NCBI GenBank assembly: GCA_951406725.2
Contig: OX597817.1
Coordinates: 1,612,001-1,676,000 of the forward strand
DNA from: Octopus vulgaris
Lineage: Eukaryota
Length of the DNA stretch: 64,000 nt
Direction: 5' to 3'
In this document: positions 1 to 64,000 of the stretch, piece after piece
Numbering within the stretch: position 1 is the stretch's first letter
Layout: each line of letters starts with the position of its first letter
Translations under genes and position numbers: made by a program
The notes under the pieces: model-generated
Database searches by the model: none
Seen by the model: only the letters and a program-made list of their open reading frames with translations
What the model was told of the DNA's origin: nothing

Positions 1-48
1 ACGTACGCGTGCGCGCACCCCAGGCACACACGCGCGCACACACACACA

Positions 49-101
<53 letters not shown>

Positions 102-227
102 TTTCGAAGTAACGTGCGCCTCACCTTGCATACACTAGTCCAGATTCTACTGCGGTTAGAATAAGGTTAGACTAGGTTGTAAGTGACGTCTAGGCTCAAA
201 CATACATACATATATACATATATACAA

Positions 228-258
<31 letters not shown>

Positions 259-583
259 TACTTACAGATATACATACATACATGCATACATGCATACATA
301 CATGCATACATACATACATACACACACATACATATATACATGCACGCACACACACATATACACGTACACGAGTTTCTATGTATGTATGCGTAAATTTGTG
401 TTTGACACAACATTGCTTGGCAACTAGTCTTGATTTTTAAAAACTTTTCCATAACTTAGCGACTCTGCAAAACAGAGCCGAAGAATACAAAGAACTGCGA
501 CCAATTTTCTCGACTAAACTCTTGAAGGCGTCACCTTAACATGGTTCCAGTTCAATGTCTGCAACAAATAAGAGGCAGGAACG

Positions 584-648
<65 letters not shown>

Positions 649-1261
649 ACACATTCACGTACATGTGTGTTTTGTGTGTTTGTGTTTGTCGTCTTTCATA
701 TATAATATCTATATCATATCAACTTTCCTAAACAGAATGTATTTATTTACTTTCATATACATTATACTCCTATTTCCCAAAAGAGTTCCTACCCAAGACC
801 CTTAAATTTCAGCGAAATAATATTTGAATTCTGTGAAAAAAAATTCTTGGCTTCAGCAAGATAAAACGTCTTTTAAAGAAACTTACTATAAGTATGTGTT
901 AATAAAAAATAGTATTCAACATTTTCAGAATAATAAGTTATTTTAAGTTGCACTTTTTTTTAATGGATACATTATCTCGCTAAAACAACTTGTGTTTCAC
1001 TGCGTGATGTATTGAATTGCCGGTGGTTGATATTGCAGCATAAAACATAAATATAAGTTGTGGGACTTTTGGAAAATCATATAAGAGTTCTGCAGTCAAA
1101 TAAATATGGGAACCATTGATATATACACAAGGGGTTGAGGAAAATAATGGAAACACCGTTAGAATTCAAAACTGCACCATACTCTATAGATGTATCCATA
1201 TCAATTATGTGTGCCTTTTACTTGTTGTTATATTCCTGTTTGGTTTCTTTTACTTTTCTTT

Positions 1262-1461
1262 TATTCTTTTACTTGCTTCAGTCATTTGATTGCGACCATG
1301 CTGGAGCACCGCCTTAATCGGTTTTAGTCGAAGAAATCGACTCCAGGACTTATTCTTCGTAAGCCTAGTACTTACTCTGTCGGTCGTTTTTTTTTGCCGA
1401 GCTGCTAAGTTACGGGGACATAAACACAACATCAGTTGTCAAGCGATGATGGAGGAGCAAC

Positions 1462-1492
<31 letters not shown>

Positions 1493-1830
1493 TTTCCAGT
1501 AATGTTTCTCAGGGCTTTCAATTCACCACAATTGATCAATAGACCAATTGAGTAAATCTATCTATAACGACTGCAGGAAACTGCTGTAAACCAAATTTGC
1601 TCTAATATAAGAATTATATGTAACGACTGTTATTTTAACTTGTCTGTCGTGTGTATGTGTGTGTGTGTGTGTGTGTGTGTACACAGCTTCTGTCTACCTA
1701 ATCCACTCACAAAGCTTTGGTCAGCCCGAGGTTATAGTAGAAGACACTTGCCCAAGGTGTCATACAGTAGGACTGAACCCAGAACCATGTGGTCGGGAAG
1801 CAAGCTTCTTACCACACAGCCACGCCCGTG
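1262..1830 (-). mobile_element. tRNA-derived SINE family A, split copy or two fragments
   Basis: Tail (1262-1490) and head (1686-1830) match the copies at 6701-7121, 16951-17350 and 18191-18576. Confidence 0.8.
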
Positions 1831-2217
1831 CATATATTTAAATAAGTTAAAATGCACGACCTGTCTCATTTCTGAGGAGGAAAAATTGTCGGAGCGCAGA
1901 TGGCTGAACCTTGACTCACTACATCAGCTGAATAGCTAAAGTTTTTCAATGTTTCGAGAGGTCGGCTGTGGCAAACATAATTCTAGATCTAAGGCAAAGC
2001 TCACATAGCGGAACCACAAAATAATAAAACGTATTGTAACTAAAAACCATCGAATTACGGCAGCAAAAGTGAAAGAAGAGTTGAACCACTACGTTGCCAA
2101 CCCTTTATCAACTAAAACTGTTTGTCATGATCTCCCTAAAAATGAATATCATGGCAAAGCTGCAACTGCTCAATCTATCCTGGCTCTCATCAAAATTGAT
2201 TGTGGGGAAAAAAGTGG

Positions 2218-3299
2218 GGATCTTTTCAATTCTGAAGCCAGGACCACAGATCTTTCTACTTAACTAAATAATCTGAAACTTCGTAGGCTGATAGGGTCTA
2301 GCAAAACAAGACACAGGTTGGAACTAGTTTATTTGAGAAAAAATCTATTTTATGACTTTAATCGTAGATTAAAACTGCGAATTTTAACCAATCAGATTGT
2401 TTGTTTTCATGTGTAAAACTTGACTGCATTCTATTAGTGTGACGTAGAAAGCGCTTTTGTGACGTACTAACGTTCGGAAAACTGTAAACAAACACAGAAC
2501 GTAACGGCAGACGAAATACGGCTACGCATTTCGCCCGGCGTGCTAACGTTTCTGCCAGCTCTTTGCTTTTTTAATATTAAATTTCGGCGAAGTTTCTCTT
2601 GTCGTAGCACAAGTTTTCCGTCGATTTCCGTAAAAAACTTTTATTTTTTTACATAAGTAATGAGAGCGAAAGAGACTAAGAGGAAGCGATTTTATGACGA
2701 GGGAAGTTTGTCTTTGAAGTTACCGTCTAGGGGAAGCATTGATGTACATGTGTGTGTTTGTGTGTGTTTGATGGGGTGTGGGAGACAGTATGTTGTGTAA
2801 GTGAAGTGCTTCTGTTAGTGTGTGTGAAGAGACAGAGAGAGTAATGTGTGAAAGAGAGAGATAACTGAAATTTTTTACTCGGTGTATGTGTATATGTATG
2901 TCTGCATGTATGTGTGTGTGTGTATGTATCTATGTATGTATGGCCGATTCATCGTAATTACGATGAATCGGCCATACATACATACACACACACACATACA
3001 TACACACACACACATACTTACACATACATACACACACATACATGTTTACATTTAAGATGTTTAATACGTCACGAAATTGGTGGTCGAGACGGAGTAAATA
3101 AAATAAAGCCGAATGACGGAATATCATTGGTTAAAATTCTAATTATTAAACAACGTTAAACTTAGAAGTTACAATTCCGTTTTCATTCTGGTTTACAATT
3201 AAGTTTACTTTTGACACATTCTACCAGTATACGAAGTTTCAAATTGTTTGGTTCAGTAGGAAAAATTTGAAAAAACTGGCTTCAGAATAGAAAAGATCC
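2218..3299. mobile_element. Non-autonomous TIR element (Merlin- or hAT-like MITE) nested in the Tc1 transposase
   Basis: Termini GGATCTTTTCAATTCTGAAGCCAG ... CTGGCTTCAGAATAGAAAAGATCC, with imperfect complementarity extending ~75 bp. 8-bp TSD AAAAGTGG at 2210-2217 and 3300-3307. Confidence 0.8.
2931..2984. repeat. Perfect 54-bp palindrome
   Basis: tatgtatgtatggccgattcatcgtaa|ttacgatgaatcggccatacatacata with no loop; flanked by TG-rich and CA-rich tracts. Confidence 0.95.
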
Positions 3300-4759
3300 A
3301 AAAGTGGTGTCTAGATTACATGAAGTGTTCAAAGACTCAATGGAACAGTGCTGTCTGATAAATCATCAATCAGCCTTATCCACACATCAAGGCGAATTTA
3401 TGTCAGGGGACATCCCATTAAGCTTTCAACCCTAACTTTTTAGCCCCTTTCTTGAATCATAAAGGCGGCTTTATTGATTTAGTTTGCCATATCATGGAAT
3501 TCACTTGGCCTTTTAGTACTTCCACATTAAAGATTTAACGCTAATGATTTATTGGGTATTTTGGCTGACGCTCTCCATCCTATAGTACAAACATTATTCT
3601 CTGATGGCAACGTAAACTTCCAGGGAGAAAAATGCGCCGATTTAGACAGCTAGTGTTATTCATAATTGGTGTGAAGGTCACAAAAGGGAAGCATATCTCT
3701 TGGATTGGGCTCAGCAATCACTAGTTTCCAACACTCTCAATATAACTGAACATTCATGGTGCATTTCAGAAGAGGAAGTGAGGAGCCGCTTTTCTTAACC
3801 ATCGTAACTGAAAGAAATAAAGCAGGTTTTACTTGAAGAATAACCTAAAATTCCGCGAGCCACCGTTCAGAACCTGTTCGGGTCAATTCTTCGATGTATT
3901 AAAGCTGTAATTGATGCCAAAGTTGGACCAACTCTGTACTAAAGCATAAAACTTCCATTGAACAAGGTCTTGTCATTATTTTGGCCAGACTCTGTATATT
4001 TATCGGCTTTTATCTACTCTTAATATATTTTCATAGACTCCTTACACATATATACACGCGCACGTTCATGCATGTGTGTGCGTGTATTTATGTATATATA
4101 CTTTCATATTCGTGGATACTTATCTTCTTTCATATATTCCTTATATATTTATCTGTTGTCATACATCATCACATATTTACCCTATTTTATATACTCCTAA
4201 CCTATTTATCTCCTTTCACATAACATATATTTTTCGCTTTAATACACTCCCTTACATATTTAACTATTATCATATACTCTCTATATACTGACGGTTATCT
4301 TCACTACAAACAAGTATTCGACATTCAAATCTAAACTAACAAGCAATAAATATAATTTTCAAGGTATGTGGAGCTATAAACAAAAATAAACACCTAAAAA
4401 CTGAACAACCAAAATATGTTACCCTTCGTACATTTTTAATTTCACACACCTACACCGAAGCATTGGTAAAAGAAAGGAAGAGGGCATAATTGGTGTTTTG
4501 GGGCATTATATAACATACGCATTTCCACTGACCGATCGGTTCACTTAACCTATATTACTTAATAAAGTGGTTCGAATTTCACACTTTAGCCTGTCCTGCC
4601 ATTGGGTGGTTATTTTCAATCAGAGTGGAATATTGGAGTGGAGTGTGAAACTGTTTGCCAAACCCAAACCTTTCGTACACACTTTTGAATAGCATAATAT
4701 TCATCCGTCCGTACGTACCGACGGACAAACACACACGCACACGCACACACATACACACA

Positions 4760-4809
<50 letters not shown>

Positions 4810-5248
4810 TACATACATACATACATACATACATACATACATACATACATACATACATACATACATACATACATAATGGCTGCAACTTGATCCCGAGCAA
4901 CACCGTCATTTGATTGTTTTCTGATACATGAGCAGCACAAAGGGCGCCTCTTGCAGCAGGTGTTAAGAGGGGTTATCACTCATGCTAACTCATGGCATGG
5001 ACATTTTCATTGACTGTTTTGCCTTTCGTGGGTACGGCTAGTCATAGTATGCAACACAGAAAAGAGGTGTTAAAAGGGCTCGATATATTGTTCCCTTCTT
5101 TTCTGAATATTGGCGATGGAGATATTTACCAGCAAATCTAACGTACTAACCCTAACCCCTTCTCTGACAGAGTACTGCTCAGTTGTTAACCAGAAAGACC
5201 CCAGATGAGGTGCTCTAAATAAAGCTCGCTTCGTTCTGGCCTGCGTCA

Positions 5249-5301
<53 letters not shown>

Positions 5302-5395
5302 CACAACCCTCACACAGAAGCACATATTTACTAATGAGTATGAAAATAGGCTTTTGTATATGTAAATGTGCATGTGTCTATCTATCCATCCATCC

Positions 5396-5458
<63 letters not shown>

Positions 5459-5607
5459 AGTCATTCTGTCTGTCTGTCTGTTTGTCTGTCTGCCTATCTA
5501 TTGATCTATCTCTCTATCTCACTAAATATCTACATATATACATACACACGCACGCATACACACACGCGCACACACATATAATATATACATGAAATGAGAG
5601 GTAGAAA

Positions 5608-5668
<61 letters not shown>

Positions 5669-6240
5669 AGTGAGAAAGAAAAAGAGAAAGAGAGAAATCT
5701 TCATAGTTTTGTGTTCCTTGAATGCATTAGATTTCGCATTACAGTAAATTAAAAAGTAACCAGCTGGAATCATTTAGCAAATTTTAATATGCTTTTCTCA
5801 ACATTCAAAGGCGTCGCTATTACATAGACTGTTGATGACGTCAGCGAAACCGTTAACCATGTCTCCTTGCAAAGCTGTCTCCATACAAGTATTCTGCTGT
5901 AACTCGTCTCTAGTATCGACGGTGATATTGCCTGTGATATTAGTCTGATATCACTGATAACTGATAATTTTGTAAACGATCGCTGAACAATGAAAGCTGT
6001 TAGCAGTAACACAGTAACACATATTTTCGATGAAAAAAACAAAACAAAAACAATCGATTAATTCGAGCGTTTACTTGAATTATCGACTCTCGGAACAGTC
6101 GATATCATCGAGTTTTGAAGACAAAATAATTCTAATCAGACACATGGGAGAGAAAGTTACTGAAGAGGTCACAGAATGTGTCACGAAAGAACTTTGGGGG
6201 ACAAATGAAGTAAATAATAATAATAATAATAATAATAATG

Positions 6241-6280
<40 letters not shown>

Positions 6281-6292
6281 TAATAATAATAA

Positions 6293-6506
6293 TCCTTTCT
6301 ACCATATGCACAAGGCCTGAGATTTAGGGAGGGGGATAATAAATTTCATCGACCCCAGAGCGTAACTGGTACTTATTTCATCGACCCCGAAAGGATTAAA
6401 GGCAAAGTCGACCTCGGCGGAACTTGAACTCAGAACGTGAGGACGGACCAAATGCCACTAAGCATATCACCCGGCGGGTTAACGATTCTGCCAGCTCACC
6501 GCCTTT
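6293..6506 (-). mobile_element. SINE family B (Nin/Deu-domain-like)
   Basis: Core atcgaccccgaaaggat(g/t)aaaggcaaagtcgacctcggcggaa is shared by more than 10 copies in the window; adjoins (TAA)n. Confidence 0.85.
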
Positions 6507-6700
6507 AATAACACCAATAAAACTGAAGTGAAGATCAAATACACAGTGCGTGTGTTTTATTTGCAAAAGATGACCCTACCCAAGTATAACAATTAATCAT
6601 TTCCCTCATTCCTTTCAAATAGCTATAAAGTATATTCTAGCAATATAAAATGAAATCACCAGTGAGCGGTAGAAAGCACTTGTTGAAGTAAATGACGAGT

Positions 6701-7121
6701 TTACTCTTTTAGTCTTTTACTTGTTTCAGTCATTTGACTGTGGCCATGCTGGAGCGCCGCCTTTAGTCGACCTCCAGGACTTATTCTTTGTAAGCCTAGT
6801 ACTTATTCTATCGGTCTATTTAGCCGAACCGCTAAGTTACGGGAACGTAAACACACCAGCATCGGTTGTCAAGCGATGTTGGGGGGAGGCACACAAACAT
6901 ATACACAGACACACAAACACACACACACACACACGCACACATATATATATATATACATACATATATACGACGGGCTTCTTTCAGTTTCCGTCTACCAAAT
7001 CCACTCACAAAGCTTTGGACGGCCCGAGGCTATAGTAGAAGACACTTACCCGAGATGCCACGCGGTGGGACTGAACCCGGAACCATGTGGTTCGTAAGCA
7101 AGTTACTTACCACACAGCCAC
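6701..7121 (-). mobile_element. SINE family A
   Basis: Near full-length; tRNA-like head with A box TGGCTGTGTGG and B box GGTTCAGTCC on the minus strand; internal (CA)/(TA) tract. Confidence 0.9.
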
Positions 7122-7261
7122 GTATTTTGGGGATTTGAAGCTATTCATTATTCTTCTCTCCTGGAATTTTAATATTTTATAGAATCGGTTATACCTATTC
7201 ACATATTCACATTTGTTACTCACTAATTCTTATTGTAATATACGTATGTGCACACATAGGG

Positions 7262-7930
7262 TGGCTAGTTGGCAGAACTGTGAGCACGTCGGGCAAACGT
7301 TTCGCAGCACTTTATCCGTCTTCACGTTCTGAGTTCAAATTCCACCAAGGTTGACTTTGTCGTTCACTCTTCGGAATCGATAAAATAAGTATCATATGAA
7401 CACTGTACTCGATTTACCCATTTCCTCGAAATTGATGGTTTTATGCCAAAATTTGAAATCGGTACACATAAGGTGGGTGGAGGCACATGGCCTAGTGATT
7501 AGAGAAGCGAACTCGCGGTCGAGGGATTGCGGGTTCGGATCTCAGACCTGGCGATGTGTGTTTATGAGCAGAAGGTAACGGCGACTTTTGCTTACTCTTT
7601 TGCTACAATTTTCACCCTTTCCTCCTGCATCTAGCAGCTCACCTGCGATGGACCGGCGTCCCGTCCAGGTAGGGAACCTACACGCCAATGAAACCGGGAA
7701 ACTGGCCCTTATGAGCCAGGCTTGGCTCGAGAAGGAACAAAAAAAAAAAACACATAAGACGGAGAGCTGGTAGAATTTTTAGTACTGCGGACAAAATGCT
7801 CACCGGCATTTCGTCCGACTGAGTTAAAATTTCTCCGAGGTCAATTTTGCCTTTCATCTTTTCAGGGTCGATAAAATAAGTTACAGTTGAGCACTGGGGT
7901 CAATATAATGGACTTTGCTACCCCTTAACA
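7262..7930 (+). mobile_element. SINE cluster: family B (7262-7460), family C (7479-7740), family B (7760-7930)
   Basis: Similarity to other copies in the window; family C head ggaggcacatggcctagtg..gggttcggatc has A/B-box-like motifs. Confidence 0.75.
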
Positions 7931-7995
7931 TTGCTAAAATAAAACTTCTGCCCAAATAAGGAAAGTAAAGAATACGTATGTAAACGCACACACAC

Positions 7996-8042
<47 letters not shown>

Positions 8043-8745
8043 TACACACATGTACACTTGCCGATTCCAATATTTCCAATAACTCTTTTCTACCCGTGTA
8101 CTTAAGCAATTTTCAACCACCACCACCACCACCACCACCCCATTCCTACCGACTGTAGCAACAATAATTACCCCCACCCTCCTCACCAACACCACTCACT
8201 ACATCATCCCCCACTACCACTGCCTCTCCCATCCACTTACAAAGTTCATTACAGTACAAAGGTCAATGACGTGTATGTCGGGCAAATGAGACTATCCTTT
8301 ATATCAATTAAACTTGTAATGTGGGTGGTGGTAGATTTAGTACTAAGGGCGGCGGCGGCGGCGACGATAGTGGCAAAGGTAGTGGTAGTTGTGGTGGTGA
8401 TGGTGCTATTGTGATGGTGGTGGTAGATGCGTTGGTGGTAATGGTGGTGTAGGGGACGATGGTGGTGTAGGTATTTGTTGTCGGAGACGTGATGTTTTTG
8501 TTGGCGGCGTTTCTGTTTTTTTTTTCAGTTCTAATTGTTGCTCTCTGGCCCTGATCGAGCAAACTTATGAACATATAGTCCAACCGTGACCACGGTGCCT
8601 TATTCAAAATAAAGTCATCAATGCAGAAATGCCCAATGTGTTCTTTCTTTTTAAGACATAGGATGAGATACGAGGGAGAGTTCACTGCTATTTTTAACAA
8701 GAGGAACGACTACGTACAGTCCTCTTGTTGGTCTGTATATAGTGC

Positions 8746-9298
8746 TAATATCAGACTACTCTAGGCACAAGGCCTGAAATTTGGGGGAGGGAATTAGTCG
8801 ATTTCATCGACCCCAGTGCATAACTGGTACTTATTTCATCAGTCCCGAAAGGATGAAAGGCAAAGTCGACCTCGGTGGAATTTGAACTCAGAACGTAGCG
8901 ACGGGCGAAATACCGCTAAGCATTTCGTCCAGCGTGCTAGCGATTCTTTTCTATTCTAGTGGAACAAAACCCAAAATTGGTACTTAGTTTATCGACCCCG
9001 AAAGGATGAAAGGCAAAGTCGACCTAGGTGGAATTAGAACTCAGAACGTAAAGACAGGCGAAATACCTATTTCATTACTACCCACAAGGGGCTAAACACA
9101 GAGAGGACAAACAAGGACAGACAAACGGATTAAGTCGATTATATCGACCCCAGAGCGTAACTGGTACTTAATTTATCGACCCCGAAAGGATGAAAGGCAA
9201 AGTTGACCTCGGCGGAATTTGAACTCAGAACGTAACGACAGACGAAATACCGCTAAGCATTTCGTCCGGCGTGCTAACAATTCTGCCAGCTCGCCGCC
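8746..9298 (-). mobile_element. Composite (multimeric) SINE B insertion with 18-bp TSD
   Basis: Three copies of the core domain; TSD ttggtctgtatatagtgc at 8728-8745 and 9299-9316. Confidence 0.85.
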
Positions 9299-9704
9299 TT
9301 GGTCTGTATATAGTGCGTGCAGTATTAATGGTGGTGGTGATGCTTATGCTTACGGGAGACGGGTTGTACTATGTTCATGACTATAGTCACCTTTGGCTCG
9401 TTAGTGATGTCAATTGCGTTCTTTTGCGACATTTTTTTGTTCACAGCAGTAGAAGTAGCAACAATAGGAACAGCAGCAGCAGCAGCCGTTCAAGAATTTG
9501 GACCTGGAGATCTCCATTTCCAGCTACTTTGAGGGCCACCTCCCAGTGGTGATGGGCGTCAACGAAGAGCCCTCGGCTACAAGACGACCAAAGTTTTTTT
9601 TTTCCCAAGGTCTGGGGTCTCCCGCCCCTAAGCCCTAGACTATCACCTACTCACCCTTACCCGTCTTGTTGCTTAACAACAACGATAGAAACAGTAACAG
9701 GGGT

Positions 9705-10360
9705 TTCTACAATAAGCAGAAGGCCTTAAATTTTCGTGGACGAGGAAGTCGACTATATTTATCCCAGTGCTTAACTAGCGTTTGTTTCATCGACCCCGAA
9801 TGGATGAAAGGCAAAGTTGGCCTTAGTGGCATTTGAACTCAGAACGTAAAAACGGACGTAATGCATTTTGTATTGCGCACATCAATAACAGTAACAGGAA
9901 CCGCAGCGGAGCCGCTGTTTTTCGATTTTGATGCTATTCATTTATTGGTTGTTAATGTACTGTTTTATCATTGCAGTAGTTGTTGTTATTGTATTGCTGC
10001 TTAGCCGAGGTCAATTTTGCTGTTCATCATTCTAGGAGTGGAGATCGATAGAATAAGTACCTGTTGAATACTGAGGTCGATATAATCGACTTGCCCCTTC
10101 TCATAAATTACTGGCCTTGTGCCAAAACTTGAAACCATAACAATTACTATTAAAACTACGAGCTGGCAGAATCGTTAGCTCGCTTGACAAAAAATGCTTA
10201 ACGGCATTTCGTCCACATCTGTACGTTCTGAGTTCAAATTCCGTGGATGTCAACTTTACTTTTCATCGTTTTGGGGTCGATAAAATAATACCAATCACGT
10301 ACAAGGGTCGATGTAATCGACTTCACCCTCTCCTCAAACTTGTTAATCTTGAATCAAAAA
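9705..10360. mobile_element. Three degenerate SINE B copies (9705-9865 minus; 10005-10140 and 10158-10360 plus)
   Basis: Core motif similarity to other family B copies. Confidence 0.7.
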
Positions 10361-11289
10361 TTAGAAATAATAATAAATATTATTATCATTATTATTATTG
10401 TTTTTATTATTACTGCTACTACTGATGTTGATGTTGATTTTGTGAATGGATGTTGCGTACTGTACACTGCCACAATAAAATAATCTTTGCTGCGGACCTG
10501 CCACAATACGACGCGATAATATCTTGAAGTATGAACACACATGCGTGCTTGTATATGAGTAGTTATATGTATATGTGCATATAATATATACATATATCAT
10601 ATGTGAGAAATAATGCGTGGGATGTTTGTATTTGTATGTAATGTGTGTCATGTTTGTGTTACGAATGTTATGACATGTGCACCGGTACTGCCAATATAAC
10701 GTGAAACCTGAAACCAAATTTATAATCCTTGACATTTTATATAAACCAAGCAGAAGTCAAGACAAATATGAAATCAATCATTTGCTACACCTTCTATTTG
10801 ATATTTTATCAAATGCCAAGTTGGTTTTAAAGCAACACGTGAAACCTTAACTCAAAGCTAACCTAACAAGTTTCCTATAAAACTAATGATGATGATGATG
10901 ATGATAACAACAATAATAATAAATAATCATAACTATGATGATAACAATAATAACAACAACATCAATTCATTATAAATATTTAGATTTCTCTATTTGCTAC
11001 AAGGGTAGGAATGCGGAACTTTGCAAAGACGAAATGTATATCGCACGGAACAATTATACATGCGTGCATACGTCATTGGTCAGTTTTAATTCAAGGTTTC
11101 TTGCCAATAGAGAAAGAGCCGGTTTTTAACCCAGATCCAAGGTTCCTTCACTGGAATGTTTTATGTATGTATGTATTATGTATGTACGTACGTGTCAGTG
11201 TGTGCGAAAGACGCCTGTTGTTTCGTCCTGTTATTATTGTTGTTGTTGTTTTTTGTGTTTATATTCGTATTATATTTTGTTTTTTTTGT

Positions 11290-11498
11290 ATTTATGTTCG
11301 TGTGGCATCGTCCGTTTTTTTTGTCCTTGTTTTGTGTGCATTCGATCCTTTTCCCAGGAGATCTGGTGCTCGTGGCTTAGTCGGCTGGGGTTGCGGGGAT
11401 GGTCCGGTTCTTGACTGGGGATTGGAGGCTTCGAGTGACCCGTCCGTGTTTTTGTGTCGTCTGTTTGGGTGTTTTGCGTTCTTGTCCCATTTTGTGTT

Positions 11499-11500
<2 letters not shown>
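11290..11500 (+). mobile_element. Microsatellite-flanked interspersed repeat, strongly A-depleted copy
   Basis: Shares tgacccgtcc..tcgtct..ttgcgtt.ttgt.ccatttt with the reverse complement of 62550-62665; only 15 A in 11291-11490. Confidence 0.6.
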
Positions 11501-11552
<52 letters not shown>

Positions 11553-11769
11553 TATGTATGCATGTGTGTGTTTTTGTGTGTGCGCGTGTGCGTGTGTGCG
11601 TATAAAATGACCATCCTGAAATACAACAATATATATATATATATATATATACATACATACATACATACATACATACATACATACATACATACATACATAC
11701 ATACAAACATATACATATATATATATATAAACACACACCATTTATATCTATCTATTATATATATATATA

Positions 11770-12313
11770 TACTTATTAATAAGGGTTCAGCAAAGATTTT
11801 CTTTACCACATACCGAAGTTTAGAAACTTAGGAATCTAAGCGAACCTCATTCATATTTTGAATTCGGCGGTACTAACACTGAATATGATCCGCCTGATAC
11901 CGTTCGGTGGAGAGATATATTCAATTATTCCAGTACCCTCGAATTATTGAGGAATGCCATGCTGATGAGGAAAATGGTTGGTAAAGTATAATTCTATATT
12001 CTTTATGCCAATCTAATTCCGAAACGCGGACCAGATATTGATTGATTTTCGTTACTTCTTCCTCTCTGTCTGTGTGAATTATCTTCAAGTATTTTGGTTT
12101 CTCTAGGAGTCCCTTTCTAAAGTAGAAGAAATAGCTAAGATTTTTTGGCTGCTATTTCTAAACTTCGGTATGTGGTAAAACAAATCTTTGCTGAACCCTT
12201 ATTAATAAGTATTACTTAAGTTTACCGCGAAATGGTCCTTTTTTCATATTGAATTCTACTTGGTGAAATTATTGAATACTTCTTAATTAATTAATTTTAC
12301 CCTTTGTTATTAT
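11770..12313 (+). mobile_element. (TA)n-embedded non-autonomous PLE/retrozyme-like element with inverted 5' segment
   Basis: 11770-11826 is an inverted copy of 12155-12211; homologous to 27070-27600 in the opposite orientation; (TA)n on both sides. Confidence 0.75.
11962..12035 (+). ncRNA. Degenerate type-I hammerhead ribozyme motif with long stem II
   Basis: CTGATGA-GGAA..TTGG.TAAAG..CTTTA..CCAA..TTCC-GAAAC-GCG; cleavage triplet and stem I have decayed. Confidence 0.6.
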
Positions 12314-12325
12314 TATATATATATG

Positions 12326-12419
<94 letters not shown>

Positions 12420-12532
12420 TATATATATATGTCCTGCATATATCTATCTGTCTATCTAGCTAGCTATCTGTCTGTCTGTCTGTCTATATATCTATCTATC
12501 TATCTATTTATCTATCTATTTGTCTATCTGTA

Positions 12533-12567
<35 letters not shown>

Positions 12568-12965
12568 TCTAGAAAAAGCACTACATTTGAAAAGAAAATT
12601 ATTTTGCGCGTGCAAAAGGATTCTTACAGACTTCAATCTGTGCATATTCATAGACAAAAATATTTAATTCATCAATCTTATTAGTACCGCAAAATAGTAT
12701 TTTAACCATTTATAACGCAATTAATAAATAATTAATTTTCGTACTTAACATAAATTTATGTCTCCTCTATAGGCAGACCTTTAAAACTAGGAAATGAAAA
12801 GTGACTGAACAAAATTCCCTAACAACGTCTTGGCTGGTCCGTGGCTATAGTAGAAGGCACCTGCCCAAGGTGCTAAATAGTAGAACTGAACTCGAAACCA
12901 CGACCACGCCTACGCCATATTTGTACGTAAACTTGTGTACATATACATGAATTTATGTATGTAAA

Positions 12966-13017
<52 letters not shown>

Positions 13018-13241
13018 TTTACCGACATATACATACACACTTAAACACAAGCACTCACACACACACAAAGCATTCTGTGCATTGCATATATATTATAGAA
13101 CGTATTTTCAATATACTCGTAAACATAAGGCGGTGCCCCAGCATGGCCACAGTCTAATGACCGAAACAAGTAAAAGATAAGCGATAAAAGCAAACGAAAA
13201 CTACGCGCACAAAGTTTACAGAACTGTGCAATGAAAATGTT

Positions 13242-13326
<85 letters not shown>

Positions 13327-13859
13327 GTGTACACGTATCCGTATATGCATATGTGGATAACAAACGCACGCATATACATGCATGTATAATCACAATTAAA
13401 TGCGTAGAATTACACGTGCACACATATTCTGTGCATGTTTCATCATATAAAGTCACACACACACACACACACGTACGTACAAGCTGACATATACAAAACT
13501 CGTTATTGAATTCTACATGTAGTCAGTTTTGAAATAAACAATAGTTAACGACTCCTCATAGTATGTCAATCACTTAGTCTAAGAGATACATAGCTATTTT
13601 GATGAATTACATTATACTTAAAACTTATCTGTATCGACACACAAATGCTGTCATCGACGTTGTAAGACAGTCTCGAATTTAATAGTAGATCCAGCCATAA
13701 AAGGCAACTGTTGTGATGAAACGAGCTATTTTGGACACCATGAACGTTTAAAATGAGTGAAGATAGTGTGATGCCATGCAGAGAAATTCCACATATTTTG
13801 TTCTCTTCCTCATTCCCAGACTAAAAGATAGAAACTAAATTGAGTTTGGGCTTCCTGTC

Positions 13860-15065
13860 GCATACCCAGAACTATGTAGTGTGCAAATATAGCCCTGACG
13901 TCAACTGCAAAACCAGAAATATAGTTTACCGAATAAACTGCATGGATGCTGATTGAAAAAACCGGAAGACTGCATACAGAGGTGAAACAGCGAGAAGTTT
14001 GGCCGAACGCATAAATGGACATTGGAGGGAGTACAGGGATCAAAGACAATCCTCGATAGTCTACCAGCATGCCAAAGAACAGCATGGTGGTGTGCTGAAC
14101 CGGATTAGCATAGAAATCCTGTCTAGACACACGGATGACACATCGCTACGACAGATACGAGAGTCAGTCTTCATAAACGAAACACGACCGGTTTTGAATA
14201 GTAAATACTCTCAATAAGCAAGGCCTTACAAAGACCCATGAATACACATACACATATACACATACACGCACACACACAAGCGGGACATAAACACACACAC
14301 ACACGCACATACACATGCAAAGACAAACAAGGACACAGTCATGCCTTCACGCCCACATGGACACACACACGGGAAACATACATACAGAAGTACACACGTA
14401 CACACAAATACACAGGAACTCACACACATACGAACGCACTCACATGCACACGAGCACACACATACATACATACATACACGAATACACGCGTATGCATACG
14501 CATGCTCGTACTCACGCACTGATAGATATCAATTTATTCAACATTTATCAAACAAAGAAGACAGTTTAACTGTCTTTCAGAGAAACACCAATGAACGTCT
14601 GCGTTTGCGAAGAGAACAAAGAGAAAACGAAAACCGCCATCTTATGCCTATGAAAAATGACACAAGTCAGTAATTAAAAAACACACACAACATAAGGATG
14701 CACACACTTTCTTATGAACAGGCAGACACACTGACATATTCACATACTCATCTCGGACAGATCTCGGAAAAATCCCAACGCTGGAAAATATGTTTAAAGA
14801 AATGGAGGTAGAGAGACGTATCACCGAAGAGATTGCAACAATGCGATGAAATAATTATTTGACGAAACAATAAAAAAAAAAATAATAATTGAAATGATAA
14901 TACGAACAATACTGAATATTTGAACTATTGATTAACTGTTTGAACCAAGTGTTTAATATATGAGTTATAACAATAAATGACTGAACCAGTGCGTGTGTTT
15001 ATTATTACCGGTATAATGCCCTTCCCAATGTTCAATGGTATTTCTTTCAACACATGAATTCATAT
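13860..15065 (+). mobile_element. Penelope-like element 3' remnant (GIY-YIG endonuclease plus 3' region)
   Basis: Frameshifted VCKYSPDVNCKTRNIVYRINC..YRGETARSLAERINGHWREY..YQHAKEQH..LRQIRESVFINETRPVLNSK (13875-14217); ends near (TA)n. Confidence 0.8.
14817..14865 (+). ncRNA. Degenerate hammerhead motif in PLE 3' region
   Basis: tca-CCGAAGA-G-ATTGCA acaa TGCGAT-GAAA-TAATTATT-tgacg; palindromic AAATAATTATTT as stem III; core carries substitutions. Confidence 0.5.
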
Positions 15066-15094
15066 AAAGAATCTTGCGACCCAAATACAAATAC

Positions 15095-15151
<57 letters not shown>

Positions 15152-15480
15152 CGTATATATATAGTTCGTATATATATATATAGCCCCTGTAGCGAGAAGT
15201 AAATACCTGTGGTATCAGAAATTTCAGCATCATGAAAATGACTAGAACAATTATAACAACCAATTATAACACTACTGCCATCACAACTATCAAGAATTTT
15301 ACATATAAACACATATAAATACATCCATTCACGGGAAAACAAGCTTACTTGTTATACACACGTATACCCTCTCCCCACGCACTCACAATCACACAGAGTT
15401 GGATATTCGTCCCGAAAGTTAAAAATATTTCAAAGAGAACAAGGCATTCACCTATTTTTGCTTTACGTCTTGGAACCTAG

Positions 15481-15537
<57 letters not shown>

Positions 15538-15548
15538 GTATGTATATA

Positions 15549-15689
<141 letters not shown>

Positions 15690-15740
15690 CTTTTTTTTTC
15701 TAGTTTCAGCTCAGAGCTGCGGCCATGCTGATGCACCGCC

Positions 15741-15789
<49 letters not shown>

Positions 15790-16043
15790 ATTTCTACGAT
15801 TGTCAAAGCAGTTTTCTTGCTTTAGATTTCTGGCTTCAAGCTTTCTACCTTGACACCAGGAGTTGGTACTAAGAGTCCAAAATAATATTTTTCTTATATC
15901 CAAGCGGCTATACAAATATTTACATCACTCTCCATGCCGAAGCTCTGTTTCATTGGGGCCACAGCAAGACGTGTTGGTGGAATAAGCTGGTTTACATTCT
16001 TTGGAATACATACATACATACATACATACACACACACATATAC

Positions 16044-16080
<37 letters not shown>

Positions 16081-16480
16081 TACATACGTACATTCGCACA
16101 CACATTTATACAAATATATACATAGGTATAAATATACATGTGTATGTACCTATGTGTGTGTTTGTGTGTGTGTGTTATGTATGTTTATATGAATTTAAGT
16201 AGGTAAATAATATAAAACGTGGTGGTCGGTTGAGTATATCTCTGCACCACTTGAGTTTCGAAACCGAAGTAAAATAAAAATAAATGAAAAGATGAGAATA
16301 AAAAACAGTATATAAAATAGTAAGTACAAATAATTAAATAAATAAGTAAATAAAATTTCCGGTGCAGAATTTTCGAAATTCTAACTTTCGTACATAGACC
16401 AGAAAAACTAACCCCTGCAAGGCAGAAAAGATATAACATTTAGTAGCGTGCAATATGTCTACGCTTACACACAAACATGG

Positions 16481-16558
<78 letters not shown>

Positions 16559-16950
16559 ACACACACAAATGCTCATGACTTACATGTACACACACTCACG
16601 CATGTATGATTGGTATCTGAAGTTTACATTCATATTTTATATAAGCGTGAAACTTTAAGTAATATTCTAGAGATTCATCAACTGTATTGATAAATATATT
16701 CTCTGCACAATATAAAGAGTGCTCTTTTCTTCAATTCCTACACATAAGCGTATTGTAGAACATAGATATATTGTAGAACTATATACCTAAGTTATGATGT
16801 GTACCCAATGTATAATATAAGAATGATATACCACGAGGATGTTATAATGTAGATCAAAGCATTTGTTTCTGCACCACACACCAGCTTTAAGTCGCTGAGT
16901 TTATATTCGTATATCATTAGGCAATATTGTTCTTGATAATTACTATATTG

Positions 16951-17158
16951 TTACTCTTTTACTCTTTTACTTGTTTCAGTCAACTGACTGCGGCCATGCT
17001 GGAGCACCGCCTTTAGTCGAGCAAATCGACCCCGGGACTTATTCTTTGTAAGCCCAGTACTTATTCTATTGGTTCTTTTGCCGAACCACTAAGTGACGGG
17101 GACATAAACACACCAGCATCGGTTGTCAAGCAATGCTAGGGGAACAAAAAAGGACACA

Positions 17159-17218
<60 letters not shown>

Positions 17219-17350
17219 CATATATACGACGTGCTTCTTTCAGTTTCCGTCAACCAAATCCACTTGCCCAAGATGCCACGCAGTGGGACTGAACCCTGAA
17301 CAATGTGGTTGGTAAGCAAGCTACTTACCACACAGCCACTCCTGCGCCTA
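16951..17350 (-). mobile_element. SINE family A
   Basis: Head taggcgcaggagtggctgtgtggtaag on the minus strand; internal (CA)n. Confidence 0.9.
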
Positions 17351-17475
17351 TATGTTGAATATTTTTCAGGAACAACCATGTGTGGGTATATAGATACATA
17401 ATGGACTCTGCCGTCGTTATACGACGTACGTGGGTTCGGCACTGTCTCGGTGAACAACCACACAAATGACTTGTT

Positions 17476-17697
17476 TATATGATCAAATGTTTGTATTCAC
17501 GTAAGCTCACTCTCTTCATCAAATCGACGTTACCTGCACAGGTTCCCCACATGCCACATGTTAGATGAAATGGTTGCAGAGCAACGTGAAATGAAGTGCT
17601 TTGCTCAAGAACACAACGCAACACTCCGGTCTGGGAATCGAACCCACGATCTCGCAATCGTGAGTGCAACACCTTAACCACTAAACCATGCGCCTCC
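17476..17697 (-). mobile_element. tRNA-derived SINE (family C-like)
   Basis: Minus strand ggaggcgcatggtttagtggttaagg..gggttcgattccc provides A and B boxes. Confidence 0.8.
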
Positions 17698-18190
17698 AGA
17701 CATGCATACATACATACATACATACATACATACATACATACATACATACATGTCTATTATATGCAGAAAAAGCAGCAATAATTTTTAATATTCATTTAAG
17801 TATCATGCTCAATGTAAATACATCGGCGAAAGACAAATCTACCGAGATATTTAGCACTCTTTGTAAAGCTTCTTCACTGCAGAAGCTTTATAAATGTCTT
17901 TAAATTCTAACGATCTAACAGTATTTACCCAATAACTTTTTGCTTTTTATTTACAGGACTACATTATACAAAGATGTCTTTATTTGTAACAGTAGAATTT
18001 GATTTAAAAAAAATTCCATTGTTTTTTCTAGAAAAACGAGAAATCACGTAGAGGAACGAACATTAGATCGATAAGGTTTGGTGTGACTGAGCAAGGCTAT
18101 TGTCTGAAGCGTTCCATAAGCCATAACCGTTCTACAAGCGATAAGATTTTGCTGTTGAAATTCATGCGCAATAAACTTCTACTTCTACAA

Positions 18191-18576
18191 TAGGCGCAGG
18201 AGTGGCTGTGTGGTAAGTAGCTTACTTAGCAACCACATGGTTCCGGGTTCATTCCCAATGCTTGGCACCTTGAGCAAGTGTGGCCGACCAATGCCTTGTG
18301 AGTGGATTTGGTAGACGGAAACTGAAAGAAGCTCGTCGTATATATGTATATATATATATGTGTGTGTGTGTGTGTGATTGTCCCCCTAGCATTGCTTGAC
18401 AACCGATGCTGGTGTGTTTACGTCCCCGTAACTTAGCGGTTCGGCAGAAGAGACCGATAGAATAAGTACTAGGCTTACAAAGAATAAGTCCTGGGGTCGA
18501 TTTGCTCGACTAAAAGCGGTGCTCCAGCATGGCCACAGTCAAATGACTGAAACAAGTAAAAGAGAGAGTAAAAGAG
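18191..18576 (+). mobile_element. SINE family A
   Basis: A/B boxes, CORE-like ggcaccttgagcaagtg and a (agagtaaa)-type tail. Confidence 0.9.
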
Positions 18577-20441
18577 TTATACACAAAATACTTCAACAAT
18601 TTTTTAAAATAAATTTCTTAATGATATTTAATTATGAAAATAAAAGATTATATTTTAAAACATTGAATGAGTATAAGGGTCTAGAAGAGTAAAACTAATC
18701 AAAGGGGTCTATAGGCAAAGAAAAAAAAAAGGTTGAGAAAATGTTGCTACTATCTCTAGCAGTCCAAGAGACCGTGTAATGAACTTCACGTTAGGTGAGG
18801 ATATAAGGTTGATTGAATTAACCGGAGTATTACTGAAACAGAATATTGAATTTCAATTACAAGTGGTCAAGGAAATGTCAACGAAGCGAGAGCTCCTTTG
18901 GGGTGAAAGGTCAGCTGGACACTGTTGCCATGTGTAGCTATGCATTACTAACAGGATGGCAGGTGTTTTATTTAATATTTTTTTTTGCCACTAATGTGTC
19001 CTGTTGTGTCTGTTTTATGGACGTATAATAGGATTCTGTCGTACGTCCTAATCTCGTCTCGTCTGGAGTCTTTTAAGCTAATGACGCCACCTATAGCAGT
19101 CAATGTAGCACTGACAATAGGGCTCCTGTCACTGCTTATAACTTTGTTTACTTATCAATGCTTATTATAAACGCTTAGTTTATAAGACTTACCAACTGAC
19201 GCTAGCAGATTATTTCATCTACTCAATCCATTAATTACTAGCAAACACACACACACTTACCCTCCATGTGCGTGAAAAAAAAAAATATATACACACACAC
19301 ACAAATAGGTAGATAGATAGATAGATAGAAAGATAGATAGACAGACAGACAGAGAGATAGAGGGACAACTACTTGCGCATGCATACATAATTGTATTGGG
19401 GTCGCAACATTTCTTTGATACATGTAAAGTTGAAGAGACGCCCATAAGTCTGGTTAATCTGGTTAATGTTGAGTTTTTCTATAACTCTGATACATTTCTT
19501 TGTACTACTTTGTAGTAGGGTGATTTTTATTTCATTACAGTAAAAAAATTAGGTTCCTAATGTTGTTTTTTTATTCGACGGTTTTCTTTATTTCATTTTG
19601 TTATCAAAAAGTAGAAATTAAAAAAATTAACATGAAATCCCCGCCAAAAAAAACTCTGAACTGCTTTCTGGAAAGTAAAAATGCATATGTTCGTTTTGTG
19701 AGATACTGGAAGACGTTCTGAGAGTAGTTTGTAAAATATACTGCCATGTTGTCAGCTCCTATTCAATGCATATAAAATTTTCAGTCGAATCCTACTATTC
19801 TTTCCATTCTATGCTATTGTTGTTTAGTCCTCGGTTGACCGTGTTCGTACAAACCTAGGATGAAAGGCATTCATTAAACTTTTAAAGTTCAATTTCGGGA
19901 TTTTGACTCCTTAGCAACAACCCATTATCTATTTAATCAAATTAGTATTAATAACGAACTAGGACCTCAAACTTACTCTGATGCATAGACGCTAAGCTCA
20001 GATAGCTCTGGTTCGATTTTCCAGCTAATAGTGATCATTCGATCATTAATACCATACAGGATCTATCATTATTCCCTATATACACATATGAAATATTCTT
20101 TACATTCTTCTAATATTTTGTTGCCATTCATTTACGAGTATTATAAATTTTATAGGTAAAATATTTTTCTGGGAGCAAATTATGATTTATAACATTGCTA
20201 CTATAGGAAATTATTGCTCTGCTTTATGATTTTTCGCTTTATGAGCGATCTTCGGGAACGGATTAACATGTATATCGAGGCATTACTGTAGAATTAAACA
20301 AGACGCTCCATATCCACTACTGTTGTGGCTTTGAGTAAAGAATGTCGCTAATGCCAGTTTCAGTCTTTGATGAATTTATACAAATGTTACATCCATACAG
20401 CCTATATTCTACTACGTTTGAGTAATTTTTATATACTTGTA

Positions 20442-20659
20442 CAAAGGGGTACTAAGAAGTTCCTGGCTGTGGGTAAAAAGAAAATACAGGATGATCCATT
20501 AATTATGATTTTATCCAACGTATTCCCCTCTCAGATCTACACACTTATTGCAGCAGTCCTTCAGTTTTTCTAAACCCTGTAAAAGACCTCGGAAGTTTGG
20601 GCCTCCAACCAGACCTTTCGCAACACCCGCAAAGCCAGGAACTTTTCAGTACTTCCTCG
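20442..20659. mobile_element. mariner-type MITE
   Basis: TIRs ta|caaaggggtactaagaagttcctggct and agccaggaacttttcagtacttcctcg|ta, with TA TSD. Confidence 0.8.
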
Positions 20660-21454
20660 TATCATTATATTAATGGATTATGTTGTTTTATTTCATGTCC
20701 CTGTAACTTCTACAATTGGTATTCTATTTTCTTTATTTCCTGGGACTTATATATTTGTCATCTATTGAGATTAGGTCAATTTTGAATAACTGTGCTATAT
20801 ACCTTATTTTTTCCATGGTTGTGGGTAAATATATTGGGCAGTGTTTTTAAATCGGATGTATAATAAAAATACCTTTCAATTAAAATAAATTTCAACTTAG
20901 CGAGAAGGATTTGTACAAAAGTGTCTGATAAAAATACCTACGACTTCATGAACTAAAAACCAACATACTTATCAGGAGAAATTATCCACCTTCACGAACA
21001 GATGATGGGGTAAAATGTACCAAGAGAATTGATAACCAGATACTAATAGAAGTAAAACGAAATAACACACCCTAATTAAAAATACTACCCTGTATAAATC
21101 TGGGTTATTCTTGGCTTACTTAGTTTTTATATAACATAATATTTACATTTTCATTAAATCTAGTTTCATTGACAATTTTCAGCAATATGTGACGTCATAA
21201 GCGAAATGTCCGTCTTCAAAACACTGTATTTTCTGTATACTATATTTTGACATTGATTCGAGTTAGAATTTTTTTGTCATGTAAGGTACACATGTGTGTG
21301 TATGTGCGTGTATTTGTGTGCGTGTGTGTTTGTATATGTGTACGTACGTGCGTGCATATCTTTGTAGGTTTTTGTACAGTTGTATCATCTGGAAAAATGA
21401 GATATATAAAATGTTTTAATTTTAAATACTTTCACCTTTTATCTGCTGAAATAT

Positions 21455-21853
21455 CCATTTCTACTCTAGGTACAAGGCCCGAAATTTTTGGGGAGGGGCC
21501 AATCGATTAGATCGACCCCAATACGTAACTGATATTTAATTTATCGATCCCAAATGGATGAAAAGTAAAGTCGACCTTGGCAGAATTTGAACTCACAACG
21601 TAAAGACAGATGAAATACCTATTTCTTTACTACCCACAAGGGGCTATACACAGAGGGGACAAACAAGGACAGATAAACGGATTAAGTCGATTACATCGAC
21701 TCCAGTGCGTAACTGGTACTTAATTTATCGACCCCGAAAGGATGAAAGACAAAGTCGACCTCGGCGGAAGTTGAACTCAGAACGTAGCGGTAGATGAAAT
21801 ACCGCTGAACATTTCGTCCGGCGTGCTAACGTTTCTGCCAGCTCGCCACCTTC
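21455..21853 (-). mobile_element. Dimeric SINE B with 14-bp TSD
   Basis: TSD atctgctgaaatat at 21441-21454 and 21854-21867. Confidence 0.9.
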
Positions 21854-21873
21854 ATCTGCTGAAATATTGGAAA

Positions 21874-23541
21874 CTAGCAGAGATAACTGGCGTTGCCCGT
21901 GTTATAGGCAATTCAAGAATTAGACTTTTCTGTTATATTTTCTTTAATGAACTGGAATGGCTATGATTCGAATTACATCAAAATTGCAGATGAGGGTTTA
22001 TCCCCACGTTACACACCCTAAAAAATTCAATTTATGACACATGTATCCCATACTACTGATCTTTATGCGCAGATTCCAAAATTATGGAACCGGCTAAAAG
22101 GATTTTGCTCTTGAAAAATGGAGGTCATGGAGCTCTAAAATGTGGGAGTTAAGGGCTACTATTAGGGTGGGTGTCTTAATGTCAACCAGAGAAGTATAAT
22201 TGTTGAGTATCTTTTTAACTTGGGCCTTATATATATTGTTCGAATTTCTTTGAAATAGGAAATATATGTATGTTCACTGGGTTTGTAAAAGCGAGCAAAG
22301 CTACAGGAAACCAAACGACGAATGATCACAATAAGCAGTCAGCTACCCTACCCTAGTCGTTACTACTCCCCAATGTAGGATTCCTCATCATACAGGTGAC
22401 AGGCACGGCCGTATGATGCATTACGGATCTATAGTAAGTGGAAGGGCGTGACCAAACTCAAACATTAACAACTGTGTGACGTAAGGGCTAAGGGAAAATG
22501 AAAATGTCACCGCTGGAGTTTGACCACTATACCGATAGGTAACTGGACAGAATAAATTTACTATCTATAAATGTCTTTCAATAACCAGTCACTCATCTGG
22601 GAGGGCCTTGAAATCATTGCTACCATCGGGGGACTATTTATGACCCAGTGATGTAAGAAAGAATCAAAGGAGGTCTGCAATGAAATAATTTTACTCAACA
22701 CTTTGCAACTGAATCCGTAGAGGCATAGATGCCTCTCATTAACTTGACAACTTATGCATCACATTGCAGAAATCACAATCTAAGTATACCTCAAAGCAAA
22801 GTCTTACACTGTTGTACGATTAAATTACAAATAACGCTCATTTTTTATGCTCGGGTGACCCTACAGCTTCCAAGTGTATTCGTCTTTGCTTAGATAAAAT
22901 AACTAAATTGTGGGTTTTAAGTCCCCATGAAGGGGTCTTTCTAACTTCTAAGAAATATTTAGAAATATTTAGAAATATTACTTCATTTGTGTCTAATATC
23001 TATGGTTAAAATTTCATTAACAGCAAAAATATTTGAATTTTCATGGGGGTTATGGCCATTATGCATAGAATATAATTTTAAAATTTCATAAAGATCCATT
23101 CGGTACTTTTGACCTAGTTTTGGATCATAAAAAAAAATGACTAAAATTTGGGAGTTAAGGTCCCCTCTAGGAGGTCTTAGAATCCTCATGGGAAATGGAA
23201 ACTTTGAGAATGTTTCTTGATGTGTGTCAACACATGGTTGAAATTTCATCAACATCGAAAATTTATGAATTTTCATGGGGGTTCTGCCCCCTTTAAGCCA
23301 TCTCAAATTCAAACCGAATATACTGCATTATACCCACCCTTATGCATTGAATCTAAGTTCCAAATAACATAAGGATCCATTCAATAATTTTGGTCCGTGA
23401 AATTGTATGCAACACACAGCATTACTCTTCTCCCTAGGCTTGGATTTTGTGTTCCAAATTTCATCAGGATCGGTGTAGTAGTTTTCGAATGTATGAATAA
23501 AACACGAACGCACATAAAGACATTGACTTTTATATAATAGA
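21874..23541 (-). mobile_element. Non-autonomous Helitron
   Basis: Minus strand A|TCTTATATATAAAA ... acgggcaacgccag..CTAG|T: 5' TC, 3' CTAG with subterminal GC-rich hairpin, A|T target and no TSD. Confidence 0.75.
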
Positions 23542-23577
23542 TATGAATATGCACATATATATAAATGTATGTATGTG

Positions 23578-23644
<67 letters not shown>

Positions 23645-23649
<5 letters not shown>

Positions 23650-23938
23650 GTAAATGTAATATGTGACAATTATTCGGTAGCCATGATAAAACTCCGAGTT
23701 TCGGATGTCGGGGTGGAAAACCACGCCGCCATCTCTTCAGTTATCCGGCCATCAGAGGCATTTTTCCGATGGCCGGATAACTGAAGAGATGGCGGCGTGG
23801 ATTTCCACCTCGGCATCCGAAACTCGGAGTTTTATCATGGCTACCGAATAATTGTCACATATTACATTTACAGATAAATTCCTCTATTTACATAATATAA
23901 AGGTCTCTTTCATTCTTTTGTTGTCTTACCATTTTTAT

Positions 23939-23941
<3 letters not shown>
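23645..23941 (+). mobile_element. (TA)n-embedded fold-back element with hammerheads on both arms
   Basis: 109-bp arms (23645-23753 / 23768-23876, 3 mismatches), 14-nt loop and ~65-bp unique tail; (TA)n on both sides. Confidence 0.85.
23776..23836 (+). ncRNA. Type-I hammerhead ribozyme motif (mirror copy at 23685-23745 minus)
   Basis: GATAA-CTGAAGA-GATG..GTGG attt CCAC..CATC-C-GAAA-CTCGGAG-TT^-TTATC: stem I GATAA/TTATC, GUU triplet, near-palindromic stem III. Confidence 0.75.
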
Positions 23942-23992
<51 letters not shown>

Positions 23993-24084
23993 GCACACAC
24001 ACACAAAAAGATAGATTGATAGATACAACTGAGTGGGCAAACAAAAATATGAGACACTGCCTAGTACTTTTTTTTATTTTGATA

Positions 24085-24350
24085 AGCTTGGTACTTATTC
24101 TATCAGTTTCTTCTTGTCAAACCAGTAAGTTATGGGGATGTAAATAAACGAACAGCAGTTCTGAAGCAGTGATGAGGGAGAAACAGAGACAAAGACACAC
24201 ACATACACATGCATATATACATACATATATATACGATTGATTACCTTCAGTTTCTGTCTACAAAATCCACTCACAAGGCTTTGGTTGGTCTGAGGCTATA
24301 GCAGAAGACACATGCCAAAGTTTGTTACTACACAGCCACACCTGCACCTA
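24085..24350 (-). mobile_element. Degenerate SINE family A
   Basis: aaatccactcacaaggctttgg..gaggctatagcagaagacac motif. Confidence 0.75.
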
Positions 24351-24536
24351 TGTATATGTGTGTGTGTATGTGCGTGTATGGGTGTATATATGTATGCATG
24401 TATATATGTGTACATATTACATGTACATCTATATATATACCTCAACACATATACATGTATACATATACATCTATATCTATATATATACATATATATATAT
24501 ATACATCTATACATATACATGTATACATATACAGCT

Positions 24537-24568
<32 letters not shown>

Positions 24569-24612
24569 ATATATATATACATCAATATATATACATTTGT
24601 GCAGATGTATAC

Positions 24613-24671
<59 letters not shown>

Positions 24672-24674
<3 letters not shown>

Positions 24675-26352
24675 ATAAATGGTGGGGTTGTGTTGACCGC
24701 ACGTGGAGAAATGACAAGCAAGGAAAAATTGTAAAAATGCAGAATGCTAAATTGAAAGAAAATTTTAATGAAATGAGAAATTGATAAAATATATAAATAT
24801 ATATTAATTCAAACCGGTTTTCGTCATACTGTGACTTTTCAAGAATTGTAAAAAAATTTTTTAAAAGTGAGAAAGGGGAAAAAAGAAAATTGCATTGTTT
24901 TTTGCAAAAGAATAATAATAAATATGTACAAAAATTTAAAAATAAGTACTCCGATACATTGTGAATTCTTTGTGTATCTTGAGTTTAATGATTGTTCACG
25001 AAAAAATTACCTTGAAGTATTAGGATTAAAACCATGTGTTGTTAGTTTAATTAAGGATGTTGGCAAAACAGGAAGTAGTAGTAATTGTAGTTCTTCAGTT
25101 CCTGTGTTGTGAATAAGGGAAGACAACTCTTTTGAGTTCTTCAATTTGTGTTTATCAATTTTTTGTAATAAAGGTTGTTAATAAACCTTAAATTATAGAA
25201 TTATCATTTTAGCTTCATTTGCATTATCTTTTTTATATAATTGTTTGTTAATTTAACATTCAGATTTTAACACTTTATTTATATTATTTTCTAATTATAT
25301 AAATTTGCATAGACCAATTTATAATTACATTTCAGATTGTTATGTCATATATAATAAAAATGATAGTAATAACAACAATAGTAAAAATGATATTTAAAGA
25401 ATATAAGTTTTAGCTTGAAGTGATGAATGCATGGTATCCTTATATATTTGTGTTAGTCCATCCATGAAGAATGAGGTAGAAAAAGGAAGTATGATCAACG
25501 AGGAGTTTGCATATTAAGTTGTGTTTTGAATTTTTCAATAAAGAGACTCTCCTTGTTAATTCTCTCCTGTGTGGTGATCCCGTCTTTACATTGGTAGAAG
25601 GGGAATATGTAGAATTTGGGATTTAAGCGCATGAGTCTATGTGGTCACTCAGTGGAATTTGTCGGTATTCCGGGAGATTTATTTGTTCTTTATGCACCGT
25701 TACTCGTTTACGTAACGGGAGACTCGTTTGTCCAACATAATTATGTTGGCAACCAGCGCATGTGAGAACGTAGATAAGGTTCTCGGAGGAACAGGAGAAG
25801 TTAGTCTTGATTTTAAACTTCGTTCCTTGTTTGAAGGTAAATTCAGAGCCTTCAAGTAGGAAGGGGCAGGTGCCACAGTTTGGGCATGCACATTTTTTAA
25901 CTGCTGGGGGTGGATGTGGTGTGTGAAGTTTGGCATTTGTCAAGAGTTTTTTTAAAGATTTGTGTTGCCTTTTACATTTGAGGTTTTTGTGTGTATTTAT
26001 AATGTTTTTCATTTTTGGGTCTGTTGACAGTAGACTGAGGTTTTGTATGATTGTGGTGTATGCTTCGATATTTTTGGGGTTGTGGGTGGAAATGTATGGA
26101 AGTATTTTGGGGTTGTGTGTGGTGTTAGGTTGGGTGGTTTTCAGTGTAATGTTGTCTAGTTCTTTGGCGCGTTTTATTCCATACTCTATAAGGGTGGAGG
26201 GATATTGGCGTTGTAATAGTGTTTTTTTGCGGTCTTGAAGGCGTATTTCTCGTGTTTTTGGATCCGAGACAATGTTTTGGGTGGCATGAACTAAAGAGGA
26301 GGTATTGTTGTGAGTCTGTAGGTTTGTGGTAGATGTCTGTTATGATTTGATT

Positions 26353-26355
<3 letters not shown>
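24672..26355 (-). mobile_element. 5'-truncated Penelope-like retroelement (Neptune-like) in (TA)n
   Basis: RT thumb/linker LLQRQYPSTLIEYGIKRA..PYISTHNP; Cys-rich linker CACPNCGTC; GIY-YIG NLIYVLTCAGCQHNYVGQTSLPLRKRVTVH..KESLFIEKFKTQLN (~26350-25490, with stops); (TA)n on both sides. Confidence 0.9.
24806..24847 (-). ncRNA. Minimal hammerhead motif (variant core) in PLE 3' region
   Basis: Minus strand AATTC-TTGAAAA-GTCA cagta TGAC-GAAA-ACCGGT-TT^-GAATT; all three stems intact; palindromic stem III; core UUGAAAA instead of CUGANGA. Confidence 0.7.
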
Positions 26356-26409
<54 letters not shown>

Positions 26410-27038
26410 GTATGTATATATGTATGTATGCCTGTTTATATGTGAGATAAAAGTTTCACTTTAATACTTTCAGTATTGGAGAGAAACTATTAAAATGAAA
26501 ATACCTGACATTACAATAGGGAGATGTTATTGTTTCACTTTTGACAGGTAATACTGAAATAGTGGAGGAGATATGATATTGCTCTGGACTTGCACTAGGC
26601 AAGAAGTTAAAAGTTTTTTTGGCCTATGACACTACATGGAGCCTAAGTAAGGCATGTGTAAAATCTGAATGAAATTGGTTGTGTAGTTCCCAAGTTTTAG
26701 GGATCAACACAGACAGACACACATTCTCATATATATATATATATATATGCTCTGATGCGTAGCAGTATACTGTTCATAAGGATCATATTTCTAATTAGTA
26801 ATACAATAAATGACCTGTAAACCACAGCAAGATCTTTTTTTTAAGTGTTTGTACATCAGTTTAATCACATTCAGAAAGTATTTATAGGCGCAGGAGTAGC
26901 TGCGTGAGCTTGCTTACCAATTACATGGTTCCGGGTTCAGTCCAACTGCGTGGCACCTTAGGCAAGTGCCTTCTATTATAGCCTCGGGCCGACCAAACCC
27001 TTGTGAGTGGATTTGGTTGACGGAAACTGAAAGCCCGT

Positions 27039-28464
<1,426 letters not shown>

Positions 28465-28640
28465 CCGATGCTGGTGTGTTTACGTCCCCGTTACTTACCG
28501 GTCTCCAAAGAGACCGATAGAATAAGTACTGGGCTTACAAAGAATAAGTCCTGGGGTCGATTTGCTTGACTAAAGGCGGTGCTCCAGCATGGTTACAGTC
28601 AAATGACTGAAACAAGTAAAAGAGTTAAAAAGTAAAGAGA

Positions 28641-28659
<19 letters not shown>

Positions 28660-28717
<58 letters not shown>

Positions 28718-28928
28718 TGTGTCTGTGTTTGTCCCCCCAACATCGCTTGACAACCAATGCTGGTGTATTTACGTCCTCGTAACTTAGCGGTTCGGCAAAA
28801 GAGACCGATAGAATAGGCTTACATAGAATAAGTCCTGGGGTCGATTTTCTCAACTAAAGGCGGTGCTCCAGCATGGCCACAGTCAAATGACTGAAACAAG
28901 TAAAAGAGTAAAGAGTAAAGAGTAAGAG
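28660..28928 (+). mobile_element. SINE family A, 3' half
   Basis: Matches the tail of 18191-18576. Confidence 0.85.
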
Positions 28929-29306
28929 ATACCCATGTTCAAGATACCTTATATTTGAAAGATAAAAGTTCTTAAGAACAGTTAGGTGAACCGAGGCAAG
29001 TAACGGAGTATTTTTGAATATACTAAGTATGAGGAGGGATTTTCAATTTAAAAGATGAGAGATTGATTGAAACTAAAGGTGGGGAACTTAGCTAAGTGAT
29101 TCTCATGCCACGCAGAGTTAAATATGTTGATGATGTGAAAGACAACAATATTACTTTCGCTGATTTTCAGTAGGGCATGAAACTACTGGTAATTGGTGCA
29201 AGACAGCGTATCCCTAGTGAATTTGGTTGAACGAAAACTGTTAATGTGATCACCGAGAATAGATAAATATACATATTTGTAGACAGACAGAAGGATAGAT
29301 AGGTAA

Positions 29307-29396
<90 letters not shown>

Positions 29397-30129
29397 GGAT
29401 GGATGGATGGATAGTTAGATAGATAGATAGATAGATAATATATGTTCATATAGGAAATAGTCGTTTATGACCATCTCAATCAACTAGGGGTAAAAAGAAT
29501 GTCAGAAATACAATCCAATAACCGATGTGACATGCATAATTAATTAATTCATTAATTCATTAAGAATTAATTAATACATACGTTTAAGTATATAATTACT
29601 TTAAAATGTATACAAAAATAGATATTAGACATTTTAAGTACCAATTTGAGACAGAAGTTGAATCGTATATAATCTTCTCAGCTTGTTTTTCTACTGACTG
29701 GTGATTAGAATGTCCATTATTACTTTGTATTGACAATACTTGCTGTTAATTCATTTATAATGTATGTATAACAAGATAAGAGAGCGAACTTACGAATTCG
29801 TTACAACGTCTATAATGCTTTATAGTATTTCTTCCGGTTGTCTGCCCACTGTGTTCATATGACGCCGAAGTTTACTTTCACATTCATCCATTTGGGGTCA
29901 TTGAGAAAAAGTTAGTGCCATTCCAGTGCTGGAATGGTGGGGTAAGTCGATATTGCTCTCTCTCTCTCTCTCTATTTTGCACTTGAAAATCAAATAACAG
30001 TCCATATCATATATTGTGTTACGCTGATTCGGCCTGAGTATTGTGTTAACGTCACACGGGCCATAAGAATATTTCTCTATATAAATATGCATGTGAATAA
30101 ATATATGTATGCAGGCATGCTTGAATGCA

Positions 30130-30630
30130 TATATGTATGTATGCATGTATGTATGTATGTATGTATGCATGTATGTATGTATGTATGTATGTATGTATGT
30201 ATGTATGTATGTATGTATGTATGTATGTATGTATGTATGTATGTATGTATGTATGTATGTATGTATGTATGTATGTATGTATGTATGTATGTATGTATGC
30301 ATGCATGTATGTATGTATGTATGTATGCATGTATGTATGTATGTATGTATGTATGTATGTATGTATGTATGCATGCATGTATGTATGTATGTATGTATGT
30401 ATGTATGTATGTATGTATGTATGTATGTATGTATGTATGTATGTATGTATGTATGTCATGTATGTATGTATGTATGCATGCATGTATGTATGTATGTATG
30501 TATGTATGTATGTATGTATGTATGTATTTGTATGTATGTATGTATGTATGTATGTATGTATGTATGTATGTATGTATGTATGTATGTATGTATGTATGTA
30601 TGTATGTATGTATGTATGTATGTATGTATG

Positions 30631-30660
<30 letters not shown>
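30130..30660. repeat. (TATG)n microsatellite, ~530 bp
   Basis: Direct reading; a similar tract lies at 32990-33305. Confidence 0.98.
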
Positions 30661-30664
<4 letters not shown>

Positions 30665-31639
30665 ATACATACTACATAATACGTACAAGCAAACGTACAC
30701 ACACACGTATATATATATTTTCTTTATTTGAATTCTTCCTATTAGAGAATTGACTTCTAGCAAAGTAACAAACCACGTTGCAACTAAGGTAGCAACAATG
30801 AATGGATGTGTGATACGGATGCACGTTTTCTCTTACTTATTGGAGTTTTGAAATTTCTCTGACCCCCTTCACCTGCTCAGTGGAAAGTTTCTACACTGAA
30901 GACATATTTATGTGTGTAGCGGGGGAAAGGGTTTCTTATTCTCATCATCATTCGTGGAACAGTCAACTTTGAAATTTTGAGGAATACTGTGCAGATTTTT
31001 AATAACTCAGCATGACCATCTGTCGCATATGAATTATAGAAGTATACTCTTCCTCCAAGAACTCGAGTTCAGTCTTAGTTCTAGCCTTACATCTAGGTAG
31101 ATTGTAGCATACTGTCTGTTAAATCTAAATAATAACAATAGTGACTATACTAGTATATTTGACGAAACTGCTTACTCTGAAATACAGTTAAATGGAATAT
31201 TTTAGGTCCTAATATCCTTTGATCAAGAGATCTTCCTTAGCTTTTTGTAGATTTGGTACAAGCTTTGACTCAAAAATCCACTGGAATTTCTCTTGCTAGT
31301 TCTGCTAGTTCCCGATTCTTTGTCTTGCCATGATGTACGTTGTAGATTGATTTCTTCTCTAAACAGGTATGTCTTCCCACTTAAAGAAAAGGGCCATATT
31401 TTTACCACTCAAGAGGAATAGTATTCGAAAAACAGAATGGTCTCTTATTTTGAGCTGACTGGCTTCAACACCATGTCTGCCTGGTAAACTGTCTGTTTGG
31501 TATGTCAGTAAGTATGTATGTATGTACATGTATGCATATATGCGTGTGTATGTATGTATGTATGCATGTATGTATGTATGCGTGTGTATGTATGTATGCA
31601 TGTATGTATGCAGTTGTAGTTGTGGTCATAACTGTAGTG

Positions 31640-31700
<61 letters not shown>

Positions 31701-31865
31701 TGGTGGTGGCGGTGGTGGTGGTGGTGGTGGTGGTGGTGATGGTTGGGGTGAAATAATTTTCATTTTATGTTATATGCAATTATAAATATTAAATACATAG
31801 AAATATGTACTCATATATAAAGAAACTTGATTTCTCCTTCCCAGACATTTTGCCAGCATATTTCA

Positions 31866-31896
<31 letters not shown>

Positions 31897-32988
31897 TGCA
31901 TAAAACTAGTAGGGCTTCTATATCTTGGTTATAATTAAAAGTAGATGGTGACAAAAAAGAAAGAGAACATGAAACATTTCTGATGAAATGTACTGCAATG
32001 AACAGTATATACGAGTTTATACGAGTCGCCCCTGTTCAGCAGGGAACATCCAGATAAATAAGTTTTTAGTACATTTAATTTTTTTAATTATGAGTGAAAA
32101 AAACTACTAGGCTTTTCAACGTAAAATGATATTAAACTTCAAGATCATAACATGAACCTGTTCGTCTTCCGTGTCCCAAACTGGTACTTATAATGTCTGA
32201 ATATTTAATGGTTACTTAAATATGCAATTACAGTATATCAAAGGAAAGATTTCACAAAACACGCAGTTGGAACACTGGGGATAAAAGGAAAAGTGATGTA
32301 CTTAATATTATAGCTAAAGTCGTCCCAGGGTAGGTAAAATAAATACGAGTTAGGTACTTAGTCAGCATAATCAACACTTTCTTCTTTCCAACACGCCAAC
32401 TTAATTTGTGACTTCATGGCTTAAAGAAACGTTTTTATTATCATTATGAAAATTACTATCATATCTCAATAATATTAGAGAAATAAAATAATTAAAACGT
32501 AATGCATATATCCATCCATCCATCCATCCATCCATCCATCCATCCATACATACATACATACATACATACATACATACATACATGCATACATGACTGCGTG
32601 TATGTAATGCATATATATATGCGCGGAGACGTCGAAATACGTGGGTTGGTGTCCAGACGCGAGGTTGGGATACCGGAAGTGGGAGGCCCCTCTGTTCTTA
32701 TCACATTTCTCTAGGAGAGGGAAACTCTGAGAGAAAACCTGCGACTCTGACAATATTCGATGATGCAGACTAGTTCTTCTTTTCGAGTTGGAATTGGATT
32801 TGTGCAAATCCTTTCCCCACCATAAAAAAAAAAAAATCCTCATGGACAGGCATCGCTTGAAAAGATTAAGAACTGGCACAAAAATGGCCGGTCGAAGCCT
32901 TCGCAGGTGTGAAACTTTCGATCAGGCGATGGCAATACTCGAACACGAGTTTGCAACCATCATGTGTGTACGTATGTACGTACGTACG

Positions 32989-33022
<34 letters not shown>

Positions 33023-33449
33023 TGTATGTATGTATGTATGTATGTATGTATGTATGTATGTATGTATGTATGTATGTATGTATGTATGTATGTATGTATG
33101 TATGTACGTACGTACGTACGTACGTATGTATGTATGTATGTATGTATGTATGTATGTATGTATGAATGTATGTATGTACGTATGTACGTACGTACGTACG
33201 TAAGTATGTATGTACGTATGTATGTATGTGTGTATGTATGTATGTATGTATGTATGTATGTATGTATGTATGTATGTATGTATGTATGTATGTATGTATG
33301 TATGTAGTAACAATAATTTACTTGAACAAATGATCAGGGCTAACTAATTTTTGAGCATGGAGATACAACCTAATCGGTTATAGAAACATTATAGGTGTAT
33401 GTTGATATTCGCCAAATGACCGTGAGGGATCGAGTTTGTGGTCGCATAT

Positions 33450-33610
33450 ATATAGACGGGTGTGTAAACAACAAAGATGTATTAGTTTAACGCTCGGGAA
33501 GTGAGAAAGTCTTTTACGTTTCGAGCCTATGCTCTTCGACAGAAATAAACACAGAAATAAACAGGGAGAGAAAATAAAAAAGGTGTTGTGGCTAGCAATC
33601 ATGACGAATG
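33450..33610 (-). mobile_element. Short TA-flanked element with hammerhead-like motif at 33512-33545
   Basis: Minus strand TTT-CTGTCGA-A-GAGC atag GCTC-GAAAC-GTA^-AAA; same stem II arms as the 205-bp family. Confidence 0.65.
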
Positions 33611-33622
33611 ATATATATATAT

Positions 33623-34210
33623 ATGCGGCAATAAGAAAATGGAAGGGATCAAGAGGTGGTATTCATCAACTTTTAGACATTATATTATATTTACTTATAT
33701 AATTTAAAAAAAAAACAATTATAACAATATACATACATGTATAACATATTATGCTTTACATATATAAAAATATCAGTAATTATTAATATATGTAACGTAG
33801 ACCTTAGAAAGTAGAATAAAATATTCTTCTTTCTATATTCTATTTTCTACTGTCTATATTCTACGTTATATATTTTAGTAATTACTGGTATTTTTATATA
33901 TGTAAAGCATAATATGTTATACATGTATGTATATTGTTATAATTGTTCTTTGAAAAAAATAAATAAATAGACATAATATAAGGTCTAAAATTTGATGACT
34001 ACCACCTCTTGTTCCCCTCCATTTTCTTATTGCCGTATAAATTAGGGATAAAACAACTTTTTACCCTCACCGATTGATTACATTCAGTAGTGTAGTTGCT
34101 ATGCAATGAAAAAACATTTGTGTATTAATAATTGGGTATTCTACCAGTAGTATATTGGATAGATATTATCCCTTAGTTGGTTGGATCCACAACCTCTAAC
34201 TCTCTTGGAA
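33623..34210 (+). mobile_element. Microsatellite-embedded fold-back element (arms ~190 bp, 33623-34038) plus unique tail
   Basis: gcggcaataagaaaatgga.. / ..tccattttcttattgccgt, with a long perfectly complementary inner block; no intact HHR seen. Confidence 0.75.
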
Positions 34211-34226
34211 ATACATACATACATAT

Positions 34227-34318
<92 letters not shown>

Positions 34319-34323
<5 letters not shown>

Positions 34324-34522
34324 TTCCAAACATGAAAACACAAAGAGAAAACACAACAACGCGAGGACGTGGAACAAATATAGTATTATTGGACGTTCAG
34401 GAAGGAAGGAAAGAAGGAGGGTTTAACGTTTCGAGCGGAGCTCTTCGTCAGAAACATAGGAAAAGGAAAGATCCAGAGAAGGGAAGACGGAGGAAAAAAA
34501 TCGCCAACGGTACACACGCGGT

Positions 34523-34524
<2 letters not shown>
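34319..34524 (-). mobile_element. 205-bp hammerhead element, copy 1 (HHR at 34421-34455)
   Basis: Minus strand GTTT-CTGACGA-A-GAGC tcc GCTC-GAAAC-GTT^-AAAC; lies between (TA)n and (CA)n. Confidence 0.85.
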
Positions 34525-34573
<49 letters not shown>

Positions 34574-34577
34574 GTAT

Positions 34578-34608
<31 letters not shown>

Positions 34609-37600
34609 CACACACACACACACATATATATATTGAATATTTTAGTTGTATATTGAACATTTGTAGACAATGTAATAGCAGTGTAATCCAATAGCAGAAA
34701 CCTTCATAATATGGCGATAATCAGGAATTCTGCAAGTGGCTATGAAAAACAACACCTGTTTTTGTTTCGTTAACTCATCTTCACTGAAAATTATTAGTTG
34801 AAGTAAAAAATTTACATAATACAGATAGGTTTTCGATTTGGATGCCAAAAAGTAACTTCCATTACAAACCAAACTACCCCCCTCCCACATGCAACACATA
34901 CACAAACGCACACATGCACACAAAACAAAAAGTAAAACACTGCACCAAGATTTAAGACTACCATAGATAGAATAAGTCTCACTATATGCTGATAATACTT
35001 TAGGTGATCTAAAACTCAAATCATCGGCTCTTTAATCTTTCTGAGACTCTGGTAGCGCTAAAAAGCTACTCTGAATGTCATCTTTGAAATAAATGACGAT
35101 CAAGTAAAAAGGCCAGATGATCCGAACAGTATTTCACATTTGATTTACTTCTCGTTTCTGCTTAAAAACCTTAGAATTAACGCTTTGCTCTTTGAGAATA
35201 ATGCTTCAGGTTATTCCACCCTCCAAACCTGCATGATTTGACAGAAATGTAATTTTCGAGTCATTTTTTCACGTCGAAACACACCAGTTTGATTATGAAC
35301 TAGGGGATAATATCTGCATTCAAAATCTACTTTGTAATTACATTTTTAGATGATGATATAAACCTACTGCCAAGGAATTTTAGCATAATGCTATTGTGAG
35401 TGCTATTAACAAGTTGTTGGCGGCATAATGAGAAGAGGAAAAATGGCCACAGTGTTTTTGTCTAGAGTAAAATTAATCCAGACAGTATGAGGACGCCCAT
35501 GGATTTCGATGAACCAGTATAAAATGTTCATTAAGTCTTCCTTTAAAATAGTAGGCTGGATTTAATGAAATGAATGAGAATGATGCTATAAAGATGCTTT
35601 AATTACACGGTGAAGAAGTTTACGAGAACCATTTGGAAATAAAACAGCATCATGTTTAAGAAGATGAAAGTGAAAATTGGATCACTTTTTATTTTAACTA
35701 ATAAATATTTGCCTGAAATTTTCAGTTTTTATATAAATGTATGTCTATTTTCAACGACTAACATCTCGAGAGAGAGGCGTTCTAAAAGGAAGCAGTTTAA
35801 TAATGAATAGAACATTCTCAAGGAATTATACAAATAGAAGACAAGTATGACCGACAAAATATCGGGGCAAGTTTCTTTTTAAATAAATAACTATTAGAGT
35901 AGTTTTTTTAAAAAATTAATTATTGATATTCTCCTTCGGGCAAGGGTGACTATGCATCTGTTTATGTATATTCAGGTTTAGACATGATTTTAAGAGTGCA
36001 GATTGGGAGTTGCGTATGTTCGCAAGTCTTCTTTTCTCCACGCTACTGATGTTTATACAAAGGAATGCACAATACCAGAACAAATACCGAAAAACACCTT
36101 TACCAACCTTTTGCTAATTCATCGCTCTAAATCAGTATTTTATTTTCCATCGAACCCTCACAGAAATGAAAGGCAAATTTAGCCTCGGTGGAATTTGAAC
36201 TCACAACTCAGAATGTCGGAGCAAATATAGAAGATATTCTATCTGTTTATCTGTCTGTCCGTCAGACTGTGTCTGTCCATCAACTGTCATTCAAACAACT
36301 GTTAAGTCATACCTTTAGTGATGCTTAGGGCATAGAAATTGCCAAAGAAGTGAAAATGGTAATGGGAACAACGCGATACTAATGGTGAAAACGGGAATAG
36401 TAGTGATGGAACTATCATGGCTGGCTGTTGTTATTGTTTAAAAATAATAATGTAGTGGTGTTAGTGTGGCTGTGATGTTGTTAGCAGCCATAAATCAGTT
36501 ATAATGATGGTGTATGTAAAAAAGGACGAAAAACCACGATTGCAAACTACGCAAAAAAGACAGCTTCTAAAGGAAGCATTAACATGATGTTAATACTAGC
36601 GACGGTTGTGGAATTGGCGGTAGAGGTGTGAAGATCACCTTGGAAGTCGAAGTGATGTTGATGGAGAAAATAGTGTTGGTGGTAGTGATGATGTTTGTGT
36701 GTAACCATAACACTTGCGATTATGGTGGCAGTAATGGCGGTGATAATGGTGATGAACTTAGTAATAGTAGTAGGAGTTATAGTAGTTGTAGTAGTAGTAA
36801 TAGTAGTAGTAGTTGTTTTTGTTGTTGTTGATGATGTGAATCAATTCGCCCTTCATGCTTCAATTAGAATTGTAGAGGTTTTTCCATCAGTTTTCTGCCA
36901 AACATAACCTCTCGTAATTGGTCGAGAGTCTCTACAAGGGTGACCTCATTCCTCACCAAATTCCAGCGTTCAGAACACACACACACACACACGCACACAC
37001 GCGCACGAACACACGCGCATGCACACACACTCATATCATACACGAAAAGCAAATATACTTGGGGCTACTCAAAACGGTTCTGATTTATTTGAATCTTCAA
37101 AACACAACGAAGTAAAATAACTCATTTTGAAAAATAAAAAAATAAATAAATAAATAAAAAACAAGCGATGATAATAAAAATTGGAATTCTTACAGTTAAC
37201 CATTACCGATTTATTTGATTCTTCAATTATTTTACTTCTCTTTTAAGCTTCGGTTATGTATGATAGCACAGTCTTACATAATAATTCGAATATCATACAG
37301 TACTTCAACGTGGGATCCCCGAATGAACTGCATCATAAGATTACCTCTTAATTACGTTGGTCTCTGCTGGTTGTGTATGGCAGCCGGGTGAAAATTACTG
37401 TAATAAAAAATACTTTTGCCAAGAATGTTTTAGCAGTAGCCGGGATTCTAGATTGTATACAGTTTGAAGTGTATTTGTAGGAGATATTTTTGCTTGTGTT
37501 TGCATTTCGGCATTATAGCCTGCGTTTCGTTGAGTGTGTCAAAATCCCATGTGATGAGCTGTTTATTTCAGTTCTAAAGAGCAAAGCATATTTTCAATTC

Positions 37601-38766
37601 GTTATTGTAACATATTACTATTCCAAACAGAGAATCTTACTGAAGTGTTGTCAGTTCCGTTTCCCATTAAATGGACACAGATTTATATATAAATGTTTTT
37701 TTTTTTATTCATCTGAAAAAGTGAATATTTTATGCGCGCTTGCTTTTCGAACATTGAAAGTTTTTGCAAGCATACCTTTTGTGCATAGTTTAGTGCAGGA
37801 TACCATACTTAATACAGCCAACTGGAGATAGTAGTTAACCCATTAAAACTATAACATTAATAAAATGAATATCATTAGTGTTAGGAGGGCAAGAAGGAGA
37901 ACTTGAAAATTCCAAGTGAAATTAAAAATTGATCAATTTTATATGGATTGGAAAATTAAATGTAGATATGTAAGTGAAGAGTGATTTCGTTGTCTAGAAG
38001 CTAGGGTGATTACACAACACTGGATATAAGTGTTTTAATATGCAAATCATAGTCAACACATAGCTAACAAAACCGTAGAATAACCGGGAAATATTCTTTT
38101 GATGCATAAATGACTCACTAATTAGTCAGTTTGAAACAGTTACGTGGTAAAATTTTCGAAAGATTTGTTCTGCCTGAAAAACAAATAGTTAAGCACCTGC
38201 TACTCTATTTAATTCATAATGTGAAGGACACTCATTAACATTAATGAAAACTTGTTCCCATGAGTGTAATAGATAGAAGTCCTCAAATTTCAAATGAGTA
38301 AAATACTATATGGATATATGCAGGTATGAATAGTGACAACTTCGAGTATATTTATGTCTTATCAGGCTTCCTCGACGAAGCGGGATCAATACATCAATTG
38401 ATTAAAAATATTTCCCATTCACCACATTCAATTTGATTACTTGTACTTAACTTTATTTAATGAGAGTCTGATACAGTAGTTCCCGAGGTTATCTTTGGAC
38501 AACACTTTATTTCACTACACTAATTAGTACATCAACAGGTATGATTTATAATTTTAGTCTGTACCTGTTAAAGCAGACCTATTTTCAAAAGACAATCTCG
38601 CCTTTTATTTTAGACATACTAATATATAATTTAAGGTGTATTCCCGTTGGGAACGTATTAAAGTCCAAAGTAGAGCTCGTTTACCCTTAGAATTACCAAA
38701 TAGCCGGTAGTATTACGGTATACTTCCAAGTCTAGGTTTAGGCATTCATCATGTGAAAATTCTTTT

Positions 38767-39080
38767 AAAAATTGAATAGGGTCAAGAATGAGTACGTTTA
38801 CACAACTATTTAATAAACACTACACGTGTTTCGATAAAACATAGATCCACATAGACATACGATTTAAATTAAGCAACGGTTTACCTATATAATGGGATCC
38901 AGTTGCATCTCCTCAGATAATATATAATTGAGGAGATACATCTGGATCCCATTATACAAATAAACCGTTGCTTAATTTAAATCGTGTGTATATGTGGATC
39001 TATGTTTTATCGAAACATATGTAGTGTTTATTAAATAGCTGTCTGAGCGTACTCATTCTTGACTTTATTTATTCAATTTT
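38767..39080. mobile_element. Fold-back element, ~150-bp arms, each with a hammerhead-like motif with very long stem II
   Basis: Left arm, minus strand: CTGAGGA-GAT..TGGATCC..GGATCTA..ATC-GAAAC-ACGT-GTA. Symmetry centre (~38922) lies immediately 5' of the core; right arm abuts (TA)n. Confidence 0.75.
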
Positions 39081-39152
39081 ATATATATATATTTGGCTAA
39101 ATAATCCAGTGTAGCTTTACTCTTTCATTTTTTATCTCTTTCTCCCCCTCTC

Positions 39153-39198
<46 letters not shown>

Positions 39199-39203
<5 letters not shown>

Positions 39204-39700
39204 CAAAACGAGCAACAAGGATATCCAGAGATAATGCTGTACGATCGTTTCATATAACTCCATTTAATTGAACAATGCAATCATTACATCAATTTAAAAT
39301 GTAGAGCAATTTTCAGCTGCACAAAGACATAGAATTTAATTAAATTTGAACAGGACACATTAGTATAATTATACCTAAAATCACCTCGAAAAGTTAAGGC
39401 GGTAGACAAAGAACATGTTGTCTCTACTTCAGCATAGAGTAACTTCTATGCTGAGGTAGAGATAACATGTTCTTTGTCTATCTCCTTAACTTCTTGTAGA
39501 TTTTATGTATAATTGTATTAATGTGTCCATCTGTTCAAATTTAATTAAATTCTATGTCTTTGTACAGCTGAGGATTGTTCTACATTACCTCTGGATATCC
39601 TTGTTGCTTATTTTGATTTTAATCACCTTACTTTGAAATTGTATAGCTAATACCGTACTGAATTCTGGTGCCTCAACTTAAGTACCATATTCATCTGAAT
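39199..39700 (+). mobile_element. (TA)n-embedded fold-back element (39199-39620, centre ~39441) plus tail, with degenerate HHR
   Basis: Arms are complementary. Left arm minus strand has CTGAAAA..long stem..GAAAC-GATC-GTA; right arm has CTGAGGA (39568) with stems II/III deleted between CATT microhomologies. Confidence 0.75.
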
Positions 39701-39960
39701 ATATATATATATATATATTTAATGTAGGATAATTTTTTTTGTGTGAAAAGAAAATTTTATCAATGGCTAGCATTTTAAAAAATACTTTTAAAGGTTAAAT
39801 TTATGAACAACTTATAAATGAGGGCAAACGAAAAAATTTCTAATGCCAAATATGCCGAATTTAGACACAATGTCCATAAGTTATATATATATATATATTT
39901 GTAAAAAATGAAGTTCGAAAATGCTGCTGTATTATACAATTTTTAATTTTTATATATACA

Positions 39961-40000
39961 TTATAACATGTTTCAGTTCCTGAAATGAACCTTATCAAAA
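39961..40000 (-). ncRNA. Minimal hammerhead-like motif (variant core) in a TA-flanked island
   Basis: Minus strand TTGATAA-GGTTC atttcag GAACT-GAAAC-AT-GTT^; palindromic ACATGT; weak stem I. Confidence 0.5.
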
Positions 40001-40290
40001 AAAGTTATATATAAAAAAAGACAGCTCATGCCGTCAAACACAAGAAATTCATTTATAATACACAACGGAGTCAGACATCTTAGAGTTCATGTATAGTTGA
40101 TATATAGTTTGAAGTGTATGTTCAAAGTGTTCGATGCAGTGGCCCACGGTGGCGATACGTATTCAATACAAAAAACCGATCAAAGTGGTGGAAAGCGGTC
40201 AATACAGAAGATTGATGTTTCCGAAAGAGCGAGGAATTCATTTTTACCTTAAGCAATTGTGATGACCCATGGTGGAAGTTCGCTGGGTGG

Positions 40291-40350
<60 letters not shown>

Positions 40351-40841
40351 ATACATACACACACACACACATATATATATATATCATAGGAAATCGCAGT
40401 TTATGATTTGGAAGAAAATCGGTTATCGGTTGGTGTTTCTAGCAGATGGAGTGACTGAATAGCAGGCTTCACTGCTGGTTCGTATTACTACATTTGTATT
40501 TGATTGGGAATGTAGCTTATTCCTACATGTAGATAGTTTTATTTGCATTGCGATATCACAATAATAATATTTCTCATGCCACTAAAAGTAAGTTTCCGTT
40601 ATTTCTGTTGAACAGTATGAAGCAGATGGGAAAATATTTTATAACTCTTGGAAATTGCTGACTGCGCTGGATGCCACATTAATGTTAATGGACAGGTTGC
40701 AGCAGATATAACTTCTGTATTTTCCTAGTTTTATTATTCCGTGAACTTTATGTATGTATGTAATGTATGTATGTATGTATGTATGTATGTATGTATGTAT
40801 GTATGTATGTATGTATGTATGTATGTATGTATGTATGTATG

Positions 40842-40878
<37 letters not shown>

Positions 40879-40923
40879 GTATGTAGCTATGCATCCACGT
40901 GTGAATATATACATACACATACG

Positions 40924-40984
<61 letters not shown>

Positions 40985-42497
40985 TCACATACACACACAC
41001 ATGTGCATCCTAGTTTCTCTTTAAATCGTTTTTTATCAGCAATGCATAGTTTCTACCTCAAAGAAGCGTTTTTTGTCTGAGGAAATACTTAACATTCCAT
41101 TGCTAATATTGTCAACTTGCGTTTTTGTCGTTGTAGCTGCATGCTTAAATATATAGTAGGTTTTCGTTTGAATTTCAGGGAGTAAATAGCTCTGTTTTGA
41201 TATCCAAAATTTTGGCGGTATGTAAGATGGCTTCGACGGCAATTTTTATGTTGAATACCTGAAATGTTTCGGGTAGTGACTTATTCGGGTAGTGACTGTT
41301 TATGTGGCTTGAGATTACCAGCATGTGTCATTTTAATGGTGCTCTCTCTCTCTCTCTTTCTCTCTCACACTCTCTTTGCATGTACATGTGTGTGTATGTG
41401 TGTGCATGTGTGTATGTGTGTGTGTGTGCATAGTCTAAACATACGTGCATGCTCTAACAAGGGAAAACCGAAAATAGAAACAGGAGGAAAATTATACAAA
41501 CAATAAAGATATATCGCCTTTTCAGACATTAGTTCTTTATCAAGATAGATGGAAAGAGGAGTAAAAGAAAAATTAAGAAGAAATAAGATGTGACATGATC
41601 TTCAAAGTATTTTGGAGAATGTGATCTTTATGGAAACAATAATGAACCAAAGAAGTTCTTAGAGACTTCAGTTAATGTAAAGGAGGAGTCATGGCTAAGA
41701 ATGTGAAGCTGACAATCGTGAAGACGACAATAGAATACTGTATTATACAACAAACATCTACAACTGTCACATCAGTATTAGACTTTTGTTCTTCCATAAA
41801 CTCTATTAAATATATCTTTCAGTGCATATTATAAACGATATGACTATGCGTAGATGCAATTAGAACTGCGTAAAGTTGTTAGTTATGGCGAAGTTATGCA
41901 GCTTACACAGTTTTAAAATAGTCATGAAGTTAGTTCTCCAGAAGAAATATAGCGATAGTTGCCATGGAAATTGCATGATACATGCTGAGATTCGTCATCC
42001 AGAAGATCATAAGTATAAATGCGAATTTACTTTCAAGTAGGGACATGAAAAAGTAGCATTTCAACATGTCCGAAACTGAAGGAGTTCCCTTACAGCGTGG
42101 TTCAGATTCTACACTGAAAATCCTTAATCATTAAATCTTTTTAAAAAATGTTAATAACACAGAAACAGGGGTTATAGAGACGGTGTGGAATAACCCCTAG
42201 AATATATGCAATTTATCCAAAAGAAGTTAGTCATTATTTTTACTGTATGTAAACACATATAAAACAGCATCTGAAAGTAGAAATTTGCTAAATAACCAAG
42301 AGAAATAGGTGTGCTGAATATCTGAAGTACTAGAAATCATAATCTCTCCCCAAATAAAAGAATTGTTTCATGCTATATATATATATATACCCTAAACAAG
42401 CCTTTGACAAACAAACTCTGGGTTCAACTCTGGGTGAACTTCTGCACTACCAAAAGAATAAAATGTTTTAAGACAAAATACAAATATATATGTATGC

Positions 42498-42530
<33 letters not shown>

Positions 42531-44257
42531 GGCATGGTGCGCACGCATATTTCTGTGTTTCTTGGTTCCTTATAAATTTCCCGCCAACATATAGTTCTCG
42601 AAATAACTGTGGAATTTCGACAGGTACTGCTTGTATTATAAATAAAATATTACATACGCGACTTGTATCATAATATCTAACGTAAATATCGCTGTATACT
42701 ACAAATGAATTATACAAGGAGATGTAAGTATAATCCTTAATTGCAGTCTACGAAACATTATCAAACGTCAAATGCTGCTGAAAATCAAATTGCACCATAT
42801 TATACATTGCTGTAAATATTGTGGCAAATTGCAAGATTATGAAGTATCACAAATATTATCATAAACTGTAATATATCAAGGTATATTATTAATATTGTAT
42901 TGATTATTATTTTGGACTTTCGTATACACTCAATAATTAATGATTATCAGAAAAAAGTTGGTAATTGCAATCGTTACATTAGAATACTGAACAAAGTTTC
43001 ATCCTCATATTCATTTTAATATATAACGAAACAGTATATATTTAAACACTCAAACTTTAAAAAGCAAATTAAAAATAAGTACTTAACAAAATATCAATTC
43101 AATATGCGGTCACTCTTGATGGCACGAGTATATTTATAATGTACAAGAAACAAAAGCAACCAGACCTCTCAGCATAAAGTGTAACCAAGATCTGACAACG
43201 ACAGGACGTTCAAACCTATTCTGACGCATCTAATGATAGATATATCCAAACACAGACATTGCATTTATTAGTGAGCGTGTTGCGTGCTAATGTAGGATGA
43301 GTGCGCCCACCGTCTTAGAATTCATGTACATATATTTATATACTCTTGCGTATATGAACAGGCGTTCGGTTATATTTATAGATGGCAATATTGTTGAGTT
43401 TGTTACTATGATGTCGATGAAAGTGGCTGAGGTAGCGGCAGCGCATGTGGGGGGTGATGGCGTTGGTCAGAGTGTGGTGACAAGACATATGGCAAAGGGG
43501 CTGCAACTATAATGTGATGGTAGTGGTGGTGATGGTGCTAGTGATAGTGATGCTGTCAGCTGTAAATGAAGATGGTAATGGTGCAAGTGAGAAATGGTGC
43601 AAAATGGATATGACAATGAAGATGATGGTGGTGGTGGTGGTGGTGGTGGTGGTTCTGATCATCATCGTCGTCGTCGTCTTCGAAATAGTGTTACTGTTAG
43701 CCGTGACGATAGGGGTGGATATACTATGATGATGGGGGTTGGGAGTTGGGGTGGCAGGCAGGTGTGATTATAACGAAGGCAGCATTAGTACTAATATTTT
43801 GGTTGGTGGTAGCGGCGGCGGTGGCATCGGCGTCGTTTATCGGAAGGATGGAGGTAGAGTTGTGGGTGTGACCACATCCATTAGTACCCGGATATACGCC
43901 GAAACAAATTCGTAATCAATGGATTCCACAGACAATTTCTGCGTCGGATCTCTATGAAATGTACTGAAGAAATAATTAGACACCGGTCAGTTGGTGCTAA
44001 GTCTGAGTGCCTTTTATCTGCCTTCTACGTACGGTAGACATACATTGTGGTTGTTGTTGTCGTTTCTGTTGTTGTAGTTGTTATTGTTCTCATTCTTTAG
44101 TTGCTTTTGATTTCAATGGATGCTTATGTTTTTGTTTTGTTGTTGCTAAACGACTTCCCTACACTTTTTTATTGTTGTTGCTAAAGTTACAAATCATTAC
44201 TTTCAACTATCAGCGTCAGACAACATATTGACAGTAGTAATCACATTAGTTGTGTAT

Positions 44258-44341
<84 letters not shown>

Positions 44342-44414
44342 CCACAAACACACACACACACACACACACAAATACATACATACATACATACATACATACA
44401 TACATGCATAGATA

Positions 44415-44635
44415 CAAGGTGGGCCAAAAGTAGGTATACACTTTAAAACTTCATTTTATTACATTTACGCTAATTACAATTACATTTATAAAATGTAATC
44501 GTAAATGCTCCATTGATATTGTAAATGCTCCACTTTCTTTGTTCTTGACAGAAATTATTTGCCATTATTCGCGGTACCTATCAAAAAATAAATAAGTTAA
44601 TTGGAAAAGTGTATACCTACTTTTGGCCCACCCTG
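44415..44635. mobile_element. Tc1/mariner MITE
   Basis: TIRs ta|caaggtgggccaaaagtaggtatacactt and aagtgtatacctacttttggcccaccctg|ta. Confidence 0.9.
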
Positions 44636-44636
44636 T

Positions 44637-44691
<55 letters not shown>

Positions 44692-44713
44692 CATACATAT
44701 ATATATGTGTGTG

Positions 44714-44918
44714 TGACCGCGTGTGTATCGTGGCGATTTTCTTCCTCCGCCTTCCCTTCTTTGGACCTTTCCTTTTTCTATGTTTCTGACGAAGAGCTCC
44801 GCTCGAAACGTTAAATCCTCCTCCTTTCTTTCCTTTCCTGAGCGTCCAATAACACTATACTTCTTCCACGTCCTCACGTTGTTGTGTTTTCTCTTTGTAT
44901 TTTCACGTTTGGATTAAC

Positions 44919-44919
<1 letters not shown>
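44714..44919 (+). mobile_element. 205-bp hammerhead element, copy 2 (HHR at 44782-44816)
   Basis: Same termini (TGACCGCG..GGATTAACT) as copy 3 and, in reverse, copy 1; CTGACGAAGAGCTCCGCTCGAAACGTT. Confidence 0.85.
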
Positions 44920-44969
<50 letters not shown>

Positions 44970-44972
<3 letters not shown>

Positions 44973-45440
44973 CCATCATGGAATATTCCCATCAAAACTT
45001 CTGTTAAATGTAAGCATAACAGGCCGGATATTGTTTGGGACAGAGGAGCAAATATATGTACCATCATAGAAGTTAGTTCCTCTTTGAAAATCAAAGAAAA
45101 ATAGTATCTCTATGGACAACTTCTTCGAAACCTCCAGCTTCTATATCCAGACTATGAATTCATATTCATACCAATAATAATTGGAGCACTAGATTTTGTT
45201 AATAAATGCTTAAAGGAGAATCTGGATAAACTGGGATTTACAGAAAGAGAAATCGACCGGCTAATTTGTACGTTACAAGTGCAATCTGTGAGTGGAAGAG
45301 TAAAAAGATGCAAAACATTTCTCAAGTTCCAAATGTGAATTTATCAGTGTAACCACATCCCAAAGATGGAGCCTTGCATCTTTGTTGGAAACCGGCTCCC
45401 TCCTCGGTGGAAGATTTATAATAATTAAAAAATAGAAGAT
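44970..45440 (+). mobile_element. 3' end of an RLE-type non-LTR retrotransposon (R4/Dong-like)
   Basis: WNIPIKTSVKCKHNRPDIVWD..IIEVS..EK*YLYGQLLRNL..IPIIIGAL is a PD-(D/E)xK endonuclease; lies between (TA)n and (CATA)n. Confidence 0.75.
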
Positions 45441-45522
45441 ACATACATACATAATACATACATACATACATACATACATACATACATACATACATACATA
45501 CATACATACATACATACATACA

Positions 45523-45850
45523 TGTCAGGTTAGTGCAAAGGTAATGGCCGATTTTAAGGTCCCTATTAAAAATGAATAAGCCTATGATTAAGACAATATT
45601 TATTCGTTAACATAATTTCCATTGCTTTCTAGAACTTCATTTCCTCTGTCAACAAGCTTATAAATGCTACCCTTGTAAAATTGTTTAGGTTTTGATGCGC
45701 ACTATGAATCCAGCTCATTTCTACCTCTTCTCTTGATGTCAACTTAAGACCATTCAAATGGTTCCGTAGTCCCTGAAATAAGTGATAATCAGAGGGAGCA
45801 AGGTCTGGAGAATATGGAGGATGAAGCAATATTTTCCAACCAAGCTCTTG
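45523..45850 (-). pseudogene. mariner transposase C-terminal fragment with TIR
   Basis: LHPPYSPDLAPSDYHLF motif; TIR tcaggttagtgcaaaggtaatggccgatttt. Confidence 0.9.
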
Positions 45851-46173
45851 AAAGATATCTTTGATATATACTTACATAAGAAGTCTGAGTGAGTGCATTT
45901 GTATATGTCTGTGCATACCCCACCGGCATGTATATGTATAACAAAAGAAGGAGTATATTTCCTCGCAGGAAAATCTATTGGGGAACTTATTGCTGAAAAT
46001 GCACCTGAATTTAAAAAACTAGTAATTGTTTTTAAATAAATTTATTTACATACATACCAAACAAGTTTCAACAACATTTTTGTTTATCAATTGTAAAAAT
46101 TTAAAATTGCGAAGTATAAAAGTATGTTTAAAGGATTCGATGTTTACAAAATTCAATAATATCAAATATGATT

Positions 46174-46240
<67 letters not shown>

Positions 46241-46267
46241 ACAGAAAATGGAGAAGTACTGATGCAC

Positions 46268-47090
46268 TAGTTAGTTAGCTAGTTAGTTAATTTGGCTCAA
46301 AAACAAATAGCAAGGCCATGTAGGGGGACATGGAGTTAAGTACAGGTTGGTGTTCATGTAAAGAGTTCAGGCCACTTGAGGTCAAGGGAGGCTTTGAACA
46401 AAGTGGTCGTCGGCATCTTCACCATCTCGTCTGGCAGCTTGTTCCACGGATCCGCAACCCGGACGGAGAAAGCTCCTCTCCTTCGATTGAGATGAAATCG
46501 TCGCAGGTAGAGCTTTTCGGAATGACCCCGCAGCCGACGCTCTAGAGAAGGAGTGAAGAACAGCTCTTTCGAGAGGTTACACTTTCCGCTTATGATGTTG
46601 TGGGCGAGAATGAGATCACCACGGCGGCGGCGTTTTTCTAGAGAATAAAGGTCGAGCGTCCTCAGCCTTTCTTCGTAGGACAAATTTTTGAGACCATGAA
46701 CCATGCGGGTAGCCAGCTTCTGGACTCTTTCGAGATGCTGTATGTCTTTGAGGAGATAAGGAGAAGAGGCTTGAATCCCATACTCCAATATGGGTCTCAC
46801 CAGCGTGACATAGAGTGGTAGGAATATGGCTGCTGTGAGCATTCCGAATGACCGTCGAATCAAGAACAGAATTCCGCGTGCTTTGTTGGCAGCATGGACG
46901 CACTGGTCCGAAGGCGAAAAGGAGGAATCCACCAAGATACCCAGGTCCTTTACCTGATCGGTCCTCTCCAGCAGCAGACGACCCGGCTCGAAATCAAGTT
47001 GAGTTGCAGGAGGAGAGCCAACAGGCAGATGACAGCACATTGACACGTTCAGACACAGGTCCCATTCGTTAGACCACCTCTAAATTTGAC
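46268..47090 (-). mobile_element. 5'-truncated CR1-clade LINE (ORF2 C-terminus, 46354-47046)
   Basis: KDLGILVD..LYVTLVRPILEY..LERVQKLATRMV..SYEERLRTLDLYSLEKRRRRGDLI..RGH..WNKLP; (TAAC)n tail. Confidence 0.92.
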
Positions 47091-47133
47091 TTACATCAAT
47101 TATTATTTATTAATTCACTACAAATAGTCTACG

Positions 47134-47263
47134 TCCCATCTAACATCTGTTTCTGCTTCCGATGTTGTATGGTTTTGCTATTGATATGCAAGAATATGTA
47201 AAAATATTAATCATACTTGGTAATAAAACCGATTTGAAACAAGGATCTTCATCAGAGTGAAGA
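47134..47263 (-). ncRNA. Degenerate hammerhead motif with ~95-nt stem II
   Basis: Minus strand TTCACT-CTGATGA-AG..GGTTTT..AAAACC..-GAAAC-AGAT-GTT^-AGATGG near the PLE 3' end. Confidence 0.45.
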
Positions 47264-49379
47264 ATAAATAAAGAAGAGCATAGAGAAGAAAAGAGAAAAC
47301 TAGCTGTAATCTTACTATTTTGCTTGTGGGTCTCTTTGGACCATTAAGTAAAAGACTAAAACAAAATAGCAATTATTGGAATAATCCTTTGTACAGGGTG
47401 GGGACAGGGGGGATAAATAATAAAAAACAAAAAAATAACAGTGGGATACGACAATAGGTTTTAATCGGATAAGGGGTGTAGATACAGTAAGGATTTATAT
47501 TATTCATAATAATTTATAATAGTTATGTTTGTAGTACTAATTAATAGTATTAATCATAATAAAGTGCTAATCGGTTAAATGCAATTTATTTATTTAAGTC
47601 CTTCCACCTGTTGTCCGAAGTGAGATAGGCCACGATCCAATGTTCCATGTAATTGGTCAGTTGAAATTTAAGAACAGAAGACCAGCTATGGAGACCGTTA
47701 TACAGGGTAAGATAAACAAATAAATGAATATGTAGGTGGAGTATGTTGTAAGGGCCCTAAAACGCTTAGGATACTAAATACTAAATTAAAGAATATTATG
47801 GAATAAATATTAAGAGAGAAACCTATTCTGACATTTAGGAAGTAAGATGGTTAGGGTTGAAAAAGGTCCAACAGTCTAGTAATAGGAATGCGAAATTAGT
47901 AAAAACAATGAAACAAATTAATACCGTAGGGAAGTTACTGAAATATTTCTGGTTAAGGATAGGTAATAGCTAGGGTTAGTGGCCATAATTAGTGACTGCT
48001 GGTTCCAGTACACCCCCAAAATGAGTTGACTAACCTAACTAACAGCTAATCTTCCAGCTAATTAATTAAACGATCTTAAATCAGTCAGCCTAGTGGTCGA
48101 TTAACTGAGTAAAAGTAGATATCCCTAATTAAATTAATGGTTACAATTTATAGTTAAAATTAAAAATTAAAATACGTGCAGATTGTTTTTACAAGCTCTT
48201 ACTACAATTTGCTCATGCATTGATACACAAAAAAATTTAACATACATATATATACATAGACCTATGTACACTCCCATACACGTATGTGCACTCCCATACA
48301 GCATCCATCCACCCAAGTACACACGCCTATGTACCCGAATAATTATAATATATATCATATTGCTATATAACACATACATGGGTACTTACATATGCCACTT
48401 TCGACAAATAATCCTCCATGCAAGTAGTAATACATATAATCATAATAATAACAATATTGATAGCACGTAGATAAGTGCTGACTGCAAAACAAAGATCAAG
48501 CAAATACATAAGTAAAAGGGGGCGTGGGAGTGTCAAGTTAGTATTAAAGTGTTAAATAAATATTTCGTTGTGCGATGGTGGTGGGGATAGTGAGAGGCGT
48601 AAATCGAATAAGGGGGGGTTCTTCATTCAATAGAAGTAGACCAATGCTGCCTTAGAGTGGTCCTCAATAAACTAAAGTGAAACAAGCAAACGATGAGAAT
48701 GGGAAGGTAAAGTATGTTACAAATACAAATTCATTCATTATTAAGTTTGGGGGATCAAGATAATATTAAGGGAGGGAGTATGGTAGGGAAATGGAAACTT
48801 GTGCACTCTATAGTCTAAATTTATGTTAAGAGTTAAGGGAACTGGCATTATATGGTTACAAGAAGGAGTAAACAGTCAGGATCGAATTCTACTATTTCTA
48901 TGGTGAAGAACTATGGGTGCATCTTCTCCCTTAATGGGGAAGATGCGTATTAGATACTTATAATTATTTATATCTGGAGAAGGCAAATTTATCCTTGTGC
49001 AGGCAGGTTTATTTCGCTCTTCTCTAGCGTTGAGTTGCGGTATTCTAGCCTTTAATATGAATGATTTCCATTGATGCACAAGTGACATATCTTATTTTTT
49101 ACATTGTTTGAAGATTCGGAGGCTAGGAATTTCCATTCTAAATCAAAACTAATATCATTATCTTTAACCTCTCAAATATATTTACTTAATCCGGTCAAGC
49201 TAAACTTATTTCTATTTCTGAAAGTATGTAGGTGCGCGGCTAATCGCTTCATTTCGTTTTGGGTAGCCCCCATGTATGTATGTATGTATGTATGTATGTA
49301 TGTATGTATGTATGTATGTATGTATGTATGTATGTATGTATGTATGTATGTATGTATGTATGTATGTATGTATGTATGC

Positions 49380-49464
<85 letters not shown>

Positions 49465-49669
49465 TGACCGCGTGTGTACAGTTGGCGATTTTTTTCCCCT
49501 CTGTCTTCCCTTCCTTGGATCTTTCCTTCTCCTATGTTTTCGACGAAGAGCTCCGCTCGAAACGTTAAACCCTCCGTCTTCCCTTCTTTCCTGAGCGTCC
49601 AATAATACTATATTTGTTCCACGTCCTCGCGTTGTTGTGTTTTTTTGTTTTTTCTTGTTTGGATTAACT
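49465..49669 (+). mobile_element. 205-bp hammerhead element, copy 3 (HHR at 49536-49570, core mutated to TCGACGA)
   Basis: Same termini and body as copies 1 and 2; (TA)n on both sides. Confidence 0.85.
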
Positions 49670-49670
49670 A

Positions 49671-49726
<56 letters not shown>

Positions 49727-49906
49727 TACTTATTACTGGATTGATGTTTTTTGTGTGTGTATGAATGCGTGGGCAAATTGTTGTAAGAGCTTACATCTGT
49801 AAAAACATTCTGCAGATATTTTAATTTAAAACCCTAACTAAATTGTAACTATTAATTTAATTAGGGATATCTACTTTTTACTTATTTAATTGGTTACTAG
49901 GTCAAT

Positions 49907-49947
<41 letters not shown>

Positions 49948-50139
49948 CATTGGCCTTCAGAGATTCAGGGTTCGTGTCTGCTGTGCTGGAGATCACTGGG
50001 AGTGAGGTACCCTTTAGCTTTTGCTGAAGCATACCCCTAGAAGTCGCTCTTGTATAAACACAGATATTCAGGGAATACATCGTACATTTTGGGTACCTCC
50101 TGTCTGCGCTTGAGATCATGGTGCTCCCACATGACTGAG

Positions 50140-50460
50140 ACTTTGCCTTTCATCATTTCGGGATTGATAAATTAATTACCAGAGGAGCACCAGAGTCGAT
50201 GTAATCGACTTACTCTTTCACCTTAACCGATATTACGAAGGGGAAATAAGACGGCGCGATGACAGAATCGTTAACAAACCGGGGAAAATGCTTAGCGGCA
50301 TTTTGTCCGTCATCACATTCCTAGTTTCAGGTTCCAGGATCGACTTTGCCTTTCATCCTTCCAAGATTAACGAAATAAGCACCAGTTGAACATTGGGGTT
50401 GATGTTAACGACTTACCTCTCCCCCGAAATTGCTGGCCTTGTGCCAAAACTTGAAATCAA
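50140..50460 (+). mobile_element. Degenerate SINE B copies
   Basis: gactttgcctttcatc motif occurs twice. Confidence 0.75.
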
Positions 50461-51161
50461 TATAGCAAAGGGAATTTAAACTTAGCAACAAGCTGTTATA
50501 GTAATTATAAGTATGACCTTTCGGCAATTATAACAGAAAAAAAATTCTTCAGCTGTAAAACGATTAGCAAAAGGCTCAATATACAAATACAAACAAATTA
50601 GGTCTAGAGCAACAATATAAGATATGCAAATGCAGCTAAAATTGAAATGCATGTAGGTACGCTTGCATGTATGTGCTTGTTTTTGTGTGTGTCTCTGTAA
50701 GTGTGTGAGAGTGGAGAGTAAGTTGGAATAAGTAGACATGCCGTTTATATTTAAATTATTTTAGTCGTTGTACATCGTTGTTTGTAAGCAGGTACATTAA
50801 AATATTTATCTAGCTTGAGTTAACACAGAAACCTTTATACACTCGTATTAATTGTCAGACTTATGTAATTCTCACTTCTTCATGTCGGCCGGCACTTAAC
50901 TATATATCATTCTACAACAAGACAGGTTTGGGATTTCTTACACACACACACGCACACACACACACAGACACGCACACACACACATATACACACACACACA
51001 CACACGCACAGACACAAACGTACATGTACGATGAAATAAGTGTAGAAGTGAAAGAAAAGAGTAGTAATGAAAACATATTGCAGCGGTAATTTGTAGCAAC
51101 AAGTTGACTTAGATTCAATTGCTAAAAGTTTGACAAACGTGTCTTTTTATATATATGCACA

Positions 51162-51258
<97 letters not shown>

Positions 51259-51289
51259 CTCTCTCTCTCTATATATATATATATGTATG

Positions 51290-51322
<33 letters not shown>

Positions 51323-51377
51323 ATCATATAAATACAGATGCATATATATATGCATATACATATACATACATATATAT

Positions 51378-51409
<32 letters not shown>

Positions 51410-51699
51410 TTATATATATGTATACGCAAAGAAAATTATATCTTTATTTCAGATCACACCTTAAAAATCCAACAACTGTTACTATTGCATTAACATATAT
51501 ATACATACATGCATATATGCACCATCGTATAATATTGGTAATTCTACTTGTGATCTTTGCTTCGAAGAATTATATTTTATAATTACTTCTAAATTAATTT
51601 TATTGAATTAAATGGGCACTTAACTTTAAGACTTTGCCACAAATTTAGAAAGACATTCAAATAGTTCAAATATTAATTGTAATAATTTTTAAAATTAAT

Positions 51700-52530
51700 T
51701 TTTATATAATCAGGTTAATTTCTATTAATGTGCTTAATATATCGAGTAAGTAATTAGTTATAGCGATGTAAAGTATCTAAGCTTCGATTAAGTATAACGT
51801 AGAATTCTTATCTATAATTTTTATTCTTTTAATTATCCACCCAGAGCATCAAGAATTGTTTATGTTATTAATTGAAGTAATTTTACCATTATTGTATAAT
51901 AATCTTATAAACGGGTATGATGTAAAAATAAAGGGGTATTTAATTATCTCATCCGTTATTTTTATTCTTTAGTTATTTAGCGTAGTCATCAATAACTGTA
52001 TATACTATTATGAATTATGATAAGTTTTCTATTATCATATAATAAGGTTAATTCCTATATAAGAGTTTATCACTATGAATAAATAGATATTTGGTTGTCT
52101 TTTCTGTAATTTTTATTTTTTAACTACCTAGTGAGATCCTCAATAGTTGCATATATTGTCGAATATAATAATACTTCAGTTATTATAAAATAAAGTTAAT
52201 TCTTATAGAAGGGCTTATCATAGTAAATAAATAAACAGGTGATTAATTATTGCGACGTAACGTATATGTTTCTATTAAGCATTACATACAATTATTATCT
52301 GTAGTTTTTATTCTTTAGTTATCTATTAAGCATAACGTAGAATTCTTGTCTGAGGTTTTTGTTCTTTAGATATTCAATGACGTCATCAATTTTAGTAGAT
52401 AACGATACTCGTTTTCTCCGTTAGATTTTTTATAGAAGATTTCAAATTATCAAAAAATATGGAACTAGTATGGTATTTTTAGATTTTATTTTTATACACT
52501 AAATTAGTTATTCAATGACGTCGCTCTTGG
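51700..52530. repeat. Degenerate AT-rich tandem repeat
   Basis: Recurring t.tctgtaatttttattcttta.ttat..catcaata and aggttaatt.ctat blocks about every 150-190 bp. Confidence 0.55.
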
Positions 52531-52651
52531 TTTGGCATTTCTTTCTGTTAGGTTTTGCTAAATTTTTTCAGATGTTCTGTTAGAATTTCGCCAATTTGGA
52601 TTACCTTGATAATATTGTGTTAACAAATTTTCGTACATATTAATTTTAATA

Positions 52652-52736
<85 letters not shown>

Positions 52737-53529
52737 AGTGTGTGTGCGTGTATGTGTGCATGTTGTATGTGTGTGTGTATGAATATATATATATATGTAT
52801 GTATGTATATGTTAACGTAATTGAAACAAGTTTTGGATTTGATTTTTAAGGTATGATCTAAAATAAAGACATGGTTTTCTTCGTACGTATTTTTGATTGT
52901 TGTTAATTCTCCAAATTCCTTAAAATTATGCATAAGGATTGTTGGATTTACCTGAATTACGCCAGGATTTACCTAGGATTTGTATTCTACAGACATTTAC
53001 TGGAATCTGATTGTTGGAAATTTAAACTTATTCCTTTATACTGAGTGCTGACTTGATATCTGTCAGGAATTTTTAGTTCCATTTTTCTTATATATATATA
53101 CACACATACATATATATGTATGCATACACACACGCATGATAGATTTACATACATCAGTTTTCTTGACTTACTAAATCGCCATCTCCCGCCAAAAATATTA
53201 AATGAAATTATAAAAGAGAAAAGAAAAAAGAAAGAAAACGTTAGACAGAGGTAGGGATTGAAATATCCCGGATTCTACTGTAGCCGATAATTGCAAAGAG
53301 AAAGTATTTTCCACAGGAACACACTAATGACCAGTTACACCAAAAATCTTTCTTTGATATTTTCCGAACTTGCTTTTTGGACTCTTCTAAACAGATCCGT
53401 TTCGATTCGAATATCTTAGTTCAAATTCTGATACATATGTTTGAATGATGTGAGTATCTTGCTTGAACAAAGTACACTTCACTCGAGAAGGATACTGACA
53501 CTAATCTAGACTCCTTTTGTAGCCTTTGA

Positions 53530-53670
53530 AAGTTCTTTCAGAGCACTGGTGAATATCTTAAGAGCGCACCAATGCTGGGTCTTCTTATGTCCAAACATTA
53601 TGAGTTTGGACATAAGAGGGCCCAGTATTGGTGTGCTCTTAAGATATTCACCAGTGCTCTGAAAGAACTT
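53530..53670. repeat. 141-bp fold-back hairpin abutting (TA)n
   Basis: 67-bp arms, loop attatga; 4 mismatches, all G-T on the plus strand. Confidence 0.9.
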
Positions 53671-53693
53671 ATATATATATACATACACACATA

Positions 53694-53757
<64 letters not shown>

Positions 53758-53874
53758 TATGTATGCGTTCACATACAAACAAACACACACACACATACAC
53801 TCACACATGCAAATACATATTAATATATGTATATTATAAATCGACTGCAGAAAAGAACATAAGCATACGCACAA

Positions 53875-53921
<47 letters not shown>

Positions 53922-54518
53922 AGCATTTATAAATATATACATATAACATATATACGTGCGCTCGCGTATGTGGTGTGTGTTTTAGCACCTATATACAGAC
54001 AAATTCACACAAGCATACACACCACAAACACACTAGCACACGCACATGCACTCACCAACATAATACACACAGACACACAATCCTATATAAACACGCTCTG
54101 TCTTCATTGATCTGTATTCGACATTTTTCAGCTAGCAATTTCAATTCTGAAGTTTTCCGCTTGAAGAGAATGTAACATGCTCGATTTCGCACGTAAATTC
54201 TTAATATACTTCTTTAAGTTACCTTTATAAAACGAGTCTCACTTTCTCTTGACTCCCATAACTTTCTATTTCTATACGTTTCAGTGATGTGGTGAGGGTT
54301 GAGCAAACGAAGGAGAAGGACTTTGTGCGCATTTAGGCTTTATATGCTTATGAGTATATTTATTTATGAAGTATCATTGCTGTCTATCTGTTATCATGCA
54401 TATGTCTACCTCTCCTTCTCTCAGTCCCTTAGTCTGTTTATATATCTGTCTGTTTGAATGTCTGCCTGCCACTCTATCTCTCTCTCTTTCTATCGCTCTC
54501 TCGCTCTCTCTCTCTCTC

Positions 54519-54579
<61 letters not shown>

Positions 54580-54599
54580 GTATACATATATATATGTAT

Positions 54600-54630
<31 letters not shown>

Positions 54631-54733
54631 ATGTATACATATATATATATATACACACATGCATAACATATGTATACATGTATGTGTGTGTATGTGTATT
54701 TATATGCACTCTATCTATCTATCTATCTATCTA

Positions 54734-54800
<67 letters not shown>

Positions 54801-55208
54801 GCACACGTTTGACAGACAAATGCCTTACTGAGTTGCAGCAGTTAATTCCACTAAATGGCGACATTGACTCGCACGTGAATGTCACCTTTGTTAAGTAACG
54901 AACCGAAAATATTTCATTTTAGTTGAAGAAACTAACCAGACAAAAGGCATTGAATTGCTACAGGATCATTTCGTGAATGAAGATAAATATGAATATGTTT
55001 TTTTTTTTTAACTAACATGGTCTGTTAAGCCCCACCAATAGACCATATTGTAATGTTTTTAGTTTGAATTCGACGCACCTACCGCCTTTTGTTTCTTTCA
55101 GTCGGAGACGGGCCAGAGTATTACTGTGGGGACAATTACTTATTGGCGGTTGTTAGTGCATGAGAACAGAGGGTTAATGAATAAATACTCTTTTGTTGTT
55201 GTCGTTCC

Positions 55209-55219
55209 TGATGATGATG

Positions 55220-55277
<58 letters not shown>

Positions 55278-55353
55278 CGATGACGATGACGATGATGACG
55301 ACGATGATGACGACAATGATGATGATGACGATGATGATGATGATGATGATGAC
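55209..55353. repeat. (GAT/GAC)n microsatellite
   Basis: Direct reading. Confidence 0.95.
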
Positions 55354-56390
55354 GAGATTTTTGAGGTTGACGAAGGTGGCAATGGTGATGGTCGTTGTCA
55401 TCATCAATCCTCCTCCTCCCCCCTCCACCTCCTCGTCATCGTCATCGTCATGAATATAGCGACTGTGTTGACGATAATGATCTTAACACATGCTTCGGTT
55501 TATTTGGGTTTATGTCAGAGCTAAGTTCTCCGATTCCTGCGGTCTTCCTCAAATTATCTAAAAGTTATTTAAAAAAAAAAAAACCAGTATCGTCCTCATC
55601 ATCGTCGTAGTTGTCTTCGCCATCGTCGTCGTAGTTGTCTTCATCATGACCCCCACCAGCTCCGACGCCCATGACAGTTCTTCTCTGATATGATGTGTGT
55701 GCTTTTAAACTCCAAGCGTCTGTACAAGAGGATCTTTCAAACTTAATAACACAGTATTCAGTATTCTAACAAGACACACACGTTAAGTTGAATATAATGT
55801 TTTCCCTTTGATATTAATACTGTTTTCGTCGCTAATTATTTACCATACTTTATGATTTATTCGTTTTTGTATGGTGTTTATATAAGTAATTCAGCCAACA
55901 AGAGTGTTACATGACTTTTAGAGCCGATACATTGTTTTACATGCTAGAACATGTAAAATTTTTCAGTAACCGAATACTTAAGAAAAATAGAAAAAATTAA
56001 CACCAGTAAACATTTTGCCCTTCTTTCAAAATATGTTTTCCTTTTCAATTACAATTACTGTTTTACAAACAATTAAAATGCTTAAACATTTTATATACTA
56101 ACTGTAAACAAGCATATCATATTTTCAATGTTTGGACATTATCGTGTGAAACAAAGATCACAGTGTGAGTAAAGTTTTTTCAGTTAGTTGTTTCCTGAAA
56201 ATATACAATGAAAGAAAGTAAGAAAAGTAACGGAGATTAGCCCAGGAAAGAAAAGGAACACGAAGAGATGGACGAGTTTGATAAAACTCACTTTATAATT
56301 GTTGTTTGCACGACGCATTTCCAAATATTACAACAAAAGTTTACTTCCAAAGTGACGCGTCGGATGGTGAGTCAGACTGTAGTAGTAGTT

Positions 56391-56443
<53 letters not shown>

Positions 56444-56444
56444 T

Positions 56445-56762
56445 CTTTCTGCATTAGGTACAAGGCCTGAATATTTTGTAGGGGAGGAGTCGATTGCATC
56501 GACCCCAATGCACAACTGGTACTTATTTCATCGACCCCGAAAAGACGAAAGGCAAAGTCGACTTCGGTGGAATTTGACCTCAGAATGTAAAGGCAGGCAA
56601 AATGCCACTAAATATTTTGTCTAGCGTGCCAATGATTCTGCAGCTCGCTGCCTTAAAGTAAAGTTGAACTCAGCAGGATTTGAACTCGGAACGCAAAGAT
56701 ACTATATAAATACTGTAACGTATTTTGTTAAATGTTGTAAAGATTCTGCCAATCCACCGGCT
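56445..56762 (-). mobile_element. SINE B plus degenerate head fragment
   Basis: Family B core motif. Confidence 0.75.
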
Positions 56763-56781
56763 TCATAATAATAACAATAAC

Positions 56782-57797
56782 AGGGGTATGATCTACGAAG
56801 GGGTAAGAGAAAACTAAACTACTTGCTATTCATGGACGACCTGAAGCTATTCAGAAAAGCTGGGGCAGAACTGGACCGCCTAGTCCATTCTGTGCGGATT
56901 TTCTCCAATGATATTAAGATGGAGTTTGGACTCTCAAAATGTGCTACGGTGGTGATGAGACGATGAAAGCTATCTATCCACAGCAGAAGCTGCTGGAAAA
57001 ATAGTTGGGATTGGCTGATGGAAGGAACCCTAAAAAAAGAGACCGAGAGCATTATACTGGCAGCAGAGGACTAAGCTTTGGCCACGAACTGGAGGGTCAA
57101 ACTTAGGAATTAGCAAGTGTCTCCGCTGTGCCGCAACTGCAATAGGGTGGATGAATCAATTGCCCATATCATGAAAGAATGCCCTAGATTTGCCCCAAAC
57201 CACTACAAGTTGTGGCGACACGGCCAGGTAGCGAAAGTGGTACAATGGAAACTGTGCGAACAGTAGGGACTAGAGAGAGGCAAGACTTGGTATGAGCACA
57301 GATTGCAGAGAATGGCAGAGTCGGAGACTAGCAAAATCTTCTGGGATTTCCCAATCCAAATAGATCAGGTGCTAGAGCATAGCAGACCGGACCTAACGGT
57401 GGTGGACAAGGTTTACCACATATGCTATATAGTTGATGTTGCATGTCTCTTTGACCTACGTATAATCAAGAAGGAAAACGAAAAGATAGATACATACAAC
57501 CCTTTTTAGTGCGAAATAGCCCGATTATGGAAAATGAAGAAGGTGAAGATTATGCCAATTATTGTTGGGTCTTTGGGAACAGTATCAGGAGACATCAAGA
57601 TGAATATAAAGGAAATTGGAATAGAGTGCTCAGTAGAACTGTTACAAAAGATTTGTCCCCTTGGCACGGCCAGAATAATCAGGAATGTATTAGATAGCTG
57701 GAAAGAACGGATAGCATGATATCGTTGGCTGCAGATAGCAAGCCCGCTACGCGTGGAAGACTCCAGAAGTTCCAAAAAAAGCCTGCGATAAAGAGAA
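56782..57797 (+). mobile_element. Internally deleted R4/Dong-like non-LTR retrotransposon in (TAA)n
   Basis: RT LLFMDDLKLF..MEFGLSKC; CCHC CRNC..ESIAHIMKEC; RH; RLE WDFPIQ..RPDLTVVDK..IVDVAC..EK..Y; PIIVGSLG; TAA repeats on both sides. Confidence 0.9.
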
Positions 57798-58096
57798 ATA
57801 ATAATCTATACTATAACGGAGAAAGCTGCTTATTACTTAAGTATGTAACAATTACTAAAAGTACTAAAAGAAAGCAATTATCAAAGGGTTGATTGTCTGG
57901 AATTATTTTTATAAATTAATGGTTTAAGAAATTTCCTATAATTTCGAGTTCTCAAGCTTCTTGAATATTTTAAACTCCAGTTCCTCGCAAATTTAAATAT
58001 TCATTGCACTTACTGCGGAGTATTCCATTTTCATTTGCAAAGTCTCTCACTTTCTTTTTTAAAACCGATAGTTTATTCTATTAATGTATACGTCAT

Positions 58097-58469
58097 GGAG
58101 GCGCAATGGCCCAGTGGTTAGGGCAGCGGACGTGGGATCGCGATTTCGATTCCCAGATCGGGCGTTATGAGTGTTTATTGAGCGGAAACACCTAAAGCGC
58201 CACGATGCTCCGGCAGGGTTTGTTGGCGTGCCCTGCTATACTCTTTCACCACAACTTTCTCTCACTCTTTCTACCCGTTTCTGTTGTACCTGTATTTCAA
58301 GAGGCCAGTCTTTTCACACACTGTGTCACGCTGAATCTCCCTGAGAACTACTTTAAGGGTACGCGTGTCTGTGGAGTGCTCAGCCACTTGCACGTTAATT
58401 TCACGAGCAGGCTGTTCCGTTGATCGGATGAACTGGAACCCTCCTTGTCGTAACCGACAGAGTGCCACG
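58097..58469 (+). mobile_element. tRNA-derived SINE (family C-like) with 11-bp TSD
   Basis: Head ggaggcgcaatggcccagtggttagg..ttcgattccc; TSD aatgtatacgt at 58083-58093 and 58470-58480. Confidence 0.85.
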
Positions 58470-58721
58470 AATGTATACGTAATTTATTATTTATTGAATG
58501 AAAATGTTTTAAATGCCCGTATAATATTTGAACGCGGGATAGCTGTGAGAAGTGGCCAGCAAGTTAGGTAATTACTGTTAGAAGACGAAGAGGAAAAAAG
58601 TTACCGACAAGTACCCGAAACTTGCACCTTATTCAACAGTGACACACGCACACATACATAGATACACATACACACAAATGAAGGGTAATGAATGTGTGTG
58701 TGTGTGTGCATGTGTGTGTTT

Positions 58722-58820
<99 letters not shown>

Positions 58821-60069
58821 TCACTGACAAGACAAGTGCTGCATTACTTTTGCTTACAAACACCTTCCACGCTGCAATTGTTTTTCTTTCAGCACACGAT
58901 CTCAAATCAATTCATTTGCTATGCAAGTACATCTCCGTAATTTTTTTTAATCACTGTAGATAAATGCCAGCAATGACCTTCTCAAGCTCTTCAATATTTT
59001 AATTTCTAAGCAGAAACAATCGTGATCAGAGAGTGGGGTTGCGAAAGGTTCACAATTTTCCAAATTTTCTTTTTTATAGCATACAAATGTATTTATGGGG
59101 GAAAATATTGAAAAACATATAAACATGCAAGAGTGATAATGAAACGAGGAGGGTTGTCTTTGGATATGCTAGAAACAACAGCTAAATCGCCCTTACATCA
59201 CTCACTTTTCCCTCTGAAAATATTAACAATTAAAAAAGTTTTTTTTTTACCTAAAATGCTTTTCCCGTGGTTTCGAAGTACAAAATAAAAATAAAAAAAA
59301 CAATCAGCCAAAATAGGCCCGGAGTGAGATGATGAGGGAGGGGTGTAAAAAAGATGCCCACTCCCCCATCATTTCGAAGGCTGTGGTTTAAGAAAAAGTG
59401 AGGAAAATCCCTGAAAAAATTTTCCTCACAAATTTCTTTATAATCGTAATCTATGTTTGAAAGTGATTTGTATAAATTTTCATCAACAGATACCCCTCTT
59501 CCTGAAAGTTATGAGGAGAGAAAGTCAGATAGTGTAAATTTTCCAAAACTCTTCTCTCCACCTCCTCGGAAAAATTCTAAATCCCTATATACTCTGAAAC
59601 CACAGCATCTAAGCGGTATTTATAGAAAATTTTATTAAAGAGTATCCATTTTTTCTGGATGTTATGAGGCAACAAAGTCGGGGGCGTATACATCTGTAGT
59701 AATGCCCTTTTATTTACACGATTTTTTCCTTTCATGTGCATTTCATTCATTGTTTGCAATGTTCCCTCTCCCCCACCTCTCTCACGCACACACTGCAAAA
59801 CTTACCGAAGGGATGCTGAATTGAAATCTCTATGCTGCTCTGAGGGGAAAGTAAAACTTGACAAAATGCTTCTCCCTTTGTTGTTGGACTACCGTGATGT
59901 TTGTTTAAAAGAGACAGATTATGACTGATAAAATAATGAAAGCAATACTTACTAAGCAAGTGACGTAAAATATAAAAATTATTAGAATTGGGAATCAAAT
60001 GTGAAAATATTATCAAACTGCTAGCAGAAAACCGCCCGGAGGGTGGTCTTTCTGCTAATATTAATAATA

Positions 60070-60277
60070 ATCCTTTCTACTAAAGTACAAGGCTTGAAAT
60101 TTTGGGAGAGGAGACAAGTCAATTACATCGACACCATTGTTTCATTGGTACTTAATTTATCGACCCCGAAAGGATGAAAGGCAAAGTCGACGTCATCAGA
60201 ATTTGAACCCAGAACGTAGCGTCGGGCGAAATACCGCCAAGCATTTCGTCCAGCTTGCTAACGATTCTGCCAGCTCA
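60070..60277 (-). mobile_element. SINE family B
   Basis: Family B core motif. Confidence 0.85.
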
Positions 60278-60627
60278 ATAATAACCAGTATACGGAGAAT
60301 GTAGAAAAGAAAAAAAGAATGAGAAAGGAAACACGAAAACATTGATTCGAAAGATACTTGTGTTTTTAATGTCATTTCCTTCCTTTATGTTTTTCTTTTT
60401 CTTTTCTAAGCAAACTGAAATTATTCCGCACCCAGTGTGTTAGCTGTGTTTGTTTGCTCAAGAATTATTGATATTAGTTATTCTATGTATGTTTGTTTTA
60501 AGGAGAACATATAAATACACTTACACATACACACATAATTGCACATCTCTTTCTTTCTTCCTTCCTTCCTTTCTTTGTTCCTTTGCTTCTTTGTTTCTTT
60601 CTCTCTTTCTCTTAATAACTCCTTTTC

Positions 60628-60727
<100 letters not shown>

Positions 60728-61149
60728 CGTATTTATGTATGTATGCATGCATTATGCATGTATGTATGCCTGAATGTATGTTTGATTAATTGATTTTTCT
60801 ACAATAAGGACATAATTTCCTTTAATAATCAGCAATCAGCAGCAGTATAGACGTTATAGACATCTCATCAATACTGGCCAACTATTACTAAAAATATTCC
60901 CCGGGAAAAGTAACCTCACCTCACACAATATCGAAAGTAACAGTGATAGCAACAGCCGAGTTGTAATACACCAGTCACAGAAATTACTGTCACCCTCACC
61001 GCCACTGCCGCCGCCACCGCCGCCGACGCCGCCACCGCCGCCGACGCCGCCATCACCACTAGTACTATCATGATCCCCACAAAGGTATAAAATCATAGCT
61101 GATAGTTAAAAGTAAATATACAAATAACAACATTGTGGTATGTGATGGT

Positions 61150-61590
61150 GGTGTTATCCTACCAAAGCAGTCACCGAGACCTTCTGTCCTGGGTTTTGAA
61201 CTTCTTTAGGGAAGAGGTGTGATCTTATTTCTTGGACTGAGCTTTCGTTTCCAGATCATATAGATATGCTCACGTTTCGTCTCTATCACTAGGTCGGAAA
61301 AGACGTGTTTTCATGGTTGAAACGCTTCTAGCAGATGAGAGCGGACTTTCCTTCGAATCGAGTGTCAAACCAAGGTATCCAGTTTGCACTAACTTCTAGG
61401 TACTCAATGTCTTCAATCATCATCTTAAATGTATTGTGACCACAATCTAGTTGTATAGCAAGTTCAAGGATTGTGACTCGTCAGTCGTCGGAGTCAACTC
61501 GTTAACTCATCTGTAATTCGCGTTAGTGGTTGACGTTGGGACGACCAGGAGATGGTTTGTCTTCAACTCTTGTTCCCTTTTTTAGAACTT
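61150..61590 (-). pseudogene. Decayed mariner transposase fragment
   Basis: Minus strand VEDKPSPGRP..RVTILELAIQLDCGH..VSANWIP..QKVSVTA. Confidence 0.65.
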
Positions 61591-61639
61591 CTTTATCCAT
61601 CTATGCATGTTGACTCTTATCAGTAGTGTCATCTCCGTA

Positions 61640-61792
61640 AAGAAGAAGAAGAAGAAGATGAAGAAGAAGAAGGAGGAGGAGGAGGAGGAGGAGGAGGAGT
61701 AGAAGAAGAAGAAGAAGAAGAAGAAGAAGAAGAAGAAGAAGAAGAAGAAGAAGAAGAAGAAGAAGAAGAAGAAGAAGAAGAAGAAGAAGAAG
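61640..61792. repeat. (GAA/GGA)n microsatellite
   Basis: Direct reading. Confidence 0.95.
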
Positions 61793-62245
61793 GCATATTA
61801 TACCGTTTAACCTTTTGGGAAGTTCGCCACATGCAAGGGAACTCTGAAAGAGTATCTGCGGTGGTTTTCCGGGAGCTTTCTTGTACATATTTTAAAGAAT
61901 AACCGGAAATCCATCCGAGTCCGTTGCTGAGTTCGTTGTTTTATCTAATTAATGGCCGATATTATATCTTTTTCCTTTATGTTGATGTAGTCGATGGCCG
62001 CCATTTTGGGGTAAATCCGCAGTTAAAGAATTCTTCAAGTTTACTTATTTGCATATCTCCCCGAGGGAAAAGGAAAACATTTCGGAATTGCTCATTTCAT
62101 AATTCACTTCTCACTGGGTCTGCAGTCAGGGACCATTTTCTTGAAATACTGACCCCTTATCTTGTAGCGCATTGAAGCAGATTCTTTTGAAAATTTATAG
62201 AAGGATTTAGGATTCATTTTTATATTTTCAAATGCCTTGGTTTTC
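61793..62245 (-). mobile_element. CR1-like LINE ORF2 fragment
   Basis: AFENIKMNPKSFYKF and DGFPVIL..KPPQILFQSSLACGELPK (pre-RT region). Confidence 0.7.
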
Positions 62246-62769
62246 CTTTCTTCTTTTTCTTTTTCGCACACACACATACACACATATACACACACATACA
62301 TACACATAAAGTTCATTCACACAAAGCTCATTGGGGGATATAAATATAATAGCACATGAAACCTAACCAATAGTTCTTGGAATTATTACATACTAATGTA
62401 TGACTAATTGTATTCAACTACAATGAAGAAAAATTTAAACTATTTACTTTATTCGTAAATATTAGTCATTATTATATATATGTGTGTGCGTGTGTGTGTA
62501 TATGCATGTATGTATGCATGAATATAGGTATGTATGTATATATAGAAATAAAAATGGAACAAAAACGCAATAGAGGACATTAAATCATTCGGACAGATAG
62601 ACGATTCAAAGGTGGACAAGAGAAACAACAATTTGAAGGACAGGCGAAAAAGGACGGGTCAGAACATGGTATATATGTATGTATATAAGCATGCACACAC
62701 ACATACACACGCACACATGCACACACACGCACTAAGACACAAACTTACGTACTCGCACTCACACACAAA

Positions 62770-62890
62770 TGACGCTCGTTTGTAGTTTCCGCCAACCAAA
62801 TCTCTCTCTCCCAAGGCATTTGACAAATGGAGCCCATGGAAAAGCCATTTCTCCATATGTTGTGCAGTGGGGTTGAACCTGGAACTACAT
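62770..62890 (-). mobile_element. Degenerate SINE A head
   Basis: gtttccgccaaccaaatc..caaggc..gcagtggggttgaacctggaac. Confidence 0.55.
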
Positions 62891-63243
62891 AGATACGATC
62901 AGACTCCTTGCCCTCATCATTTCTTCTATTCTGTACTTCTTGCACTTGCAGGAAAATTAAGAAATCATTATTATCATTATCATCATTAACGATGTAATGA
63001 ATCGTTATGTATTATCATCATTATCTGTTGCCACAATTACCTAGACGTTGCCATAGCGTTTCTGTCACGCTTTTGTTTGCTTGCTTTTTGCAGGTTCTAT
63101 TCTTAGAGACTAAATCAATCACACACAGACAGACATTTGCGCATACGGAAAGACATACACACACTTATGTACGGTGCAGACTGAAGAGACAAACAAAAAA
63201 AAAAAACAAAGCTAAAATAAAAACAAACATTCGCGTCTATATT

Positions 63244-63287
<44 letters not shown>

Positions 63288-63531
63288 GTTAGGTAAATCT
63301 AAATATTAATGTTCTTTCCAAACGGCCATTCATAGAGCCTGTGAACGTACTTACACACACACACATACATACATACACACATACACACACACATATATAT
63401 GGACATATATATGTATCTGTATATGTATGTACATATACATATGTGTATATGTATATATGTGTGTGAGTGAGAGAGTGTATGTACTGTGTGTGTGTGCATG
63501 CGTGCGTGTCTGTGTGAGTGTATGTGTATGC

Positions 63532-63598
<67 letters not shown>

Positions 63599-64000
63599 CT
63601 ATCTGTCTGTCTTTCTATCTATCTGTCTATCTCTGTCTGTCTATCTATTTACAAACATACACACACATACATATATAATTTGTATAAATGTGTGTGTAGT
63701 ATATTTCTGTATATACACACACATATATATATGCATATATATGTATGTATATATTTATCTATTTATGCATTTATATATATGTATGTGCACTTACTATAGA
63801 TACATATATATGTAAATATTTATATACATATATAAGTGTATGTGTGCGTCTGTGTATGTATCTATGTGTGTATGTTTGTATATATATGTGTGTATGTGTG
63901 TGTGTGATTGTATGTATGTTTGTATGTATGTATACACGTATACTCCAGTCCAATGAGAAGCTGTTTTCTACGTCATATGTTTTCTTTCTACCTGAACTGT

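Follow-up and report, generated by a model that had tools for sequence, protein, structure and literature searches.

How does a short stretch of genomic DNA come to be so poor in A on one strand, and can an edited RNA be the cause? Coleoids edit RNA heavily, and the return of an edit to the genome is usually regarded as indirect. The window analysed here, a whole stretch of 64,000 nucleotides from Octopus vulgaris (C4:1612001-1676000 of a 2.8-Gb assembly in 227 contigs), holds at 11291-11490 a segment that an initial annotation had read as the reverse-transcribed, integrated product of a hyper-edited RNA. A recount returned the composition given there—15 A per 200 nt, no AA dinucleotide, and G, C and T as 5' neighbours of 9, 4 and 2 of the surviving As—and placed the G-run motifs pointed out there at 11385-11403 and 11415-11428. 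Across the whole window, the 200-nt tile poorest in A or T starts at 11281, again with 15 A. This poverty arises partly because the repeat family is itself low in A (16% on the sense strand of the full natural unit, 127/799). In 31 unselected copies the same columns hold a mean of 39 A (minimum 31) and 8.8 AA, so that about 24 A are missing from the window copy and the family is, as the annotation expected of a consensus, the A-richer of the two. Other parts of that reading fared less well: the surplus of 5' G among the remaining As is exact as a count and a weak argument taken alone, and the distant relative used for comparison, at 62541-62661 on the reverse strand, exists and is a poor yardstick (64% identity, E about 6e-5). 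We rejected this relative as too distant. Its match in L088, at 86%, is to another repeat. In the contrast drawn between cattttat and cattttgt, the G is an ordinary family letter.

A DNA search with the copy produced 3248 first-look candidates and 44 scored matches, and exact matches to a near-A-free 24-mer close to the right end of the element number 3175. The first 90 of 100 listed 24-mer matches, minus one overlapping locus, formed an unselected sample of 89 loci, from which 65 with at least 100 alignable nt each were retained, chosen blind to editing. The unit is about 850 nt long, non-coding and pyrimidine-rich on the + strand. Among 30 copies anchored mid-element (220 matches to the anchor), 28 reach the right end and left ends vary; 29/30 young loci terminate at unit column 844; and the matches to three different motifs increase toward the right end, from 220 through 1748 to 3175. 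Variable left ends with a fixed right end indicate that left is 5' and that + would be the RNA sense strand. A (TA)n tract usually adjoins the right end. Partial tandems of the pseudo-LTR type also occur (arrays of 1.x to 5.6 units with the 5' unit truncated), as do an inverted arm at the left end (6/89 unselected loci; 3/30 long copies by a scripted rule) and, in some copies, an optional tail of about 45-50 nt.

The hallmarks given in the available text of PMC8557442 and PMC11167929 are 5' truncation, partial tandems, an inverted 5'-truncated arm, an optional tail of 30-40 nt and a (TA)n bias. Our element thus behaves like a non-autonomous derivative of a Penelope-like element (PLE), a membership that its anatomy suggests and does not prove. 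In the loci examined, no in-frame, same-strand ORF for a reverse transcriptase (RT) or GIY-YIG domain, and no autonomous partner, was attached to a copy; RT and GIY-YIG fragments near L007, L012 and L081 were rejected as partners, being nested or on the opposite strand. No hammerhead was found by Rfam match or by a core motif scan of the sense strand of 8 loci, and the other Rfam RNAs returned were merely microsatellite-driven miRNA matches below the gathering score. Separately, unit columns ~45-85 of L009, L012 and L280 contain a motif like a splice donor, GTRAG, with a long pyrimidine tract after it; this arrangement is kept across all three subfamilies and possibly remains from the 5'-UTR intron of a PLE.

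Within the window (Table 1), the copy differs from the column-wise commonest letters of its near subfamily by A>G at 22 of 43 A columns and by 5 other changes. Other yardsticks give 22/42 (nearest copies) and 19/38 (strict columns). Each of the 65 unselected copies has at most 3 A>G, and the background is 45/2010 overall. The count of substitution classes proposed in the annotation therefore came out as it had foreseen, with nearly all changes A>G on one strand. Complex sequence in the window's flanking tiles has no A>G skew: the A>G-rich tiles at 14001, 49601, 56401 and 62401, considered as further edited repeats, proved to be microsatellite artefacts or to have balanced changes, and that at 30401 falls within a TATG array. 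Just 5' of the element, at 11072-11157, lies an unrelated, very high-copy repeat with deep cover in all four public runs compared below. The hairpin region cut by the window's deletion is hit by varied internal deletions elsewhere (L003, L006-L008, L012, L013, L016, L017, L019, L025, L027 and L028, besides 11376-11384 here), in copies chosen by resemblance to the window deletion.

Table 1. Features of the window copy and its surroundings (window positions), with the loci bearing clear A>G clusters
Feature	Position	Strand	Remark
5'-truncated copy	11205..11505	+	3' ~340 nt of the ~850-nt non-coding Penelope-like unit, minus 43 nt
Span of 22 A>G changes	11239..11496	+	Column-wise comparison
Strict-column A>G, left part	11239, 11296, 11336, 11338, 11357, 11360, 11365, 11366, 11374, 11383	+	
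Strict-column A>G, right part	11388-11390, 11396, 11402, 11418, 11435, 11469, 11496	+	
43-nt internal deletion junction	11376..11384	+	5' arm of modest family hairpin lost
(TA)n microsatellite	11506..11559	.	Adjoins the element's fixed 3' end; presumed insertion target
Left flank at truncation point	11156..11204	.	TATG/TG microsatellite-like
Older, separate repeat	62541..62661	-	Distant relative named in the initial annotation; 64% identity
Clustered loci			L001 (window copy), L002, L004, L005, L178, L188, L201, L241, L242
Clustered loci, young subfamily			L236, L277, L278, L281

Pattern searches with one or two Gs fixed were used to find further cases. A copy retrieved through a single A>G site usually proved to be an ordinary point mutant: at least four further A>G accompanied one-site matches in 3/23, 5/22 and 8/21 cases in three sets, two of the 8/21 having equally many other changes, and transversion controls gave 0/15. 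Clear clusters were observed at 13 loci on 10 contigs, the window copy and 12 others, which is a lower bound. Excluded from the 13 are the mildly edited L015, L020-L022, L122, L186, L245 and L279, and we rejected L191 and L200, whose 4-5 A>G are matched by equally many other changes. In seven edited copies, scored on strict columns with selection columns excluded, A>G reached 79/240, against no A>C, one A>T and 6/565 T>C. The one-strand character of the changes shows at the 8-mer GATTAATC, which, being palindromic, presents the same context on both strands and serves as a mirror-strand control: the sense double change was matched 11 times at 9 loci and its mirror, the T>C double change, not once. 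Of the sense matches, 10/11 carry additional A>G within the 25-mer. A second site gave 22 sense and 4 mirror matches, with no clustered T>C. Across the seven copies, 83/462 informative site pairs do not fit one line of descent, and scarcely any further derived change is common to edited copies, which together argue that the clusters are separate events. Edited copies fall on different subfamily backgrounds, and hot sites recur between them. An observation of another kind comes from L151 (C10:26215360-26217360), in which both inverted arms bear the same two A>G-type letters in the element sense, as if the inversion derived from one template.

The annotation had also expected changed sites to be depleted of a 5' G. 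That expectation is borne out by the edited copies pooled and not by the window copy alone, in which 4/12 sites with a 5' G changed versus 18/30 others (p=0.17, or p=0.10 with another yardstick). In a count over nine copies, each with its own yardstick and its own selection columns excluded, A was changed at 44/99 sites after U, 45/97 after A, 12/48 after C and 22/116 after G (p=3e-5); on the 3' side the figures were 39/85 before G, 33/87 before A, 6/26 before C and 45/162 before U (p=0.013 for 3' G). The four young edited loci gave 11/61, 16/44, 3/24 and 6/55 for 5' U, A, C and G. For the 5'-G effect, p was 0.05 in five copies not chosen by resemblance to the window copy, 0.027 at the level of sites, 0.36 when sites were scored as ever edited, and 0.35 once five hot columns were dropped from all copies; under this last rule the bias is absent in L241 and L242 combined. 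The pooled preference, U/A > C > G, is thus ADAR-like, moderate and method-dependent. According to the available text of PMC5625713, every metazoan tested showed 5'-G depletion, with A or G preferred on the 3' side, and octopus hyper-editing is exceptionally high.

We consider it probable, at roughly 0.87, that the sense-strand A>G cluster came about through ADAR deaminating the element's RNA before reverse transcription into a (TA)n site. Sense RNA would pair with a complementary strand; ADAR would convert 15-50% of As within roughly 55-340 nt; a reverse transcriptase of Penelope type, presumably acting in trans, would prime at (TA)n and read inosine as G; and the edited product would become fixed in the germ line. 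The annotation's central proposal, that an edited RNA was reverse-transcribed and integrated, is accordingly one we regard as supported, with ADAR as the enzyme that we infer. The assignment of + to the RNA strand, made from the 5' truncation, the reading of inosine as G and the germ-line timing are likewise inferred.

Evidence on the template comes from a young subfamily (L247-L286), in which copies mostly show 0-1% substitutions against the column letters and often form head-to-tail arrays with no hammerhead; the subfamily is possibly still active. A 35-place pattern characteristic of it has 784 matches, and 92 of the first 100 listed are all-A. Those 100 correspond to 66 loci by hand count, of which 2 bear clusters; at a third, L279, only the hottest site is changed, and this locus is in neither young group. 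The hot sites of the young subfamily fall in unit columns 700-762. A>G occurs at 3/2683 positions in 25 unedited young loci, and at 36/350, with 9 other changes, in the four edited ones. Two of these are arrays: L277 (C1:108238182-108242433; 5.6 units) carries the same 8 A>G in 6/6 units, and L281 (C6:14566800-14569300; 2.8 units) the same 7 A>G in 3/3. Different loci have in common just 2-5 of 10-15 sites, and the rough chance of one independent repeat of an edit set is 1e-6. We also considered whether L236 and the C6 trimer inherited their changes from one edited master, and rejected this on the all-A state of the subfamily in 92 of 100 listed matches.

Identical edits in all units indicate that the change was already in the template before copying, and they bear on the possibility that the changes arose during integration, through RT misincorporation opposite template A, deamination of second-strand DNA, or another enzyme. 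Such a process would likewise affect this strand and accompany retrotransposition; in its favour, too, are the moderate size of the 5'-G bias, the failure to find a duplex partner for the RNA and the ability of ADARs to edit the DNA of DNA:RNA hybrids in vitro (available text of PMC12925331). The identical sets in 6/6 and 3/3 array units nevertheless place the change in the template and argue against polymerase error, the near-zero A>C and A>T exclude A-to-N mutagenesis, and the hot sites recur with a 5' context of U/A > C > G, so that we regard this origin as unlikely.

Less likely still is a change made in place in a resident copy, either by gene conversion from an edited host transcript or by deamination of DNA in an R-loop. 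Arrays could be homogenised after insertion, and units 4 and 6 of L277 have a private C>T in common, which makes some DNA-level duplication possible. However, host transcription would be expected on either element strand and the clusters are sense-only (11 versus 0), the flanking tiles of the window are unskewed, and the 5'-most truncated units bear the same edits as the 3'-most. Since the truncated first unit equals the last, simple expansion after insertion fails as an account unless conversion homogenised the array. The 25-mer edit pattern of L281 has no other occurrence in the assembly, which argues against an edited donor locus in that one case.

Editing of the RNA would also accommodate the arrays in a simple way: several copies were probably made from one edited RNA, by template re-use or from a circular template. 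Such copying is not universal, since in L004 the upstream partial repeat lacks two A>G present in the 3' unit and in L251 two units differ at 5 sites. In L251 (C1:17019889-17022923), the upstream unit is truncated and four of the 5 differing sites recur in the variant L285, a possible sign that copying passed from one RNA template to another.

We looked for the G letters of the window copy in public sequencing runs, as the annotation had proposed for genomic reads, and found them in contigs. Of 7 public runs, the four that were compared, which come from four studies and are all contigs (three guessed to be DNA, one of unknown kind), contain pieces that are unique to the window locus among the loci compared, the longest falling short of the whole insertion. 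In X1, possibly the assembly's own sample, 120 nt (11326-11445) match exactly, taking in 15 strict edited sites as well as the deletion junction. The exact match in X2 covers 66 nt (11380-11445) and 8 edited sites. X3 shows a single difference across 11315-11381 and none across 11425-11488, and X4, labelled organism B, matches 11419-11488 exactly, with 2 strict sites. Exact G-rich pieces in four runs rule out an assembly error. A copy common to several samples implies a germ-line event, apparently inherited rather than somatic, which possibly predates the split of organisms A and B. A G-rich subfamily, an ancestral state or assembly and polishing errors, to which the A/G differences between subfamilies at some columns and the hot sites common to edited copies might have lent weight, now have very little probability and are already largely refuted by the different backgrounds and mosaic, incompatible site sets of the edited copies, the all-A 35-mer of the youngest subfamily (92 of 100 listed matches) and the exact pieces in four runs from four studies.

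ADAR editing of the RNA would call for a duplex, for which the candidates are the inverted 5' arm of some copies, an antisense RNA, or a local hairpin and dimer. In the full-length L004 the changes are concentrated in the 3' ~350 nt (18/71 versus 1/50, p=3e-4), and the inverted arm of a natural copy, L219, is predicted to pair with 225 bases of that end. An inverted arm was found neither at nine edited copies checked nor at four young ones, each at its own locus. The monomer is predicted to fold weakly, as a unit without a long duplex of its own; its predicted pairing had no relation to edit frequency (rho -0.05), and circular folding added no structure. A modest hairpin surrounds the hot sites, and 1/13 of its pairs is compensatory.

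Clustered A>G has been ascribed to ADAR in proviruses of RAV and ALV (PMC12925331) and in the BLV 3' LTR U3 (PMC8025556). As in those systems, to judge from the available text of these papers, the octopus changes lie clustered in a short segment close to the 3' end, reach at most about half of the As there, and appear to have entered DNA through reverse transcription in few of the integrants. Unlike the retroviral proviruses, the octopus element is non-coding, lacks an LTR or viral genes and is (TA)n-targeted; it carries such clusters at 13 loci in one animal genome, and the window copy appears inherited rather than somatic. With the Penelope-like elements of PMC8557442 and PMC11167929 it shares 5' truncation, partial tandems, the inverted arm, the tail and the (TA)n site, and the available text of both reports non-autonomous head-to-tail multimers of Penelope-like derivatives in Chlamys. 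It differs in that no RT or GIY-YIG ORF was found in the loci examined and in its tail of about 45-50 nt, and edited copies are absent from the element descriptions in the available text of PMC8557442 and PMC11167929. Non-LTR retrozymes (PMC7229834; bioRxiv 10.64898/2026.07.22.740005), the nearest known relatives in kind, resemble it as non-coding tandems with an RNA intermediate for which PLE help is suspected, and in the available text of these sources RNA editing is proposed as one source of retrozyme RNA heterogeneity; retrozymes, however, have a type I hammerhead and units of 150-450 nt, whereas the octopus unit, at about 850 nt, is longer and yielded no hammerhead. The identical edits across array units would fit either a circular RNA or template re-use.

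APOBEC editing of endogenous retroelements (available text of PMC2873906) likewise leaves a clustered deaminase footprint in genomic copies, as C>U in cDNA read as G>A, in contrast to the sense-strand A>G of the octopus copies. In human LINE-1, ADAR1 restricts a non-LTR retrotransposon, and octopus ADAR would likewise meet such an RNA; bulk sequencing revealed no editing in 2.5 kb of L1 RNA, whereas edited octopus templates apparently integrated (available text of PMC5224506). Retroviral proviruses are a known setting in which reverse transcription makes ADAR marks permanent. For non-LTR or Penelope-like elements, a search of titles and abstract openings, covering few subscription journals, turned up no account of genomic copies edited by ADAR. 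The literature on DNA editing of retrotransposons may also touch on A>G.

A wider claim, to which we would give even odds, is that a still-active Penelope-like element routinely writes ADAR edits into the germ line, in about 3% of its youngest insertions, and that the edits act as single-molecule barcodes revealing a telomerase-related RT that recopies one RNA into arrays without a hammerhead. If editing of the RNA is the cause, the copies would preserve ADAR activity in the germ line as a dated and heritable record, legible from the assembly alone, RNA edits would be heritable, and editing would be a route to A>G change in repeats. Common array edits would offer a direct test of how Penelope-like tandems form, a subject on which mechanistic work is called for in the available text of PMC8557442. 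The same scan is applicable to any repeat family in any animal genome.

Three further observations concern subfamilies and other repeats. In the L009-type subfamily, about 6 of the separating letters are A/G on the sense strand versus 2-3 T/C; these could be edits fixed in master copies, with CpG decay confounding some. Elsewhere in the window, 13950-14210 holds a GIY-YIG-like 3' coding end resembling one in L081, by resemblance another Penelope-like fragment, and 49560-49670 is a T-rich end on (TA)n that is common to many loci, again a Penelope-like fragment by resemblance.

What the first reader, a model, noticed from the sequence alone, without database searches (positions are those of the whole stretch)
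34319..49669. Fixed-end ~205-bp hammerhead element present three times in 15 kb
Copies at 34319 (minus), 44714 (plus) and 49465 (plus) share both termini and are bounded by TA/TG repeats. They have no ORF, TIR, tRNA head or poly-A, and carry a central minimal HHR whose 4-nt ACGU stem III could only form in a dimer. Fixed ends with a ribozyme in the middle fit one round of copying of a circle whose junction is the microsatellite itself, or a solo PLE pseudo-LTR. Local density implies high copy number.
Basis: partly seen in the sequence, partly recalled or inferred. Interest (0 to 1): 0.75.

Follow-up and report, generated by a model that had tools for sequence, protein, structure and literature searches.

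The report
Penelope-type hammerhead repeat in TA microsatellites
A 205-base non-coding repeat, found three times here and in over 20,000 assembled fragments of each of two public sequencing runs, carries the minimal "hammerhead" self-cutting RNA motif typical of the ends of Penelope-like retrotransposons and sits in TA microsatellites; it is likely the free-standing tail of such a retrotransposon, a known kind of mobile DNA, and its cutting is untested.

Summary
The repeat is real: three 204-205-bp copies, 86-91% identical, with the same ends, each between TA runs. Copies 1 and 2 carry an intact minimal type I hammerhead with every hallmark published for Penelope-like element (PLE) ends. Copy 3's core is mutated. 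The family is very abundant (27,167 and 22,420 contigs in two runs). Its layout, a sense hammerhead 105 nt before (TA)n, matches the 3' end of a Neptune-type PLE in the same window (139 nt) and related PLE loci (23 of 33 with a hammerhead; 49-119 nt in 8). The 5' end is not strictly fixed: many contigs run on with a shared TTCAAAA, and one runs on 1,280 nt. About 36% of DNA depth carries the impairing core change U4C. Head-to-tail joints appear only as single contigs, and the unit does not fold stably. Best reading: a non-autonomous PLE-end (pseudo-LTR) derivative, likely copied as linear RNA into (TA)n, where the junctions vanish in the microsatellite. The circle model is not excluded but has no support. 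The parent ORF link, cleavage and transcription are untested. New member of a known kind.

The parts
34319..34523 (-). Copy 1 of the 205-bp element; intact minimal hammerhead (C3 at 34451, predicted cut 3' of U17 at 34425)
34421..34455 (-). Hammerhead of copy 1: 4-bp stem I, CUGACGA, extra A, 4-bp stem II with 3-nt loop, GAA, ACGU palindrome, H=U
   Evidence: stem II pair probability about 0.8, stem I 0.1-0.3 in the whole unit
34263..34318 (.). (TA)n run at the 3' end of copy 1 (likely insertion target)
34524..34573 (.). 5' flank of copy 1: (GT)12 next to the element, then a TA run; the GT run is likely slippage of the element's own TGTG start
   Evidence: extension motif; slippage is inference
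44715..44919 (+). Copy 2; intact core (C3 at 44786, predicted cut after 44812); stem I closes with a G-U pair; TA run plus (GT)4 on the 5' side, TA run on the 3' side
49466..49669 (+). Copy 3; core reads UCGACGA at 49540 (U4C plus C3U), predicted impaired or dead; TA runs on both sides
33456..33609 (-). Sister-family copy (154 bp) between short TA runs; degenerate core at 33542 (A6 changed), same stem II arms and GAAACGU; homologous to the element also 3' of the core
   Evidence: alignment score p=0.002 overall and p=0.005 for the part 3' of the core, against shuffles
24673..26355 (-). 5'-truncated, frameshifted Neptune-type Penelope-like element (RT thumb, CX4CxxC linker, GIY-YIG, 3' UTR of about 820 nt) with TA runs at both ends; architectural comparator and candidate source of enzymes, but no DNA similarity to the element
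   Evidence: no similarity (p=0.5)
24805..24847 (-). Hammerhead in that PLE's 3' UTR: U3-A8 covariant core at 24842, 4-bp stem II, 8-nt palindromic stem III, H=U, 5-bp stem I; 139 nt before the terminal TA run

Best explanation
This is a very abundant, non-coding 205-bp repeat with a minimal type I hammerhead between TA microsatellites, likely the detached 3' end (pseudo-LTR) of a Neptune-type Penelope-like retrotransposon that is likely re-copied as a linear RNA by PLE enzymes working in trans. Inferred steps: (1) a 5'-truncated insertion of a longer parent kept only its last 205 nt or so, joined to (TA)n at the ATGTG that begins the unit; (2) read-through transcripts of such copies carry (UA)n at both ends; (3) a PLE endonuclease nicks a (TA)n tract, the 3' (UA)n anneals and primes reverse transcription, and the 5' junction resolves inside the tract, so every daughter copy looks fixed-ended and target duplications cannot be seen; (4) the hammerhead is inherited from the parent, would cut only as a dimer, and is likely dispensable for the spread of monomers, which lets a U4C lineage grow to about a third of the family. 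Shown: sequence, ends, flanks, motif anatomy, abundance in contigs, core variation and the match in layout to PLE 3' ends. Not shown: the link to an ORF, transcription, cleavage or mobility.
For: The motif has all four features that Cervera & de la Pena (PMC4209133) list for metazoan PLE minimal hammerheads: extra nucleotide after A9, G10.1-C11.1, palindromic 15.2-16.2 and (among the Schistosoma motifs) a 4-5-bp helix I. That paper also says most such motifs are dispersed single elements. The window's own PLE fragment lies between TA runs and has a sense hammerhead 139 nt before its 3' TA run. Of 33 related PLE loci with at least 150 nt of tail, 23 have a sense hammerhead with a palindromic stem III, 0 have one antisense, and shuffles give 0.5%. 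In the 8 with a TA run downstream the cut site lies 49-119 nt before it; in the element it lies 105-106 nt before. Of 80 loci, 11 have a TA/AT run of 6 or more units downstream and none has a CA, TG, GA or TC run. The largest loose-end group listed in each of 4 runs is at the element's 5' end (193, 266, 80 and 11 contigs), with a shared start that reads TTCAAAA on the element strand. Random flanks never gave G as the plurality base at that column (0 of 300). One contig of 1,374 nt has 1,280 nt upstream. This points to a longer parent. U4C is 35.6% and 37.3% of depth in the two DNA(?) runs; PMC3088659 (passage) says U4C considerably lowers activity in vitro. The cut-site base varies U, C or A, all allowed, with G not among the listed rows, which fits a once-selected ribozyme.
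Against: No contig or locus joins the unit to an RT/GIY-YIG ORF. The upstream 1,280 nt could not be read and may be host sequence. The window's PLE has no DNA similarity to the element, so it is not the parent. Agreement of the loose-end consensus is only 0.44-0.51 over 30 letters, against 0.35 for random flanks, so the shared extension may be only about 7 nt. Contig counts are not copy counts. U4C is reported to keep enough activity in vivo for viroid infectivity, and 1 of the PLE loci (L028) carries it, so U4C copies need not be dead. Three head-to-tail joints do exist. No internal promoter was identified.
Confidence: 0.55

Rival explanations
1. Every copy is a direct 5'-truncated insertion (solo pseudo-LTR) of a long, possibly autonomous PLE whose reverse transcription or 5' joining stops preferentially at the ATGTG microhomology. 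The short unit never acts as a template itself.
For: Shared 5' extension and a 1,374-nt contig running upstream. PLEs are known to be 5'-truncated and to leave solo pLTRs (PMC3846280 passages; PMC8969392 passages). The window's PLE is itself 5'-truncated in (TA)n.
Against: 3 of 3 copies stop at the same base. Depth stays at 2.4-5.6 million across the 5' half in run X1, with no steep decline before the end. A 2-5-nt microhomology is a weak cause for so sharp an end at this abundance (inference).
Confidence: 0.27
2. One reading: (TA)n-spaced tandem source arrays are transcribed, dimeric hammerheads cut out monomers, these circularise, and a PLE RT primed at the internal (UA)n copies the circle once, giving fixed-end monomers (a monomer-seeding retrozyme).
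For: Dimer-only stem III. Animal retrozymes form circles, are related to PLE pLTRs and have dispersed monomers (PMC7229834; bioRxiv 2026.07.22.740005). Three head-to-tail joints are listed. Arrays spaced by long TA runs would likely be invisible in short-read contigs.
Against: 0 of 3 copies are tandem. Go-back joints are single contigs at depth 35-63 with different spacers, against millions for the unit. There is no stable self-paired fold (z -0.37, -0.14, -1.38), whereas the review passage (PMC7761336) describes retrozyme RNAs as highly self-paired. U4C makes up about 36%. PLE minimal hammerheads cut poorly even as dimers. The 5' extension class is not predicted by a closed circle.
Confidence: 0.1
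3. The unit is mobilised by, or derived from, a non-PLE element: an R4/Dong-type LINE partner, a solo LTR, a Pol III SINE or a MITE. The hammerhead would be incidental.
For: An R4/Dong-like endonuclease-domain 3' fragment (family label recalled from its motif) starts right after copy 2's TA run. The element starts TG.
Against: No similarity to the 3' ends of that fragment or of the nearby LINE fragment (p 0.42-0.88). No B box, tRNA, TIR or CA end. The motif type and position are those of PLE ends.
Confidence: 0.08

Closest known systems
Minimal type I hammerheads of metazoan Penelope-like element pseudo-LTRs (Cervera & de la Pena 2014, PMC4209133; parts 1-2 of 4 read)
   Same: Type I core, extra nucleotide after A9, G10.1-C11.1, palindromic 15.2-16.2, short helix I, dimer-only helix III, mostly dispersed single motifs in thousands of copies.
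   Different: Helix II is 4 bp (7-8 bp in the Schistosoma motifs). It sits in a sharply bounded 205-bp unit. A U4C lineage makes up about a third of the depth. Cleavage is untested.
Neptune-clade PLE 3' ends and solo pLTRs (PMC8557442 passages and section 6; PMC3846280 passages)
   Same: About 200-bp terminal unit (193-218 bp in Adineta), sense hammerhead 50-140 nt before the 3' end, microsatellite or (TA)n insertion bias linked to the CX2-5CxxC linker.
   Different: No physical link to an ORF shown. The 5' end is much sharper than random truncation would give. No inverted pLTR or 30-40-bp tail at the three copies.
Animal non-LTR retrozymes and their monomers (PMC7229834 passages and Discussion; bioRxiv 10.64898/2026.07.22.740005, parts 1-3 of 5)
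   Same: Non-coding, 150-400 bp, type I hammerhead, proposed PLE pLTR origin and mobilisation; dispersed monomers occur.
   Different: Retrozymes are defined by tandem units, and (in PMC7229834) by canonical hammerheads and circular RNAs. Here the copies are single, the hammerhead is minimal, the fold is unstable and no circle is shown.
Non-autonomous Chlamys PLE derivatives such as MRC1 (PMC8557442 passage)
   Same: Non-autonomous elements that share the 3' end of an autonomous PLE; the Chlamys clade inserts in microsatellites.
   Different: Those are algal, often form head-to-tail multimers, and most Chlamys elements lack canonical hammerheads.

Membership tests
PLE-type minimal hammerhead | Conserved core CUGANGA...GAAA...UH in type I order | tested here: met
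   Copies 1 and 2. Copy 3 fails (UCGACGA). U4C is about 36% of DNA depth.
PLE-type minimal hammerhead | Unpaired nucleotide between 9 and 10.1; G10.1-C11.1; palindromic 15.2-16.2; short helix I | tested here: met
   Extra A, G-C, ACGU, 4 bp; features from PMC4209133.
PLE-type minimal hammerhead | Self-cleavage as a dimer | not testable with these tools
   Needs an in vitro assay. The ACGU duplex is only -1.7 kcal/mol.
PLE pseudo-LTR / 3' end | Sense hammerhead shortly before the 3' terminus, terminus abutting (TA)n | tested here: met
   105-106 nt here; 139 nt in the window's PLE; 49-119 nt in 8 related loci.
PLE pseudo-LTR / 3' end | Same sequence found as the 3' end of an RT + GIY-YIG ORF | tested here: inconclusive
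   No match in the window's PLE or in 80 related loci. Contigs extend upstream but could not be read beyond 30 letters. No genome is held.
PLE pseudo-LTR / 3' end | Partial tandem, inverted pLTR or 30-40-bp tail structures | tested here: inconclusive
   None at the 3 copies. Three single-contig head-to-tail joints and one opposite-strand joint are listed.
Animal non-LTR retrozyme | Tandem units with at least two hammerheads | tested here: not met
   0 of 3 copies are tandem; joints only at single-contig depth. TA-spaced arrays are not excluded.
Animal non-LTR retrozyme | Canonical hammerhead (6-bp helix I, loop-loop contacts) and self-paired RNA | tested here: not met
   4-bp helix I; fold z -0.14 to -1.38.
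Animal non-LTR retrozyme | Expressed as small circular RNA | not testable with these tools
   Only assembled contigs were available.
Pol III SINE | tRNA-like head with A and B boxes; 3' end shared with a LINE | tested here: not met
   No tRNA. No B box at 2 mismatches. No similarity to the 2 LINE-type 3' ends tested.
Solo LTR or MITE | TG...CA ends, or terminal inverted repeats | tested here: not met
   Starts TG but ends AACT; ends are not complementary. Target duplications cannot be read inside microsatellites.

The most novel reading that the evidence does not exclude
A retrozyme-like lineage that has built its insertion target into its own RNA. TA-spaced source arrays release hammerhead-cut monomers that circularise with an internal (UA)n; a Neptune-type RT primed there copies the circle exactly once and seeds tens of thousands of fixed-end monomers, while a U4C sister lineage rides the same enzymes without efficient cutting. 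One family would then show both ribozyme-dependent and ribozyme-free retrotransposition, and would make the open question of what PLE hammerheads do directly testable.
Probability: 0.1. Interest if true: 0.7.

Novelty: new member of a known kind. Interest (0 to 1): 0.35.

Why it matters
Dispersed minimal hammerheads derived from Penelope-like element ends are already described as massive in animal genomes, so the object itself is expected. Its value is as a test case. The role of these ribozymes is called unknown in the papers read (PMC7761336, PMC8557442 passages). This family has sharp ends, very high abundance, and a natural split between an intact core and U4C (about 36%). Comparing the age, copy number and cleavage of the two lineages would show whether cutting is needed for PLE-driven copying. 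It would also show whether a PLE tail can become a SINE-like element without a Pol III promoter.

Tried and rejected
Rfam: no hit at the gathering threshold in the window; no hammerhead family at E<=10 around copy 1 and the sister copy or at the PLE 3' end, only microsatellite-driven miRNA matches and weak hits. No whole genome is held, so copy number, end tables and empty sites could not be counted. Exact core patterns found nothing in metagenome, viral or prokaryote genome contigs. The PLE protein profile found nothing in viral or genome contigs. No RNA holder listed: X12 and X18 are RNA only by guess, so neither expression nor the higher U4C share there (49%, 72%) is used as evidence of transcription. 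One search lists no place where many molecules begin or end, which contigs cannot show. No listed contig spans the whole unit. The R4/Dong-like fragment next to copy 2 and the LINE fragment at 46354-47079 were tested as 3'-end partners and rejected. The window's PLE was tested as the parent and rejected. The extension motif does not occur joined to the element start elsewhere in the window. The dimer energy model (-7.3 and -4.1 against -7.8 kcal/mol for two hairpins) is too crude to use, and free cofolding favours a non-catalytic duplex (-24.7). Loose-descriptor hits at 14824 and 24781 and 39998 are treated as chance. Earlier-finding look-ups by sequence, by place and by the first word set returned nothing. 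Lunse et al. 2017 is not in the library; only its title was seen in a reference list. Repbase and Dfam were not available, so this family may already be catalogued there.
Full report
Observation. The three copies are there: 34319-34523 (-), 44715-44919 (+) and 49466-49669 (+), 204-205 bp, 85.6-90.8% identical end to end. All begin GACCGCG and end TAACT. Each is followed at once by a TA run. Each is preceded by a TA run with 12, 4 or 0 GT units in between. Only 0.5% of window positions lie within 2 nt of the start of a (TA)>=5 run, so three of three is not chance even in this microsatellite-rich window (9% masked). There is no tRNA, B box, terminal inverted repeat, poly-A or conserved ORF. The unit is 69% pyrimidine on the hammerhead strand and folds no better than shuffles (z -0.37, -0.14, -1.38). 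The host looks like a cephalopod to me from its repeat landscape; that label is recalled and was not tested.

The ribozyme motif. Copies 1 and 2 read CUGACGA, an extra A, a 4-bp stem II, GAA, ACGU, U, and a 4-bp stem I. They are the only hits of a strict descriptor in 64 kb. ACGU leaves a 2-nt loop, so stem III needs a second molecule. Cervera & de la Pena (PMC4209133; parts 1-2 of 4 read) list the extra nucleotide after A9, the G10.1-C11.1 pair and the palindromic 15.2-16.2 as marks of metazoan PLE minimal hammerheads, with a 4-5-bp helix I in Schistosoma. They say most occur as dispersed single motifs and cut poorly even as dimers. Copy 3 reads UCGACGA and is not intact. Rfam finds none of them.

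Context in the window. A 5'-truncated, frameshifted PLE lies at 24673-26355 (-). It has an RT thumb, a CX4CxxC linker and GIY-YIG (Pfam E 0.0027, below the curated cut-off), and is 66% identical to an unnamed RT + GIY-YIG protein. The linker marks the Neptune/Nematis clades (PMC8557442, passages and section 6). It has TA runs at both ends and a sense hammerhead with a U3-A8 core 139 nt before the 3' TA run. It shares no DNA similarity with the element (p=0.5), so it is a comparator, not the parent. A sister-family copy at 33456-33609 has the same stem II arms and is homologous 3' of the core (p=0.005).

Related PLEs. A profile of that protein fetched 80 metagenome loci, the best 80 of 281 confirmed. 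I took the 36 whose match reached residue 450 or beyond of the 479-residue query; 3 had tails under 150 nt and were dropped. Of the remaining 33, 23 have a hammerhead-type motif with a palindromic stem III on the sense strand of the tail, 0 on the antisense strand; shuffled tails give 0.5%. That descriptor does not test stem II. A stricter one that does gave 9 hits in all 80 loci, all sense, 8 downstream of the ORF. In the 8 loci with both the motif and a TA run downstream, the cut site lies 49-119 nt before it; in the element, 105-106 nt. Of 80 loci, 11 have a TA/AT run of 6 or more units downstream and none has a CA, TG, GA or TC run. So 'sense hammerhead, 50-140 nt, (TA)n' is the normal 3' end of this clade, and the element reproduces it. 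None of the loci matches the element in sequence (best E 0.043).

Family-wide data. Twenty of 24 listed runs, from 10 studies and 4 coded organisms, hold part of the stretch 44715-49669. I laid 4 runs on copy 1 with 12-base flanks. All are assembled contigs; two are DNA by guess and two RNA by guess. 27,167, 22,420, 6,749 and 288 contigs were laid. Summed depth reaches 5-6 million in the DNA runs, while most single odd joints have depth 25-65. The tool warns that this is no copy number. My crude bounds are 3,000 to 190,000 copies, an order of magnitude only.

Ends. Of 24 loose-end rows shown (627 not shown), the largest group in each run is at the element's 5' end (193, 266, 80, 11 contigs). 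Its consensus starts with letters that read TTCAAAA on the element strand, directly before TGTGACC. Agreement over 30 letters is 0.44-0.51 against 0.35 for random flanks, and random flanks never gave G as the plurality base at column 5 (0 of 300). In X18 one 1,374-nt contig at depth 292 has 1,280 nt upstream; a loose end at the same place starts with the same motif, and I infer it is that contig. No loose-end group is shown at the 3' end. Only 2-3% of depth (0.2% in X18) goes on in a TG run like copy 1's. Thus the 3' end abuts TA, while the 5' end has a class that continues into other sequence. The TG runs are likely slippage of the element's own TGTG, and the target is likely plain (TA)n. Copies with microsatellite flanks collapse in such graphs and may be filtered, so the classes cannot be sized.

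Tandems and core. Among 15 joint rows and 12 spacer rows shown (6 and 2 not shown), three head-to-tail joints appear, each a single contig per run at depth 35-63 with a different spacer, plus one short duplication of the 5' tip. Arrays spaced by long TA runs would likely not be seen. In the core, U4C is 35.6% and 37.3% of depth in the DNA runs. The cut-site base is C in 22% and 8% and A in 11% and 4%. C7U is about 10%. G8A (5%) and G12A (12%, 4%) are in the range of CpG-site changes outside the core (1-12%) (40 rows shown, 53 not). So genomic copies decay without visible protection of the core, the frequent variants at positions 7 and 17 are tolerated ones, and one large lineage carries U4C. 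PMC3088659 (passages) says U4C lowers activity considerably in vitro yet allows viroid infectivity.

Mechanism. Best reading (0.55): the unit is a detached PLE 3' end that is copied again as a linear read-through RNA with (UA)n at both ends. It is primed at a nicked (TA)n by a Neptune-type RT-endonuclease in trans, and both junctions fall inside the microsatellite, so ends look fixed. The hammerhead is inherited and likely dispensable for monomers. A PLE-end origin in some form is about 0.9. Every step beyond sequence, layout and abundance is inference.

Comparison and novelty. It works like a PLE pseudo-LTR derivative. It meets the sequence definition of the PLE minimal hammerhead. That preprint already reports dispersed monomers and a pLTR origin in vertebrates. 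Solo pLTRs of about 200 bp are described in PMC3846280 (passages), and PLE truncation in PMC8969392 (passages). PMC7761336 (passages) calls the role of these motifs a mystery. Eight paper searches found no description of this family. A recent octopus repeat annotation (PMC13282606; part 1 of 3, passages and its supplement searched) lists 190 Penelope-like families covering 6.83% of that genome and does not mention hammerheads. PMC12602865 (passages) added nothing. Repeat libraries were not available, so the family may be catalogued there. Verdict: a real feature, a new member of a known kind, interest 0.35. The sharp ends and the U4C split make it a good test system rather than a new class.

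Noticed in passing
window 24673-26355 (-): 5'-truncated Neptune-type Penelope-like element between TA runs, with a U3-A8 covariant hammerhead (24842) in an AT-rich 3' UTR of about 820 nt; frameshift and stop in the ORF remnant.
   Followed up: yes
window 33456-33609 (-): Second hammerhead-core family between short TA runs, homologous to the element around and 3' of the core, with a different 5' end.
   Followed up: partly
window 44970-45440 (+): 3' fragment of a non-LTR element with a restriction-like endonuclease motif (R4/Dong-like; label recalled), starting in copy 2's TA run; one 50%-identical relative with a zf-RVT domain.
   Followed up: partly
window 46354-47079 (-): 241-codon C-terminal fragment of another LINE-type ORF (CR1/L2-like by recall) with a short TAAC-type tail; no Pfam hit.
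   Followed up: partly
window 33619-34042, 23621-23899, 38768-39080, 39199-39620, 53530-53670, 22896-23289, 51699-52323: Several long, near-perfect inverted-repeat (foldback or MITE-like) elements, some next to TA runs.
   Followed up: no
window, 19 segments such as 16951-17361 and 14 segments such as 8756-9306: Two abundant SINE-like families; the first carries an internal microsatellite, the second has partly duplicated units.
   Followed up: no
window 27718-28465: Near-identical 377-bp tandem duplication (98%) running through a long TA tract; could be recent or an assembly artefact.
   Followed up: no
within the element (copy 3 positions about 31-50 and 104-123): A 20-nt internal direct repeat flanks the hammerhead (18 of 20 identical in copy 3); some contig joints skip about 84 bases between such repeats.
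   Followed up: partly
L028 (tail +129); L022, L023, L025: Natural core variants in PLE 3' ends from metagenomes: U4C in L028, U3-A8 covariation in L022, L023 and L025.
   Followed up: partly
L001, L005, L013, L021, L024, L033: In these PLE loci the tail hammerhead is followed within about 100-150 nt by what looks like a second coding region; L001 has a 1,655-bp terminal repeat, which suggests a collapsed tandem unit with an extra ORF.
   Followed up: no
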